NCBI GenBank assembly: GCA_043725085.1
Contig: JAYSLY010000046.1
Coordinates: 1-51,595 of the forward strand
DNA length: 51,595 bases
Source of the DNA: a bacterium
GTDB lineage: Bacteria > Patescibacteriota > Minisyncoccia > Moranbacterales > UBA2206
Direction of reading: 5' to 3'
The translations under genes and the position numbers were made by a program. Position 1 is the first letter of the stretch; the number at the start of each line of letters is the position of its first letter. The notes under the pieces were generated by a model. The model did not search any database. It was given only the letters and a program-made list of their open reading frames with translations, and was not told where the DNA came from. Of this stretch, positions 1-51,595 are shown piece after piece.

Positions 1-10
1 AAACAATATT

Positions 11-52
11 GCCCCCCCCTGCTTAACCAAAGGATTAGGTGGGGGATTTTAG
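11..52. repeat. Degenerate REP-like C-rich/G-rich element
   Basis: Reverse complement AAAATCCCCCACCTAATCC...GGGGGGGGCAAT resembles the element inside ligA at 47143-47191. Confidence 0.4.
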
Positions 53-72
53 TTTGTATTTTTTTATAAATT

Positions 73-109
73 TGCTATACTCTTGAGTATAAGCTTGGAG
101 AGTATAGCA
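73..109 (+). promoter_or_regulatory. Extended -10 promoter (TGcTATACT) inside nested palindromes upstream of pilC
   Basis: Perfect 11-bp inverted repeat TGCTATACTCT (73-83) / AGAGTATAGCA (99-109), plus inner ATACTC-tt-GAGTAT (77-90). Confidence 0.55.
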
Positions 110-138
110 TAAAATACAAAAACAGAAAAATCAAATCT

Positions 139-1359
139 ATGAAAGTATTCTACAGTGCGAAAAATTATTCCGGTGAAACAAAAACGGGAGAGCTGGAGGT
201 GAAAAACGAAAGAGACCTCGCCACTCAGCTTCGCGCGGATGGGTACATCTTGACATCTTTCAAGGAGCTTCAGGAAGAAAAAACCAATGAGGTTAGCGTG
301 AAATTCCTAGACCGTTTTTTTAGCATTTCGCTCAAAGACAAGTTGATGTTTACGCGCAACTTGAGTGTGATGATTTCTTCCGGACTGCCGATTTCCAGGG
401 CGGTGAAAAATATTTCCTCGCAGACTAAGAACAAAAAGTTTCAGAAAATTTTGAATAGTATTTTCGATGATATTCAATCCGGAACAACTTTTGCTGATGG
501 TCTGGCGCGGTATCCGGGAATTTTTGGCGACCTGTTCGTCAATATGATCAGGGTGGGTGAGTCGAGTGGAAATTTGGAAGAAATTCTGGAAATTTTGGCC
601 ATTCAGCTGGAAAAAGAGCATGATTTGACGAGCAAAATCAAGGGCGCGATGACCTATCCGGCCGTGATTATTGTGGCAATGATCGGTATCGCAGTTTTGA
701 TGTTGACCTATATTTTGCCCAAAATGATGAGCGTTTTTGCCGATATGAAAGTTGATTTGCCTGCTTCGACCAAGTTTATTATTGCGCTAAGCAATCTTTT
801 GCGGGATCATGCCGCTTTTGTGGCGATAGGGTTTATTGTTTTTATCATAGCTATTCGTTTTTTGCTCACAACGGAAAGTGGGAAAAAGATGCTTGGTTTC
901 ATCCTAATCAATCTACCTGCGATTAAGAATATGGTGATCAAAGTGAACTGCGCGCGGTTTGCCAGGATTTACAGTTCGCTTTTGCGTAGTGGTGTGCCGG
1001 TAGTTCAAGCACTGACCATTATTTCTAACACGCTGACTAATTATTACTACAAAAAAGCAGTCAAGGATGGCATTGAAGATGTGCAAAAAGGAATAAGTCT
1101 CAGCAAGGTGATTGAAAAAAACACTAAAGTTTTTCCGGTACTGATGGCGCAGATGGCGCAAGTTGGCGAGGAAACAGGAAAAACGGAAACGATTCTTTTG
1201 AAATTAGCCGAATTCTATGAAGATGAAATCGATCAAATTTCCAAAAATATGTCCTCGATTATTGAACCGGTGCTGATGATTTTTATCGGAGGCGCAGTCG
1301 GTTTTTTTGCCATCTCAATGCTTCAGCCGATGTATAGTTTGATGGATAACATTAAATAG
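139..1359 (+). CDS. pilC: Type IV pilus platform protein PilC (T2SS F family)
   Basis: 406 aa; two T2SSF repeats (FTRNLSVMISSGLP; GEETGK), three TM segments, C-terminal IIEP...QPMY. Confidence 0.95.
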   Translation: MKVFYSAKNYSGETKTGELEVKNERDLATQLRADGYILTSFKELQEEKTNEVSVKFLDRFFSISLKDKLMFTRNLSVMISSGLPISRAVKNISSQTKNKKFQKILNSIFDDIQSGTTFADGLARYPGIFGDLFVNMIRVGESSGNLEEILEILAIQLEKEHDLTSKIKGAMTYPAVIIVAMIGIAVLMLTYILPKMMSVFADMKVDLPASTKFIIALSNLLRDHAAFVAIGFIVFIIAIRFLLTTESGKKMLGFILINLPAIKNMVIKVNCARFARIYSSLLRSGVPVVQALTIISNTLTNYYYKKAVKDGIEDVQKGISLSKVIEKNTKVFPVLMAQMAQVGEETGKTETILLKLAEFYEDEIDQISKNMSSIIEPVLMIFIGGAVGFFAISMLQPMYSLMDNIK

Positions 1360-1443
1360 TATTTGGTATATTGTAGCTAGCATCCGGTATGGGTGCGGCT
1401 TATGCATTATACCAAAAGCGACATATATAATCAGATTTTTGTT

Positions 1444-2805
1444 ATGATACCGAATGCTAAGTACAAAGCCTTTTTGCTTATCGAAGCCATGACTGTGTTG
1501 TTTATCTTTGCTTTGATTACGATTACTTTCTATTCCGTTATGTCTGTTGGCACACGCTATATTCAAGATGCCAAAAATCGCCTCGGTGCAATTTCGGTGG
1601 TGAATGAAAGGATGGAAATTGTGCGCAATCTTGCCTATGACAGTATTGGCACTAACACGGGCGTAGTTGGTGGCAATATTCCTCGCGATCAGGATGTGAC
1701 AGAAAACGCGCATCAATATCATATTCACACTGAAGTTTTCTATGTCGATGATCCTTTTGATGGGATTGGCTATGCCGATACGGTCTGGTTTGAGGATTAT
1801 AAAAGAGTGATCATCACAGTTTCTTGGGCTGGTGTCGATAATTCTGAAAAGGTAGAGATAGTTTCTCGTTTTGTTCCGCCCGGAAAAGAGGTTCAGCATG
1901 CAGGAGACGGAATTCTTTCTGTGAATATTTTCAGTGATCAACCCGGGGGCGCGGGAATTTCTGATTCCAATGTAACGCTAATCAATTCAGTTACGGGGCT
2001 TAATACCTATCAAATGACGGACAGTTCGGGGAATGCGACTTTTATGGGCAATCGGATAACCAACTCGATTCAAAAATATCAGATAACTGTGACAAAAGAT
2101 GGCTATGAAACCGTTAGCACAATGCCACCCTATCCACTCACGCCACTCTATAACCCAATCGATGTGCATGCCTCGGTGGTAACGGGAACAATGAATGTGG
2201 CCAATATCGTGCAAAACAAATTGGCCAATATTAAGATTAGCACAGTCGACCATCTTGATGCGCCAATTTCCGGCACCACTTTCCAGTTGGTTGGCGGAAG
2301 AAAGCTGGGCACCGATGTTGCCCTGCCAAATGCTCCGGTCTATAACTTTGATGAAAATGGCACGACCGATTCAGGAGGAGAAAAACTATATAGCGCGATC
2401 AGTCCGGGAAACTATGCTTTTTCCTTAACCGGCGCAACACTAAGTGGCTATGCTATAATAAGTACCACTCCAACCTTGCCATTTCCTTTATTATCAGCTG
2501 ACGGGACGCTAAATGCTAAACTTAAGCTGGCGAGCAAAACCGTTACTTCACTACTAGTTTCTGTGACTGATTTGAGCAGCACGCTTCCTGTTTCCGGTGC
2601 AAAAGTGAAGCTTACCAACACCGCATTAGGTTATGAAAAGGAATTAACGACAGCTGGTGAAGGAAATGCTTTTTTTCCTGATTCGAGTGATCCTCTCTTG
2701 CCAGGGACCTATCACCTAAAGGTTACAGCGGATGGATTTTCCGATAAGGAATCAGATGTTACAATTACTGATGGCAGCCTTAAGATAGAATCAGTCGGGC
2801 TATAG
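1444..2805 (+). CDS. Minor pilin (PilV-like) with C-terminal carboxypeptidase-regulatory-like beta-sandwich repeats
   Basis: Prepilin-like KA|FLLIE plus hydrophobic helix; repeated PVSGAKVKL / GTYHLKVTADGF motifs. ATG 1444 preferred over the ORF-track start 1393. Confidence 0.75.
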   Translation: MIPNAKYKAFLLIEAMTVLFIFALITITFYSVMSVGTRYIQDAKNRLGAISVVNERMEIVRNLAYDSIGTNTGVVGGNIPRDQDVTENAHQYHIHTEVFYVDDPFDGIGYADTVWFEDYKRVIITVSWAGVDNSEKVEIVSRFVPPGKEVQHAGDGILSVNIFSDQPGGAGISDSNVTLINSVTGLNTYQMTDSSGNATFMGNRITNSIQKYQITVTKDGYETVSTMPPYPLTPLYNPIDVHASVVTGTMNVANIVQNKLANIKISTVDHLDAPISGTTFQLVGGRKLGTDVALPNAPVYNFDENGTTDSGGEKLYSAISPGNYAFSLTGATLSGYAIISTTPTLPFPLLSADGTLNAKLKLASKTVTSLLVSVTDLSSTLPVSGAKVKLTNTALGYEKELTTAGEGNAFFPDSSDPLLPGTYHLKVTADGFSDKESDVTITDGSLKIESVGL

Positions 2806-2826
2806 GTTCGCGAAGCGAATGAATTT

Positions 2827-3474
2827 ATGCAAATGAAAAAAAATAAAAATTGGAAAAATAGAAAAGGTTTGACGCTTATCGAAACAGTAATGGCGATCGC
2901 CATTTTCGCTATCGGCATGGAAGGCTTTACTATCCTTTTTTCGCGAGCGTGGCAAAGCAATGCATATACGTTGGAAATGGGACAATCTTCGATGGCGGTT
3001 TCCCAGGGCGTAAATAGTTTGGTGGATTATCTTCGCAGCGCTCGTCAAGCAGACGATGGATCTTATGCAATTAAATCGGCCAATGATAATGATGTTGTGG
3101 TATATTCCGACTATGATCGTGATGGAGTGACTGAGCGGATCCATATCTATAAAAATGGACAAAATATTTTAATGGGCATAACGCATCCGACAACAACAAT
3201 GCCAAAAAGCTATCCTAATAGTGACCAGCAAACCGTTACTATCGCCCAAAGAATTGTTAATACCAATGCGGAGCCAATTTTCTATTATTACGACAGAAAT
3301 TATGCCGGTTCTCCTGCTCAACTGCCATTGACTACCCCGGCCAATGTTGCCGACATCCGTCTTATGAAAATTCATTTGAAGATCAATATCAATCCTAATC
3401 GCGCTCCGGATAACATTGAAATGCAAACTTTTGTGGAAATGCGAAATTTAGGCGATCACGATAGTGTGCATTAA
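2827..3474 (+). CDS. Minor pilin (PilW-like)
   Basis: Basic leader then G|LTLIE class III signal peptide. Confidence 0.85.
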   Translation: MQMKKNKNWKNRKGLTLIETVMAIAIFAIGMEGFTILFSRAWQSNAYTLEMGQSSMAVSQGVNSLVDYLRSARQADDGSYAIKSANDNDVVVYSDYDRDGVTERIHIYKNGQNILMGITHPTTTMPKSYPNSDQQTVTIAQRIVNTNAEPIFYYYDRNYAGSPAQLPLTTPANVADIRLMKIHLKININPNRAPDNIEMQTFVEMRNLGDHDSVH

Positions 3475-4969
3475 GCATATAGCATGTAACATGAAACATA
3501 TAATATGTAACAAAGACAGAAAACAAAAAGCTAGCAACAAACGTGGCTCTGCTTTGGCTTACGCGCTTATTATCATGACGATAGTGATGATTATTTTGGT
3601 TTCCATGCTTGGCTATATTTCTTCTCAGCTCAAATTTAGCTTAAATCGTGTGGAAAAAGAGAAAGCTTTTCAGGTGGCGGAAGCAGGAATCTATTATTAT
3701 CGCTGGTATCTGGCACATGAAACTTCCGGAAGAACGGCCTTGGAGATCAATAACTTTTTGCAAACCGGCGGTCCGATGGGATTTTCTCCGGCCGCAGTCA
3801 GCTATGAAGGAATCGGGCAATATCAATTAGTCATCACGCCACCAATTCCTGGCTCAACAATAATCAACATAGAATCAACCGGTTGGTCTGATAAGGCGCC
3901 GAACATGAAAAGGACAATCTCAGTCAGATTTCGCAGGCCGTCTTGGAGTGAATATATTTTTCTGTCCAATAGTTTTATTAATTTTGGAGATCAGGCCGTG
4001 GTGTTTGGCAAAGTTCATTCCAACGGAGGAATTCGTTTTGATGGAATTGCTCACAACACAGTAAGCTCGCTTTTGCCTTCGTTTAATGACCCAACATATG
4101 GAGGAAATCGGTTGCAATTTGGCGTGCATACGACAAAAAATCCGGCCGATCCGGACGCTCCGACATATCCTTGGTCCAGTGGAGCAGTGCCTAATCGCCC
4201 TGATGTCTTTATGGGCGGGCGAGAGTTTCCTGTTTCTGAAGTGAGCTTTACGGGAGTTACAACGGACCTTGCCAATATGAAAGATCAAGCTCAGCATGGA
4301 CATGGTAACTATTTCGATGCAACGGGAGTGGGCAGGCAGATTATTCTAAAAAGCAATGGGACATTTGATGTTTGCACGATCGCTTCCGCCAATAGCAATA
4401 CCCACGCGATCAGTAATAATAATGGATACCTCAAAAATAGCGGGAGTGGCACATGCAGTAGCTGTAGCGGAGCATGTCTAAGCAATTATGCCATTCCGGA
4501 TGGCGGAATAATATTTGTGGAAAATGACACCTGGGTCGAAGGGACTATTAATAATAAGCGCGTGTCCATTGTCGCGGCTAATTTGTCGGGAGGAGGGAAT
4601 CAGCGGGATATCTATATCGGAATCAGCAATACTAATCTGCAATATGCCGCGTATGATTGCAATAATATGCTCGGATTGATTGCGCAACGCGATGTGCGCG
4701 TGCTCGGAAGTTGTCCGGATAATTTTATTGTTGATGCGGCTCTTTTGGCCCAAGGAGGAGTGGTGGGAATAAATGACAATGGCTTTAGTGGAAAAAATTC
4801 TCTGACATTTAATGGTGCGATTGCGTCCTATTTGCAACCATACTTTGCGCATGGAAATAATGGTTTTGCTGCGCGTACCTATAATTTTAATAATAACTTG
4901 CTGTATTGCCCGCCACCCTATTTTCCAACTGGCACAGATTATGCAATTGATCTTTGGGAAGAACTATAA
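3464..4969 (+). CDS. PilX-like minor pilin with C-terminal beta-helical region
   Basis: RG|SALAYAL N-terminus without E5 and AFQVAEAGI motif, typical of PilX. True start may be ATG 3491. Confidence 0.8.
   Translation: MCIKHIACNMKHIICNKDRKQKASNKRGSALAYALIIMTIVMIILVSMLGYISSQLKFSLNRVEKEKAFQVAEAGIYYYRWYLAHETSGRTALEINNFLQTGGPMGFSPAAVSYEGIGQYQLVITPPIPGSTIINIESTGWSDKAPNMKRTISVRFRRPSWSEYIFLSNSFINFGDQAVVFGKVHSNGGIRFDGIAHNTVSSLLPSFNDPTYGGNRLQFGVHTTKNPADPDAPTYPWSSGAVPNRPDVFMGGREFPVSEVSFTGVTTDLANMKDQAQHGHGNYFDATGVGRQIILKSNGTFDVCTIASANSNTHAISNNNGYLKNSGSGTCSSCSGACLSNYAIPDGGIIFVENDTWVEGTINNKRVSIVAANLSGGGNQRDIYIGISNTNLQYAAYDCNNMLGLIAQRDVRVLGSCPDNFIVDAALLAQGGVVGINDNGFSGKNSLTFNGAIASYLQPYFAHGNNGFAARTYNFNNNLLYCPPPYFPTGTDYAIDLWEEL
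3473..3514 (+). repeat. Degenerate heptamer tandem repeat (6 units, TAACATG-like)
   Basis: AAGCATA TAGCATG TAACATG AAACATA TAATATG TAACAAA. Confidence 0.7.
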
Positions 4970-4991
4970 AAAAATGTGCTATAATTAAATT

Positions 4992-6071
4992 ATGAATTTT
5001 CTGAAAAAAAATATAATCAACTTTGAAGATGCCTATTTTGGAATTGATTTGGGCGACCTTTTTGTTAAAGTTGTAGAGTTGGAAAGCAAGGGGCTTGGCG
5101 ATTCTGTTCGATCCTATTCTATCGCAGCGATTCCTGACGGTTGTATTGAAGATGGGCGAATTATTGACAAACAAAAAGTGATTCAGGCCATCAAGGCAGC
5201 TGTTACTTCGGCTGGGCCAAAAAAAATAAATACGAAAAAAGTTATTTGTTCTTTGCCTGAATCAAAAGTTTTTTTGCGGGTACTTTCGATTCCGCACATG
5301 GAGCAATCCGAAATCAGCGAAGCGATAAAATGGGAGATTGAAGCCAGCATCCCGCTTTCTGTTGATCAAGTCTACTATGACTGGCAGCTAATTGGCGAGT
5401 CTTTGGGCAATCAAAATATCCTAACCGTGGCTGTCTCCCGGGAAATAGTCGATGATATTTTGGAGATCTTGGAAGTGGCCGGGCTTGAGGCGTATGGCCT
5501 GGAGACGGAGTCGGTTGTCACAGCGAGAAGTCTTATTAGTGATACAGATTCTGATGCCAACATTTCTTTGATTGTTGACTTGGGTTCAAAGAGAACTAAT
5601 TTTATTGTTTCTGAAGGAAATATTCCTTTTTTCACATCAAGCATTCCTTTTTCCTCCAATGGTGTAACCGATGCCATTGCGAAAACGCTAGGGATCGGTA
5701 GTGAGGAAGCAGAAAAAATAAAGATTTCTCAGGGTGTTGGTTCGTGCAATAGTGATGATTCAGTCTTCAATTCCATGCAATCGTACCTGGAAGGGCTTTC
5801 TGTTGAAATTGAAAAAACGATCGATTTTTATCAAAATATAAACAGTAAATCAGGCAAAGTGGAGAAGATAATTATTTGCGGAGGAGCAAATCTGAAAGGG
5901 CTGGTGCCATATCTCACAAAGAGGCTACAAAGCAAAATTTGCATTGGTGACCCTTGGGTAAATTTGAATTTTAATAATCGTTTGCCAATAGTTAGCAAGG
6001 AAAAGTCACTCCAGTTTACTGCCGCAATAGGCCTCGCTATGAGGAAAAAAGACTATGAAAATAGGAATTAA
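4992..6071 (+). CDS. pilM: Type IV pilus assembly protein PilM
   Basis: Actin-like fold motifs FGIDLG, IVDLGSKRT, IIICGG, AAIGLAMR. Confidence 0.92.
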   Translation: MNFLKKNIINFEDAYFGIDLGDLFVKVVELESKGLGDSVRSYSIAAIPDGCIEDGRIIDKQKVIQAIKAAVTSAGPKKINTKKVICSLPESKVFLRVLSIPHMEQSEISEAIKWEIEASIPLSVDQVYYDWQLIGESLGNQNILTVAVSREIVDDILEILEVAGLEAYGLETESVVTARSLISDTDSDANISLIVDLGSKRTNFIVSEGNIPFFTSSIPFSSNGVTDAIAKTLGIGSEEAEKIKISQGVGSCNSDDSVFNSMQSYLEGLSVEIEKTIDFYQNINSKSGKVEKIIICGGANLKGLVPYLTKRLQSKICIGDPWVNLNFNNRLPIVSKEKSLQFTAAIGLAMRKKDYENRN

Positions 6072-6609
6072 TTTACTCCCACCGAACAAGAAGGAAGAAG
6101 TTCGCATCGCCGAGAAATTCCGGTCAATTTTGGGCTGGGAGCTGGTGATTCTTCTTATGGTTGTTATGTTTTTTGGTTTTATTTTCAGTATCAATTACCT
6201 TCTCAATATTAATCTCCGGTTAATTTCCGATGGAAAAATTAATGAGGCGAATGGGGCTCAATATGACACGATAAAATATTATGAGAGTAAGTTTTCGGAA
6301 ATTAATACCAAGATGGCTAAGATTTCCAGCATTACCAATGGGCAAATTTATTGGTCAACACTATTTTCCAAGCTAAACAACGCTGTTCCGGACAATGTGG
6401 AAATTAGCGGATTGTCAACAAAAAATTATTCACTGTCACTGGCAGGAAAAGCGAAGACCAGAGAAGATCTTTTGGTGTTTAAGGATAACCTGGAAAAGGA
6501 AGACTGTTTTGAAAATGTTGATTTGCCACTTTCTGATCTTGTTTCCAAGGAGGATATTGCCTTTCAAATAGATTTGGATATTAAAGAAAATTGCGCAAAA
6601 AATAAATGA
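6055..6609 (+). CDS. pilN: PilN-like protein
   Basis: N-terminal INLLP PilM-binding motif, one TM, follows pilM. Confidence 0.85.
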   Translation: MKIGINLLPPNKKEEVRIAEKFRSILGWELVILLMVVMFFGFIFSINYLLNINLRLISDGKINEANGAQYDTIKYYESKFSEINTKMAKISSITNGQIYWSTLFSKLNNAVPDNVEISGLSTKNYSLSLAGKAKTREDLLVFKDNLEKEDCFENVDLPLSDLVSKEDIAFQIDLDIKENCAKNK

Positions 6610-7328
6610 AAAATTTCGTAAAAAAACATAAAATTTCTGTCAGTGTCAGCGCTTTTTTGCTCATCGTATTGCCCCTGTTCTACTGGACGACCGTATTTGC
6701 TATCAAAAAAATTGGAAGTAGCGCTGATTTGATTCAAGAGAAAATTATTGACGGAAATTTGGAGAAAATGAAAATAGAAAAGATACCCAAAATGGAAGAG
6801 ACTAACGCTGAATTTGAAAAAAACAAGGAAGCGGTGGGAACAATTCTTGATTCGGGGAGCAAAGTTGATTTTATTCGCTATATCGAATCGTTAGCAGAGG
6901 AAACAAATAATAAAATTGAAATAAAAGTTTTGAGTGATGGCGAAAATAATTCAGCGACCACACCCGGAGCCAAGCCGCTGGCTAAAAAAGATGATGCGAA
7001 GAGTATTGAGGAGCAATTGCTCTATCGGCAATATGTCTCTATGCAAGTGGATTTGACTGGCGACTATGACGGTTTTTTGAATTTTGAACATAAGTTGGAG
7101 AATAATAAATACTATGTGAATATTATTTCTTTGAATATGCAAAAAGTTTTTATCGATAAAGATGGTGGTATTTTGAAAGAAAATAACTCCAATTCAAACG
7201 GGATTTTTCTTTCACCAATGCCTCAAAGTAGCAATTCCAAGAGCAGTCCTGTTTCAGGTTTAGACCCTAGCGCTGGGAGCAATCCAGCGCTTAAAAGCTC
7301 ACTTAACCTAATTGTTTATACTCAATAA
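6606..7328 (+). CDS. pilO: PilO-like protein
   Basis: N-terminal TM, coiled coil, LTGDYDGFLNF..KLEN motif; position after pilMN. Confidence 0.7.
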   Translation: MKNFVKKHKISVSVSAFLLIVLPLFYWTTVFAIKKIGSSADLIQEKIIDGNLEKMKIEKIPKMEETNAEFEKNKEAVGTILDSGSKVDFIRYIESLAEETNNKIEIKVLSDGENNSATTPGAKPLAKKDDAKSIEEQLLYRQYVSMQVDLTGDYDGFLNFEHKLENNKYYVNIISLNMQKVFIDKDGGILKENNSNSNGIFLSPMPQSSNSKSSPVSGLDPSAGSNPALKSSLNLIVYTQ

Positions 7329-7651
7329 TGTTAAATCTGAAAAACCTAAAAAAAGATATTGCTTCAGGGGATATTTTTCACAAAATTGTCGAATTTTTCG
7401 GTCGCAATTTCAAGGCTTTGGTGTTTATCCTATTTTTTGCCATGTCCGGATTTTGCGGGTATATTTGGTATTCCTATGCTTTCAATCATCAGTGGAGTGA
7501 AGAAAAAAAAGCAACTTATTTGGAAACTAAAGAAAAAGAAGTGACATTTAATCGTAAAAAGTTTCAAGATATCGTTGAAAAGGAGAGGCAAAGATCCCAG
7601 GAATATGAAAAAACAATAACAGCCGAAAAGGATATTTTTGGGATAAAATAG
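7328..7651 (+). CDS. Hypothetical single-TM protein ending the pilMNO operon
   Basis: 107 aa; overlaps the pilO stop (TAATG); one TM. Confidence 0.75.
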   Translation: MLNLKNLKKDIASGDIFHKIVEFFGRNFKALVFILFFAMSGFCGYIWYSYAFNHQWSEEKKATYLETKEKEVTFNRKKFQDIVEKERQRSQEYEKTITAEKDIFGIK

Positions 7652-7667
7652 ATTTTTTGTCTAAAAC

Positions 7668-7697
7668 AAAACACGACATTTAAGAGTCGTGTTTTTT
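7668..7697. terminator. Bidirectional intrinsic terminator
   Basis: AAAACACGAC-8nt-GTCGTGTTTT between the convergent pil operon and tRNA cluster. Confidence 0.75.
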
Positions 7698-7718
7698 GTG
7701 TGCGTCTGATGAAAATTG

Positions 7719-7792
7719 TGCGCCCTGAGGGACTCGAACCCCCGACCCTCTGGTCCGAAGCCAGATGCTCTAATCCGCTGAGCTAAGGGCGC
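7719..7792 (-). tRNA. tRNA-Arg(TCG)
   Basis: Cloverleaf GCGCCCT...AGGGCGC-A; anticodon arm TCTGG CT TCG GA CCAGA; no encoded CCA. Confidence 0.95.
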
Positions 7793-7826
7793 AATGTTTT
7801 TTATTTTTTATAGAAATCTACAGGGG

Positions 7827-7899
7827 GGCGAGTACTGGGAATCGAACCCAAATTCCTTGTACCACAAACAAGTGTCTTAGCCGTTAGACGATACCCGCC
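7827..7899 (-). tRNA. tRNA-His(GTG)
   Basis: G-1 with C73 discriminator; anticodon arm CTTGT TT GTG GT ACAAG; GGTTCGATTCC T-arm. Confidence 0.93.
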
Positions 7900-7939
7900 A
7901 CTCTATAGACTTCTGATTTTATAATTTTTAAATTTCCTG

Positions 7940-8012
7940 TGCATCCCCTGGGAATCGAACCCAGAACCTTAGGATTAAGAGTCCTCTGCTCTACCGATTG
8001 AGCTAGGGATGC
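7940..8012 (-). tRNA. tRNA-Lys(CTT)
   Basis: GCATCCC...GGGATGC-A; anticodon loop CT CTT AA. Confidence 0.95.
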
Positions 8013-8013
8013 G

Positions 8014-8745
8014 TTATATTCGAGGATAATTAGTTTTTAATTTATGCCATTTCGTTCTGGTTGCAGCTACTTGAAAATCAGTTTCTTTTAGCACGGAATT
8101 TATCCAGCCAAAAACTCTGTGTCGAAAATTTGTTCCTCTGCTAACTCGAATTTTAATTGTACCGTAATATAGAGTGTTTTTCTTATAATTTTTATTTTCT
8201 GGTTTTATAAAACTTTTGCCAAAATTTTCCAATGGTATTTCAGTTAACTCTGACCAAAATTTTTTTAGCTTGTTGTCGTTTTGTTGGGGGTAAATATTCA
8301 AATGAACCTTTATATCTTTGGGAAATATGTCTAAAACATCCTTTAACCAATTGATCATAAACTTTATTAAGCAAGGATCGGAATTGGTAATCGCAAAATG
8401 TTGGGTCTTATTGCCTTCAGCCCAGTAGAGTGCCGCACCGAAAAGTTTGTATGCGTCAATGCTTAGGGGTAAGGCAATTTCTTTTTCAGCATTATCAATG
8501 ATAGTTTCGATTTCTTTTTTTCTTCGTTCATGGCTACTCTCTGGTCCGTTTGACAATGCTTTGATTTGTTTTGTGTATAATCGTTCTCTATATTCCGATT
8601 TTACGATAACATTTTTACACCAAAGCGTTGCCGTGCTTTTCGGGATGCCAACTTTGTCAGCAATTTCTTTGTAGCTAAGACCATTTTTCTCCCTTAATAT
8701 TCTAACTTGTTGTTTTATTTTTTTGCTATATTTTCTTTGGTTCAT
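8014..8745 (-). CDS. HTH + LAGLIDADG-like endonuclease-family protein
   Basis: N-terminal HTH (GLSYKEIADKVGIPKSTA); C-terminal ALYWAEG.K...ITNSDP.LIKF resembles a single LAGLIDADG fold. ATG 8745 follows TTGCGA-17-TACAAT; ORF-track start is 8793. Confidence 0.6.
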   Translation of the reverse strand: MNQRKYSKKIKQQVRILREKNGLSYKEIADKVGIPKSTATLWCKNVIVKSEYRERLYTKQIKALSNGPESSHERRKKEIETIIDNAEKEIALPLSIDAYKLFGAALYWAEGNKTQHFAITNSDPCLIKFMINWLKDVLDIFPKDIKVHLNIYPQQNDNKLKKFWSELTEIPLENFGKSFIKPENKNYKKNTLYYGTIKIRVSRGTNFRHRVFGWINSVLKETDFQVAATRTKWHKLKTNYPRI

Positions 8746-8809
8746 ATACCACCAATTGTATACTATATAGCACCTGTTCGCAAGTCTTTCCAATATGGAT
8801 CCAATTTTG

Positions 8810-8882
8810 TGCGCCGGGCAGGAATAGAACCTGCGACCAATAGCTTAGAAGGCTACTGCTCTATCCACTGAGCTACCGGCGC
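8810..8882 (-). tRNA. tRNA-Arg(TCT)
   Basis: GCGCCGG...CCGGCGC-A; anticodon loop CT TCT AA; atypical T-loop TTCTATT. Confidence 0.9.
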
Positions 8883-8946
8883 AGTTTTTAATTCCAAAAT
8901 AACTTGTTTATACTAGCAAAAATAAATTGCCCTGGCAAGTGGTTTC

Positions 8947-10254
8947 CTAGGGGATATTATGCGCTGTCTTGTACACCCGCCATTCATGATCAGACCAGTT
9001 TTTGGGTTTTTTGGTGAGCAGGCCTGAAGTTTCTCCCGGATGAGGGAATTTGGAAGGGGATTCGTAGCTACTCTTGAAGACATCTTCTCGAACCAAATTA
9101 TTATCTTTGTCGAAGACTTGTTGCGTGAAGGTGGTTTTCATCGAACCGTCAGGATTTTTTTCCAAAATAGTTGGTCCGATTACGTTTGTTTTTCGACCAT
9201 CGGAGGTGCCATAAAATTGGAAAGTCAACACCGTCCCTTCGATTTTTGTTTGGATGAGGATGTAGCCCGGAGTATTGTTGATGAAGCGTAAATCAGGTCT
9301 GGGAATATAGACGGTAGAATCCATGCCTTGCGGGTTATAGTAGCCAACCGGATAAGCATGATTTCTTCTGGCCGTGATTTCCAGGCCGGAATAAATTGCG
9401 GCGCGAAAAGCCGTCGTGGAAACTTGGCAAATTCCTCCACCAAATTCCGGTTCGGTTTTGTCTTGTTTGATTACCAGTTCCGGTAAATAGCCATGTTCGC
9501 CATCAACTTCACCCAGGACTTTCACGAAAGAAAATTCTTCATGAGGTTTGATGAGAATGCCATTGAAACGTTCAGTGGCGACGTTGATGTTGAAAATTCG
9601 GTTTTTGGGTGAGCCGCGAAAATTGGAATGACCTTCGCCGATCAGCGTATCAATTCCCATATTATCGACAGATTCAGTTGTAGTGGTGGGATCAATTTCG
9701 CTGTACGGCAGGTCTATTTTTGCGCCAGTGTTTCTGTTTTCCAGAGCGGTCGTTATTTGCTCCAGACTTTTCGTTTCATCAAGTTTTAAGCCTTTCTCGC
9801 TTAAAGAAAAAAGTGACACCTTCCCATCGACAACTTTAAACCTGGAATCGGACGGATCGCTATTCACTGTCCCGGCTAGGCTTGCGATAGATTTTTTCAC
9901 CAAGTCTGTGTCCAGTGTCACAAAAATTTTTTTCTTAAATTTATCTTCCCCACGGTAACTGAAAGATAATTTGCAAAGAGAAGATTTTTTGTAGGCGCAA
10001 AAATTGCCATTTTCAATCTCTGATTTATATTCACTGGCATAACTAAGCAAAGGTTCTTCTTTGAGCCAATTGGTAACTTCTGAAGCGGGAATTGTTGTTT
10101 TTTGGTCTTTTACTCCCAGTGTCAAATCAGTGCCTAGACTGGTGTTTAATTCTTGCGGAGTAAAAAAACCCAAATCAACCATTTCCGCGGAGCAGTTTGG
10201 CGAGAGAAAAAATAAGGAAAATAAAAAAACAGCAAAATATTTAGTAGCCTTCAT
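8947..10254 (-). CDS. VanW family protein with peptidoglycan-binding region
   Basis: VanW motifs FSF, GGGICQVSTT, RRNH, GMDSTV, DLRFINNT. Signal peptide from ATG 10254; ORF-track start is 10353. Confidence 0.88.
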   Translation of the reverse strand: MKATKYFAVFLFSLFFLSPNCSAEMVDLGFFTPQELNTSLGTDLTLGVKDQKTTIPASEVTNWLKEEPLLSYASEYKSEIENGNFCAYKKSSLCKLSFSYRGEDKFKKKIFVTLDTDLVKKSIASLAGTVNSDPSDSRFKVVDGKVSLFSLSEKGLKLDETKSLEQITTALENRNTGAKIDLPYSEIDPTTTTESVDNMGIDTLIGEGHSNFRGSPKNRIFNINVATERFNGILIKPHEEFSFVKVLGEVDGEHGYLPELVIKQDKTEPEFGGGICQVSTTAFRAAIYSGLEITARRNHAYPVGYYNPQGMDSTVYIPRPDLRFINNTPGYILIQTKIEGTVLTFQFYGTSDGRKTNVIGPTILEKNPDGSMKTTFTQQVFDKDNNLVREDVFKSSYESPSKFPHPGETSGLLTKKPKNWSDHEWRVYKTAHNIP

Positions 10255-10316
10255 ATTATTTAGAATACAGGAAATATGCGCCAAAATCAAGGTTGAAACA
10301 AAGGCGCTTGAAAACA

Positions 10317-10342
10317 AAAACCCCGCAAAAAAAGCGAGGTTA
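10317..10342 (-). terminator. Intrinsic terminator after Hsp20
   Basis: Minus strand AACCTCGC-loop-GCGGGGTT followed by a T run. Confidence 0.6.
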
Positions 10343-10366
10343 AAAAGACGCAAATACTCTGAGTGA

Positions 10367-10915
10367 CTAGAATCCTCGGACTTGAATTTTTTTTGATTTA
10401 TTGCTTTCCGCTTTTGGCATTCGAACGGTCAAAATTCCGTTTTTCATTGAAGCTTCAATCTTGTCAGCCATAACATCAATTGGCAGAATTACCGAGCGAG
10501 AAAAAGAGCCCCAGTAGCATTCTTGATAGTAGTAGTTCTCTTCCATTACCTGCTCGTCATTCTTTCTTTCTCCGCGAATCGTGAGCATGTCATTGTTGAT
10601 GCTGACATCGAGATCTTCCGGTTTAACCCCGGCGATAGTGGATTTTATAACAATATCTGTGTCAGTTTGGTAGACATCAATCGTGAGTTGACCCTCGTTA
10701 TTTTCCAACTCAGCCGCCTGACTTTCTTCTTGGACTTCTCGAGAGAAGTGTTGAGGAGTTGAGCGAGCCGAGATCTCTCTTTCCAGCTCTATTTCGCCAT
10801 CTTCGTCATATCTGCCAATGCTTGGCGAGATCGAGCGGTCAGAGATGTAGGTATCTTCTTCGATTGTTCTTGCGCCAGTCAGTCTTTCCAGGAAGGACTT
10901 TTTTACTTTGGTCAT
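10367..10915 (-). CDS. Hsp20/alpha-crystallin small heat shock protein
   Basis: IDVYQT, GVKPEDLDV, LTIRGER, GSFSRSVILP, A.MKNGILTV.MPK. Confidence 0.95.
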   Translation of the reverse strand: MTKVKKSFLERLTGARTIEEDTYISDRSISPSIGRYDEDGEIELEREISARSTPQHFSREVQEESQAAELENNEGQLTIDVYQTDTDIVIKSTIAGVKPEDLDVSINNDMLTIRGERKNDEQVMEENYYYQECYWGSFSRSVILPIDVMADKIEASMKNGILTVRMPKAESNKSKKIQVRGF

Positions 10916-11008
10916 AGATTTGGGAAAATTATTTATTTATTCTTTAACTAAATTATAGCGGACTGTCAGTATTTGGCAAGTTGGTTTTTTCTTGGCCATT
11001 TTTTGCTG

Positions 11009-11449
11009 CTAATAGCGTAGAATTAGAAAATTATACAAAAAGTGCAAAAGGATATTTATGCCAACAATCAGGACGCTTAGTGAGATTGGCTTTTGATTTT
11101 TCTTCCAAAAAAATAGTCCCAGGAGCGTTGCTGTGAAAAGGTGAACCAGAAAAATTCCGATAATCGGCAACATGATGTTTTCTCCATGAGATAGCCGTTT
11201 TGTGATTGCATCGACAAGTGCAAAGCCAAGACCAATGAAAAAAGCGCCGGAAAGAATTTTTTCCTTTGCTTCGAGCTTAAGGTAGTGATTATAAATAAAG
11301 ACATATTTGATTATTTCCTCTACGCTGGCGGTGAAAAGCAAAAATAGCAATGAAGTTTCCGATACTGCCAAGCCAAAAATTGGCGGACTTAATTCTAAAA
11401 CTAAAGCGCCAAGCGCGGCAATGATTCCTTCAAAGAATGATAATAACAT
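11009..11449 (-). CDS. PrsW-family-like intramembrane glutamic protease (short)
   Basis: EEIIK, GLGFALVD, HLFT and LHFLYN motifs in a polytopic membrane protein. Confidence 0.7.
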   Translation of the reverse strand: MLLSFFEGIIAALGALVLELSPPIFGLAVSETSLLFLLFTASVEEIIKYVFIYNHYLKLEAKEKILSGAFFIGLGFALVDAITKRLSHGENIMLPIIGIFLVHLFTATLLGLFFWKKNQKPISLSVLIVGINILLHFLYNFLILRY

Positions 11450-11460
11450 CGGGGGTGGTT

Positions 11461-12585
11461 TTATAATTTAAGACTCGCACTTGTTTCCAAATTTTCCCAA
11501 CTTTTTTCCGGTATTTTTTTATTTTTCAAATTCTTCCATTGGTAACATCCCGCCATCGCAATCATTGCGGCGTTGTCCATGCTGTAGGCCAATTCAGGCA
11601 CAAGACAGGTTGTATTTTTCAAATTTTCCTTAACATCCGAGTTTAATTTTTCTCGCAGATGTTTATTGGCGCTGACTCCGCCAGCCAGGAGGATTGTTTT
11701 GGGCGCATATTTTTTGGCTGCGCGGATTGTTTTGGCGATGAGCACGTCAGTCACAGCGGCTTGAAATTCGTGACACATTTCCGCCGCGTAATCTTCATTT
11801 TTCAGATTTTCCGGATTTTTTTTCACTGCATAGAGCACGGCAGTTTTGATTCCGGAAAAAGAAAAATTAAAATTGGCGGATTTCAACATTGGACGGGGGA
11901 GTGTGATTTGGAATTTTTTCTCTCCGGTGTAGCCATCGGCCAATTTTGCCACGGCCGGACCGCCGGGATAACCAAGGTTCAAAATACGCGCCACTTTGTC
12001 AAAAGCTTCGCCAACTGCATCGTCCACAGTCTCGCCAATAATTTCATAGCTCAAATGTTTTTTCATTAAAATCAGTTGCGTGTGACCACCAGAAACAACG
12101 AGCGCTAAAATTGGAAATTTTATTTTTTCTTGTTTTTCTTCTTTTGTTTCTTGCCTGCCTGCCGGAGCCTCAGCGCAGGCAGGTTTCTTGTTTCTTGTTT
12201 CTTGTTCCCCGTTTATAAAATTAGCGTATATATGCCCTTCGATGTGATGCACGCCAATGAGTGGTACGTGCCAGAGATAGGACAAAGCTTTGGCCGTGGT
12301 TGTTCCAACGAGCAGTGCCGGAATGAGACCCGGGCCATTAGTGACCGCAATCAAATCGATTTTGGAGGGCTTCTTTTTGGCTTTCTCCAGAGCTTCACTT
12401 ATGACTGGCAAAATATTTTTCAAATGTTCTCGGGCAGCTAAATTCGGCACAACTCCACCCCACTGAGCATGGAGGGCAACTTGAGAGGAGATGATATTGG
12501 AAAGCACGCTAATGCGCTCATTTTTCACCTCCAAAATGGAAGCGGCGGTTTCATCACAGGATGTTTCAAGACCCAGAATAATCAT
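11461..12585 (-). CDS. tsaD: tRNA N6-threonylcarbamoyltransferase TsaD with an in-frame repeat insertion
   Basis: LGLETSCDET, GGVVPNLAAREH, HHIEGH, VSGGHT, DDAVGEAFDK, DNAAMIA. Confidence 0.97.
   Translation of the reverse strand: MIILGLETSCDETAASILEVKNERISVLSNIISSQVALHAQWGGVVPNLAAREHLKNILPVISEALEKAKKKPSKIDLIAVTNGPGLIPALLVGTTTAKALSYLWHVPLIGVHHIEGHIYANFINGEQETRNKKPACAEAPAGRQETKEEKQEKIKFPILALVVSGGHTQLILMKKHLSYEIIGETVDDAVGEAFDKVARILNLGYPGGPAVAKLADGYTGEKKFQITLPRPMLKSANFNFSFSGIKTAVLYAVKKNPENLKNEDYAAEMCHEFQAAVTDVLIAKTIRAAKKYAPKTILLAGGVSANKHLREKLNSDVKENLKNTTCLVPELAYSMDNAAMIAMAGCYQWKNLKNKKIPEKSWENLETSASLKL
12147..12204 (-). repeat. (CAAGAAA)4 array interrupted by a 30-bp CCTGCCTGC...GCAGGCAGG palindrome inside tsaD
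   Basis: Palindrome arms 12154-12162 and 12175-12183; heptamer units on both sides. Confidence 0.9.
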
Positions 12586-12756
12586 AATATTTTTTAACCT
12601 TTAACTCTTTAATCTTAGTGGAAATAAGGGATAATTGCAATTTTTTGTTGACTTTTTTGGCAAAATAGGGTAAAGTGTAAAGTTAATTAGTTCATTGTCA
12701 AATTGAGCGAGTCAATAAAAGTGGCTCAAAACAATATCAAAAAAAGGAAAATTATC

Positions 12757-13632
12757 ATGAAAAAGTTAGCGGGCTTTTTGGCTATCGTTGTGGTGTTTAC
12801 TTTAAGCGTAGCGCCTATTTTTTCTGCTGAAAATTTTGATCCGCATATGAGGATTGCCAGTGAATGGCGTAAAAGCATTATCAAAGCGCCAGAGACAAAA
12901 AGTCAAGAGGCGGCTAGAATTGTTGACCACATGGAAAGGAGTCTAGTCAACGGAATGCCAAGAGTTGATTCCGTTGAAGCACTTGAAAATAAGAAGCAGG
13001 CGGGCTGGATCCTTCTTGTGCCTGTTCTCAAGGGCGAACGCGGGCTTTGCGAGATTTGGAAAAATTTTTCCTTTTTCTCCCCGGCCCAATTTGTGCCTTC
13101 CGTTGGGGCGATTATTATCGATGGTGACGCCAAATATAGCGGAGCGGGAAAGGCGATTGCTCTTGCGCGAGAATATTATCGCGCTTTCTATCATTCCAAT
13201 AACTTCAGTTACGAAGAAGATTATTGGTTGATTGAAAAGGACGCACAACATTTCCAACGCAAATTCCTCTCTTTTTTGGGAGGAAAAAAATACGATAAAC
13301 TTATCTTTGAGGAGGCGCGGAGGATTGCTAGAGAAATAGGTAAAAAGAAAAATACAGTAGTTGGCTATTTCTTGCCCGGGCCTACCGATTATGATAAGCG
13401 GCAGGACAAAATTTTTGGAAAGCCGGTCTCAAAGGCGGAGGAGGATTTTTTGCAGTGGGTTCTCTGGGTAAATGCCGTTTTTGTTTTTATTGAAAACGAT
13501 TCTCCGGGAAATGATGTTGCCGAGCAAGAAGCGGAATTTCTCGCAAGCCTCAATTTCTATAGGGATAGGGCGGTACCGGATTCGGTATTGTCAGCAAATT
13601 ACGGCGAGTATTATTATTTATTCAAAAAATAA
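12757..13632 (+). CDS. Secreted hypothetical protein, possibly a degenerate zincin
   Basis: Signal peptide MKKLAGFLAIVVVF from ATG 12757; upstream TTGACT-17-TAAAGT promoter; LAREYYRA resembles HExxH. Confidence 0.7.
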   Translation: MKKLAGFLAIVVVFTLSVAPIFSAENFDPHMRIASEWRKSIIKAPETKSQEAARIVDHMERSLVNGMPRVDSVEALENKKQAGWILLVPVLKGERGLCEIWKNFSFFSPAQFVPSVGAIIIDGDAKYSGAGKAIALAREYYRAFYHSNNFSYEEDYWLIEKDAQHFQRKFLSFLGGKKYDKLIFEEARRIAREIGKKKNTVVGYFLPGPTDYDKRQDKIFGKPVSKAEEDFLQWVLWVNAVFVFIENDSPGNDVAEQEAEFLASLNFYRDRAVPDSVLSANYGEYYYLFKK

Positions 13633-13652
13633 GCTACTCGTTGGTTGTTTCC

Positions 13653-13701
13653 AAGCGCTCCGGATCGGCTATGAATCTTCATAGTTGATCCGGGGCGTTT
13701 T
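13653..13701 (+). terminator. Long-stem intrinsic terminator
   Basis: CGCTCCGGATCGGCTATGAA-tc-TTCATAGTTGATCCGGGGCG followed by a T run. Confidence 0.75.
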
Positions 13702-13822
13702 ATTATTTTGGGTACTTTCTTGTATTGGAGTAGACTTGCACTGGATTTATTTTTAAAGCTGTGTTATTATCTTTTTTAGGTAAATAAGTTAGAAAAAAGC
13801 AGTTTTGCTTTGTTTTGTTTTT

Positions 13823-13894
13823 GGCCTCATCGTCTATCGGTTAGGACATCAGGTTTTCATCCTGAAAAGAGGGGTCCGACTCCCCTTGAGGCTA
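13823..13894 (+). tRNA. tRNA-Glu(TTC)
   Basis: GGCCTCA...TGAGGCT-A; anticodon arm TCAGG TT TTC AT CCTGA; T-loop variant TCCGACT. Confidence 0.9.
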
Positions 13895-13897
13895 CGT

Positions 13898-14506
13898 ATG
13901 GAACAACTTGGTCAAAATATATTTCAGTTTTTGCATCACTATGGCTATTGGGTGATGTTGCCGCTGATGATTGTTGAAGGTCCAATTGTCACAGTATTTG
14001 CCGCTATGATGGCGAGCCTTGGCGCTTTTAATGTGTACATGGTTTTATTCTTTTCGGTTTTGGGCGATCTCATCGGAGATGTTCTTCTATATTCTCTTGG
14101 TTATCATTTTGGCATGGGATTTGTTAGGCGCGTCGGGAAATATGCAGGCATTACGGAAAAACTAGTTTTGCAGATGGGGGAATATTTCAAAAAGCATGGC
14201 GGAAAAACAATTTTTGCCGTCAAATCGACTACCGGGCTTTGCTGGGCCACTTTCACGGCCGCGGGAATTGTCAAAATGGATTTCAAAAAATTTGTGAAGA
14301 ATTCTTTCTATGGCGGAGTTGTCTGGAGTGGATTTTTGGTGGCGATGGGCTATTTCTATGGCTATCTTTGGCGTGAAATCAAGCAATATATCCAGTGGGT
14401 GGGTTGGATAATTTTTGTTGTTGTGGCAATCTCGATTTTCATAATTATGCTCTACAAAAATCGACAGGCGAAGAAGATTTTTTTGGAACGTGATGATAAA
14501 AAATAA
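13898..14506 (+). CDS. DedA/VTT family membrane protein
   Basis: YGY..M..MIVEGP, GDLIGD.LLY.LG and AGIVKM motifs. The ORF-track extension to 13805 overlaps tRNA-Glu. Confidence 0.9.
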   Translation: MEQLGQNIFQFLHHYGYWVMLPLMIVEGPIVTVFAAMMASLGAFNVYMVLFFSVLGDLIGDVLLYSLGYHFGMGFVRRVGKYAGITEKLVLQMGEYFKKHGGKTIFAVKSTTGLCWATFTAAGIVKMDFKKFVKNSFYGGVVWSGFLVAMGYFYGYLWREIKQYIQWVGWIIFVVVAISIFIIMLYKNRQAKKIFLERDDKK

Positions 14507-14670
14507 GATTTTTTCAGGGCAATCTTTGCGGGATTGTTTGCGGGCAATGTTGTCATGATTTGCGCGCAAGTTCTGCTAAATTAAAACTTTAGCCTGACAC
14601 TTTCTCTGGAAACGTCAGGTCGTTTTTATCTCCATTGGCTAAATCGGAGAAAAGTAGTAAGATATAGAGC

Positions 14671-15492
14671 ATGGGAAATTTGACCAAAGAAAAAGAAAAA
14701 TCAGCAATTTTCGGCGACCCGAAATCACTCTATCGTGACGAGCTTGCACACATCGACAAGCCTTTTTATTTCCCCGGCGAAAACGGGCGCGCAGTTCTGC
14801 TTGTTCATGGGTGGACAACAACACCCTATGAGTTGCGGCGTTTGGGAAAATATTTGCATCAAAAAGGCTACACCGTTTCGGCGCCACTGCTCACGGGCCA
14901 TGGGACAGTGCCAACGGATCTGGAAAATGTTTCATGGGAGATATGGAAGAAAGATGTCGAAAAAGCCTATTTTGATCTTCGAGAAAAACACAAAAAAATC
15001 TATGTCATTGGAACATCATTAGGTGCGAGTCTCGCTTCGATTTTAGCAGGGAGTAATTCGGAAATTTCTGGTCTTGTGCTTATGGCCATGCCATATAGAT
15101 TGCGGATGGAAAAAACGATGCATATCTTTGCCAGACTCATTTTGCCGTTTAAAAAATATTATAAAAAATATTATCCGCCGTCCTTTGGTTCATCGGCTAT
15201 GGTGACCAGACGAATTTCATATCAAACCTATCCGATCAAAAGCGTTTTGGAAATTTTGAAACTAGCGAGGTTTTCCAGGCGAGTGATTGCGAAAGTAACT
15301 CAACCATGTTTTGTGCTGCAATCACGTGCGGATCATATTGTGGCCAAAAAAAGTTTGGAGAAAATTTTTGCCAAAATTAGCTCGAAAATAAAAAAGAAAA
15401 AATATCTTGAGAACGCCTATCATACTTTCATCTCCGACATTGAAAACGAACATATCTTTGAGGATATTCTTGGGTTTTTAGACGCGAATTAA
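14671..15492 (+). CDS. Alpha/beta hydrolase (carboxylesterase / monoacylglycerol-lipase-like)
   Basis: LLVHGW oxyanion motif, GHG, nucleophile GTSLG, catalytic D (ADHIV) and H (AYH). Confidence 0.9.
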   Translation: MGNLTKEKEKSAIFGDPKSLYRDELAHIDKPFYFPGENGRAVLLVHGWTTTPYELRRLGKYLHQKGYTVSAPLLTGHGTVPTDLENVSWEIWKKDVEKAYFDLREKHKKIYVIGTSLGASLASILAGSNSEISGLVLMAMPYRLRMEKTMHIFARLILPFKKYYKKYYPPSFGSSAMVTRRISYQTYPIKSVLEILKLARFSRRVIAKVTQPCFVLQSRADHIVAKKSLEKIFAKISSKIKKKKYLENAYHTFISDIENEHIFEDILGFLDAN

Positions 15493-15516
15493 TAACCGAT
15501 TTGAATCGGCCATAGT

Positions 15517-16674
15517 ATGAATATAGCCATCTTTACCAACAACTATCTGCCCAATCCCTATGGTGTGACGGTATCGGTGGAAACTTTCCGGGAAGAGTTG
15601 GAAAAACGCGGTCACACCGTCTATATTTTCGCGCCCAAATGGAAGGATTATGTCGACACCAATTCGCGGGTTTTTCGTTATCCTTCACTTGATATCGAAT
15701 TCAAATTTCGCTTTCCCTTGCCGATCCCATATTCATGGCGGATGCGCAAAGTTTTGAAAAAGCTCGAAATAGACATCATCCATGCTCAGCACCCCAACCT
15801 TTTAGGCGCGGCGGGTCGGCGCTGGGCGAAGAAGAAAAAAGTTCCGCTCGTGTTTACTTGGCACACGCTTTATGACCACTACACAAATTTTGTACCCATA
15901 ATTTCCAAAAAATGGGCAGCAGATTATATTATCAAAAAAGCGACTAAGTTTGCCAATAGCGCCGATGCAATCATCGCTCCAACCGCTTCAATCATGCCGA
16001 TTCTGCGAAAATGGGGAGTAAAAAAAGAAATCATCCCAATTGCCACCGGCATTAAAGCGGAGAAATTTGAAGGCGCCAATCGGAAAGGGACGAGAGAAAA
16101 ATTAGCAATAGCTTTTGACGAAATTGTGCTTTTTCTGATTTCACGCCTAACAGAGGAAAAAAATATTGAATTTGTTTTTCGCTCACTTAAAAATATTTTG
16201 CGAGACAATCGAAAAGTTAAATTTTTAGTGACAGGCGAGGGCTATCTTTTGCCAAAACTAAAAGAATATTGTGAAAAAGAAAAAATTTCCGACTCAGTGA
16301 TTTTCACCGGTTTCATTTTGTCGGAAGAAATTAAAAACTATTTTGCCGCCGCGGATATTTTTGTCCACGGATCAAAATCCGAAACCCAAGGGATTATTCC
16401 CTTGGAAGCGATGTATATGGGGTTGCCGGTTGTGGCGGTTGATTCTACGGGAATCAGCAGTCTGATGCTGAGCAAGGCTAATGGATTTTTGGTGGGGGAG
16501 AATGAAAAAGAATTTTCGGATGCGGTTTTGAAATTGATTAGCGAACCTGAATTACGAAAGCGTTTTAGCAAAGCGTCTGAGAAAATTGCCAGGGAGAATT
16601 TTACCAGTGAAGTTTGCACAAATAAATTGTTGAAGGTTTATGAAAGATGCTTGAACCATAATTCGTCTGATTAA
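15517..16674 (+). CDS. GT4 glycosyltransferase, diacylglycerol glucosyltransferase-like
   Basis: IAIFTNNYLP..GV..SV, TWHTLYDHY, RL..EKN, SETQG...LEAM..GLPVV. Confidence 0.88.
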   Translation: MNIAIFTNNYLPNPYGVTVSVETFREELEKRGHTVYIFAPKWKDYVDTNSRVFRYPSLDIEFKFRFPLPIPYSWRMRKVLKKLEIDIIHAQHPNLLGAAGRRWAKKKKVPLVFTWHTLYDHYTNFVPIISKKWAADYIIKKATKFANSADAIIAPTASIMPILRKWGVKKEIIPIATGIKAEKFEGANRKGTREKLAIAFDEIVLFLISRLTEEKNIEFVFRSLKNILRDNRKVKFLVTGEGYLLPKLKEYCEKEKISDSVIFTGFILSEEIKNYFAAADIFVHGSKSETQGIIPLEAMYMGLPVVAVDSTGISSLMLSKANGFLVGENEKEFSDAVLKLISEPELRKRFSKASEKIARENFTSEVCTNKLLKVYERCLNHNSSD

Positions 16675-16807
16675 ATGATTGGCTTGGCTTTTGGAATGGG
16701 CAATTGAAAAATCCTCCTCTTCATTAGGGAGAGTCTTGAAAGACGGAGATTTAGCGGATGTGGATATGAATATTGGTGTGGTAAGGATTTTTAAATAAGC
16801 ATACGCT

Positions 16808-17410
16808 ATGTCCAGATTAACCGCAAAATTTTTTCAGCGAAAGACTGAATTAGTCGCCAAAGAATTGCTTGGCAAAGTGTTGGTTCGCAAAATCGGCCAT
16901 AAAAAACTTTCGGGAATTATTGTCGAAACCGAAGCCTATGTCGGTCCGCATGATGCGGCCTCCCACGCTTTTAAGGGAAAAACCAACCGTAATCAAGTCA
17001 TGTTTTTTGAAGGCGGGTTTTGGTATGTCTATATGATCTATGGAGTTTATTTCAACCTTAATATTGTGACCGAAGCTAAAGAATATCCAGCCGCCATTCT
17101 TATTCGAGCCCTGGAGCCATTGGAAGGAGTTGAAGAAATGAAGAAGAATCGCCGAGTCGACAAACTCACTGCTCTTGCCAGTGGCCCGGGAAAACTGTGC
17201 CAAGCACTTAGGATTGATAAAACTCTGAATTGTTCGTCTGCAACTAATTTCGGCGCGAAATTATTTATTGAAGACCGAGGGATAAAAATACCGCCAAGAA
17301 AAATCGTCAAAGCCAAAAGAATCGGCGTTGATTATGCGAAGGAGTGGAAAGATAAACTGCTTAGATATTACGTGAAAGATAATCTATTTGTTTCGCGGGT
17401 GGCTAAGTAA
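16808..17410 (+). CDS. mpg: DNA-3-methyladenine glycosylase (MPG/AAG family)
   Basis: IVETEAY, D.ASH, YVYMIYG, LIRALEP, SGPGKL, RIGV. Confidence 0.95.
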   Translation: MSRLTAKFFQRKTELVAKELLGKVLVRKIGHKKLSGIIVETEAYVGPHDAASHAFKGKTNRNQVMFFEGGFWYVYMIYGVYFNLNIVTEAKEYPAAILIRALEPLEGVEEMKKNRRVDKLTALASGPGKLCQALRIDKTLNCSSATNFGAKLFIEDRGIKIPPRKIVKAKRIGVDYAKEWKDKLLRYYVKDNLFVSRVAK

Positions 17411-17423
17411 TAAAGCTGGAAAA

Positions 17424-19661
17424 TCACTCCAAATGCACATCTTTGGCGAATTTTTCCAAGGCATTTGCTAAAAGCGGATGCTTTTTTAGTTTTGGGTCAA
17501 TTTTGAAAATATTTTGTGCCTCAGTTCGCGCGATTTTGATCAGTTTGAGGTTGTTGAGATTTTCCATGGCAATATCAGAAAGGCCGGATTGGGCTTTGCC
17601 CAGAAGTTGTCCCGGACCGCGTAATTTCAAGTCAATTTCGGAAAGAGCAAAACCATCATTACTTTTTTCCAATGCGCGCAGGCGTTCCAATGATGTTTGA
17701 GTCGTTGACTCAGTGAAGAGAAAGCAATATGATTGATGCTCACCGCGACCGACGCGGCCACGGAATTGGTGGAGTTGGGAGAGGCCAAAGCGATCAGAAT
17801 TTTCGATGAGCATAATTGTCGCGTTAGGAATGTCGATGCCCACTTCGACAACAGAGGTGGAAACTAGAATCTGACTTTTTTTGTCTTTGAAATCCCGCAT
17901 CACCGCTTCTTTTTCTTTGGATTTTAAGCGTCCATGCAAAAGCCCCAAGGAATATTCGGGAAAAATGGCGGAAAGTTTTTTGTGCTCTTCGGTGGCCGCT
18001 TTGATTTCGGTCAGGACTTTTGATTCTTCAACAAAAGGTAAAATGACAAAGACTTGACGGCCAGCATCAATTTCACGGCGCATAAATTCATAGACTTGGT
18101 TTCTTTGCGCAGGGAGGACAATTTTAGTCTTGATTGGTTTTCGATTTTTGGGCATTTCATCAAGAATAGACAAATCAAGACTGCCGAAAAATGCAATGGC
18201 GAGAGTTCTTGGAATTGGTGTCGCGGTCATTGTTAGCAGGTGTGGGATGGTTTGTTTTTTGCCATCCTCCAGCTCCATTGCTTCTTGTTGCAGAATTGAT
18301 CTTTGCGCGACGCCAAATCTGTGTTGCTCGTCAATAATAACCAGTGCAAGATTTTTGAATGCCACATCTTTTTGAATGATCGCATGCGTGCCGATGACAA
18401 GATTTATTTTTCCATCTTTAATTTGCCCAAGCATCTGATCACGAGTAACTTTTGTATTGTCATCCTGAGCGAATCCGCCAGCTGGCGGAGAAGTCGAAGG
18501 ATCTGCTGGTGATAACCGTGAGGCTAGTGATTTATTGGAAATCTTTGGGATAGCTGTTTGCAGATTCTTCGACTGCGTATTTTTTCGTTCCTCAAAAATA
18601 CTCCGCTCAGAATGACAACCATTAGTTAGTTTATACGAACCAGTCAAGAGAGCGATCCTAAAATCATAATTTTTAAAAAGTTTTGAAAATGATTGAAAGT
18701 GTTGCCATGCGAGCACTTCCGTTGGCGCCAGAATTGCCACTTGATAATTTTGAGAGAGGACGCTTAGCGCGGAAATGGCGGCGACAACGGTTTTTCCCGC
18801 ACCCACATCGCCATTGAGCAAACGATTCATGGGGCAAGACTTTTCCAAGTCTTTGAGGATCTCAAGAGACGCTTTGTGTTGCGCGCCGGTCAATTTGAAG
18901 GGCAATTTTTCGATAAATTTCTCAATTAATTTTTCATCAAACTTGAGATTTGGGGCGCTCTGCGCTTCCCAGATATTTTTCATTTGCAATGTTTTCAGTT
19001 GCATCAAAAACATTTCGCGAAAAGCAAAAGTTTTTTGCGCGATGAGTAGTTTTTCCTCATTTTGGGGAAAGTGAATTTGGCGGAGGGCGGAAAGCAGGGA
19101 ATAGAGGTGCAGTTTCTTTCGCAAATCTTGCGAAACATAATCTTCCAAGGGAGGATTTTTTTCCAAGAAAGTTTTCATTTGCCAGCGGATCCATTTCGAT
19201 GTGATGCCGGGTGTTTCGCCGTAGACGGGCACGAGTTGTCCGGTGTTGGTTTTTTCACGCGAGGCTCTTTCCCAGGCGGGATTTTGCAAGGTATAATATT
19301 TTCCCGCTCGTCCCAGTTTTCCCGAAAGGCGGACTCTAGTGTCGATCGGCATTGATTCAAGAATGAAAGGTTGATTGAACCAAACAGCTTTCAGGGGCGT
19401 TCGGTTTTCATCTTCGAGGATTATTTCCGCAATCGTCATTTTACGACGAAAAATGCGGTTTAATTTCACCTTGGTCACTATCGCAGAAACAGTTACGACA
19501 GAGTTAATATATTCATCGCGAAGAGCGACAGTTTTGGAAAAGTCGTCATAGCGGCGCGGGAGATAGAACAAAAAATCTTGGACAGTGAGTAGTCCCAGTT
19601 TCTCCAAAATTTTGACATATTTCGGAGTAATTTTGGGAATATTTTTGAGAAGAGTATTCAT
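17424..19661 (-). CDS. recG: ATP-dependent DNA helicase RecG with a ~54-aa in-frame palindromic insertion
   Basis: RLLNGDVGAGKT, PTEVLA.QH, IDEQHRFGV.QR, MTATPIPRTL, LHQFRGRVGR. ATG 19661; the ORF-track extension overlaps tRNA-Arg. Confidence 0.96.
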   Translation of the reverse strand: MNTLLKNIPKITPKYVKILEKLGLLTVQDFLFYLPRRYDDFSKTVALRDEYINSVVTVSAIVTKVKLNRIFRRKMTIAEIILEDENRTPLKAVWFNQPFILESMPIDTRVRLSGKLGRAGKYYTLQNPAWERASREKTNTGQLVPVYGETPGITSKWIRWQMKTFLEKNPPLEDYVSQDLRKKLHLYSLLSALRQIHFPQNEEKLLIAQKTFAFREMFLMQLKTLQMKNIWEAQSAPNLKFDEKLIEKFIEKLPFKLTGAQHKASLEILKDLEKSCPMNRLLNGDVGAGKTVVAAISALSVLSQNYQVAILAPTEVLAWQHFQSFSKLFKNYDFRIALLTGSYKLTNGCHSERSIFEERKNTQSKNLQTAIPKISNKSLASRLSPADPSTSPPAGGFAQDDNTKVTRDQMLGQIKDGKINLVIGTHAIIQKDVAFKNLALVIIDEQHRFGVAQRSILQQEAMELEDGKKQTIPHLLTMTATPIPRTLAIAFFGSLDLSILDEMPKNRKPIKTKIVLPAQRNQVYEFMRREIDAGRQVFVILPFVEESKVLTEIKAATEEHKKLSAIFPEYSLGLLHGRLKSKEKEAVMRDFKDKKSQILVSTSVVEVGIDIPNATIMLIENSDRFGLSQLHQFRGRVGRGEHQSYCFLFTESTTQTSLERLRALEKSNDGFALSEIDLKLRGPGQLLGKAQSGLSDIAMENLNNLKLIKIARTEAQNIFKIDPKLKKHPLLANALEKFAKDVHLE
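18457..18618. repeat. 162-bp composite inverted repeat (REPIN-like) inside recG
   Basis: TTGTCATCCTGAGCG..AGTCGAAGGATCTGC / GCAGATTCTTCGACT..CGCTCAGAATGACAA, each arm with a nested hairpin. Confidence 0.9.
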
Positions 19662-19664
19662 TTG

Positions 19665-19737
19665 TGCGCTTAGCAGGAATCGAACCTGCGACCTTCTGGA
19701 CCGCAACCAGACGCTCTATCCACTGAGCTATAAGCGC
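19665..19737 (-). tRNA. tRNA-Arg(GCG)
   Basis: GCGCTTA...TAAGCGC-A; anticodon arm TCTGG TT GCG GT CCAGA. Confidence 0.93.
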
Positions 19738-19745
19738 TTATTTTT

Positions 19746-19836
19746 TGGCGGAGAGGGTGGGATTCGAACCCACGTGCCCCTTTCGAGACTAGCGGTTTTC
19801 AAGACCGCCCCGTTATGACCGCTTCGGTACCTCTCC
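19746..19836 (-). tRNA. tRNA-Ser(TGA)
   Basis: GGAGAGG acceptor, long variable arm, anticodon loop CT TGA AA, encoded CCA. Confidence 0.96.
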
Positions 19837-19860
19837 AAAATATTAACAACAATTTCTAAT

Positions 19861-20322
19861 TCAATTTTTCTCCAGATAATGCTCTTCAGAGTGACAGTTT
19901 GGGCAGATGATTTCTAGATTATCTAAATTATTATTATTTCTGTCTCTATCCTTATGATGAATTTCTAGTATTTGGTATTTATCGAATCCGCATCTTTCAC
20001 ATTTACTTCCTCTGTCTTTCAATAACCTAGTTTTAAGAATTCTCTGCGTTTTAACTTTATCTCTGGTGTTGTTTAATTTGTATTTAATGCCCTCTCTATG
20101 TCTGTTTGCGCAACTTCTGCTACACGTTTTTTTGTTGAAAGTTGCTAGGATTAATTTTCCGCACACCAAGCAGGGAGTTTCTTTTCTGCAAAATTTGCCA
20201 TAGCATGCAACACTGCAAAAAACTTTGCCGTTATTTCTCTTAATTTCAGCAGGTCTTCTATATATTTTCTTTCTACATATCCGACAAGCTGTATTTGGTT
20301 TTCTTTTATATTGCTCAACCAT
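19861..20322 (-). CDS. HNH endonuclease with N-terminal zinc-ribbon repeats
   Basis: CxxC...FCSxxC twice, then CERC..LEIHHKD...N..DNLEIICPNCH.EEH. Confidence 0.9.
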   Translation of the reverse strand: MVEQYKRKPNTACRICRKKIYRRPAEIKRNNGKVFCSVACYGKFCRKETPCLVCGKLILATFNKKTCSRSCANRHREGIKYKLNNTRDKVKTQRILKTRLLKDRGSKCERCGFDKYQILEIHHKDRDRNNNNLDNLEIICPNCHSEEHYLEKN

Positions 20323-20682
20323 TTTATTAATGTACTAAAAAATTTCGATACCACTACGGCGTAGCGAAGGCGGAGAGGGAGCTGATTTCTCTCGCTCCGA
20401 CTCGAGCCTGGGTGCTGCGCGCTCTCGCACCCTTTAAATCCCTCACGCAAGCCAAATCGTTGGCTTGCTCCTCTCCTTGTTCACTTCATTCACGGCGGGG
20501 AGCATGGGACGAAGTTAGAACATACTGGCAAATCAATGCTCCCCAATTCATTATTTCCTAGTTTATCGGAAAGTGCCTAAAAAATCAAATAAGCGCAATA
20601 CATCATCCAAAACTATTGTGGTCCCCTTTGTCAACACAAATAAATTATTAAAATGAGAGAGAATTTTTTAAAAAATAATTAG

Positions 20683-21275
20683 CTATTGAAAATGCACTTC
20701 TTTGGGCGTTAAATATTCCAGAGATTGGTGTCGGTGGCTTTCATTGTAAAACTGAAAATATTCATTTAAACTGTTACGGGTTTCTGAAACGTTTCGGTAA
20801 TTGTTCAGATAAATGTTTTCTTGTTTCACGCTGCGCCACAATCTTTCCACAAAAATATTATCCAGGCACCGTCCACGACCGTCCATGCTGATTTGAATGT
20901 TTTGGGATTCCAGCGTACTTGTAAATTGCGGACTGGTAAACTGGCTGCCTTGGTCGGAATTGAATATTTTCGGCTTGTTTTTAGTTTGAGCCAATGCTTC
21001 ATTTAAACATCCCAGGCAAAAATCAATGTCGAGGCTGTTACTGAGTTTCCAGCTGATCACATAGCGGCTAAACCAATCAATGACAGCGACAAGATAAGCG
21101 AAACCCTCAGTTAAGTTCATAATCTGCTTGTCTTTTGAGCTGACGGTGGCTGATCTGTAGTAGGCGCTTTCCCGAGAAATGCCCAGCAACCGGCACTGCC
21201 CCCCCCAATGGTAAGCTTTTCATGCTCTTTTTCAATGAGCGCTACTTTCCGGCTATGGGGTAAATATTGATAATT
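20683..21275 (-). pseudogene. IS3 OrfB transposase remnant
   Basis: Keeps YLVAVIDWFSR, NSDQGSQFTS and DNIFVERLWRSVK.E but lacks the HTH and the first catalytic-Asp segment; frameshifted at an 8-G tract (21199-21206). Confidence 0.85.
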
Positions 21276-21555
21276 TTTTTTTGAGCCAGTCGAGCTCAAT
21301 GTCCCGCTGACCAATGACTTTATACAAATTGTCTAGTTGTTCCTGGTGTTCTGTTTTTTCTTGTTTTTCTTTTTTGCGGTTGTCTTTAAACAATTCGGAT
21401 AAATTTTCCATAGCTTGTTTTTTCCAGAGACCGATTTGGGTTGGATGCACTTGATAGTCGGAACTGATTTGCGCCATGGTTTTTTCTCCTTTGATGGCGA
21501 CTAGCACAATCCGGGCTTTCTCTTGGGGACTGAACGTCCTGGGTTTTTTGGTCAT
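21253..21555 (-). CDS. IS3 OrfA (HTH_Tnp_1-like)
   Basis: FSPQEKARIV...VHPTQI..WKKQ...LY..IGQ...ELDWLKKK; A9 slippery run at 21274-21282. Confidence 0.88.
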   Translation of the reverse strand: MTKKPRTFSPQEKARIVLVAIKGEKTMAQISSDYQVHPTQIGLWKKQAMENLSELFKDNRKKEKQEKTEHQEQLDNLYKVIGQRDIELDWLKKKLSIFTP

Positions 21556-21993
21556 AAATTTGGCTTAGTTTCCCTCTCTCATTTTAGCATATTTCGTGTG
21601 TAGATTTATGGGACCATTATACTTTTCCGAAAGAGCTGGACGGCGGAAGCGGGGCTTTGGTTTACCCTCGTACTAATTTTGGCATCAGATTTTACCTTTC
21701 GAAAATCAGAGCCGGCGGCGAATCGCTCGAAAAACTTTCTGCTTCTTCCGGCTTTCGCTGAAATTGGTGTCGGGGCGGGCGGAGCGGAAAAACGGTGGCG
21801 GGACTCTTTTTATTCCTCTTTTTTTGTATTTTAGCCGTCCTTGCCCCGCCCTCCCGTGCGCGGACGGCAAGTTGGAAATCCCTGGTTTTTGGATTTTGAA
21901 AACAACTGGTTTTGATGTATAATTTAAGCAGTTTCGGAAATCATTATTTTGATATTGATTTTAATCAGTATGTCCAGTATACTTCAAGTTATT

Positions 21994-22167
21994 ATGGCAA
22001 GAAGAAAATTGAAAGATAAAAATATACGGAAGATTTTGAAAAACGGCGACAGTTATGCGGTTACGATTCCGATTGAAATAATGTTGGAATTAAATTGGAA
22101 GGAGAAGCAAAAAGTTGTTGTGAAAAAAATCCGAGGCGGGTTTTCAGTGAAAGACTGGAAAAAATAA
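21994..22167 (+). CDS. AbrB/MazE/SpoVT-family DNA-binding protein
   Basis: NIRKI...GDSYAVTIP.EI...LNW.EKQKVVV swapped-hairpin signature. ATG 21994; ORF-track start is 21949. Confidence 0.8.
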   Translation: MARRKLKDKNIRKILKNGDSYAVTIPIEIMLELNWKEKQKVVVKKIRGGFSVKDWKK

Positions 22168-22185
22168 AAGTTAATCGAAAATAAT

Positions 22186-25100
22186 ATGATCAAAACAAAA
22201 ATCAATGTCAAATTTGAGAGAGAGAGAGAGAGAGTTAATGGCGCTCAAAAATTAGAAAACAGAAATCTTTTAGACTTTGGCCAAAAGATAATTTTAACTT
22301 GTCTTTTGGTTTTTATTTTTGGGCTTGGGGCGAAGGCGAGTGCGGCGACCTTAGCAAACCCAGAACAATGGCAATATCAAAAGAAGATTAACATTACTGG
22401 AACGGGATCCGCTGAAACTGATTACATTACCAATGTAAATTTACACTACGGATCATCTTCTGGCGATACCACAGCCAAAGATGTATTTCTTGACAGCCAT
22501 GCAAAGACTGATTTTTCTGATGTTAGAATTACTGATTCAACGGGCAATTTAATTCCCTTCTATTTGACCCCAGCCGTAAATGCAGAAATGATTTACAGCA
22601 ATACTAAAACCGGATATCATAATGTTCGACTTGCTGACGGTTCATTACTGGCTTACGGGGTATCGGGGCAAGCGGGTATAGTTCTTAGCACAGATAATGG
22701 GAATACTTGGACTCAGAAATTCGTTGTTTCTAGTATGGGAAGTTTGCTTTTTGTTGATTCGAGAGGTTATTGGTATTGGATGAGTGGGAATTTATTAAAG
22801 CGTTCAACAGACGGGGTGACATCTTCCACTGTTCTAGATATTGGGTCTAATAATAGTATCCAATGGATTGGAATGACCGAAGACAATTCTCATAATCTTT
22901 GGGTGGGACAATACACCTCTGATGGGGGAAATCGTCCTTCAATTCGGAAATCAACCGATGGAGGAGCGAACTTTAATGAAGTGCTTGGCTATACAACTTC
23001 GCCTGCATGGCAGACAAGTTATTCTTATGTTGTTGGAGATATTATCAGGCCGACAACCGCAAATAGTCACCTCTATTATGTTTCATCTGTCACAACTGGC
23101 ATTTCGAGCGGAAGCGAGCCTTCGTGGCCAACGACGACCAGCGCAACTGTGGTTGATGGAGGAGTAACCTGGAAAGAAAGCTCGTGGCAACATATTCATG
23201 GTATTGGTGCCGATCCTTATACTGGGAATATTTATTTTGGTTTTGATGGAGAGCCAGCTATTGTGAAATCCACCGATGGAACTACTTTTAAAGTACTGCG
23301 AGCCAATCTTGATGCTGATGTTACCCAAATGGCTTTCGCTCCTACTTATCGACTATTTGGCAGTGGAGCAAGCGCAGCTATGCAAGGGGAATCTTTACTA
23401 AAAGCAAACGCAGATGACTCAATCATAACGGCTATTTTCAATAGAGGCCAAGATATACAAGGAGTAAAAATCATAGGTTCTACTATTGTGATAAGTGGAG
23501 TTTCTTATGACAGAGCCGCTTACCCCGCTATATATGTCAGCACTGATGGTGGTACAACTTTTAATATGATGACTCACTATCCATTCGATTCATCCCTGAG
23601 CTTTAGTGGTTATGAATATTTTGACGGTCCGTATACTCCTGCGGGAGCAAGCGAAACAGCTATTTTTGCTGGTGGTAACGTTGGCACCGGATCAGGTTCT
23701 TATCCGAATGGGCGTATTTATGTGGGAAGTAATCACTACCAAGGTGAAGTCTATCTTAAAATTCCTTCTCTTCCAGCGGGAGGAAAAGATTTTTATGTTT
23801 GGTATGGCAATTCTTCAGCTACTTCGACCAGTGATGTAACAATGTTTCCAAATATGGTACAAAACACCCTTGTTGCTAGATGGAAAATGGATGAAGGTAG
23901 TGGAACGAGTGTAGTTGATTCGTGTGCCTCTTCCGGGGCTTCTTGCTTGGAGACCGGCACTCACAACGGAACGCTTACACATACATCCGGAAAAGGATCA
24001 TACAATGCTTTTAATGGGAGAAGGTCGGGAATGTATTATCCGGATATTAAACAATCTGGGGCTTCTTATAATTTCAATGCCGGTGATTATGTTGAGGTAG
24101 CAGATCATGCCAATCTCCAAATGGTTAAGAATTTTACGGTCACGGCTTGGATACGTGGAACAAATTTGGCAAGCAATCAATGCATAATTTGCAAGGGATC
24201 AAATTCAAGTGGAAATTTTTGGGGTCTTGCTACTGGAGGAACTGGTGGGAATTTGAAGTTTTATAACGGTAGCGGATCCACTTTTAAATATACAAGTTAT
24301 CCAGTTCCGCTCAATGCTTCAGATTGGAAAAATGTGACAGCGGTCATAGATAATGCAAGTCCGGCTAAAGTAACATTTTATGTAAATGGCGTAGTTGATG
24401 GAAGTTCGCAAACATTAAGTGCCGACGTTGGAAGTACGGTGGGATTGAATCTTAGAATAGGTGCTGATACGGCGAGCAATTTTAAATTTACTGGCGACAT
24501 TGATGACGTGCAAATTTATAATACCGCTCTTGCCGCCACTCAAATTCGCCAAATTTACGAAGACCGAATGTTTGCATCAGTCGAACCTTCAATCAGCTCT
24601 GCCACTTCAACTTATCCCATTTATGGAAACCCATATATTGAAGGTTTTGAATTACAGCCTTCATATACGATGGGGACAAATGAAGTAGACACCTCTGCTA
24701 ATGTTCGCGTGTATGGCGATGGAAAATTTCGAAACACTGAAACTGCCGGAGGAACGACTGCTGATCTTTACGTAATACCTCAAGGTAGTCAAACTACCAA
24801 ATGGCTGGATATTACCAAAGCAGATGATGAACTTTCTCTTATTTGGGAAGCAAATCATAAAAAATGGAAAGAATCCTCCATTATTTTGGGAGAAACAAAC
24901 ACGCTACACATTGTAGGTGATTTAGTAACCGGAAAAAAATATTCTCTTACCATTGACACCAGCTCTCCCAGTGGAAAAATCACCAGCACAGATTGTACCC
25001 AAGCGGGAGTTTGCACGGCTGACGGAACCGGGCATATTACTTTTACCTATACCGGCGGATATTCCGATCATACTTTTGATATCACTGATAATATCGCGCC

Positions 25101-26349
25101 CGCATTTTCCAATATTTCCCCGGCTTCCGGCGCAACAGTTTCCACTGATGACACTATCACTTTCACTGACAGCGAAACAACGAGTCCACAATGTTCTTTG
25201 GATAATTCCCATTGGAACAACTGCACCACGACTGTCACCAGTTTTCATGATCTCACTGGCTGGTCATCAATCAATGAAGGTGACACTTTCACTCTCTTTC
25301 TCAAAGACACAGACGCTGCTAATAATACTGGAACAGCACGAGTGGATAATCTTACCAAAGCCGATGAATCTGCGCCTGTTCGTAACGGCGGCTCGCCAAG
25401 CGGGAATTTATCTTCTGGCACCACCTCAACAACTCTAAGTCTCACTACCAGCGAAACCGCTACCTGTAAATATTCCGCATCTTCCGGAACAACATATGCC
25501 GATATGACCAGTAGCCTTGATACTACAAACGGCACAACACACACCAAAAGCATTTCCGGCCTAACTGATGGCAATTCATATAATTACTATGTCCGATGTG
25601 AAGACGCTTCGCATAATACCAATAACACAGATTATCTGATCAGTTTCTCTGTTGCGAAACCAAATACTAATGAAAATACTGATAATAATACTGATGACGA
25701 TAAAAACTTGAATATCCACAATGTTAAAGCCGAATCTACAGAAAATACGATAACCATCACCTGGAAAACCGATTATAACACCAAATCAACAATCAGATAT
25801 GGAAGAAACAAAAACCTTAGTGAAAAGAAAAAAGACAACAGCAAAGAGAAAAAACACGAGGTGATTTTGAAAAATCTTGAACCAAATACAAAATACTATT
25901 TCCGCATTAAGGCCACTGATAGCGACGGTAACGAAGATTCCGGCAGTATTCACTCTATTGTGACCAAATCTGCTTCTTCGCAAACAACGAATCAAATTTC
26001 CAACCAAAATCAAACAGAAAATCAAAATCAACCAAGCACAACAGAAAATATCCAAACTCCGTCATATTCCGGAAATTCCACACCAAACGCTTGTTCATAC
26101 ATCGTTCAATCCGGCGACACACTTTTGACGATTGCCAAAAAAGTTTATGGCGATGCTACCGCTTATCCTCAAATCATCGAGAAAAACAAAGACAAATATC
26201 CGGACATTGAATCAAAACTTTCTATTGGGCAGGAGTTGACTTTTTGCGACCCCGTAAAATCGCCTGACAGCGATCACGGGGCAAGCAACAATCAAAATCA
26301 GCCCCAAACCAAAACTTTTCGCTGGTGGAATCCCTTCTCTTGGTTTTAA
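22186..26349 (+). CDS. Large secreted surface protein (DUF2341-like, BNR/Asp-box propeller, LamG, Ig/FN3, LysM)
   Basis: Signal peptide; STDxGxT[WF] Asp-boxes; LamG (ARWKMDEGSG...FTGDIDDVQIYNTAL); FN3 (LEPNTKYYFRIKA); LysM (YIVQSGDTL..IA..VYGD). Confidence 0.88.
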   Translation: MIKTKINVKFERERERVNGAQKLENRNLLDFGQKIILTCLLVFIFGLGAKASAATLANPEQWQYQKKINITGTGSAETDYITNVNLHYGSSSGDTTAKDVFLDSHAKTDFSDVRITDSTGNLIPFYLTPAVNAEMIYSNTKTGYHNVRLADGSLLAYGVSGQAGIVLSTDNGNTWTQKFVVSSMGSLLFVDSRGYWYWMSGNLLKRSTDGVTSSTVLDIGSNNSIQWIGMTEDNSHNLWVGQYTSDGGNRPSIRKSTDGGANFNEVLGYTTSPAWQTSYSYVVGDIIRPTTANSHLYYVSSVTTGISSGSEPSWPTTTSATVVDGGVTWKESSWQHIHGIGADPYTGNIYFGFDGEPAIVKSTDGTTFKVLRANLDADVTQMAFAPTYRLFGSGASAAMQGESLLKANADDSIITAIFNRGQDIQGVKIIGSTIVISGVSYDRAAYPAIYVSTDGGTTFNMMTHYPFDSSLSFSGYEYFDGPYTPAGASETAIFAGGNVGTGSGSYPNGRIYVGSNHYQGEVYLKIPSLPAGGKDFYVWYGNSSATSTSDVTMFPNMVQNTLVARWKMDEGSGTSVVDSCASSGASCLETGTHNGTLTHTSGKGSYNAFNGRRSGMYYPDIKQSGASYNFNAGDYVEVADHANLQMVKNFTVTAWIRGTNLASNQCIICKGSNSSGNFWGLATGGTGGNLKFYNGSGSTFKYTSYPVPLNASDWKNVTAVIDNASPAKVTFYVNGVVDGSSQTLSADVGSTVGLNLRIGADTASNFKFTGDIDDVQIYNTALAATQIRQIYEDRMFASVEPSISSATSTYPIYGNPYIEGFELQPSYTMGTNEVDTSANVRVYGDGKFRNTETAGGTTADLYVIPQGSQTTKWLDITKADDELSLIWEANHKKWKESSIILGETNTLHIVGDLVTGKKYSLTIDTSSPSGKITSTDCTQAGVCTADGTGHITFTYTGGYSDHTFDITDNIAPAFSNISPASGATVSTDDTITFTDSETTSPQCSLDNSHWNNCTTTVTSFHDLTGWSSINEGDTFTLFLKDTDAANNTGTARVDNLTKADESAPVRNGGSPSGNLSSGTTSTTLSLTTSETATCKYSASSGTTYADMTSSLDTTNGTTHTKSISGLTDGNSYNYYVRCEDASHNTNNTDYLISFSVAKPNTNENTDNNTDDDKNLNIHNVKAESTENTITITWKTDYNTKSTIRYGRNKNLSEKKKDNSKEKKHEVILKNLEPNTKYYFRIKATDSDGNEDSGSIHSIVTKSASSQTTNQISNQNQTENQNQPSTTENIQTPSYSGNSTPNACSYIVQSGDTLLTIAKKVYGDATAYPQIIEKNKDKYPDIESKLSIGQELTFCDPVKSPDSDHGASNNQNQPQTKTFRWWNPFSWF
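22216..22234 (+). repeat. (GA)9G simple sequence repeat in the 5' coding region
   Basis: GAGAGAGAGAGAGAGAGAG encoding ERERER; currently in frame. Confidence 0.9.
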
Positions 26350-26504
26350 CGCCAAACTCTTGATAAAACCTCAAAAGGGAGGTGTATTTGTTTAAGCGTG
26401 CGCGAATGGGTCGGGTGGGTCAAGCACGCTTACCTTTTTATTATATTTTTTCTTAATTTTCCGCCGACCAATTTTTTCGCGGGAATTCTGATTTCGTTTT
26501 AATG

Positions 26505-26591
26505 CGGAGAGGGAGGGATTTGAACCCTCGAAGGGTTTTACCCCTTGCCACGTTAGCAGTGTGGTGCTTTCAGCCACTCAGCCACCTCTCC
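26505..26591 (-). tRNA. tRNA-Ser(GCT)
   Basis: GGAGAGG...CCTCTCC-G, long variable arm, anticodon loop CT GCT AA. Confidence 0.93.
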
Positions 26592-26742
26592 AATTTTTTT
26601 TATTCTATTGTAAAGGATACGATCACTCTCAGTCCTAGACTGATGGGTCTTCGGCCTGAATCTACATCTCCAAATGCCATAAATCTTAACTTTTAAATAC
26701 TACCAGCTGGATTGCTAATTGTAAACCCCGCGCATAGGCATC

Positions 26743-26772
26743 TGTAGGGATGGGGCATTGCCTCGTTTCTAT
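26743..26772. repeat. Degenerate GTAG-type REP
   Basis: TGTAGGGATGGGGCATTGCCTCGTTTCTAT, a diverged relative of 48723-48752. Confidence 0.65.
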
Positions 26773-26818
26773 CTAATGTGTTAATATGAATTAAAGTCGG
26801 CAATTTATTGGAAATTAA

Positions 26819-27409
26819 ATGTATATCGAAAATCACAATAAACATATTGAAAATGATGACGAGGAAGAGTTGCTTTTGGAGAAAAATCACAGGGAACCGG
26901 AAATGCTCGAAGCTCCTGCAAATGAAGAGCTGATAGCGCAACATTCTAAGGATACGCTGATGCATTGGAGTGCGCCGGAGTTTGAAATGTTCGAAAAAGA
27001 TAAAAAGCGTCTTTCCTATATCGCACTTGTTCTTTTGGTAATTATTGTTTATGCAACCTTTACCAATAATCCAATCATGGCGATTGTTTTTGTGCTCATC
27101 GGAATCGTCGCCTATATGCAGCTCAACAAGGAGCCGCGCATCTTGGATTTTCGCATTGTGCCCAAAGGAGTTTTGGCTGGCAATGAAATATACGAGTTTG
27201 AAAATATGCGTTCTTTTTGGATTTTTTATGATCCAAAGTATAAAAAAATAATCAGCTTGCACACCAAGAACTATCTTACACCCTTTGTGCATATTCCCGT
27301 TGAAAACGAAGACCCGGTGGAAATTCGCCGAATTTTGCTCAAATATATTCCGGAAATCAAACAAGAACATAATTTTGCCGAAATATTGGAAAGGTTTTTG
27401 GGAGTATGA
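26819..27409 (+). CDS. Hypothetical membrane protein (two TM helices plus soluble domain)
   Basis: 196 aa; W.APEF motif, TM hairpin, SFWIFY. Confidence 0.8.
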   Translation: MYIENHNKHIENDDEEELLLEKNHREPEMLEAPANEELIAQHSKDTLMHWSAPEFEMFEKDKKRLSYIALVLLVIIVYATFTNNPIMAIVFVLIGIVAYMQLNKEPRILDFRIVPKGVLAGNEIYEFENMRSFWIFYDPKYKKIISLHTKNYLTPFVHIPVENEDPVEIRRILLKYIPEIKQEHNFAEILERFLGV

Positions 27410-27433
27410 TGACGCTTTTTACTTTTTAGATTT

Positions 27434-27507
27434 CGGGCTGTAGTATGCCGGTAGTACGCGTCCATGGGGTGGATGTAGACCGAGTTCGATTCTCGGCAGC
27501 CCGACCA
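27434..27507 (+). tRNA. tRNA-Pro(GGG)
   Basis: CGGGCTG...CAGCCCG-A-CCA; anticodon arm CGTCC AT GGG GT GGATG. Confidence 0.92.
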
Positions 27508-27551
27508 GGATAGCAGGGGGGGGCAGAAAAACGATCTAACCGGATAAAATC

Positions 27552-28157
27552 ATGGATCTCTCAAATTTTTCAGGCGCTTTTGATTGGATTATCCAGCATG
27601 GGTATTTTTTGATGTTTGTTATCATGCTTATTGAAGGTCCGGTGATCACGGCTGCGGCCGCTTTTGCTGTGGCCTTAGGTTATTTTGATGGTTGGTTAGT
27701 TTTCTTGCTTTCTATTTTGGGCAACCTGATTCCGGATGTGATCTATTACGCCTTGGGTTATTGGGGACGAGAAAGATTAGTCAATAAATATGCGCACCTT
27801 TTCGGTTTGCCGCACGACAGGATAGTTTATTTGGAAAATCTTTCTCGGCGGCACGCAGGAAAAGCGATGACTCTGATTAAGCTAGTTCCGCTTTTAGCAA
27901 CCCCTGGACTGATTATCGCTGGAGCGATCAAAATGCCACTTAGGAAATATATTAATTGGTGCATAATTCTCACCATTCCCTCTTCACTTTTTTTCTATCT
28001 CATCGGCTACTATTTTGGAGCTGCCTATGATAAAATAAATCACTACCTTAATCTGGGAGGACTAGCGCTAATTTTAATGCTAATTCTTTTCGTCTCGGCA
28101 TCTTATGGCTATGGAAAACTGACCGCCAGATTTGCCAAGAAAATCGATAAATCATAA
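27552..28157 (+). CDS. DedA/VTT family membrane protein (paralog of 13898-14506)
   Basis: HGYFLMF..MLIEGP, GNLIPD..YY.LG and AGAIKMP motifs. Confidence 0.9.
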   Translation: MDLSNFSGAFDWIIQHGYFLMFVIMLIEGPVITAAAAFAVALGYFDGWLVFLLSILGNLIPDVIYYALGYWGRERLVNKYAHLFGLPHDRIVYLENLSRRHAGKAMTLIKLVPLLATPGLIIAGAIKMPLRKYINWCIILTIPSSLFFYLIGYYFGAAYDKINHYLNLGGLALILMLILFVSASYGYGKLTARFAKKIDKS

Positions 28158-28192
28158 TAGACGCTTACGCGTTTTTTGGAAAAATAAAACAT

Positions 28193-29386
28193 ATGCGTAT
28201 TGCCATTTTTTGTGACAACTTTTATCCGGAACTGAGTGGGATTTCTGATTCCATTATCGCTTCTGCGCGAGAACTGGCGAAATGTGGCCACACCGTTCGC
28301 TTTTTTGTGCCGGGCTATTCCGAAAAAGATTTCAAGATGGGCGGGATCAACTCTAAGAGAGAAATTGATTTGGATAATGGCATTGAAATTACGCGCTTTT
28401 TTGCCGTTCCCTATCCCACGCCAACTAAGCAAGGACGAATGGTTATTCCGACTGGTTTGCGCTGGATGGCCATCAAAAAATTCAGACCGGATGTGATTCA
28501 TTCTCATCTTTTTTTTGGTGTCGGGCTAGAAGCAATGCTCGCGGCAAAAATACTCAAGGTGCCTTTTTTGGGAACCAATCACACAGCAATTACGCAGTAT
28601 GTGAAATATGCGCCAGTGAGAGGTGAGTGGGTGGAGCGGTTTAGTCTGAAATATGTCAATTGGTATTATGGCAAGTGCCAGCTCACGACTTCTCCGTCAA
28701 AACTGCTGCTTGATGAGATGAAAAAAAATGGCTTCAAAGGGAGGCACGAAATGGTCTATAATCCGGTTGACATGAAAACTTTTAATCTTAATGCCGATCA
28801 CAACAAAGCTGAATTAAAAGAAAAGTTTAAATTAAACAACAAGGTGATTGTTTATGCCGGAAGATTCGCACCAGAAAAAAATATTGATGTTATCGTGCGT
28901 GCCATTGCTCTGGCTAAAGAAAAAATTCCCGACATCACTTTAGCTATGGCAGGTCATGGCGCCTATTTTGAGGAGATAAACAAATTAGCTCTAAAACTTG
29001 GTCTTCAGAAAAACATTAAGTTTTTTGGGACGCTTAGTCATTTTGAACTAGCTGATCTTTACCGAGCTTCAGATGTTTTTTCCATAACGAGTACGTCAGA
29101 AATTCAGAGCATGACACTTATTCAGGCTATGGCTTGCGGGTTGCCAACAGTCGGGGTGAGAGCAAGAGGTTTTGAATACATCGGAGAAAATGGTATCCTT
29201 GTGGAACCGGGGGATTCAAAAGCGCTTGCCCAAAAATTTGTCTTACTCTTGGAAAATGCGGAGCTGAGAAATGATTTGTCTAGGCGTTCATTGGAATTCG
29301 CGCAAAAATTATCCGACAGAAATATTGCACTTTTATGGGAAAAAATTTATGCACGAGAAATTAATATGTTCAAGGTAAAAATATGA
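28193..29386 (+). CDS. GT4 glycosyltransferase, diacylglycerol glucosyltransferase-like
   Basis: IAIFCDNFYPELSGI, TNHT...Y, GRFAPEKN, STSEIQSM...AMACGLP. Confidence 0.88.
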   Translation: MRIAIFCDNFYPELSGISDSIIASARELAKCGHTVRFFVPGYSEKDFKMGGINSKREIDLDNGIEITRFFAVPYPTPTKQGRMVIPTGLRWMAIKKFRPDVIHSHLFFGVGLEAMLAAKILKVPFLGTNHTAITQYVKYAPVRGEWVERFSLKYVNWYYGKCQLTTSPSKLLLDEMKKNGFKGRHEMVYNPVDMKTFNLNADHNKAELKEKFKLNNKVIVYAGRFAPEKNIDVIVRAIALAKEKIPDITLAMAGHGAYFEEINKLALKLGLQKNIKFFGTLSHFELADLYRASDVFSITSTSEIQSMTLIQAMACGLPTVGVRARGFEYIGENGILVEPGDSKALAQKFVLLLENAELRNDLSRRSLEFAQKLSDRNIALLWEKIYAREINMFKVKI

Positions 29387-30117
29387 AAATTAGTTTTGTT
29401 GTTCCGGCCTACAATGAAGAAAAATATATCGGAAAATGTTTGGAATCAATTTTGCGTGAGATAGCTCGCAGTAAGGTGGATGCGGAAGTTATTGCTGTGA
29501 ATAATGCCAGCACTGACAAAACACGAGAAGTGATCCTGGCTCGCCCGGGCGTTTTGCTCGTGGACGAATTACGAAAAGGTCTATCACAAGCACGTCAAGC
29601 CGGCTTTATTGCCTCCTCAGGAGAAATTATTGCCAACATTGATGCGGATAGCATTTTGGCCCCAGGTTGGATCGAGAAAGCAATGAGAGAATTTTCCAAA
29701 AATAAAAAACTGGTCGCGCTGAGTGGACCATATATCTATTATGACAGGTCATTATGGGTCAACTTCCTCGTTTGGGCGTATTACCTAATAGGCTATGTCG
29801 GGCATCTCTTTAATCACTATATTTTAAGAAAAGGTGCAATGCTCCAGGGCGGCAACTTTGTGCTTAGGCGCAGTGCATTGGAGAAGGTTGGTGGGTTTGA
29901 TGTGCGAATTGGTTTTTATGGTGAAGATACTGATATTGCTAAACGCATTCAAAAAATCGGACAGGCCAAATTTTCCTTTTTCTTTCCGATGCGAACTTCT
30001 GCCAGGAGGTTTTCCGGAGAGGGTCTGATTTTTACTGCCATTCGATACGGAATTAATCATTTTTGGGTAATTATTTTTAATAAACCTTTTTCTAAGGAAT
30101 ATAAAGACATAAGATAA
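29383..30117 (+). CDS. GT2 glycosyltransferase
   Basis: SFVVPAYNEE, NNASTD, IDAD, GGFD..GED, TSARR. Confidence 0.92.
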   Translation: MKISFVVPAYNEEKYIGKCLESILREIARSKVDAEVIAVNNASTDKTREVILARPGVLLVDELRKGLSQARQAGFIASSGEIIANIDADSILAPGWIEKAMREFSKNKKLVALSGPYIYYDRSLWVNFLVWAYYLIGYVGHLFNHYILRKGAMLQGGNFVLRRSALEKVGGFDVRIGFYGEDTDIAKRIQKIGQAKFSFFFPMRTSARRFSGEGLIFTAIRYGINHFWVIIFNKPFSKEYKDIR

Positions 30118-30125
30118 GAAAATAA

Positions 30126-30794
30126 ATGCTTGAGCTCAAGGAAATATTTCTCAAAAATAAACAATATTGGAAGCATAAGGATGTGTCCCAGTCAATTTTT
30201 GTGGGCAGCCTGTTTTTTGTCGTTAGTATCATTATCAATCATTTCACTTCGCTTTATGTCGACAAAAGCGCCAGCAGTCATGTCACTGACATTCTTTTAG
30301 ATAATCTGCCAGTAGTAAGTGTGAATTTTATTGTTAATGAAGTAGCCTGGGTTTTTATCTGGCTGGCAGTTTTATTGCTTCTGATTAAACCGCAAAGAAT
30401 TCCCTATGTGCTGAAAAATGTAGCGTTATTTATTTTTGTCCGCTCGATCTTTATTTCTCTTACGCATCTTGGACCTATCCCGGATCATTCTTTTCTCAAC
30501 CGACATGACCTGTTGACCAATATTGCTTCAGGCAATGATATGTTTTTTTCCGGTCACACTGGCATGCCCTTTCTCTTAGCTTTGATTTTTTGGGAAAACA
30601 AGGTCTTACGCTATATTTTTCTGTTTGGTTCGTTTTTGTTTGGTGTGAGTATGATTTTGGGGCATCTGCACTACTCGATTGATGTCGCTGCCGCCTTTTT
30701 TATCACACACAGTCTTTATCGCATCGGCCTGAAGCTATTTAGCGCTGATTATAAACTTTTTCATAAGGCGGAGTTAGAAGAAGTTAAGGTCTAA
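30126..30794 (+). CDS. PAP2-superfamily, sphingomyelin/IPC-synthase-like membrane phosphotransferase
   Basis: About 6 TM helices; NDMFFSGHT and HLHYSIDV.AA match the D3 (DxxxSGHT) and D4 (HYTxDV) motifs. Confidence 0.8.
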   Translation: MLELKEIFLKNKQYWKHKDVSQSIFVGSLFFVVSIIINHFTSLYVDKSASSHVTDILLDNLPVVSVNFIVNEVAWVFIWLAVLLLLIKPQRIPYVLKNVALFIFVRSIFISLTHLGPIPDHSFLNRHDLLTNIASGNDMFFSGHTGMPFLLALIFWENKVLRYIFLFGSFLFGVSMILGHLHYSIDVAAAFFITHSLYRIGLKLFSADYKLFHKAELEEVKV

Positions 30795-31546
30795 ATCTTT
30801 TGCCTGGCAATGATTGCGCCAAAAACCTCTTTTGCTCCAGCTGCTTTTAGTGTTTTTGCACACTCAAATAGTGTCGCTCCGGTGGTGGCAACATCATCAA
30901 CAAGGAGAATCCTTTTGCTTTTGATTATTTTTTGCGCTTGCGGAAGAATAGCAAACGCATCATGAAGATTATTCAGTCTTTCCTGATAGTTTTTGATTTT
31001 CATCTGAACTCTGGTTTTCTTTTGGCGAAAAACCAAATCATTGCGAACCGGAAGAGGAAGGCCCGGAGTCAAATTTTGGCTGATCGCTAAAGCTAAAATT
31101 TCCGCTTGATTGAATCCGCGCCATTTCAACTTGCGCTTGTGAATGGGGATGGGGATAATAAAATCAGGCAAGGGGAGATCATTTTTTCGCAGAATTCTTG
31201 CGATTATCTCTCCAAGTGGTATGCCAAGGTCAAAAACGAAGCTATATTTGAATAAATGGACCAATTTGGAAACTTTTTGATAATCCGTGGCGCAAATAAG
31301 CGCATCCAAAGCTAGGGAAGTTTCTTTTTCGAATCGGAATCTTTTGCATTTTTCGCAAATGGAGCCGTTTTGGGTGATTTCTTTTTCACAATAGGGGCAA
31401 AGCTGAAAAGAAAGCAGTGGAAATTCACCCACACACTCATCACAAAGCCAAACAGCTTTTTTCTGGCAAGCAAGGCATGCGATGGGGAAAAGAGCGTCAA
31501 GGAAAAAAGTGTTTACCTTTTCTAATTTAGAAAGTAATTGTTTGAT
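30791..31546 (-). CDS. comF: ComF family competence protein (zinc ribbon + PRTase)
   Basis: KY, IPIPIH..K.KWRGFNQ, LLVDDVATTGATL. The frame stays open upstream of GTG 31432 through LFPIACLAC..LCDEC; start uncertain, ATC 31546 proposed. Confidence 0.88.
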   Translation of the reverse strand: MKQLLSKLEKVNTFFLDALFPIACLACQKKAVWLCDECVGEFPLLSFQLCPYCEKEITQNGSICEKCKRFRFEKETSLALDALICATDYQKVSKLVHLFKYSFVFDLGIPLGEIIARILRKNDLPLPDFIIPIPIHKRKLKWRGFNQAEILALAISQNLTPGLPLPVRNDLVFRQKKTRVQMKIKNYQERLNNLHDAFAILPQAQKIIKSKRILLVDDVATTGATLFECAKTLKAAGAKEVFGAIIARQKI

Positions 31547-31600
31547 GGTTTTGCTATTATTTGTTACTTCGTGGGTTGTGTTGCAGTTTTAGTGAAGCTC

Positions 31601-31630
31601 GCCTTCGCTAAAGCTACGGCGTAGCGAAGG
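31601..31630. repeat. REP-like palindrome CCTTCGCTA..TAGCGAAGG
   Basis: Shares the exact 17-mer CTACGGCGTAGCGAAGG (31614-31630) with 20354-20370. Confidence 0.75.
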
Positions 31631-31806
31631 TGAATTGATATTTTTAGTTTATTTTTTCCAAGAGTGATTGTCAATTGTTTGAGTTTGTGGTAATATATTG
31701 ATATCAAGTTTGTTTTCAATTGTCGCGTTGTTTTTAGTGTCTTATTTTTATTTATAACTTCCCAGTTAAATAATCCAATCACGGAATTTAACAGGGCAAA
31801 ACAAAT

Positions 31807-32250
31807 ATGGAAAGAAAAAAAGTGTTCATCCTTATCTTCGCCCTCGTAGTCCTCGTCGGAGGAATCTTCTTGGTTGCAAGAAATATCAGCAACAAAAGCA
31901 AAACAACCGATAGCAGCCTTCCTTCTCAACAAACTCCCAGCACTAACGCAAAAAAGGAGCCAGCTAATCTTTTTGGCCAAGACACGCCTAATAGTAAGAC
32001 AACCGCAGCTGACGTTACCGGCACAGTAGACACTATTGTCGAAAAAACTCTAACCATCAAAACACAAAAAGACTCTGTCGCAGTCAACATCAACGGTGCT
32101 ACCCCAGTTATGCTGCAAGTCGGCAATACTCCCGCCAAAGTCGGTCAACTGGCTGATCTAAAAAAAGAAGACTCTGTCAAAATAACCTATGACTCAGTTA
32201 CCTTGAATGCTCAACTTATTCTTATTGTGAGGGCGCAGGAGAAAAAGTAG
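31807..32250 (+). CDS. Membrane-anchored hypothetical protein with a small OB-like domain
   Basis: N-terminal TM, S/T/P linker, GTV..I..KTLTI...LADLK..D.V.I. Confidence 0.75.
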   Translation: MERKKVFILIFALVVLVGGIFLVARNISNKSKTTDSSLPSQQTPSTNAKKEPANLFGQDTPNSKTTAADVTGTVDTIVEKTLTIKTQKDSVAVNINGATPVMLQVGNTPAKVGQLADLKKEDSVKITYDSVTLNAQLILIVRAQEKK

Positions 32251-32415
32251 TATATTATAGAGATGAAAAATTCTGGCTGGTCTAATAGTTTTTGCGCTTG
32301 TTTCATGCGACTAGCTCTTGTGGTTGTTTCTTTGAGAGTGTGGTATGATAAACTTGTTCAAGGCGCAAGCGGTTGAGGGCAAATAAAAAATAAAAAAGAA
32401 TAATCTAATCTAGCA

Positions 32416-33522
32416 ATGTTTGATTTTAATTTCAAAAAAAATGTATTTCTGGGTGTTGACATTGGGACAGCATCGATCAAAATCGTAGAGATCAAAATAA
32501 TTGACGAAAAGCCAGTGCTGTCTAATTATGCCTGGATGCCACTAGTTGGAGATAGCCCGGGAAAAAGAGATGCTGATTCCGAATATTTTTTTGCTACATT
32601 GCCGGTTTGTCTCAAAAAAATCATCAAAAAAGCAAAATTCAGCGGGAACAATGCCTATGTTTCTTTGCCGTCTTTTGGGGGGTTGATTACACTGATTGAT
32701 TTTCCCGAAATGGCGGATGCTGATATGGATCAAGCTATTAAATTTGAAGCGCATAAATATATCCCAACATCCCTAGACGATGTGGTAATCAGTTGGGATG
32801 TGGTGGAAAGAATAGCCGCGCCAAAAAATTCGGAGGTGGCTTCCGACCAAGCAAAGTGCGTCCCTGGTTCGGCAGTAAAAGTGCTCTTAGTTGCGGCTTC
32901 GAAAAGCAAGATTATTCGATATGAAAGTCTGATTAAATCTGTTGGCCTAAAACTCAATTCGATTAATATTGAAGCTTTTTCCGCGGTACGCTCACTCATT
33001 GGCAATGATCCGGGCAGTTTTATTATTGTCGACATTGGCGCCAGGATTTGCAATATTATTCTCGTAGAGAAAGGCGTGATTAGGAGTAATAGAAATATTG
33101 ATGCCGGAGGGCTGGATATGACAAAAACAATTGCCAAGGGAATGCTTATTGACAATAAAAGAGCGGAAGAGTTGAAAGTTTCCGGTAAGAACTTTTTTGC
33201 CCCCGATTCGCCAATCAGCTTTTTCACATTGGAACTGATTATGGGCGAGGTGGAGAGAATTATTCGTGCATACTACAAGGCAGATGGAAGGAGTAGTGTT
33301 GGGGAGATTATTCTTTCCGGCGGAACGGCAAATATGACAGGTCTCACGGATTATTTTTTTAATAAGCTAAAAATAAAAACAGTCGTTGGAAATCCTTTTG
33401 CCAGAATCGCCTATGATAGCAGATTGGAAAAATCAGTTGCCAAGATGCGTACCGGTTTTTCTGTTGCAGTCGGTTCAGCACTGAAAGGCGTTGAAGAATA
33501 TTTGAAAAAAGAGACAAAATAA
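32416..33522 (+). CDS. pilM: Type IV pilus assembly protein PilM (second copy)
   Basis: LGVDIGTASIKIVE, EAHKYIP, IVDIGA, ILSGGTA, AVGSAL. Confidence 0.93.
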   Translation: MFDFNFKKNVFLGVDIGTASIKIVEIKIIDEKPVLSNYAWMPLVGDSPGKRDADSEYFFATLPVCLKKIIKKAKFSGNNAYVSLPSFGGLITLIDFPEMADADMDQAIKFEAHKYIPTSLDDVVISWDVVERIAAPKNSEVASDQAKCVPGSAVKVLLVAASKSKIIRYESLIKSVGLKLNSINIEAFSAVRSLIGNDPGSFIIVDIGARICNIILVEKGVIRSNRNIDAGGLDMTKTIAKGMLIDNKRAEELKVSGKNFFAPDSPISFFTLELIMGEVERIIRAYYKADGRSSVGEIILSGGTANMTGLTDYFFNKLKIKTVVGNPFARIAYDSRLEKSVAKMRTGFSVAVGSALKGVEEYLKKETK

Positions 33523-33599
33523 ACCCATTCTTCATCGCTTGCTTGCTTTTAAAGTTAATTTTTTTCGTAAAATCGCTAAGCATACAAAATTAAAAAATA

Positions 33600-33669
33600 T
33601 ATAATTTAATAAAATACTCCTCGCGCAAGTCGCAAATGCGAACAAAAAAAGCAGCGGGGGATAAACAAA
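33600..33669 (+). promoter_or_regulatory. Promoter + leader motif shared with pilC (38294-38344)
   Basis: TATAAT-11nt-CTCCT...AAAAAAG..GCGGGGGATAAA before the ATG. Confidence 0.6.
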
Positions 33670-34182
33670 ATGGCAAATATAAATTTGATCACCAGTAAGG
33701 AAGAAAGTAATTCCCTCGGAACAGGCATTGGCGCTCTTTTTGCGCTACTCCTGGTAGTCGCCCTGATCTACGTCGGCTTGCTTTTCTATGGAAATAAGCT
33801 GGTGGATGATGCTAATAAGTCGGCGAAAGAATATGAAAGCAAGCTTAACAATTTTATTGCCGGAGATGCGAAAAGAGTTCTTGATTTTCAAAATAGACTT
33901 TCGATTTCCAAAGTTCTTTTAGCTCAAGAGCGGGATAGCGGCAAGGATATCGGGAAGGTGGAAGATGCTATGATTACCGGAGTCAATCTGGGTTCCTATA
34001 AATATGATGATGCATCAAAATCTATTACGCTTGATTGTTATGCGGATAACTATGAAACGGTGGCCAAACAAATCTTAAGCTTTAAGAGTTACGACTATTT
34101 TTCTTCTGTTTTTGCGGGAGAAACCAAGTTTGACACAAAAAGTAATAAAATTAGTTTCCCGGTCGTTTTAACAATTAAATAA
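33670..34182 (+). CDS. pilN: PilN-like protein
   Basis: NINL motif, one TM, follows pilM. Confidence 0.7.
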   Translation: MANINLITSKEESNSLGTGIGALFALLLVVALIYVGLLFYGNKLVDDANKSAKEYESKLNNFIAGDAKRVLDFQNRLSISKVLLAQERDSGKDIGKVEDAMITGVNLGSYKYDDASKSITLDCYADNYETVAKQILSFKSYDYFSSVFAGETKFDTKSNKISFPVVLTIK

Positions 34183-34187
34183 AAAAT

Positions 34188-34994
34188 ATGAAAATAAAAA
34201 TATTACTTGCCCCGTCACTTATCATAATAACCATAACAATGCTCATCTGGCTTGTTTATCCTGCCTATACTAATGGAATTGATGGTGTTAAAGAAAAAAG
34301 ACAAAAATTAGCAGACCAGCGGAATCTGATGAATAGACTTGATAGCAATGTTGGTAATGTGGAAAAGCTTACGGCTGATTTAGGCGCCAATTCTATTGAT
34401 AATGCTGTCGTTTTTAGTTATCTTCCGGAGAATAAGGAAGAGGAAAAAATTATTGATAATCTCAATTCTTTAGCAAAAGACAGCACCTTGTCGGTACTTA
34501 ATATTTCTGTTGTTGAGCCAAAAGTGTTAGATGTGATTGCTACTACGGAGACTGGTCTTTCTGCTGTCCCGCTTCCAGGGCTCAACCCGAATGCAAATGC
34601 GCAAACTTTGACTCCGGCTGAAACCACCAAGGCTGATTTGAGGAAACTATCGGTGACACTGTCAGTTATTGGTGATTATTCAAACATAAAGAGTTTGTTG
34701 GGAAAAATTCAAAGGTTAAAAAGATTCAACAAAATTTCAACCTTAGAGATAAAGACGCTGCTCAAAGAAGATCAAAGTATCAGTGATTCTTTGCAGGCTA
34801 ATGCAACGCTGGAATTTGATTATCTTAATATGCCAAGCCAATTAATGAAAGGGGATATTAATAATGCCGTTTTTGCTAACGGTGTCTTTGATAAACAAGT
34901 GATGGCGGAGATAAAAAATAGTAGAAGTATAAATGTCAATAATGTTTCGCCGGGACAAAAAGGCGGAAATAATCCTTTTGTTATCGCAAAATAA
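34188..34994 (+). CDS. pilO: PilO-like protein
   Basis: TM, coiled coil, YLP, GDYSNIK.LL.KI..LKR. Confidence 0.75.
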   Translation: MKIKILLAPSLIIITITMLIWLVYPAYTNGIDGVKEKRQKLADQRNLMNRLDSNVGNVEKLTADLGANSIDNAVVFSYLPENKEEEKIIDNLNSLAKDSTLSVLNISVVEPKVLDVIATTETGLSAVPLPGLNPNANAQTLTPAETTKADLRKLSVTLSVIGDYSNIKSLLGKIQRLKRFNKISTLEIKTLLKEDQSISDSLQANATLEFDYLNMPSQLMKGDINNAVFANGVFDKQVMAEIKNSRSINVNNVSPGQKGGNNPFVIAK

Positions 34995-36670
34995 TGCCAA
35001 TAAAAGACGAAGAGGCTAAAAATAATGGCGACAAGGCTGTGCAGGGAGAGCCGGGAATCAAGCAAAACATCCTCAGGAAAGTGCCGAAAAATATTGCCGG
35101 GGATATCATAAATATAATCCCCAAGGAAGTCGCTAAGAAATATGAAATGATGGCCTTTGGTAAATCCGAAGGGGTGCTTAGTGTGGCCATGATTGATCCG
35201 GAAAATATGCAAGCTTTGAACGCTCTGAATTTTGTCGCAGAAAAAGAAAACGTCAGGATAGAAACTTATGCCGTGTCTCGAGAAAATTTTGACATTTTGT
35301 TTTCTTACTACAATGAAACAAATGAGGCCTTGAAGGACGCGCTGGATTCCTATAAAGACGAAAGGAACGAAACGGATATCTTGGAAAAGAATGAGGATGA
35401 TGGGCAAAAAGAAAGGAAGGAAACAGAGACGCTAAAAGACGCTCCTGTGACTAAATTGGTCGAGGTTGTGATTAGCCACGCCGTGGAGGGAAAGGCTAGC
35501 GATATCCATATCGAACCAATGGATAAGGATTATCGCGTGCGTTTTCGAGTAGATGGAATACTTCATGTTAGTCTCATTTTTCCTCTAGAAATCGGTCCGG
35601 TGGTGATTTCGCGCATCAAGATTATGGCTAATTTGAAGATTGATGAAAAAAGAAAACCACAGGACGGAAGATTTAGGCTTAATTTTAATAAAAAAGACAT
35701 CGACTTTCGCGTTTCCTCTTTGCCGGTTGTCGGCGGAGAGAAAATTGTAATGAGAATTTTGGACAAGGAAGCTGAATCAAACAGTACGGAACTTTTAGGT
35801 TTAGTTGGAAAAGCCAAGGAGGATATCGACCTGGCAATCAAAGAAACTTATGGCATGATTCTTATGACCGGCCCGACCGGTAGCGGAAAATCAACTACCC
35901 TCTACACGCTTTTGAAAATGCTTAATAATGAGGAGCGAAATATTATCACGCTGGAAGACCCTGTTGAATATTACATCGAAGGCATGAACCAAAGTCAAAT
36001 CAAGCCGGAAATTGGCTATACCTTTGCTTCAGGCCTAAGAACGGTTCTGCGTCAAGATCCAAATGTGATTATGGTGGGAGAAATTCGTGACGCAGAAACG
36101 GCAGAGCTGGCTGTCCATGCCGCACTCACAGGCCACTTAATGTTTTCCACCCTGCACACCAACACAGCTATTGGAGCGATTCCTCGGCTTATTGATATGG
36201 GCATTGAACCGTTTCTCTTGTCTTCTGCGTTGCGCATGGTGATTGCGCAAAGACTAGTGCGTCGAATTTGTGTGAAGTGCAAAGAAGAAGTGAAAATTTC
36301 CGATTTTGTCAAAGAACGAGTGCTGGAAAAAGTAAGAAATATTTCGCAAAAAGAATTAGAAAGCTATGGAATAAATCTGGCGAGCGGGGTAAAATTTTAC
36401 CATGGGGCAGGGTGTGATGCGTGTAATGGAACCGGGCTCAAGGGGCGCGTGGCGATCTATGAAGCGGTGCCCGTGACAGATGTGATCAAAAATATTATGA
36501 TTGAAAAAAGGGGGAGCGAGGAATTGATCAAAAAAGAAAGAGATCGGATGGGGGTTGTGACAATTGAGCAAGACGGAGTGCTTAAGATCATTCAAGGACT
36601 TACCACTATCGAAGAAGTTGAGCGAGTGACAGAATGTAATTTTACGACGTTAGTTGAAGAAAACGATTAA
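34994..36670 (+). CDS. pilB: Type IV pilus extension ATPase PilB (GspE/PulE family)
   Basis: ASDIHIEP, PQDGR, GPTGSGKSTT, LEDPVEY, LRQDPNVIMVGEIRD, CxxC..CxxC. Confidence 0.95.
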   Translation: MPIKDEEAKNNGDKAVQGEPGIKQNILRKVPKNIAGDIINIIPKEVAKKYEMMAFGKSEGVLSVAMIDPENMQALNALNFVAEKENVRIETYAVSRENFDILFSYYNETNEALKDALDSYKDERNETDILEKNEDDGQKERKETETLKDAPVTKLVEVVISHAVEGKASDIHIEPMDKDYRVRFRVDGILHVSLIFPLEIGPVVISRIKIMANLKIDEKRKPQDGRFRLNFNKKDIDFRVSSLPVVGGEKIVMRILDKEAESNSTELLGLVGKAKEDIDLAIKETYGMILMTGPTGSGKSTTLYTLLKMLNNEERNIITLEDPVEYYIEGMNQSQIKPEIGYTFASGLRTVLRQDPNVIMVGEIRDAETAELAVHAALTGHLMFSTLHTNTAIGAIPRLIDMGIEPFLLSSALRMVIAQRLVRRICVKCKEEVKISDFVKERVLEKVRNISQKELESYGINLASGVKFYHGAGCDACNGTGLKGRVAIYEAVPVTDVIKNIMIEKRGSEELIKKERDRMGVVTIEQDGVLKIIQGLTTIEEVERVTECNFTTLVEEND

Positions 36671-36703
36671 ACCTAATAAACTAGTTAACTTTGAAATAAT
36701 TTT

Positions 36704-37093
36704 ATGGAAAACAGTAAAAAGAAAATAATGATTATCGAAGACGACTATTTTGTAATGGATATCTATCACACAAAACTGACGCAATCCGGCTTTGATGTAA
36801 TTAGCGCGAGCAATGGATTGGAGGCGATGAAAAAGCTGCAAGAAGAAAAACAGATTCCGGATTTAATTCTATTGGACATTATTATGCCTTATCTTGGAGG
36901 ATTGGAAGTTTTGGAGCAAATCAAAAAAGATGATCAAATAAAAAATATTCCTGTTATTCTTCTTACTAATTTAAGTCAAAAAAGAGAGATTGACAGGGGG
37001 ATGGAGTTGGGAGCCAAGGATTTCTTAATTAAATCGCATTTTACGCCATCCGAGGTTTTGGAGAAAATAAATGCTGTGCTTGAGACGGCCTAA
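36704..37093 (+). CDS. Single-domain response regulator (CheY-like)
   Basis: IIEDD, PDLILLDIIMP, LLTN, FLIK. Confidence 0.93.
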   Translation: MENSKKKIMIIEDDYFVMDIYHTKLTQSGFDVISASNGLEAMKKLQEEKQIPDLILLDIIMPYLGGLEVLEQIKKDDQIKNIPVILLTNLSQKREIDRGMELGAKDFLIKSHFTPSEVLEKINAVLETA

Positions 37094-37099
37094 AAAAAT

Positions 37100-38170
37100 A
37101 TGCTACGCACTGAACAAAAAATAAAAAATCTCCTAAGAATTGCTGCTCAACGCGGGGCGTCAGATCTGCATTTAGTAGTCGGGCGCTATCCCACCTATCG
37201 AATTGATGGGAAACTCTTTCCCCTCAATCAGGACGCGATTATTACTCCGGACATGACGCGTGAAATTTGCGATGTTGTTTTGAAAGAAGAAAAAAAGAAG
37301 CAGTTGGAGAAAGAAGGCCAAGTTGATTTTTCCTATAATTTTGAGGACAAGGTGCGTTTTCGGGTGAATGCTTTTTTTCAGCAAGGCTATACCAGTATCG
37401 CCTTTCGTTTGATTTCCAAAGAAATTAGGACGCTGGAAGAGCTTGGCATGCCGGAGATTCTCTATGATTTCACCAGGGTTTCCCAGGGGTTATTCCTGAT
37501 GGTAGGACCGGTGGGGCATGGAAAATCAACCACACTCGCTGCGATGATCAATGAGATTAATCTAAATCAAGAAAAGCATATTTTGACAATTGAAGATCCG
37601 ATCGAATATATCTATGAGCAAGATCGCTCAATTATTAACCAAAGAGAGGTCTATCAAGACACGGATTCTTTTCAGGCAGCACTTAAGGGACTTTTTCGTG
37701 AAGATGCCAATGTGGTGCTTATTGGAGAACTTCGCGATTTGGACACGATTTCTGCTGCCATGACTGCTGCGGAAACAGGACATTTGATTTTTGGTACGCT
37801 GCATACAAACGATGCTCCGCAAACGATTGATCGTATCGTGGACGTTTTTCCCGCTCATCAGCAAAACCAAGTGCGCGCGCAACTCGCGAGTGTGCTTTTG
37901 GCAGTAGTGTCGCAACGACTCATTCCCAAGGTAGATAGTGGCAGAGTCCCGGCGGTGGAAATTATGATTAAAAATCATGCAGTGGAGAATTTGATTCGGG
38001 AAAATAAGAGTTATCAGATTGGCAATGTGATTGAAACAAGTTCGCAAGAGGGAATGGTAACGATGGACAGATCTCTCGTGGATTTAGTCAGGCGCGGTCT
38101 TGTCTCCTATGAAATTGCCGCGTCCTATTCCCGTGATGCCAAAAATTTTGAAACTCTTTTGAAATTTTAA
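37100..38170 (+). CDS. pilT: Pilus retraction ATPase PilT
   Basis: ASDLHL, RFRVN, GPVGHGKSTT, EDPIEY, QREV, AETGHL, AVENLIRE. Confidence 0.95.
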   Translation: MLRTEQKIKNLLRIAAQRGASDLHLVVGRYPTYRIDGKLFPLNQDAIITPDMTREICDVVLKEEKKKQLEKEGQVDFSYNFEDKVRFRVNAFFQQGYTSIAFRLISKEIRTLEELGMPEILYDFTRVSQGLFLMVGPVGHGKSTTLAAMINEINLNQEKHILTIEDPIEYIYEQDRSIINQREVYQDTDSFQAALKGLFREDANVVLIGELRDLDTISAAMTAAETGHLIFGTLHTNDAPQTIDRIVDVFPAHQQNQVRAQLASVLLAVVSQRLIPKVDSGRVPAVEIMIKNHAVENLIRENKSYQIGNVIETSSQEGMVTMDRSLVDLVRRGLVSYEIAASYSRDAKNFETLLKF

Positions 38171-38293
38171 TTTTCAATTTTCCAAAATTAGTAGTATAAT
38201 AAATTTATCTTCCACAGCTTTTTTCGTTTACATGAAACGCGTTAGCAAAAAAAGTCAAACGAAATCTAGCTTAGTGTTGTGAAATATAGTTTT

Positions 38294-38344
38294 TAGAATT
38301 AAAATAAAACCTCCTAAGCGAAAAAAGTGGCGGGGGATAAAAAT
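38294..38344 (+). promoter_or_regulatory. Promoter + leader motif shared with pilN (33600-33669)
   Basis: TAGAAT-11nt-CTCCT...AAAAAAG..GCGGGGGATAAA before ATG 38345. Confidence 0.6.
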
Positions 38345-39553
38345 ATGAAATTCAAGTTTAAGGCTAAAACAAAAACAGGAGAAATCAATACAGGCGTGGT
38401 CAGCGCCGCTAATCGAGACTTGGCTGCGGCTATCTTGCAAAAAAATGAACTCTTTCCAATACATATTGAGGAAGAAGATGAGGGCTTGGCGAAAAAGATA
38501 TTTGCCAAATATTATGATCGAGTGACTGACAAGGAATTGGTGGTTTTTTTCCGTCAATTAGCGATTCTTATTGAAGCGAAGGTGCCGATTGTTGTGGCTT
38601 TGACCGCGATTGGCGAGCAGACAAGCGGGAGCTTCCTTAAGATTATTTTAGCGGAAGCAATTCGGGATATTGAAGATGGTGTGACTCTATCTGATGCGCT
38701 GGGAAAGCATAGGGAAACATTTTCCACGCTATCAATTAATATTATTAGGGCTGGGGAAGCGTCCGGTAATTTGAAAAAATCTGTTGAATATGTGGCGGAT
38801 AATATTGAAAGAAATTACAATCTGACCAGCAAGGTCAAATCTGCCATGATGTATCCGGCCATTGTACTTTTGGTTTTTTTTGTGATTGCCTTTTTGGTTA
38901 TCACAATAATTATTCCAAAACTCACCGTGATGATCAAAGATCTGGGAGCAAATGTGCCTTGGTATACTAAATTACTCATTACGTCCGGGGATTTTATGGG
39001 TGCATATTGGTGGGCGGTGCTTGTGGTTATTTTTGGCGCTTTTGGCGGTGTGGCCTATTATCTCAATACATTTGAGGGGAAAAAAGAATGGGATCAAATC
39101 AAATTGAAATTGCCTGTTATTGGGACGATGTTTCGTTATGTCTATATCTCACGATTTTCGGAAAATTTGGCAGTACTTCTCGCCGGAGGCATCCCGATTA
39201 TTAAGGCCATCACAATCGTAAGCGCCGTGATTGGCAACACCAGCTATGAAGAGTTGCTTTTGCGCACAGCAGAAAATGTCAAAAGAGGAGAGAATATGAG
39301 TGATGTCCTAAGCCGCAGTCCACTCATTCCGCCAATGGTTTCACAGATGATTAAGATTGGCGAAGATTCGGGACAGATTGATTCAGTGTTGGGGCACATT
39401 ACCAAGTTTTACACGCAAGAGGTGGAATTGATGGCGAAAAATATGTCCACATTAATTGAGCCAATATTGATGATTATTATTGGAATCGGGGTGGGATTTA
39501 TGGCAGTTGGAGTGCTAATGCCGATCTATAATATTGCAGGGCAGATTCAATAG
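38345..39553 (+). CDS. pilC: PilC (second copy)
   Basis: FFRQLAILIEA, GEASG.L, AMMYP, GEDSG, LIEP...MPIY. ATG 38345; ORF-track start is 38327. Confidence 0.95.
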   Translation: MKFKFKAKTKTGEINTGVVSAANRDLAAAILQKNELFPIHIEEEDEGLAKKIFAKYYDRVTDKELVVFFRQLAILIEAKVPIVVALTAIGEQTSGSFLKIILAEAIRDIEDGVTLSDALGKHRETFSTLSINIIRAGEASGNLKKSVEYVADNIERNYNLTSKVKSAMMYPAIVLLVFFVIAFLVITIIIPKLTVMIKDLGANVPWYTKLLITSGDFMGAYWWAVLVVIFGAFGGVAYYLNTFEGKKEWDQIKLKLPVIGTMFRYVYISRFSENLAVLLAGGIPIIKAITIVSAVIGNTSYEELLLRTAENVKRGENMSDVLSRSPLIPPMVSQMIKIGEDSGQIDSVLGHITKFYTQEVELMAKNMSTLIEPILMIIIGIGVGFMAVGVLMPIYNIAGQIQ

Positions 39554-39665
39554 AATTTTTAATATTAACCAGTTTTTGAGATAGGAGAGAATAGAAATAA
39601 AAAATTAAGAACCCCGCAAATTCTCCAAAACGGTTGTGGGTAAAGCTAGGAAGGCAGGTGTATAA

Positions 39666-40058
39666 ATGAAAACAAAAAACAACAAAGTTATGACTAATGG
39701 CAGACAGGGTTTCACTTTAATCGAACTTTTGATTGTAATCGCGATCATTGGAATTTTAGCCTCGATTGTTTTGGTCAGTCTTTCTTCGGCAAGGCAAAGA
39801 GCGAGAATGGCAGAATTTAAATCAATATCTGCTAGTATGAATAGCGCACTGATAGCAGAATGCGACAAGGAAGCTAGCGCTGTTCCATCTGCTATCTTGT
39901 GGACAAATGCCGTGGTTGGTGGTATTAATAATGCTTTAGCGTGTGATGGAATTGGGGGAATATCAGGAGGAACGGCAGTTTCGGATGCGACTTCCACAGG
40001 AAGTGTTTGCACTGCCACTTTCGGTCAAACGGGCGTCGTATTCTCCGGTAACTGCTAG
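39666..40058 (+). CDS. Type IV major pilin-like protein 1
   Basis: G|[17 protein letters not shown]; four Cys. Confidence 0.93.
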
Positions 40059-40133
40059 TAATGCTTTTAATTTTGAGATAAAAGATTGATTTAAGATAAT
40101 AAAAATTATAATAATAGAAAGGAAGGTGAAAAA

Positions 40134-40508
40134 ATGAAAACAAACAAAAAAGGTTTTACTTTAATCGAACTTTTGATTGTAATCGCGATCATTGGAATTT
40201 TAGCCTCGATTGTTTTGGTCAGTCTTTCTTCGGCAAGACAAAGAGCGAGAATGGCGGAGTTTAAATCTGTTGCAGCAAGCGTTCAAGCAGCGGCAGTTGC
40301 TGCTTGTGATTCTGTTGTTGGTACTGGAGCGTCTGGTGTTGTTTGGACATCAAGTACGACGGGCAGTCTTACTACAGTCGTATCTTGCACGAATGGCGAA
40401 ATAACAGCTGGACAAGCTACTTCAGCGTCAACTGTTACGGGAACGACATGTGTTTATACGATTGGGCAAACTGGACTTGTGCAAACTTCAGCAGCTGGAA
40501 CATGTTAA
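40134..40508 (+). CDS. Type IV major pilin-like protein 2
   Basis: G|[17 protein letters not shown]; SD-like GGAAGGTG; four Cys. Confidence 0.94.
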
Positions 40509-40684
40509 TTTTTTATTTGCCAATTAGCGTACGCCTTGGTAAGTGAAGTAAAAAAAATCGAGGACGATCCTCGACCAAGATTTACGAAAAAGAAACAAGC
40601 TAAAACTTGTTTCTTTTTTTGTTGCTTTACTTTTTTTATGCTATAATTAGTCCAGTAAAAGTTTAACCAAGAAAACAAAAATCT

Positions 40685-41470
40685 ATGTTGGCAATCTTTT
40701 TTCTTTTCGGTCTTATTATTGGGAGCTTCTTGAATGTCGTGGTCTATCGCATTCGCACGGCGGAGACGGTTTTGGGGCGTTCGCATTGTCGCCATTGCAA
40801 AAAAACCATTCGCTGGTATGACAACATTCCTCTTCTCAGTTTTATTCTTCTCAAGTTCAAATGCCGCGAATGCGGAGAAAAAATTTCTTGGCAATATCCG
40901 ATCGTGGAATTTTTGACTGGCGTTGTGTTCGCACTCATCGCGGGTCAATATTTTGCCTTGGAGGATGTTTCCACTTGGGCTTCCACAGCCGTTGTGCTTA
41001 TTTTGTCGAGCGCGCTGATTGTTATTTTTGTCTATGATGTGCTCTATATGGAAATTCCCAGCTTGGTGCTTTGGCCGGCGGTCGCCTTGGCTTTTGGCTA
41101 TAACTTTTTCCTCGATTGGGGGAACCCCATTTTGGATATTTGGGAAAGAGCGCTTGTTTCAGGACTCTTGGCGGGCGGTGGTGCATTTTTGTTTTTTTTC
41201 GCCCTGTCTTTTCTTTCGCGTGAAAAATGGATGGGGATGGGGGATGCCTATCTGGTGATTCTGCTTGGGTTGATTTTAGGTTGGCCAAAAATTTTTCTGG
41301 CACTTTTTCTGGCTTTTGCGATCGGAGCGATTTATGGTATAATTCTTATAGCGTTCAAGAAGAAAAAAATGAAAAGCCAGCTGCCATTCGCGCCATTTCT
41401 GATTGTCGGAACTTTTCTAGCTCTTTTCTATTACGCCCCCATCACTAACTGGTATTTTGGCTTATTTTAA
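40685..41470 (+). CDS. pilD: Prepilin peptidase PilD
   Basis: GSFLNVV.YR, RSHC..C, DNIP..SF, CREC, MGMGD, PFAPF. Confidence 0.96.
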   Translation: MLAIFFLFGLIIGSFLNVVVYRIRTAETVLGRSHCRHCKKTIRWYDNIPLLSFILLKFKCRECGEKISWQYPIVEFLTGVVFALIAGQYFALEDVSTWASTAVVLILSSALIVIFVYDVLYMEIPSLVLWPAVALAFGYNFFLDWGNPILDIWERALVSGLLAGGGAFLFFFALSFLSREKWMGMGDAYLVILLGLILGWPKIFLALFLAFAIGAIYGIILIAFKKKKMKSQLPFAPFLIVGTFLALFYYAPITNWYFGLF

Positions 41471-41482
41471 ACTTTTTGTCGT

Positions 41483-41929
41483 ATGCGCGAGAATTTATTT
41501 TTGAACAAAAAAAACAAGACCACAAAAAATAATAGAAAAGGATTTTCGTTGGTAGAAGTAATGTCGGTCATTGCTATTATCGGGATAGTATCTGTTATTT
41601 CTTGGGAGATGCTTGGAGGAGCTAAGAAAACCTCAGATGTTACTAATGCTTGCGAGCAAGTCGCTTCGATGATCAATAAGACTCGTGGCTATGCTTTGTC
41701 AGGAAGGACGGCGACGGCTACTGTGAGAATAATAAATAACAATACCGTTACCATAAATAGTCCCGCCGAAAGTTTTACTATTCCCGGGGGCGTTACTTGT
41801 ACAAATGCAACTTTCACATATGCCGCTCCTAATGCTGTTGGAGGTAGTGGGACAGTTACTTGCACTGCCAACGGAGGGAGCGCATCAAGGACTATCGATG
41901 TCTCACCGCTCAGGGCAGCTTGCCTATAG
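41483..41929 (+). CDS. Minor pilin (FimT-like)
   Basis: G|FSLVEVM class III signal peptide. Confidence 0.85.
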   Translation: MRENLFLNKKNKTTKNNRKGFSLVEVMSVIAIIGIVSVISWEMLGGAKKTSDVTNACEQVASMINKTRGYALSGRTATATVRIINNNTVTINSPAESFTIPGGVTCTNATFTYAAPNAVGGSGTVTCTANGGSASRTIDVSPLRAACL

Positions 41930-41954
41930 TTTTCACATAAGATAAAAATCTAAA

Positions 41955-42542
41955 ATGCGGAAAAAACTTTTTAAAAATAAAAAAAAACAAAATGAGCGGG
42001 CCCGCCTGCCCGCCTGCAACGATAGCATTTCGGGCAGACATTGCTATGCGAAGCATTGCGGGCAGGGTTTTATGATGATAGAAGCAGTTTTTTCTATTTT
42101 CATTGTGGGAGTTATTTTGATAACCTTTTTGACTGTGATGGGAAGTGTTTACCGTACGGAATTTGCTAAGCGCGACTTAGTTATTGCGTCGAATTTGGCG
42201 CAAGAGGGGATTGAAATTGTAAGAAATATTCGGGATAATAATTGGAAAGCGAGTCCGGTAAAATTGGCCTTTGCTTCGCCTTTCCCCGCAGACGGCAATG
42301 GTTATTGTGTTGCTTATAATGGCAACTATAGCGCTGCTTCGCCGACAACATGTGGCGGAAGTCTGCTAAAGAATAATAATGGTTTCTATGAGCATGGATC
42401 GGGAACAGCCACAAAATTTTCTCGGAGAATTAATATTGGCACCAATCCAGACGGGTCTAAGCTAATTACAAGTACGGTAACCTGGGATAGCAAAACAATA
42501 ACCATGACTGATTCTCTATATGCCTGGGGAGATGTGAATTAA
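41955..42542 (+). CDS. Minor pilin (PilV-like) with a palindrome-expanded leader
   Basis: G|FMMIE; ASNLAQEGIEIVRNIRD; F.R.I.I...V.W. Confidence 0.85.
   Translation: MRKKLFKNKKKQNERARLPACNDSISGRHCYAKHCGQGFMMIEAVFSIFIVGVILITFLTVMGSVYRTEFAKRDLVIASNLAQEGIEIVRNIRDNNWKASPVKLAFASPFPADGNGYCVAYNGNYSAASPTTCGGSLLKNNNGFYEHGSGTATKFSRRINIGTNPDGSKLITSTVTWDSKTITMTDSLYAWGDVN
42005..42066. repeat. CCTGCCCGC...GCGGGCAGG nested palindrome in a prepilin leader
   Basis: Perfect 9-bp arms at 42005-42013 and 42058-42066 with an internal partial duplicate. Confidence 0.8.
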
Positions 42543-42548
42543 AAACAA

Positions 42549-43040
42549 ATGGAAAACAAATGGAAAAAAAATAGGCAAGGACTAACTTTGATAGAGACCG
42601 TGGTAGCTATCTCTATTTTGAGTATCGTGATTTTAGCAAGCACAGCGGTTTCCTCCACCTATCTTAGGAGTCGCGTTAGCATCAAAAAGTATCAGGCCAA
42701 TAATGAAGAATTGTCTCTAGCTTTGAATTATTTGGCGAAAGATATTAGGATGAGCGGGGGTAATCCGGGCGCTTCTTCTGATACGATTACTCTTACAAAC
42801 AATATTTCAGGCAAATCCGTCGTGTATACTTTTAATAATGGAAACAAAACTCTAACAAGAAATGAAAATGGTGCCGGAGATGTTGTGGTCGCGGGTAACG
42901 TTTCCGGGGCTTTTTTTGTGGCGAATGCAGCCCTGACTTCAATTCCCAGAGTTACAATTAGAATTCAAAAACAGGGTACTCCGGAAATGACAGTGCAGAC
43001 AACTGTTTCAATGCGTACTAACTATAAAGATCAATCATAA
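42549..43040 (+). CDS. Minor pilin (PilW-like)
   Basis: G|LTLIE; KDIR; QTTVS.R. Confidence 0.85.
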   Translation: MENKWKKNRQGLTLIETVVAISILSIVILASTAVSSTYLRSRVSIKKYQANNEELSLALNYLAKDIRMSGGNPGASSDTITLTNNISGKSVVYTFNNGNKTLTRNENGAGDVVVAGNVSGAFFVANAALTSIPRVTIRIQKQGTPEMTVQTTVSMRTNYKDQS

Positions 43041-43056
43041 TTAGCCAAGGATAAAA

Positions 43057-44094
43057 ATGATTTACGAAAACGGCAAAAAAAAGAAAAAAGACCGAGGCTC
43101 AATTCTGATTGGAGTGATTATTGTTTTTATTCTAATTTCCTCGATCGCTATTGCTATTATCAACCGTTCCAAGCATGGCGCGCTGCTAACAACGGATTCC
43201 AGAAAAGGTTATAGCGCCTATCAAGCATCAGACAGTAATGTTGAGCAGATTCTCAATAATATCAAAAAGCTGGATAATGATAATAGCGGAGCTATTCCTG
43301 AAAACACAAGCGCTTCCAGTGTTTGCGGGGATCAATGTTACGCGTCCGATAAATCAGTGCTGAGTTCTTCCAATCGGGTGTCTGAGATTTTTTCTGTCAA
43401 GAAAAGCGGACAAGTTCAATCGGCTACGCGAGCAGTACTTGTCCCCATATTAGATCGAGTGGTGAATCCGGTTAGTAATCTCGCGGTTGCGGGTGATTCT
43501 CCTAATCGCTGTGATGCTAAATTAACCTGGACTTCTGATAATAGTTTGACTGGTAAGATTTCAAATCTTGAAGTTAGAAAAAATCTAAACAGCAATCAGT
43601 TATCCTCTGATGGCTGGGTGTCGCTTTCATCAAGTAGTTCAAATGTTGCTTATGGATCAGTGAACGCCTCAATAAAGAATGCCGAGTTTACCTATGGTAA
43701 AACATATAGTTTTTCTCTAAAGGCTAAAAATAGCAACCCACTCACACTCGATTCACTTTATTATGCCAGCCCCGTGTCCTTTGCCGCTCCCGGCGGTCCT
43801 GCCTGTGCGCCGGAAGTTGGCCAATCTGTCGCGTTGGGTTGTCTTTCATATCCGGCTCAAAGTGCGACAAGGCCAAGTCATTATTCTTGTTGCGAGGGAA
43901 CGGAGTGCTATGTTTGCAATAATGGATGGAAAGCGGATATTAACGGTGGTTTGCAATGTTGTACCCAAACATGTCCTTCTTCACCACCGCCTTGCAGTTG
44001 TTCGGAATGCGGAACGCCTGTGTATACGTGTACTGAGAATAAATGTTCTGGCAAGGCGGAGAATTGCGATACAAGCGGTTGCCACCCATGTTAA
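43057..44094 (+). CDS. PilX-like pilin with an FN3-like domain and a Cys-rich tail
   Basis: RG|SIL without E5; SAYQASDS; YSFSLKAKN; Cys-rich C-terminus. Confidence 0.75.
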   Translation: MIYENGKKKKKDRGSILIGVIIVFILISSIAIAIINRSKHGALLTTDSRKGYSAYQASDSNVEQILNNIKKLDNDNSGAIPENTSASSVCGDQCYASDKSVLSSSNRVSEIFSVKKSGQVQSATRAVLVPILDRVVNPVSNLAVAGDSPNRCDAKLTWTSDNSLTGKISNLEVRKNLNSNQLSSDGWVSLSSSSSNVAYGSVNASIKNAEFTYGKTYSFSLKAKNSNPLTLDSLYYASPVSFAAPGGPACAPEVGQSVALGCLSYPAQSATRPSHYSCCEGTECYVCNNGWKADINGGLQCCTQTCPSSPPPCSCSECGTPVYTCTENKCSGKAENCDTSGCHPC

Positions 44095-44198
44095 CGAGGT
44101 GCTTACTCAGCTTTGTTTCTAGCATTAGTATCCGATTTAGCGTATTTCTGATCGTTGTTATCCATCACCAAGCAAGCGGTTAATTTTTGAAGGAATCC

Positions 44199-46112
44199 AT
44201 GAAGACAAAAAAATACAACCATGGCAGTCTGATGATCGGCACTTTGATTATGATGCTGCTCATTTCGGCAACTTCAATCGCGATTATCAGCCGTTCCAAG
44301 CATGGCGCAATACTCACAACAGATGCTGAAAAAGGCTATAGCGCCTATCAAGCAACAGATCAGGTAACGGAATTTCTTCTAAATAAAATAAAAACCCTAG
44401 ATAATTTGGCAGGGAATAAAATTCCTGAAAATTCTTCCTATACTGATCTTTGTAATAGTGCGGACGTGACTTGCCTAAGGCCCAATGGTGACGTGGTTTC
44501 TGCCGGCAGTAAGGTTTCTGACGTGTACAGGATTCAGAGTAGCGCAACTACTAATCAAGGGTTAACACGCAAACTCCAAGTAGATTTGGGAGAAAGGATT
44601 GAAAGTGGGCTGGATGGTAGCAGTCTCTCTGTGGCAAAATGCGGAGATGGGAGTGGCGGGTGCACGTATAACCAGTGTGATCTGAAAGTCTCGCTTACCC
44701 TTCCTTCTGATACAAGTAAGATAAAAGATTTTGAAGTGAGAAGATCAACAAGCAGTGACTTAGGCGCTGATCCTGCTGGTTATGGCTGGCAAATAGCAGG
44801 AGAAGGTTCAGAATTACATCCACTTAGCACAACAAAATTCAGCTACATTCTAAAAAATGGGGATAGTTATCTCGCGTCCCAAGGAGATTCTCAGTATAAC
44901 AAAAATTATTATTTTACCATCAAAGCCCGCAACAAAAATCCGCTCAGCTTGGATTCGCTATATCTTGCCAACGGTGCTGGCATGAAAAATATTTCTATGC
45001 CCAGTAGCTCTTCTTGTACCGGAAGCACTTGTCTTAACCCAAATGTTCTGACCGGACTCGGATGCTCCACTGATCCGGGTGGTAATGCTGAAACAGTAAA
45101 AAGTACCTATGTCTGTTGCAATGGCATGGATTATTATCAGTGCAAATCCGGGTTAACTAAAAATGGAGCTACGAGCTGTGAAAATACCAGAACCTGCACT
45201 TGTGCAGCTAAGCCGGTTAACACAATTTGGAATGGTCCTAATTCAAGCGGTCAATATAGCGAGGATTTTAATGGGAGTGGTTGGCCAACCTCTTGTCCGC
45301 CATCAACAGTATATGATACTAACAATGTTGCTCAAAGCTGTCACTATACATGCGCAGCTAATTATACTTGGAATTCCGGCACTGGAAAATGCGAAGCAAG
45401 TTGCAATCTTCCTTGGGGTGGAACAATTAGTAGTGGTCAAAGTGCCACGGCCTATAGCACAGCTTCCGTTGCGTGCGGTTCCAGTTGTGTTGGTCAAACC
45501 AGGACTTGCACTGATGGAGTTTTGAGCGGGTCGTATGCTAATTCCAGTTGTGCTCCAAATAATCCCGCGAACTATGGCCAAGCTTGCAGCTCAGCAGCCA
45601 ATACCTGCGGACAAACCAATTCCGGAACAATAAATTGCAGTGGAACTTGTTCGGCTACGGTGCCAGCTAATCCTGCCGGATATGGCCAAGCTTGCAACTC
45701 AGCAGCCAATGTTTGTGGCAGTAGAAATTCTGGAACCATAACTTGCAGTGGAGCTTGTTCAGCCACGGCGCCAGCTAACCCTGCCAACTACGGTCAAGCC
45801 TGCACCTCTTCGGCCAATGCTTGCGGACAAACCAATTCCGGAACAATAAATTGCAGTGGAACTTGTTCAGCCACAATGCCGGCTAATCCCGCCAACTATG
45901 GTCAAGCCTGTAATTCTTCGGCTAACTCTTGCGGACAGACTAACACTGGAACATATGACTGCAGTGGAGCTTGCTCGGCGTCCCCTCCAAGCGATAGTTC
46001 ATGCTGTCATTATGAACTTACTTCTGAATGTGCTTCTTGGTCTTACTGGCCATCTTCTGGCAGATGGGAATGTGATTATTATAATCAGTATTGGATCACA
46101 GTTTGCCCTTAG
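44199..46112 (+). CDS. PilX-like paralog with long Cys-rich repeats (putative tip adhesin)
   Basis: HG|SLM; shares II(N/S)RSKHGA.LTTD..KGYSAYQA and KA.N.NPL.LDSLY with the upstream gene. ATG 44199; ORF-track start is 44187. Confidence 0.78.
   Translation: MKTKKYNHGSLMIGTLIMMLLISATSIAIISRSKHGAILTTDAEKGYSAYQATDQVTEFLLNKIKTLDNLAGNKIPENSSYTDLCNSADVTCLRPNGDVVSAGSKVSDVYRIQSSATTNQGLTRKLQVDLGERIESGLDGSSLSVAKCGDGSGGCTYNQCDLKVSLTLPSDTSKIKDFEVRRSTSSDLGADPAGYGWQIAGEGSELHPLSTTKFSYILKNGDSYLASQGDSQYNKNYYFTIKARNKNPLSLDSLYLANGAGMKNISMPSSSSCTGSTCLNPNVLTGLGCSTDPGGNAETVKSTYVCCNGMDYYQCKSGLTKNGATSCENTRTCTCAAKPVNTIWNGPNSSGQYSEDFNGSGWPTSCPPSTVYDTNNVAQSCHYTCAANYTWNSGTGKCEASCNLPWGGTISSGQSATAYSTASVACGSSCVGQTRTCTDGVLSGSYANSSCAPNNPANYGQACSSAANTCGQTNSGTINCSGTCSATVPANPAGYGQACNSAANVCGSRNSGTITCSGACSATAPANPANYGQACTSSANACGQTNSGTINCSGTCSATMPANPANYGQACNSSANSCGQTNTGTYDCSGACSASPPSDSSCCHYELTSECASWSYWPSSGRWECDYYNQYWITVCP
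45561..45992 (+). repeat. 4 x 108-bp coding tandem repeat (36 aa, 4 Cys each)
   Basis: Units start at 45561, 45669, 45777 and 45885: NPANYGQACxSxANxCGxxNxGTxxCSGxCSA. Confidence 0.95.
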
Positions 46113-46145
46113 CGTTATTTTATATTTAACCAGCATAATAAAAAT

Positions 46146-48978
<2,833 letters not shown>

Positions 48979-49037
48979 TACAAATACGCAAATCTCATTC
49001 GCATATTTGTAAATTTGCAGTTTATTTGTAGATTTGT

Positions 49038-49319
49038 ATGATATCAAAAGACGAAGTAAAACACATAGCGAATCTAGCTAGAATTGGAATTACCAAAAAA
49101 GAGATGGATAAATTTTCTCATGATTTATCGTCGATTTTGGATTGGATTAAGCTCTTGGAAGAAGTGGATATCACCGACGTTTCTCCAACAACGCGAGTGA
49201 CCGGAGCGATTAATGTTTCCCGTGAAGATAGGATTTTGGATTTCAAAGAAAAAGACGCGATCATAAAACTTTTTCCACAAGAGAAAAATGGGTATGACAA
49301 GGTGAAGTCAGTGTTATGA
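49038..49319 (+). CDS. gatC: Asp/Glu-tRNA amidotransferase subunit C
   Basis: ISKDEVKHIANLARI, L..IL, REDR; precedes gatA. Confidence 0.95.
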   Translation: MISKDEVKHIANLARIGITKKEMDKFSHDLSSILDWIKLLEEVDITDVSPTTRVTGAINVSREDRILDFKEKDAIIKLFPQEKNGYDKVKSVL

Positions 49320-50770
49320 TTAAAGAACTCCACAATAAATTAATCAACAAAGAAATCACTTCAACTCAGCTGACTGGGGAATATTTGAAGCGGATTGAAG
49401 AAAAAGACAAAGATATTTTCGCCTATCTGACTGTGACAAAAGAACTGGCGCTGGAGCAAGCGAAAAAAGTGGATGAAAAAATTGCCCGCGGAGAAAAAAT
49501 CGAAATGCTGGAAGGGATTCCGGGAGGAATCAAAGATCTCATTTGTATGCAAGGGGTGAGAACAACTGGCGGATCAAAAATTCTTGATAACTATATCGCT
49601 CCCTACGATGCAACCGTCATCAGTCGACTAAAGGAAGTGGGAACAGTGTTTCTAGGAAAAACCAATTGCGACGAATTCGCGATGGGATCATCGACAGAAA
49701 ACAGTGCCTATGGTCCGACAAAAAATCCCTATGACCTAGAAAGAGTGCCGGGTGGCACTTCCGGTGGATCAGCTGCTGCAATTGCGGCGGATTTGGCGGC
49801 CTGGACACTTGGCACGGATACGGGCGGTTCAACTCGGCAGCCTGCCTCTTTTTGCGGAGCAGTTGGCCTGAAGCCGACTTATGGACGAATTTCACGCTAT
49901 GGAGTCATGGCGGCAGCTTCCAGTCTGGAGCAAGTCGGAGTCATCACTAAATCAGCCGAAGATGCCGCAATTGTTTTGAGTGCTGTTGCCGGTCAAGATA
50001 AGATGGATGCTACAACCGCGCATAGTCCGGCTAAGGATTATACAAACTTTTTGAGTGGGGAAATAAAAGGATTGAGGATTGGAATTGTCAAGGAATATCT
50101 TGAAGGGTTGCGCGCTGATGTGCGAGAATCAATTGAAAAAGTAATTGAGAAATATAAAGAGCTAGGCGCTCAGATAAAAGAAGTGGAATTGCCTCATGCG
50201 AAATATTCTTTACCGGTCTATTATATAATCAACTTCTCTGAGATTAGTTCCAATCTGGCAAAGTATGATGGCATAAGATATGGCTTGCGAGTTGATGATG
50301 AAAAAAATTCCAATGCCGAAACCCTAGGTATGCCCAAAAAACTTTTGGAAACCTATTTGGATTCTCGTCAATATGGTCTTGGCGCGGAAGCGAAAAGGCG
50401 CATAATGCTAGGAACCTACGCGCTTTCGGCGGGCTATTATGACGCCTACTATTTGCGTGCGCAAAAAGTCAGAACACTCATCAAAAAAGATTTCGAAAAG
50501 GTTTTTACGGAGGTAGACATGATTCTGACTCCGACTGCTCCAACACCAGCTTTCAAGTTGGGAGAAAAAACAAATGATCCGTTGGAAATGTATTTGGCGG
50601 ATATTTTTACGGTGATTGTGAATGTGGCCGGTGTACCGGCAATCTCCGTGCCCGGTCCGGAAGTGAAAGTCGATGGCAAGCCGTTGCCTTTCGGGTTTCA
50701 GTTGATGGGAAAGTGGTTTGATGAGGAAGGGCTGCTTAATGCTGCGCATACTTATGAAATAAACAAGTAA
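49316..50770 (+). CDS. gatA: Asp/Glu-tRNA amidotransferase subunit A
   Basis: Amidase signature GKTNCDEFAMGSSTE, PGGTSGGS, GTDTGGS.RQPA, RIMLGTYALSAGYYDAYY. Confidence 0.97.
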   Translation: MIKELHNKLINKEITSTQLTGEYLKRIEEKDKDIFAYLTVTKELALEQAKKVDEKIARGEKIEMLEGIPGGIKDLICMQGVRTTGGSKILDNYIAPYDATVISRLKEVGTVFLGKTNCDEFAMGSSTENSAYGPTKNPYDLERVPGGTSGGSAAAIAADLAAWTLGTDTGGSTRQPASFCGAVGLKPTYGRISRYGVMAAASSLEQVGVITKSAEDAAIVLSAVAGQDKMDATTAHSPAKDYTNFLSGEIKGLRIGIVKEYLEGLRADVRESIEKVIEKYKELGAQIKEVELPHAKYSLPVYYIINFSEISSNLAKYDGIRYGLRVDDEKNSNAETLGMPKKLLETYLDSRQYGLGAEAKRRIMLGTYALSAGYYDAYYLRAQKVRTLIKKDFEKVFTEVDMILTPTAPTPAFKLGEKTNDPLEMYLADIFTVIVNVAGVPAISVPGPEVKVDGKPLPFGFQLMGKWFDEEGLLNAAHTYEINK

Positions 50771-50786
50771 TTTATGGCATAAAAAA

Positions 50787-51326
50787 ATGGATGTTTTAAT
50801 GCAAAATTTTTCCATAGAAATAATTGCTCTCGCGAAAGCTTTCTACGCATCGCTCACTTTTTCATTCATCAAATTATTTCTCGAGGTATTTGTGATTGTG
50901 ATTGTGATTGATCTTGCGCTGATGCTCAAACAACGCGGCCTAGGTGGGGACATCCGCGACACGCTCGTGGGAATGAATATCCCGCCGGAACTTGCTAATA
51001 AGAAAAATAAATTGCGCGTGAAATGGGCAAAAGTAAGAGAAAAATTGAAAAGTAAAAATGAGTCAGACTATAAGGTGGCAATTATTGAAGCGGATAATAT
51101 TATTGATGATTTGATCGCGCGGATGAATTATAAGGGTGAAAATATGGGGGAACGTTTGGATAATATCGCTCCGGGGCAAATTGAAAATATCGAAGATTTA
51201 CGCCACGCTCATGAAGTTAGAAACCGAATTATTCACGACGAGAGTTTTGTTCTCACAAAAGAAGAAGCGGAAAAAACATTTGAATACTACGAAGATTTTC
51301 TGAAGTTTTTTATGGTGTTGGATTGA
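50787..51326 (+). CDS. Membrane-anchored hypothetical protein with a HEPN-like RxxxxH motif
   Basis: N-terminal TM; AIIEAD..D; GENMGERL; RNRIIH. Confidence 0.75.
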   Translation: MDVLMQNFSIEIIALAKAFYASLTFSFIKLFLEVFVIVIVIDLALMLKQRGLGGDIRDTLVGMNIPPELANKKNKLRVKWAKVREKLKSKNESDYKVAIIEADNIIDDLIARMNYKGENMGERLDNIAPGQIENIEDLRHAHEVRNRIIHDESFVLTKEEAEKTFEYYEDFLKFFMVLD

Positions 51327-51425
51327 TGACTAGTATTCTTGTTGACGTTTCTGACTTTTCGAGTTAGAATGGGTAATAGTTTGAAGAAAGATAGCTGTGC
51401 TACGTGATTGCGCAGCATTTTACGT

Positions 51426-51497
51426 AGCGGGATGGAGCAATGGCAGCTCGTCTGGCTCATAACCAGAAGGTTCCAGGTTCGAATCCTGGTCCCGCAA
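51426..51497 (+). tRNA. tRNA-Met(CAT), initiator-like
   Basis: Mismatched 1:72 pair (A:A), fMet-type D arm TGGAGCA..GGCAGCTCG, anticodon loop CT CAT AA. Confidence 0.92.
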
Positions 51498-51595
51498 CCG
51501 CGAAAAATTAAGAGCTTGCGAGTAATTTTGAGCGAGCCACGTGATCGACACCAGTCGATTTTACGTGGCACTATCAACTAAGGATAATCGCTCTT

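Follow-up and report, generated by a model that had tools for sequence, protein, structure and literature searches.

Two look-alike GC-rich hairpins face each other across a two-gene cargo in the 51,595-nt window (the whole stretch of DNA analysed here), and they are apparently the two ends of an undescribed kind of gene cassette that is widespread in ultra-small Patescibacteria. We favour, with a probability of roughly 0.5, the reading in which each hairpin forms the conserved core of one of the two end modules of a cargo cassette that is mobile, is moved in trans and has spread through Patescibacteria. The initial annotation had taken them for the ends of an element or a cassette-exchange system that swaps surface-protein genes. 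This idea is upheld by recurring inward-facing pairs, variable cargo, nearby tRNA genes and a recombinase, and had to be given up where it confined the cargo to surface proteins and placed the hairpins at the outermost ends. Patescibacteria have tiny genomes in which classical mobile elements are generally said to be scarce, and they need varied surface and defence genes for life with a host and for survival of phages. An easily searched motif at both cassette borders offers a direct handle on their flexible genes. If the neighbouring large serine recombinases do move the cassettes, they would constitute a new group of site-specific recombinases whose sites can be defined, in an enzyme class that is useful in genome engineering. 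The fixed loop of 21-23 nt implies a protein or nucleic-acid partner.

The features of the cassette and its surroundings are collected in Table 1. Both hairpins are present as first described, and their stems differ in sequence yet can pair in each. The loop pattern TTG-N-CCC-N-CCC-N(1-2)-CCC-N-T-N-CGC has exactly two matches in the genome of 1,021,134 bases, namely the two window hairpins; with up to three mismatches it occurs twice in the window against 0.18 expected, a count reached in 1 of 100 shuffles. Searching with a covariance model (R1) gave three matches in the genome, all in accessory DNA. The third copy (contig C56:35128-35192), missed by the initial annotation, is next to the gene of a large serine recombinase. 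Taken by themselves, the short flanking blocks are less convincing: for the second one, 4 matches were counted where 2.0 would be expected. Of the 25 family copies listed, however, 19 have GCGGAA as a word upstream of the hairpin. On the opposite strand the C-tract loop reads as three G tracts.

Table 1. Features of the window cassette and of the island that contains it.
Feature	Position	Strand	Remarks
Second copy of the 12-nt tRNA-Ser(GCU) 3' end	20370..20381	-	far boundary of the island
Hairpin-rich non-coding stretch (227 nt) within the island	20382..20608		no strand
IS3-family element	20609..21626	-	HTH_Tnp_1 ORF 21253-21555, rve ORF 20683-21189
Left end module, type S2, promoter side	21627..21891	+	R1 55.4 bits, E 4.9e-13
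Left hairpin	21834..21868	+	stem 21834-21840 / 21862-21868, loop 21841-21861
Promoter-like site	21896..21923	+	TTGAAA, 16-nt spacer, TATAAT; 11/12; best within 21500-26700
Small AbrB/MazE-type (SpoVT-AbrB fold) DNA-binding protein	21949..22167	+	first cargo gene
1387-aa cargo protein	22186..26349	+	LamG-like, DUF2341, FN3 and LysM domains
Right end module, type S1, terminator side	26366..26503	-	R1 48.4 bits, E 7.1e-11
Right hairpin	26396..26429	-	stem 26429-26424 / 26401-26396, loop 26423-26402; stem extendable to 8 pairs
tRNA-Ser(GCU)	26504..26591	-	its final 12 nt (26504-26515) form one of the two direct-repeat copies bounding the island

The left module consists of G-rich blocks and a T-rich stretch followed by the hairpin, and its conserved part ends on a CTCCC-like word, here ATCCC (about 21885-21889). 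The predicted promoter lies just downstream of this hairpin, and similarly placed -35/-10 words follow the motif in other genomes. The slot of the AbrB/MazE-type gene is occupied elsewhere by an XRE-type HTH gene of 65-73 aa. This gene and that of the 1387-aa protein, which is probably located on the cell surface, are the only ORFs between the hairpins, so the absence of a recombinase from this interval holds as first noted. The right module comprises the hairpin followed by a CTCCC word, and its first block begins 8 nt from the 3' end of the tRNA-Ser(GCU) gene (26504), which bears out the adjacency reported at the outset. A T-rich run after the right hairpin on the plus strand makes this module terminator-like for the cargo operon.

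The motif recurs elsewhere. The R1 model found it in 24 of 101 relatives and in 36 of 151 genomes sampled from the class, at one to six copies per genome. It is missing from the other 77 relatives, including 11 of the 13 genomes of the same genus. The exact loop pattern alone occurs at 25 places in 21 of the 101 relatives, at least two of them chance matches in coding sequence with no stem, as compared with 3 places for a reversed control pattern. The stems covary while the loop stays nearly fixed. Among 75 sequences, which come from related genomes and are thus non-independent samples, pairing is kept in 88% of the stem cells (64% in shuffles) and double changes number 130 (43 in shuffles), and neither value was reached in any of 500 shuffles. 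The loop invariance in the alignment (A2) is partly forced by the pattern with which the sequences were collected. Chance likeness of the two window hairpins is ruled out by this covariation together with the loop-pattern counts in the genome and its relatives. Wobble counts in the stems (10 G-U versus 16 A-C) give no strand, so that DNA and RNA cannot be told apart by them.

Known families do not account for the motif. At the gathering score no Rfam 15 family covers either window hairpin; with E values up to 10 the best match scored 15.5 bits at the left hairpin, and there was nothing at the right one. In 40 related loci, matches to Rfam were limited to tRNAs, a single group I intron and a single SAM riboswitch, all of them away from the motif. 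A match to a known RNA family, which the initial annotation had named as a possible outcome, is therefore not what was found. Because the models RF00169, RF01854 and RF00013 had no match in the genome, a core housekeeping RNA (SRP RNA or 6S RNA) was considered; it is ruled out by the absence of the motif from most relatives and by its three copies here in accessory DNA. The 5S rRNA, RNase P RNA and tmRNA are each located elsewhere in the genome, and a superficial resemblance between the loop and a portion of 5S rRNA led nowhere. A phage origin was likewise rejected, since the 10 IMG/VR contigs with the exact loop pattern all gave loop-only scores of 19-27 bits and no full-length match to the model. 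Literature searches within the article texts accessible returned no description of the motif or of serine-recombinase cassettes in Patescibacteria.

The arrangement of the copies speaks for a cassette. Counting copies on one contig within 10 kb of each other, the 101 genomes contain 9 inward-facing, 2 direct and no outward-facing pairs, and the class sample adds one further inward-facing pair; the inverted pair suspected from the window alone is thus a recurring architecture. Two stem types, S1 and S2, recur across genomes, and the two ends of a bracket are of distinct types. The S2 module sits just upstream of the cargo promoter, as on the left in the window, and the S1 module at the 3' end of the cargo, where it is terminator-like, as on the right. 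The cargo reads from S2 to S1 in all six typed brackets, and ORFs of at least 150 aa run from module to module in 8 of 9 brackets, the exception (L202) having cargo on both strands. Likeness between brackets ends directly after the CTCCC word on the cargo side, giving a sharp inner homology boundary. The cargo families between like modules differ from genome to genome, as the initial annotation had supposed. They are not confined to surface proteins, and include restriction-modification genes, other defence-like genes, hydrolases, radical SAM enzymes, small-molecule enzymes and regulators.

Outside the hairpins, three of the seven brackets examined have outer arms that form near-perfect inverted repeats (198, 139 and 99 nt long, and respectively 99%, 100% and 100% alike), and a fourth has a weaker repeat (57 nt at 89%). 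No arm repeat of 30 nt or more was present in the remaining three, namely the window, L196 and L198. Since the hairpins lie at the inner, cargo-side edge of these much longer arms, they are not the outermost ends. Inspection by eye of the arm ends of one bracket (L202) revealed no target-site duplication. The arms of the window cassette are about 65% alike, and given this divergence the window copy may be old or immobile.

The window cassette lies within a 6.1-kb island at the tRNA-Ser(GCU) gene, and this island is an insertion at the 3' end of that gene. The gap between tRNA-Ser(GCU) and tRNA-Ser(UGA) is 6,667 nt in the window versus 24-550 nt in all six same-genus genomes compared, and a 12-nt direct repeat of the tRNA end (20370-20381 and 26504-26515) bounds the island; to the left of the far copy, the sequence that succeeds tRNA-Ser(GCU) in relatives picks up again. 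R1 gave no match in 25 orthologous loci. The 227-nt hairpin-rich stretch next to the far boundary resembles, by eye, the spacer after tRNA-Ser(GCU) in one other genome (G011). The IS3-family element, also missed at first, has imperfect 53-nt terminal repeats; its insertion point is the left module's outer edge. Its transposase (HTH_Tnp_1, rve) is the only such gene in the island, which encodes no integrase or recombinase, whereas relatives carry a recombinase inside theirs. Motif copies in other genomes also often lie 3' of tRNA genes, in keeping with the association proposed from the window. A second pair of filled and empty sites was found after a tRNA-Gly(UCC) gene, where a 5.7-kb insert holding a recombinase and a bracket is present in genome G021 and absent from G047. 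No repeat of the tRNA end was found at this insert, and it runs about 770 nt past the bracket; the bracket is thus a sub-unit of the island and is not demonstrably moving alone. For the bracket of G016 no empty site could be defined in G045 or G057, as the flanking gene is not conserved there.

A large serine recombinase gene was found near 10 of 44 motif copies, 929-1172 nt away and always reading away from the motif, with all ten copies in a single relative orientation. This co-occurrence, anticipated by the initial annotation, has Pfam support in 12 loci (Resolvase, Recombinase and Zn_ribbon_recom domains). The other 34 copies, at least seven of which lie at contig ends, have no recombinase within about 1.2 kb. 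Such genes are common either way, being present in 18 of 24 motif-bearing and 48 of 77 motif-free genomes; the source genome has them on three contigs (C33, C55 and C56). Every recombinase seen beside the motif belongs to this class, and replication genes were not found. In all eight recombinase genes examined, inverted repeats of 90-217 nt (90-100% identity) flank the gene. The link between recombinase and motif is one of adjacency, and the hairpins are candidate recombination sites; the palindromic repeats flanking the recombinase genes appear to be the better att candidates.

In the mechanism that we propose, the cassette would consist, in order, of an outer arm, the S2 module, the variable cargo, and the S1 module with the inverted outer arm. 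In the S2 module a C-tract-loop hairpin would precede a CTCCC word, and next would come a promoter and, as a rule, the gene of a small DNA-binding regulator; the S1 module would repeat hairpin and word facing the other way, with the inverted arm beyond them. The window holds one such cassette, with an AbrB-type regulator and the 1387-aa surface protein as cargo, inside the 6.1-kb island at the tRNA-Ser(GCU) 3' end. We infer that the cassette moves as a unit and that a recombinase supplied in trans moves or exchanges it, the likeliest candidate being one of the large serine recombinases beside S2-type modules. The hairpin, as a folded single strand or a cruciform, would present its fixed loop to a sequence-specific factor, the putative loop reader. 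The S1 copy may in addition terminate cargo transcription, and the S2 copy may bound the cargo promoter.

Several known systems resemble these cassettes. Tycheposons of Prochlorococcus are cargo units at tRNA genes with partial tRNA copies at their bounds; in the text available they are defined by integrase and replication modules, and 27 of 937 have a large serine recombinase (bioRxiv 10.1101/2020.12.28.424599). As far as that text goes, both systems have in common the location at tRNA genes, partial tRNA bounds, several units per island and niche or defence cargo. They differ in that our cassettes have a conserved hairpin module and long inverted arms around the cargo, neither of which is described in that text for tycheposons, and in that the recombinase here is always a large serine recombinase and replication genes were not found. 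SCC elements are moved by the Ccr large serine recombinases and inserted at rlmH, and forms without a recombinase are thought to be moved in trans. They too have variable cargo at the 3' end of a conserved gene, terminal inverted and short direct repeats, and arrays; however, their target is rlmH rather than a tRNA gene, their arms are short, and no fixed-loop hairpin is known at the inner edge of the arms.

A different account, which we consider unlikely, holds that the module acts as RNA, either a small regulatory RNA or a leader. Its C-rich loop and single-stranded CUCCC word would base-pair with ribosome-binding sites rich in G, in the manner of RsaE/RoxS-type RNAs, and the pairing around cargo would be secondary. 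A fixed loop on freely covarying stems is typical of functional RNA hairpins, and CUCCC is kept 10-50 nt after the hairpin; but the wobble counts show no bias to the C-loop strand, and the folding energies are no better than those of shuffles (z 0.66 and -0.45). A UCCC loop motif has been reported for regulatory RNAs of Staphylococcus (PMC2790875). The position of the copies bears on this account in both directions. At four loci a recombinase start codon follows the module at a distance of 61-63 nt, which leaves no room for a promoter in between, so that the module should be in the 5' leader there, and in S1-type copies read by eye the hairpin is closely preceded by a -10-like word, TATAAT or TATAAA. 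The S2 copy, however, lies upstream of the predicted cargo promoter and hence outside the cargo mRNA, promoter-side copies have no consistent terminator after CUCCC, and, being absent from 77 of 101 relatives, the motif is no core regulator. No RNA data sets containing window positions 21600-22400 were listed. Two further ideas about the loop were dropped: each window copy has an exact 6-7-nt complement in its upstream G-rich block, and this pairing fails in the family copies checked by eye; and for TTGACC in the loop as a -35 element, no -10 word lies at the right spacing in the copies so read.

More specific than the preferred reading, and decidedly unlikely, is an integron-like cassette system built on a serine recombinase, in which C-loop hairpins, extruded as cruciforms or folded single strands where each arm meets the cargo, would be the cut-and-paste sites, cassettes would swap into any resident pair, and the repeats flanking the recombinase gene itself would be part of the machinery. 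The attC sites of integrons have conserved stem ends and a variable loop, are directly oriented with one per cassette, and are read by the tyrosine recombinase IntI. Both systems have a folded border site whose structure is kept while its sequence varies, a recombinase gene reading away from the first cassette, and highly variable cargo. Here, in contrast, it is the loop that stays fixed while the stems vary, two sites point towards each other across the cargo, and the cassette has its own promoter. With 9 inward-facing versus 2 direct pairs, the fixed loop and serine recombinase domains, the cassettes do not belong among integron cassettes proper.

It has also to be considered that the inverted arms serve an inversion system as its crossover sites, with the neighbouring large serine recombinase flipping the cargo segment and its own gene as Hin or Gin would; we regard this as quite improbable. 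Hin and Gin are small serine invertases that act on two like 26-bp sites, and the switch alters expression; gin adjoins the G segment. The likeness lies in inverted sites around a segment with surface or host-range genes and an adjoining serine recombinase gene, here just outside the bracket as gin is beside its segment. The long near-perfect inverted repeats around cargo in three relatives fit such a system, and the repeats flanking all eight recombinase genes examined are in the state expected of actively recombining inverted sites; against this, the window arms are diverged, and the two modules of a bracket are consistently of different types, unlike hix or gix pairs. Since the cargo promoter lies inside the segment, flipping would not switch the cargo, and all ten recombinase-linked copies are in one relative orientation. 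In 4 of 6 same-genus genomes examined, a small segment holding tRNA-Ser(GCU) and the ORF next to it is inverted, and many copies, 10 of them in the class sample, are no more than about 420 nt from a contig end, as would fit assembly breaks at switching repeats. In the contigs of four DNA runs from one study, two of them possibly the source of the genome, the window orientation alone was seen, the contigs being colinear with 19749-27600, though contigs drop rare variants. No excised, circular or inverted forms appeared there, so neither of the two events that the initial annotation had envisaged was detected in these contigs. Joints between about 19730-19790 and 26504-26566 were rejected as excision products, since their sides of at most 33 letters lie within tRNA sequence and their depth is far above that of the organism; they are taken as tRNA genes of other organisms.

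Some copies do resemble terminators. A GC-rich hairpin followed by a U run is found at the right copy on the plus strand and at the left copy on neither strand. In 39 of 75 copies, 5 or more of the 10 nt ahead of the stem are A, so that the G-loop strand has a U-rich tail behind the hairpin (the 10 nt after the stem are T-rich in 6 of 75), and many copies lie between convergent genes. That the hairpins are ordinary terminators or insulators at operon borders, alike by flanking ancestry and with a loop that has no specific reader, is nevertheless very improbable: a 21-23-nt loop is far longer than terminator loops, its retention across the class while stems change is the opposite of what descent alone would leave, the T-rich run is on the wrong side in S2-type copies, and the CTCCC word and the sharp homology boundary are left unexplained. 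REP, BIME, REPIN and Correia-type elements are likewise small GC-rich intergenic hairpins, often at gene ends, some in inverted pairs and some acting as terminators. Their copies number tens to hundreds per genome, they are free of cargo, and the stem is what they conserve, whereas the cassettes described here have 1-6 copies of the motif per genome, kilobases of cargo between the pair, and a conserved loop.

The two hairpins of the window share one loop frame: TTG, three CCC tracts and then N-T-N-CGC. The initial annotation had described their stems as different yet still able to pair, and this was borne out: the stem sequences are unrelated and pairing is present in both. The loop pattern has two exact matches in the entire 1.02-Mb genome (G+C 40%), both in this cassette, and the Rfam search returned no match at either hairpin. 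Two ORFs alone occupy the interval between them, one of AbrB/MazE type and one for a 1387-aa protein whose domains are LamG-like, FN3 and LysM, and the first sequence block of the right copy begins 8 nt past tRNA-Ser(GCU). We put the probability that the hairpins are end modules of a mobile cassette at about one half, and rank this reading above an RNA regulator, inversion sites and plain terminators, in that order.

Features of the window cassette and of related loci (L numbers denote individual loci)
Feature	Location	Strand	Description
Left hairpin	21834-21840 / 21862-21868	+	7-bp stem, 21-nt loop
Right hairpin	26396-26401 / 26424-26429	read on minus	6-8-bp stem, 22-nt loop
IS3-family element	20609-21626		adjoins left module; 53-nt imperfect ends
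Promoter-like site	21896-21923		best of the region; ahead of AbrB-type gene
Island	20382-26503		S1 module; giant gene and AbrB-type gene with promoter; S2 module; IS3 element; 227-nt hairpin-rich stretch
HNH endonuclease ORF	19861-20322	-	between two tRNA-Ser genes
Bracket arms	L197		inverted repeat, 198 nt, 99%
Bracket arms	L202		inverted repeat, 139 nt at 100% and 59 nt at 92%
Bracket arms	L199		inverted repeat, 99 nt at 100%, cut by contig end
Bracket arms	L201		inverted repeat, 57 nt at 89%
Recombinase-flanking repeats	L205 (G000:C56, window genome) 4253-4342 and 5866-5955		
Second hairpin	L205 5994-6066		similar places in L002, L012, L148, L022

Allowing one mismatch, the pattern occurs in 21 of 101 related genomes, at 25 places altogether, compared with 3 for a reversed control; two of the 25 (in G057 and G016) lack the stem and look like chance matches in coding DNA. 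Scanning one genome per species for the exact pattern retrieved at least 120 stretches. Among the matches listed, the stem is present in about 70, whose records carry the labels of many Patescibacteria lineages, and absent from those of high-G+C genomes. Over the 7 stem pairs of 75 sequences, 88% of positions are paired versus 64% in shuffles, and 130 cells of the alignment carry double changes; none of 500 shuffles reached either figure. Loop invariance in this set is partly forced by the pattern-based collection; copies found by a covariance model of the motif rather than by the pattern retain TTG, three tracts of C and the terminal CGC, the spacers being 1-4 nt long. The model finds three copies in the window genome (the third at 35128-35192 of contig C56). 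It also matches in 24 of the 101 relatives and in 36 of a class-wide sample of 151 genomes; positive genomes carry 1-6 copies each. Literature searches returned no description of the motif.

A loop that stays fixed while the stems vary freely points to a folded single strand, DNA or RNA, read by a sequence-specific partner. We consider an RNA regulator unlikely, though it is the best of the alternatives; the stem wobbles (10 G-U and 16 A-C) indicate no strand and the folding energies are unremarkable. With 11 of 13 genus members lacking it, the motif is accessory, and it cannot be the SRP or 6S RNA missed by Rfam here. As a separate observation, the bacterial small SRP RNA model (RF00169) matched none of 21 genomes of the order (the window genome and 20 relatives) and 12 of 14 controls, and neither the large SRP model nor the 6S model matched the window genome; the SRP RNA of this order may be highly divergent.

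The copies recur in a few settings. In about 20 of 76, the motif is followed by some 110 nt with -35/-10 words, a gene for a 65-73-aa XRE-type HTH protein and then cargo (NgoPII and AccI restriction enzymes, D12 methyltransferases, a hydrolase, an IS); the AbrB-type gene of the window occupies the slot of this regulator. Elsewhere, as at the right module of the window, the 3' end of a convergent gene (HerA-like ATPase, PD-(D/E)XK nuclease, DUF4238, DKNYY and carboxypeptidase among others) lies 20-105 nt after the motif. At four loci a large serine recombinase gene follows the motif at 61-63 nt, on the same strand, and several copies lie directly 3' of a tRNA gene, also on the same strand.

Of the pairs that the 44 model matches in the 101 genomes form over at most 10 kb of a single contig, 9 are inward-facing, 2 direct and none outward-facing; the class sample added one inward-facing pair. 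Copies of the window family fall into two stem types, consistent across genomes: S2, like the left copy, has a T-rich run ahead of the hairpin, and S1, like the right copy, has a run rich in A there, frequently together with a TATAAT-like word. Every typed bracket (two inward-facing modules around cargo) has one of each, with cargo running from S2 to S1 in 6/6, and in 8 of 9 brackets all large ORFs run from module to module, L202 being the exception with cargo on both strands. Brackets of different genomes carry unrelated cargo, and on the cargo side their likeness ends directly after CTCCC, the word that follows the hairpin. Some contigs hold copies in direct orientation separated by 0.8-5.3 kb (L004 in G074:C59, L006/L203 in G063:C55, L041, L076, L135, L204), which suggests cassette arrays or nested islands.

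Outside the hairpins, the DNA of some brackets extends as long inverted repeats, so that each hairpin forms the inner border of an arm about 250-300 nt long, the point at which two otherwise identical arms split into S1 and S2; L196, L198 and the window have no inverted arm repeat of 30 nt or more. Use of these arms as inversion sites seems improbable. Plain terminators are the least probable reading: S1 plausibly ends transcription of the cargo operon, the right window module is terminator-like on the cargo strand and a U-rich tail follows on the G-loop strand in 39 of 75 copies family-wide, but termination leaves the loop, the CTCCC word and the S2 type unexplained.

As regards a mobile cassette, the distance from tRNA-Ser(GCU) to tRNA-Ser(UGA) is 24-550 nt in all six same-genus genomes examined versus 6,667 nt in the window. 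The last 12 nt of tRNA-Ser(GCU) are repeated in the same orientation at 20370-20381, to the left of which the sequence that follows this tRNA in relatives resumes; the two together delimit the island listed in the table. No model match was found at 25 orthologous loci of the genus. In a second filled and empty pair, tRNA-Gly(UCC) of G047 joins directly to DNA found 5.7 kb away in G021, where the insert contains the recombinase, a bracket and a further 770 nt or so, which makes the bracket a sub-unit of tRNA-linked islands.

Ten of the 44 copies have a Recombinase-domain match on the opposite strand, 929-1172 nt away to the 5' side of the motif; at least 7 of the other copies sit at contig ends. 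About 140 Recombinase-domain genes occur in the roughly 100 Mb of these genomes; by a rough estimate, random adjacency would occur at well under 1%. Twelve neighbouring proteins contain the Pfam domains Resolvase, Recombinase and Zn_ribbon_recom, and the third copy of the window genome shows the full arrangement of tRNA-Pro, tRNA-Gly(UCC), recombinase, module and XRE gene. At the genome level the association is weak (recombinase in 18/24 genomes with the motif and 48/77 without).

Inverted repeats of 90-217 nt (90-100% identity) flank all eight large serine recombinase genes examined (L205, L202, L206, L022, L086, L117, L135, L076), one arm overlapping the gene's own 3' end. At L205, L202 and L022 the start of this arm falls inside the final 4-6 nt of a tRNA gene, and the far arm consequently carries an inverted copy of the tRNA end. 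Recombinase and repeats may form a self-inverting or long-armed unit. Recombinase-linked modules also have a second hairpin (stem of about 17 bp), some 100 nt beyond the C-loop hairpin on its outer side. Three tracts of G stand in the loop of this second hairpin, and the other strand therefore presents another C-tract loop, pointing in the opposite direction.

SCC elements, integron attC sites, REP-like palindromes and Hin/Gin segments, which we take to be among the nearest known systems, each share traits with the cassette and presumably differ in the defining ones. Tycheposons, the tRNA-linked cargo islands of Prochlorococcus (bioRxiv 10.1101/2020.12.28.424599), are also among the nearest; they too share some traits with the cassette, which appears to lack the defining ones.

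The gap after tRNA-Ser(GCU) is also a hotspot for small selfish genes, with the HNH ORF in the window and GIY-YIG-like nuclease ORFs, recognized by eye, beside GC-rich tandem repeats in G006, G003 and G009 (L212, L213, L222). The segment of tRNA-Ser(GCU) and the next 196-aa ORF (window 26504-27409) is inverted relative to its flanks in four of six same-genus genomes (G001, G003, G009 and G011 are named in this comparison), and the order of four tRNA genes also differs among the same-genus genomes looked at. In G019, one motif copy is preceded by a tRNA-Gly, and some 800 nt further upstream there is a group I intron (L019 221-461, 78.8 bits). At L024 (G081:C33, 236-321) a tRNA-Met gene is fused directly to a C-loop hairpin of which only the 3' half is present, the 5' arm being absent, and the 33 nt past the junction match the G073 copy. 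The junction has the look of a joint made by recombination within a shared 8-nt word; it is a single case, and the contig ends 236 nt away.

Follow-up and report, generated by a model that had tools for sequence, protein, structure and literature searches.

A DedA-glycosyltransferase-PAP2_C operon of a Patescibacteriota genome as a candidate membrane-lipid remodelling pathway

The DNA studied here (the window) is the whole 51,595-nt contig JAYSLY010000046.1 of assembly GCA_043725085.1, from a member of the Patescibacteriota (Moranbacterales, UBA2206). It carries a tRNA-Pro gene followed by a tight four-gene operon, which encodes, in order, a DedA protein (DedA2), a GT4 and a GT2 glycosyltransferase, and a PAP2_C enzyme, all on the plus strand (Table 1). 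The successive gaps from the tRNA gene to the PAP2_C gene are 44, 35, -4, and 8 nt, the negative value marking the overlap of the GT2 start with the GT4 stop. The ARAGORN tRNA call, the open reading frames, and the Pfam matches confirm the gene set and coordinates given in a first-pass annotation of this DNA. The operon is not a chance pattern because all four proteins have many homologs. A scan for sigma-70-type promoters returned no more sites than were found in shuffled sequence.

Table 1. Positions of the operon, its neighbours, and the paralogous module 1 in the window
Feature	Positions	Strand	Details
tRNA-Glu	13823-13895
DedA1	13898-14506	+	First gene of module 1; ATG 2 nt past tRNA-Glu
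Alpha/beta hydrolase (Hydrolase_4)	14671-15492	+	PF12146, 74.8 bits
GT4_1	15517-16674	+	Paralog of operon GT4
tRNA-Pro (anticodon GGG)	27434-27507	+	ARAGORN
DedA2, 201 aa	27552-28157	+	VTT/DedA PF09335, 43.9 bits
GT4, 397 aa	28193-29386	+	PF00534, 125 bits; PF13439, 83 bits
GT2, 244 aa	29383-30117	+	PF00535, 101 bits
PAP2_C, 222 aa	30126-30794	+	PF14360, 36.7 bits (cut-off 27)
ComF gene	30791-31432	-	Convergent; meets operon end head-on

The tRNA gene had been counted as part of the module, a view that did not hold: of 65 related loci, only 5 (3/49 and 2/16) have a tRNA gene on the same strand no more than 100 nt upstream of DedA, one arrangement of this kind being present in the closest relative (locus L004). 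The tRNA-Pro gene is a neighbour and does not belong to the conserved module. The operon had also been described as repeating the tRNA-DedA-GT4 layout of module 1 with diverged paralogs. The divergence is evident (28% identity between DedA1 and DedA2, 25% between GT4_1 and the operon GT4), and the two GT4 proteins are mutual best paralogs in the genome; however, that description left out the alpha/beta hydrolase gene of module 1. This hydrolase belongs to a lysophospholipase/monoacylglycerol-lipase-type family.

The PAP2_C protein passes the PF14360 cut-off (it scores 39.9 bits in the genome scan) and gave no match to PAP2_3 at E ≤ 0.01. It fails the threshold of the classical PAP2 model PF01569 (16.7 vs. 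27.2 bits), for which a whole-genome scan returned no match at E ≤ 0.001, and none of the NCBIfam phosphatase models matched it at E ≤ 0.01. The motifs DMFFSGHT (residues 138-145) and HYSIDV (residues 182-187), already pointed out in the first-pass annotation, are indeed present and occupy columns that do not vary in an alignment of 49 family sequences. H144, H182, and D186 align with H301, H344, and D348, given in the available part of the source as the catalytic triad of SMSr (PMC12122681); the His-His-Asp triad is intact. This triad is invariant in 49/49 family sequences; SGH, HYS.D, and R-x6-T each occur in all 49 members as well, and a D1-like motif in 47 of them. The D1 and D2 motif regions of the sphingomyelin synthase (SMS) family lie in the TM1-2 loop and in TM3. 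The family profile aligns PAP2_C positions 17-118 with SMSr, both halves of the membrane core being matched, and sets D55 against the Asp of SMSr 'PDIFLD' and R106 against the Arg of 'LLRCF'; the alignment extends to all four SMS motif regions. In lipid phosphate phosphatases, the C1 and C3 motifs are defined as K-x6-RP and SR-x5-H-x3-D, each of which was found in 0/49 family members.

Human SMSr was the only credible sequence match in the PDB (phmmer 5.8e-6, profile 1.4e-8), at an identity of approximately 19-22%, and the family profile retrieved no PgpB, LpxE, or LPP chain from the PDB even at E ≤ 10. The AF2 model (pLDDT 88.4) contains six TM helices. Its top VIA fold match is again SMSr (8ijq_A; Z 14.9, rmsd 3.9, 198 aligned residues), followed by IPC synthases (Z 12.3 and 12.1); phosphatases reach Z 11.5 or lower, a margin below SMSr that is moderate for a helical bundle. 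The family has an invariant His114 where SMSr has Ser. The outer loops contain 0, 1, and 0 Lys or Arg residues and the inner segments are rich in both, and the catalytic H144, H182, and D186 are predicted to face the non-cytoplasmic side. Judged by sequence and fold model, the last enzyme is of the SMS-like PAP2_C type and not a classical PAP2 phosphatase, in agreement with the earlier assignment (PAP2_C as opposed to PAP2_3), and it is proposed to be a diacylglycerol-releasing phospho-head-group hydrolase or transferase.

With regard to the glycosyltransferases, the best NCBIfam match of GT4 is alpha-monoglucosyldiacylglycerol synthase (Mgs, NF049988), which is matched over the full length at 122.6 bits (cut-off 400). 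Mgs is matched at E ≤ 1e-25 by 33 of 34 operon GT4s (best E-value 1.4e-61), and 26 of the 34 match the GlcNAc-phosphatidylglycerol synthase model at the same level, Mgs scoring higher throughout. BshA is also matched by 33/34, and the Mgs likeness is therefore unspecific; it is a matter of similarity and not of family membership. GT4 has no hydrophobic window at TM level and is a candidate cytoplasmic (di)acylglycerol-lipid glycosyltransferase. GT2 scores just below threshold on the GT21 lipid glycosyltransferase model PF13506 (21.0 bits, cut-off 21.7), which is matched at E ≤ 1e-4 by 18 of 26 GT2 orthologs and on which the GT2 parts of fusion proteins reach 24.5-36.3 bits. ArnC, PpgS, and haloarchaeal dolichyl-phosphate hexose transferase models gave at most 22 bits on GT2, compared with 50-73 for other GT2 models. 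The AF2 model of GT2 (pLDDT 92.8) has a generic GT-A fold, its best TM-score being with a membrane mannosyltransferase that takes part in archaeal N-glycan synthesis, and this small cytoplasmic enzyme is a candidate second sugar transferase.

The genome contains 3 DedA genes per 1.02 Mb. On the UptA model (NF052604, cut-off 250 bits), DedA2 and DedA1 score 43.5 and 65.1 bits, in both cases below the cut-off and nevertheless the best NCBIfam match of each, whereas the third, unlinked DedA on another contig (C39) reaches 184.4 bits. By this measure, DedA2 is of an operon-type subfamily far from UptA, and is proposed to act as a lipid translocase. To our knowledge, undecaprenyl phosphate is the only bacterial DedA substrate with good experimental support.

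Genome completeness is rated at 100% and contamination at 0.81%, and no FabF (ketoacyl synthase), PlsY, PlsC, CdsA, or PgsA (CDP-alcohol phosphatidyltransferase) was found, which bears out the expected absence of fab, pls, and cds genes. With all of these missing, swapping head groups on intact scavenged backbones is the obvious route left for altering lipid class. UppS is encoded, and the genome therefore makes undecaprenyl pyrophosphate. It also encodes BacA (269 bits) in addition to the C39 DedA, so undecaprenyl-phosphate housekeeping looks already covered. No LtaS-type sulfatase in the genome passed the cut-off (18.9 vs. 25 bits).

The operon is conserved in CPR. Of 80 related CPR loci that were retained, DedA is found 4 kb or less from PAP2_C in 48, GT4 in 42, GT2 in 38, any glycosyltransferase in 59, and DedA plus a glycosyltransferase in 45, while 18 have neither nearby. 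DedA adjacency would be expected by chance at approximately 2-3%, our own estimate from the density of DedA genes given above. Natural fusions join GT4 to GT2 (loci L026 and L041), DedA to GT2 (L043), GT2 to PAP2_C (P0121), and, in 1 of the 80 loci, GT2 to a polysaccharide deacetylase (L036); the first three kinds of fusion tie the operon genes together. An alpha/beta hydrolase occurs in 16/80 PAP2_C loci (e.g., L038, L051, L060, L069, and L070), and in other CPR the same hydrolase type as that of module 1 is found inside operons of the order DedA, GT4, alpha/beta hydrolase, PAP2_C. Genes for a sigma factor of the ECF type and an ABC pump of the MacB type often adjoin the module, a setting equally compatible with a general unit for envelope stress. 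The PAP2_C family itself is patchy (11/301 sampled genomes of the phylum).

The reading that we favour, held with about even confidence, is that the four gene products act together in a single pathway of membrane-lipid remodelling, which works on scavenged diacylglycerol-based lipids. It was reported, in the available part of PMC7988496, that purified SMSr hydrolyses PE, PA, PI, and PC, yielding diacylglycerol without ceramide. The substrates, products, and transport direction that we infer for the operon would be as follows. PAP2_C on the outer face would strip or transfer the phospho-head group of an intact glycerophospholipid, leaving diacylglycerol, and the latter would cross the bilayer unaided, spontaneous crossing by diacylglycerol being established lipid biophysics. 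On the inner face, the soluble GT4 and GT2 would attach one or two sugars derived from nucleotide sugars, and the specialised DedA would carry the glycolipid, or incoming phospholipid, across the membrane. The operon partners appear lipid-flavoured, as suggested by the Mgs match of GT4, the GT21 match of GT2, and the lysophospholipase-type match of the hydrolase. A conversion of phospholipid to diacylglycerol and then to glycolipid had been put forward in the first-pass annotation; it is partly supported, by the SMS-like enzyme, the Mgs-like GT4, and the GT2s touching GT21, although the Mgs, GT21, and UptA scores all lie below their curated cut-offs. The further suggestion that this would let an organism lacking lipid synthesis build its own membrane agrees with the missing lipid genes, but it cannot be extended to CPR as a whole: the family occurs in 11/301 sampled genomes of the phylum and is therefore no general CPR route to membranes.

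The main alternative, itself rather unlikely, is an undecaprenyl-phosphate cycle, in which PAP2_C would dephosphorylate C55-PP outside, DedA would return the carrier, and GT2 and GT4 would load it with sugars for wall or surface glycans. In model bacteria, outward-facing PAP2-superfamily enzymes and the DedA protein UptA perform both of these carrier-recycling steps. UppS is present, UptA is the best, if weak, NCBIfam match of both operon DedAs, the natural GT2 fusions, one with DedA and one with PAP2_C, would also suit a carrier-lipid relay, and the nearby genes for an ECF sigma factor and an ABC pump point to control by envelope stress. Moreover, BacA is absent from 2 of 10 PAP2_C-positive genomes, in which PAP2_C could serve as undecaprenyl-pyrophosphate phosphatase. 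The notion that the enzyme is only such a phosphatase, named at the outset as what would overturn the lipid reading, is nevertheless weakened by the failed PAP2 model, the phosphate-binding motifs missing from all 49 sequences, and the lack of matches to PgpB, LpxE, and LPP in the PDB profile search and to NCBIfam phosphatases. The genome has its own BacA and a far more UptA-like DedA elsewhere, and polyprenyl-phosphate glycosyltransferase models score poorly on GT2. Such a cycle would also leave the alpha/beta hydrolase without a role, and the patchy distribution would be odd for a core recycling function.

It is also possible, although improbable, that PAP2_C is a true transferase. It would take a group such as glycerophosphate or phosphoethanolamine from scavenged, host-derived phospholipid at the outer leaflet and place it on the GT4/GT2 glycolipid or on a glycan. 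Its product, an equally doubtful point, might be a phosphoglycolipid or an anchor resembling lipoteichoic acid, formed without LtaS and wholly on scavenged diacylglycerol backbones, the released diacylglycerol feeding GT4. The closest relatives (SMS, SMSr, and IPC synthase) are transferases, all four SMS motif regions align, and in the Atlas listing 98% of the members of the PAP2_C cluster that is most frequent in Acidobacteriota are also assigned to the AtPDCT1/2 family. The lack of an LtaS-type sulfatase above cut-off is in line with such a product, and the GT2-PAP2_C fusion suggests that glycolipid maker and head-group enzyme share one lipid. However, the sequence fits hydrolysis and transfer alike, and SMS enzymes also hydrolyse.

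It is very improbable that the glycosyltransferases decorate phospholipid head groups directly, in the manner of GpgS, which puts GlcNAc on phosphatidylglycerol according to the available part of PMC12713373, with PAP2_C as an accessory lipid phosphatase (e.g., for PA or PGP) and not a diacylglycerol supplier: the GlcNAc-phosphatidylglycerol synthase matches of the operon GT4s and the GT2-deacetylase fusion, which recalls the synthase-deacetylase-flippase logic of gpgSDF as far as that source describes it, are set against a better match to Mgs throughout, a deacetylase in a single locus, a flippase (GpgF) that the same part of PMC12713373 assigns to another family (UPF0104), and a PAP2_C without phosphomonoesterase motifs.

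If PAP2_C is truly a head-group transferase of this kind, a prokaryotic homolog of sphingomyelin synthase would for the first time have an assigned function. A first enzymatic step would then also be defined in the conversion of host lipids by lipid-auxotrophic CPR bacteria into their own.

Among known systems, SMS1, SMS2, and SMSr provide the best sequence and fold match to PAP2_C, with which they share the six-TM core, the SGHT and HYS.D triad, the D1-like Asp, the D2-like R-x6-T, and an active site on the non-cytoplasmic face (predicted for PAP2_C); fungal and plant IPC synthases are further fold neighbours. Unlike the SMS family, PAP2_C is bacterial, minimal in size, devoid of a SAM domain, and encoded together with glycosyltransferases and DedA, and it has His114 in place of Ser. 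We know of no reason to expect a ceramide pathway in this bacterium. BcrC, PgpB, LpxE, and LPP1, together with UptA, resemble the operon proteins in superfamily fold (Z 9-11), outward site, and DedA pairing, whereas PAP2_C fails PF01569, neither the C1 nor the C3 basic motif is present in any of the 49 family sequences, and the operon DedAs are far from the UptA model. In the Gram-positive pathway for the lipoteichoic-acid anchor (UgtP/YpfP, LtaA, and LtaS), diacylglycerol released on the outside receives its sugars on the inside, and the resulting glycolipid is moved outward again; the proteins of this pathway are of other families (GT28, MFS, and sulfatase-type), and no LtaS passes the cut-off here.

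The gpgSDF genes of P. aeruginosa and hexSDF of C. difficile, as described in the available part of PMC12713373, combine a cytoplasmic GT4-type synthase with a membrane flippase candidate, as the operon does, and with a deacetylase; one related CPR locus likewise has a deacetylase, fused to GT2. They differ in their UPF0104/MprF-like flippase, in using phosphatidylglycerol itself as acceptor, and, in that part of the source, in having no PAP2_C partner. In marine and soil lipid renovation, the phospholipase C PlcP shares an operon with a glycolipid glycosyltransferase, as stated in the available part of PMC4796936. A diacylglycerol-yielding head-group remover adjoins a glycolipid glycosyltransferase gene (Agt/Pgt) there too, but PlcP is a soluble-type metallophosphoesterase, as opposed to the PAP2_C membrane enzyme that is the operon's candidate, and serves a phosphate-starvation response in lipid-making bacteria, in contrast to a host without lipid synthesis genes. 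The operon parallels PlcP-Agt in its proposed working logic and is not a member of that system.

In module 2, a tRNA-Pro gene is followed by an operon of four genes (table). The most economical account of this operon, for which the chances seem about even, is that head groups are exchanged on scavenged diacylglycerol lipids. Briefly, an outward-facing enzyme of the sphingomyelin synthase (SMS) type, PAP2_C, would release diacylglycerol, cytoplasmic glycosyltransferases (GTs) would glycosylate it, and a specialised DedA would carry the lipid across the membrane. It was reported, in the available text of PMC7988496, that the purified human family member SMSr produces diacylglycerol from PE, PA, PI, and PC without ceramide; a sphingolipid is thus not required. 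The main rival, which we regard as unlikely, is an undecaprenyl-phosphate relay from a PAP2 phosphatase to a DedA flippase and then to a GT. It is favored by a DedA precedent, UptA being an undecaprenyl-phosphate transporter of this family.

Genes of module 2 in the window, with their coordinates and matches.
Feature	Coordinates	Strand	Match
tRNA-Pro(GGG)	27434-27507		ARAGORN
DedA/VTT (DedA2)	27552-28157	same as the other three ORFs	PF09335, 43.9 bits
GT4	28193-29386	same	PF00534, 125 bits; PF13439
GT2	29383-30117	same	PF00535, 101 bits
PAP2_C	30126-30794	same	PF14360, 36.7 bits (cut-off 27)

The first-pass annotation had called the last gene SMS-like on the motifs DMFFSGHT and HYSIDV, leaving the choice between PAP2_C and PAP2_3 to profile assignment. 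Both motifs are present, in invariant alignment columns, and the Pfam search settled on PAP2_C, with no match to PAP2_3 in this protein. In 49 PAP2_C sequences, regular-expression counts placed the SGH-type, HYS.D, and R-x6-T motifs in 49/49 each and a D1-like motif in 47/49. The lipid-phosphatase motifs K-x6-RP and SR-x5-H-x3-D were found in 0/49 each, and the classical PAP2 model (PF01569) gave 16.7 bits on the window's protein, under its cut-off of 27.2. Both the missing phosphatase motifs and the failed PAP2 model speak against the undecaprenyl relay. The family is large, with 1571 proteins at E≤1e-3 in a word-indexed search, whose source name is only "phosphatase PAP2-related protein". 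The closest homologs carry the source names Moranbacteria/Moraniibacteriota.

When all PDB sequences were compared with the single PAP2_C protein, the sole match at E≤10 was SMSr (5.8e-6). The profile of 49 sequences matched SMSr at 1.4e-8, in two stretches spanning the membrane core; the four remaining PDB matches of this profile (E≥0.63) were small unrelated membrane peptides, and PgpB, LpxE, and LPP chains were absent from its matches. Residues H144, H182, and D186 of PAP2_C align to H301, H344, and D348 of SMSr, which constitute the catalytic triad according to the available portion of a structural paper on IPC synthase, a relative of SMS (PMC12122681). The AlphaFold model of PAP2_C comprises six transmembrane helices (pLDDT 88.4, pTM 0.88). 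Foldseek alone gave no match to it at E≤0.001, the best being 8ijq_A (E 3e-3, TM 0.54). After VIA re-alignment, SMSr ranked first (Z 14.9, rmsd 3.9, 198 aligned residues), followed by the IPC synthases 9vj4 and 9ivc (12.3 and 12.1), acid phosphatases and LPP1 (11.5-11.0), LpxE (10.7), and PgpB (9.3). This order of the modeled fold is in agreement with a head-group-transferase type; for a helical bundle, the margin is moderate. The three predicted outer loops contain 0, 1, and 0 Lys+Arg residues, which are abundant in the termini and the inner loops. On this charge pattern, the N-terminus is expected on the inner face and the triad on the outer one, an arrangement shared with SMS enzymes.

The PAP2_C gene occurs in one copy in the window's own genome (1.02 Mb, 56 contigs, rated 100% complete with 0.81% contamination). 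The absence of fab and pls genes that had been anticipated was confirmed: whole-genome family scans, in which named control genomes matched each family as expected, detected no PlsY, PlsC-type acyltransferase, CdsA, ketoacyl synthase, CDP-alcohol phosphatidyltransferase, or classical PAP2. UppS is present, as is BacA (269 bits). The genome has three DedA genes only. The third (L117:3001-3630 (-), contig C39), which has triose-phosphate isomerase on one side and a GalT-type uridylyltransferase on the other, and a further GT2 beyond, reached 184.4 bits with the UptA model (cut-off 250), compared with 43.5 and 65.1 bits for the operon DedAs; the existence of this UptA-like paralog elsewhere counts against the undecaprenyl relay. 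BacA was found in 8/10 other PAP2_C-positive genomes, and the two genomes lacking it are a point in favor of the relay. A CdsA-family match was found in 2/10 of them, both of one genus; it was weak and partial (32 bits), and the count comes from a small sample without a baseline.

A genome-contig search with PAP2_C gave at least 601 stretches (589 confirmed), and gene neighborhoods were compared in the best 80 related loci of this search. Within 4 kb of PAP2_C, DedA was found in 48/80 loci, GT4 in 42/80, an ortholog-like GT2 in 38/80, and any GT in 59/80; DedA plus a GT occurred in 45/80, all three in 15/80, and none in 18/80. Of the 44 loci with at least 4 kb available on both sides, 30 contained DedA and 8 contained none of the three. 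By our estimate, with three DedA genes in the own genome, DedA and PAP2_C would be adjacent by chance in about 2-3%. Clustering of all neighboring ORFs yielded the recurrent order DedA-GT4-(alpha/beta hydrolase)-(GT2)-PAP2_C. The hydrolase, of the Hydrolase_4 type, was found in 16/80 loci, often between GT4 and PAP2_C, and has no role in the undecaprenyl relay. Since it belongs to DedA-GT4-PAP2_C operons elsewhere, module 1 of the window (DedA, hydrolase, and GT4) and module 2 are parts of a set that other CPR hold in one operon.

Natural fusions connect all four operon proteins, in the forms GT4-GT2 (L026 and L041, ~640 aa), DedA-GT2 (L043), GT2-GT2 (L058), and GT2-PAP2_C (P0121, 470 aa). The N-terminal position of GT2 in P0121 agrees with a cytoplasmic PAP2_C N-terminus. 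Besides P0121, a search for longer PAP2_C forms yielded only P0122 (PAP2_C-DUF2127) and P0123 (PAP2_C-SAM methyltransferase). A GT2-polysaccharide deacetylase fusion (L036:4436-6007) hints that the lineage concerned may have an amino-sugar lipid.

With regard to the GT partners, the best NCBIfam match of GT4 was the alpha-monoglucosyldiacylglycerol synthase model (Mgs), over the full length at 122.6 bits (cut-off 400). Among 34 operon GT4s, 33 matched Mgs at E≤1e-25 and 33 also BshA, 26 matched a GlcNAc-phosphatidylglycerol synthase model, and 7 the LTA-anchor model BgsA/IagA. For GT2, 18/26 orthologs matched the GT21 model at E≤1e-4, the window's copy scoring 21.0 bits (cut-off 21.7). Polyprenyl-phosphate GT models gave at most 22 bits on the window's GT2, a weakness that again disfavors the undecaprenyl relay. 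A fold search with GT2 returned generic GT-A matches, which do not separate lipid from polyprenyl acceptors (Leptospira GT, PcManGT, WrtF, and chondroitin polymerase in the top rows); DPMS and GtrB were not among the matches listed. In both GT4 and GT2, hydrophobicity stays below transmembrane level throughout. An LTA-like variant of the account, with true head-group transfer, is improbable. In the own genome, no LtaS-type protein scored above cut-off and a Sulfatase match stayed sub-threshold (18.9 vs 25 bits).

A separate operon often adjoins the PAP2_C module and encodes an ECF-type sigma factor, two small proteins (one with DUF5666), an HlyD-like protein, an ABC ATPase, a MacB/FtsX permease, and a terminal small protein, also with DUF5666. 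Within 5 kb of PAP2_C in the best 80 loci, the ABC ATPase was found in 29/80, MacB in 20/80, HlyD in 20/80, and sigma in 18/80; loci with this operon include L012, L017, L022, L026, L029, L038, L051, and L070. The operon may encode a pump that serves envelope stress or lipid export, and such envelope-stress-like neighbors lend some weight to the undecaprenyl relay. In the own genome, the operon is unlinked to the module (L118, contig C43:9800-17600). Tail-to-tail with it lies a cardiolipin-synthase-like PLD gene (L118:960-1994 (+), 344 aa, two HKD motifs), which reached 164 bits with the cardiolipin synthase model (cut-off 290) and misses the model's N-terminal part. Judged by sequence, it is probably a further CDP-independent phospholipid head-group enzyme in this CdsA-less genome.

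The window, with two type IV pilus clusters, ComF, TsaD, LigA, and GatA, has a gene content typical of a CPR/Patescibacteria genome. The pilus clusters are separate (139-7328 and 32416-44094) within one 51-kb window, and comprise PilM/N/O, PilB/T, PilC, prepilin peptidase, and several pilins. Just 5′ of tRNA-Pro, an ORF (26819-27409 (+)) encodes 196 aa with a strongly hydrophobic center and no Pfam match; its homologs occur upstream of the module in 5/80 loci, and in 3 of these the module or the sigma factor gene follows directly. The predicted surface protein at 22186-26349 (+), of 1387 aa, combines Laminin_G_3, fn3, and purple-acid-phosphatase-N-like domains with a weak LysM; its linkers are of low complexity and rich in Asn/Gln. 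Between it and the tRNA genes, at 19861-21189 (-), lie an ORF for an HNH endonuclease and a 168-aa fragment of an integrase core (rve), which may be a mobile-element remnant. In module 2, spacings from tRNA-Pro to PAP2_C are 44, 35, -4, and 8 nt, and a convergent ComF gene abuts the operon's 3′ end. Promoter-like sites in 26300-31600 numbered 11 (11.8 expected) and terminator-like sites 8 (6.0 expected). The sequencing runs listed as containing the stretch are four DNA runs, all from a single sediment study, of which two may be its source, and no RNA runs.

The tRNA had also been counted as part of the module's layout, a proposal that was abandoned: a same-strand tRNA lies within 100 nt 5′ of DedA in just 3/49 and 2/16 loci, the latter two of one genus. 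An opposite-strand tRNA occurs within 300 nt of DedA in three more of the same 16 loci (L094, L100, and L102). In module 1, the tRNA-Glu 3′ end (13895) is 2 nt from the likely DedA1 ATG (13898), with GAGG inside the tRNA 3′ end; either the two are transcribed together and processing of the tRNA yields a nearly leaderless mRNA, or translation starts at another site. Other tRNAs abut DedA in relatives (tRNA-Cys at 3 nt in L021; tRNA-Ser at 15 and 28 nt in L096 and L098), and the module could tend toward tRNA-linked insertion sites.

In an even phylum sample of 301 genomes, the own genome included, the PAP2_C profile (E≤1e-10) was found in 11 (~4%) and a DedA homolog (E≤1e-15) in 194. The conservation across CPR that was to be checked holds for the recurrent DedA-GT4-(GT2)-PAP2_C order, but not for the breadth of PAP2_C. 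A GT4/GT2 is adjacent on the same strand in 14 of the 17 best-scoring DedA loci, two have a convergent GT4, and one has none; the following 13 by score have no GT match within 1.5 kb. Pairing of DedA with a GT is therefore a specialised trait of a minority, and the addition of PAP2_C is rarer still. At ~4%, the PAP2_C module counts as an accessory trait of the envelope rather than the way in which CPR generally obtain membrane lipids.

CPR/Patescibacteria are mostly unable to make fatty acids or phospholipids. Where their membrane lipids come from was termed elusive in the available sections of Probst et al. (PMC7242380), in which CPR are described as lacking lipid synthesis and as lysolipid-rich, and no such enzyme is named. 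The operon offers a concrete, compact candidate route from scavenged phospholipid to the cell's own lipids, testable by expression in E. coli. If true, a first function would be assigned to a large bacterial branch of the SMS family, and a glycolipid-linked, non-UptA role would be added for a DedA subfamily. In the library searched, no paper was found that links this family to CPR, treats PAP2_C together with bacteria and sphingomyelin synthase, or mentions PF14360. The available parts of a preprint (PMC13692244) and of the lipocone paper (PMC12419801), the one work found on both PAP2 and Patescibacteria, do not describe the module.

Phospholipid-to-glycolipid remodelling is a kind of system already known. 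The same logic underlies the PlcP-Agt/Pgt operons for lipid renovation (PMC4796936), with a phospholipase C that is unrelated to PAP2_C. According to the available text of PMC12713373, gpgSDF has a synthase-(deacetylase)-flippase design, with a GT4 acting on phospholipid. What would be new here is a non-homologous SMS-type head-group enzyme with a DedA partner, in bacteria unable to make lipids.
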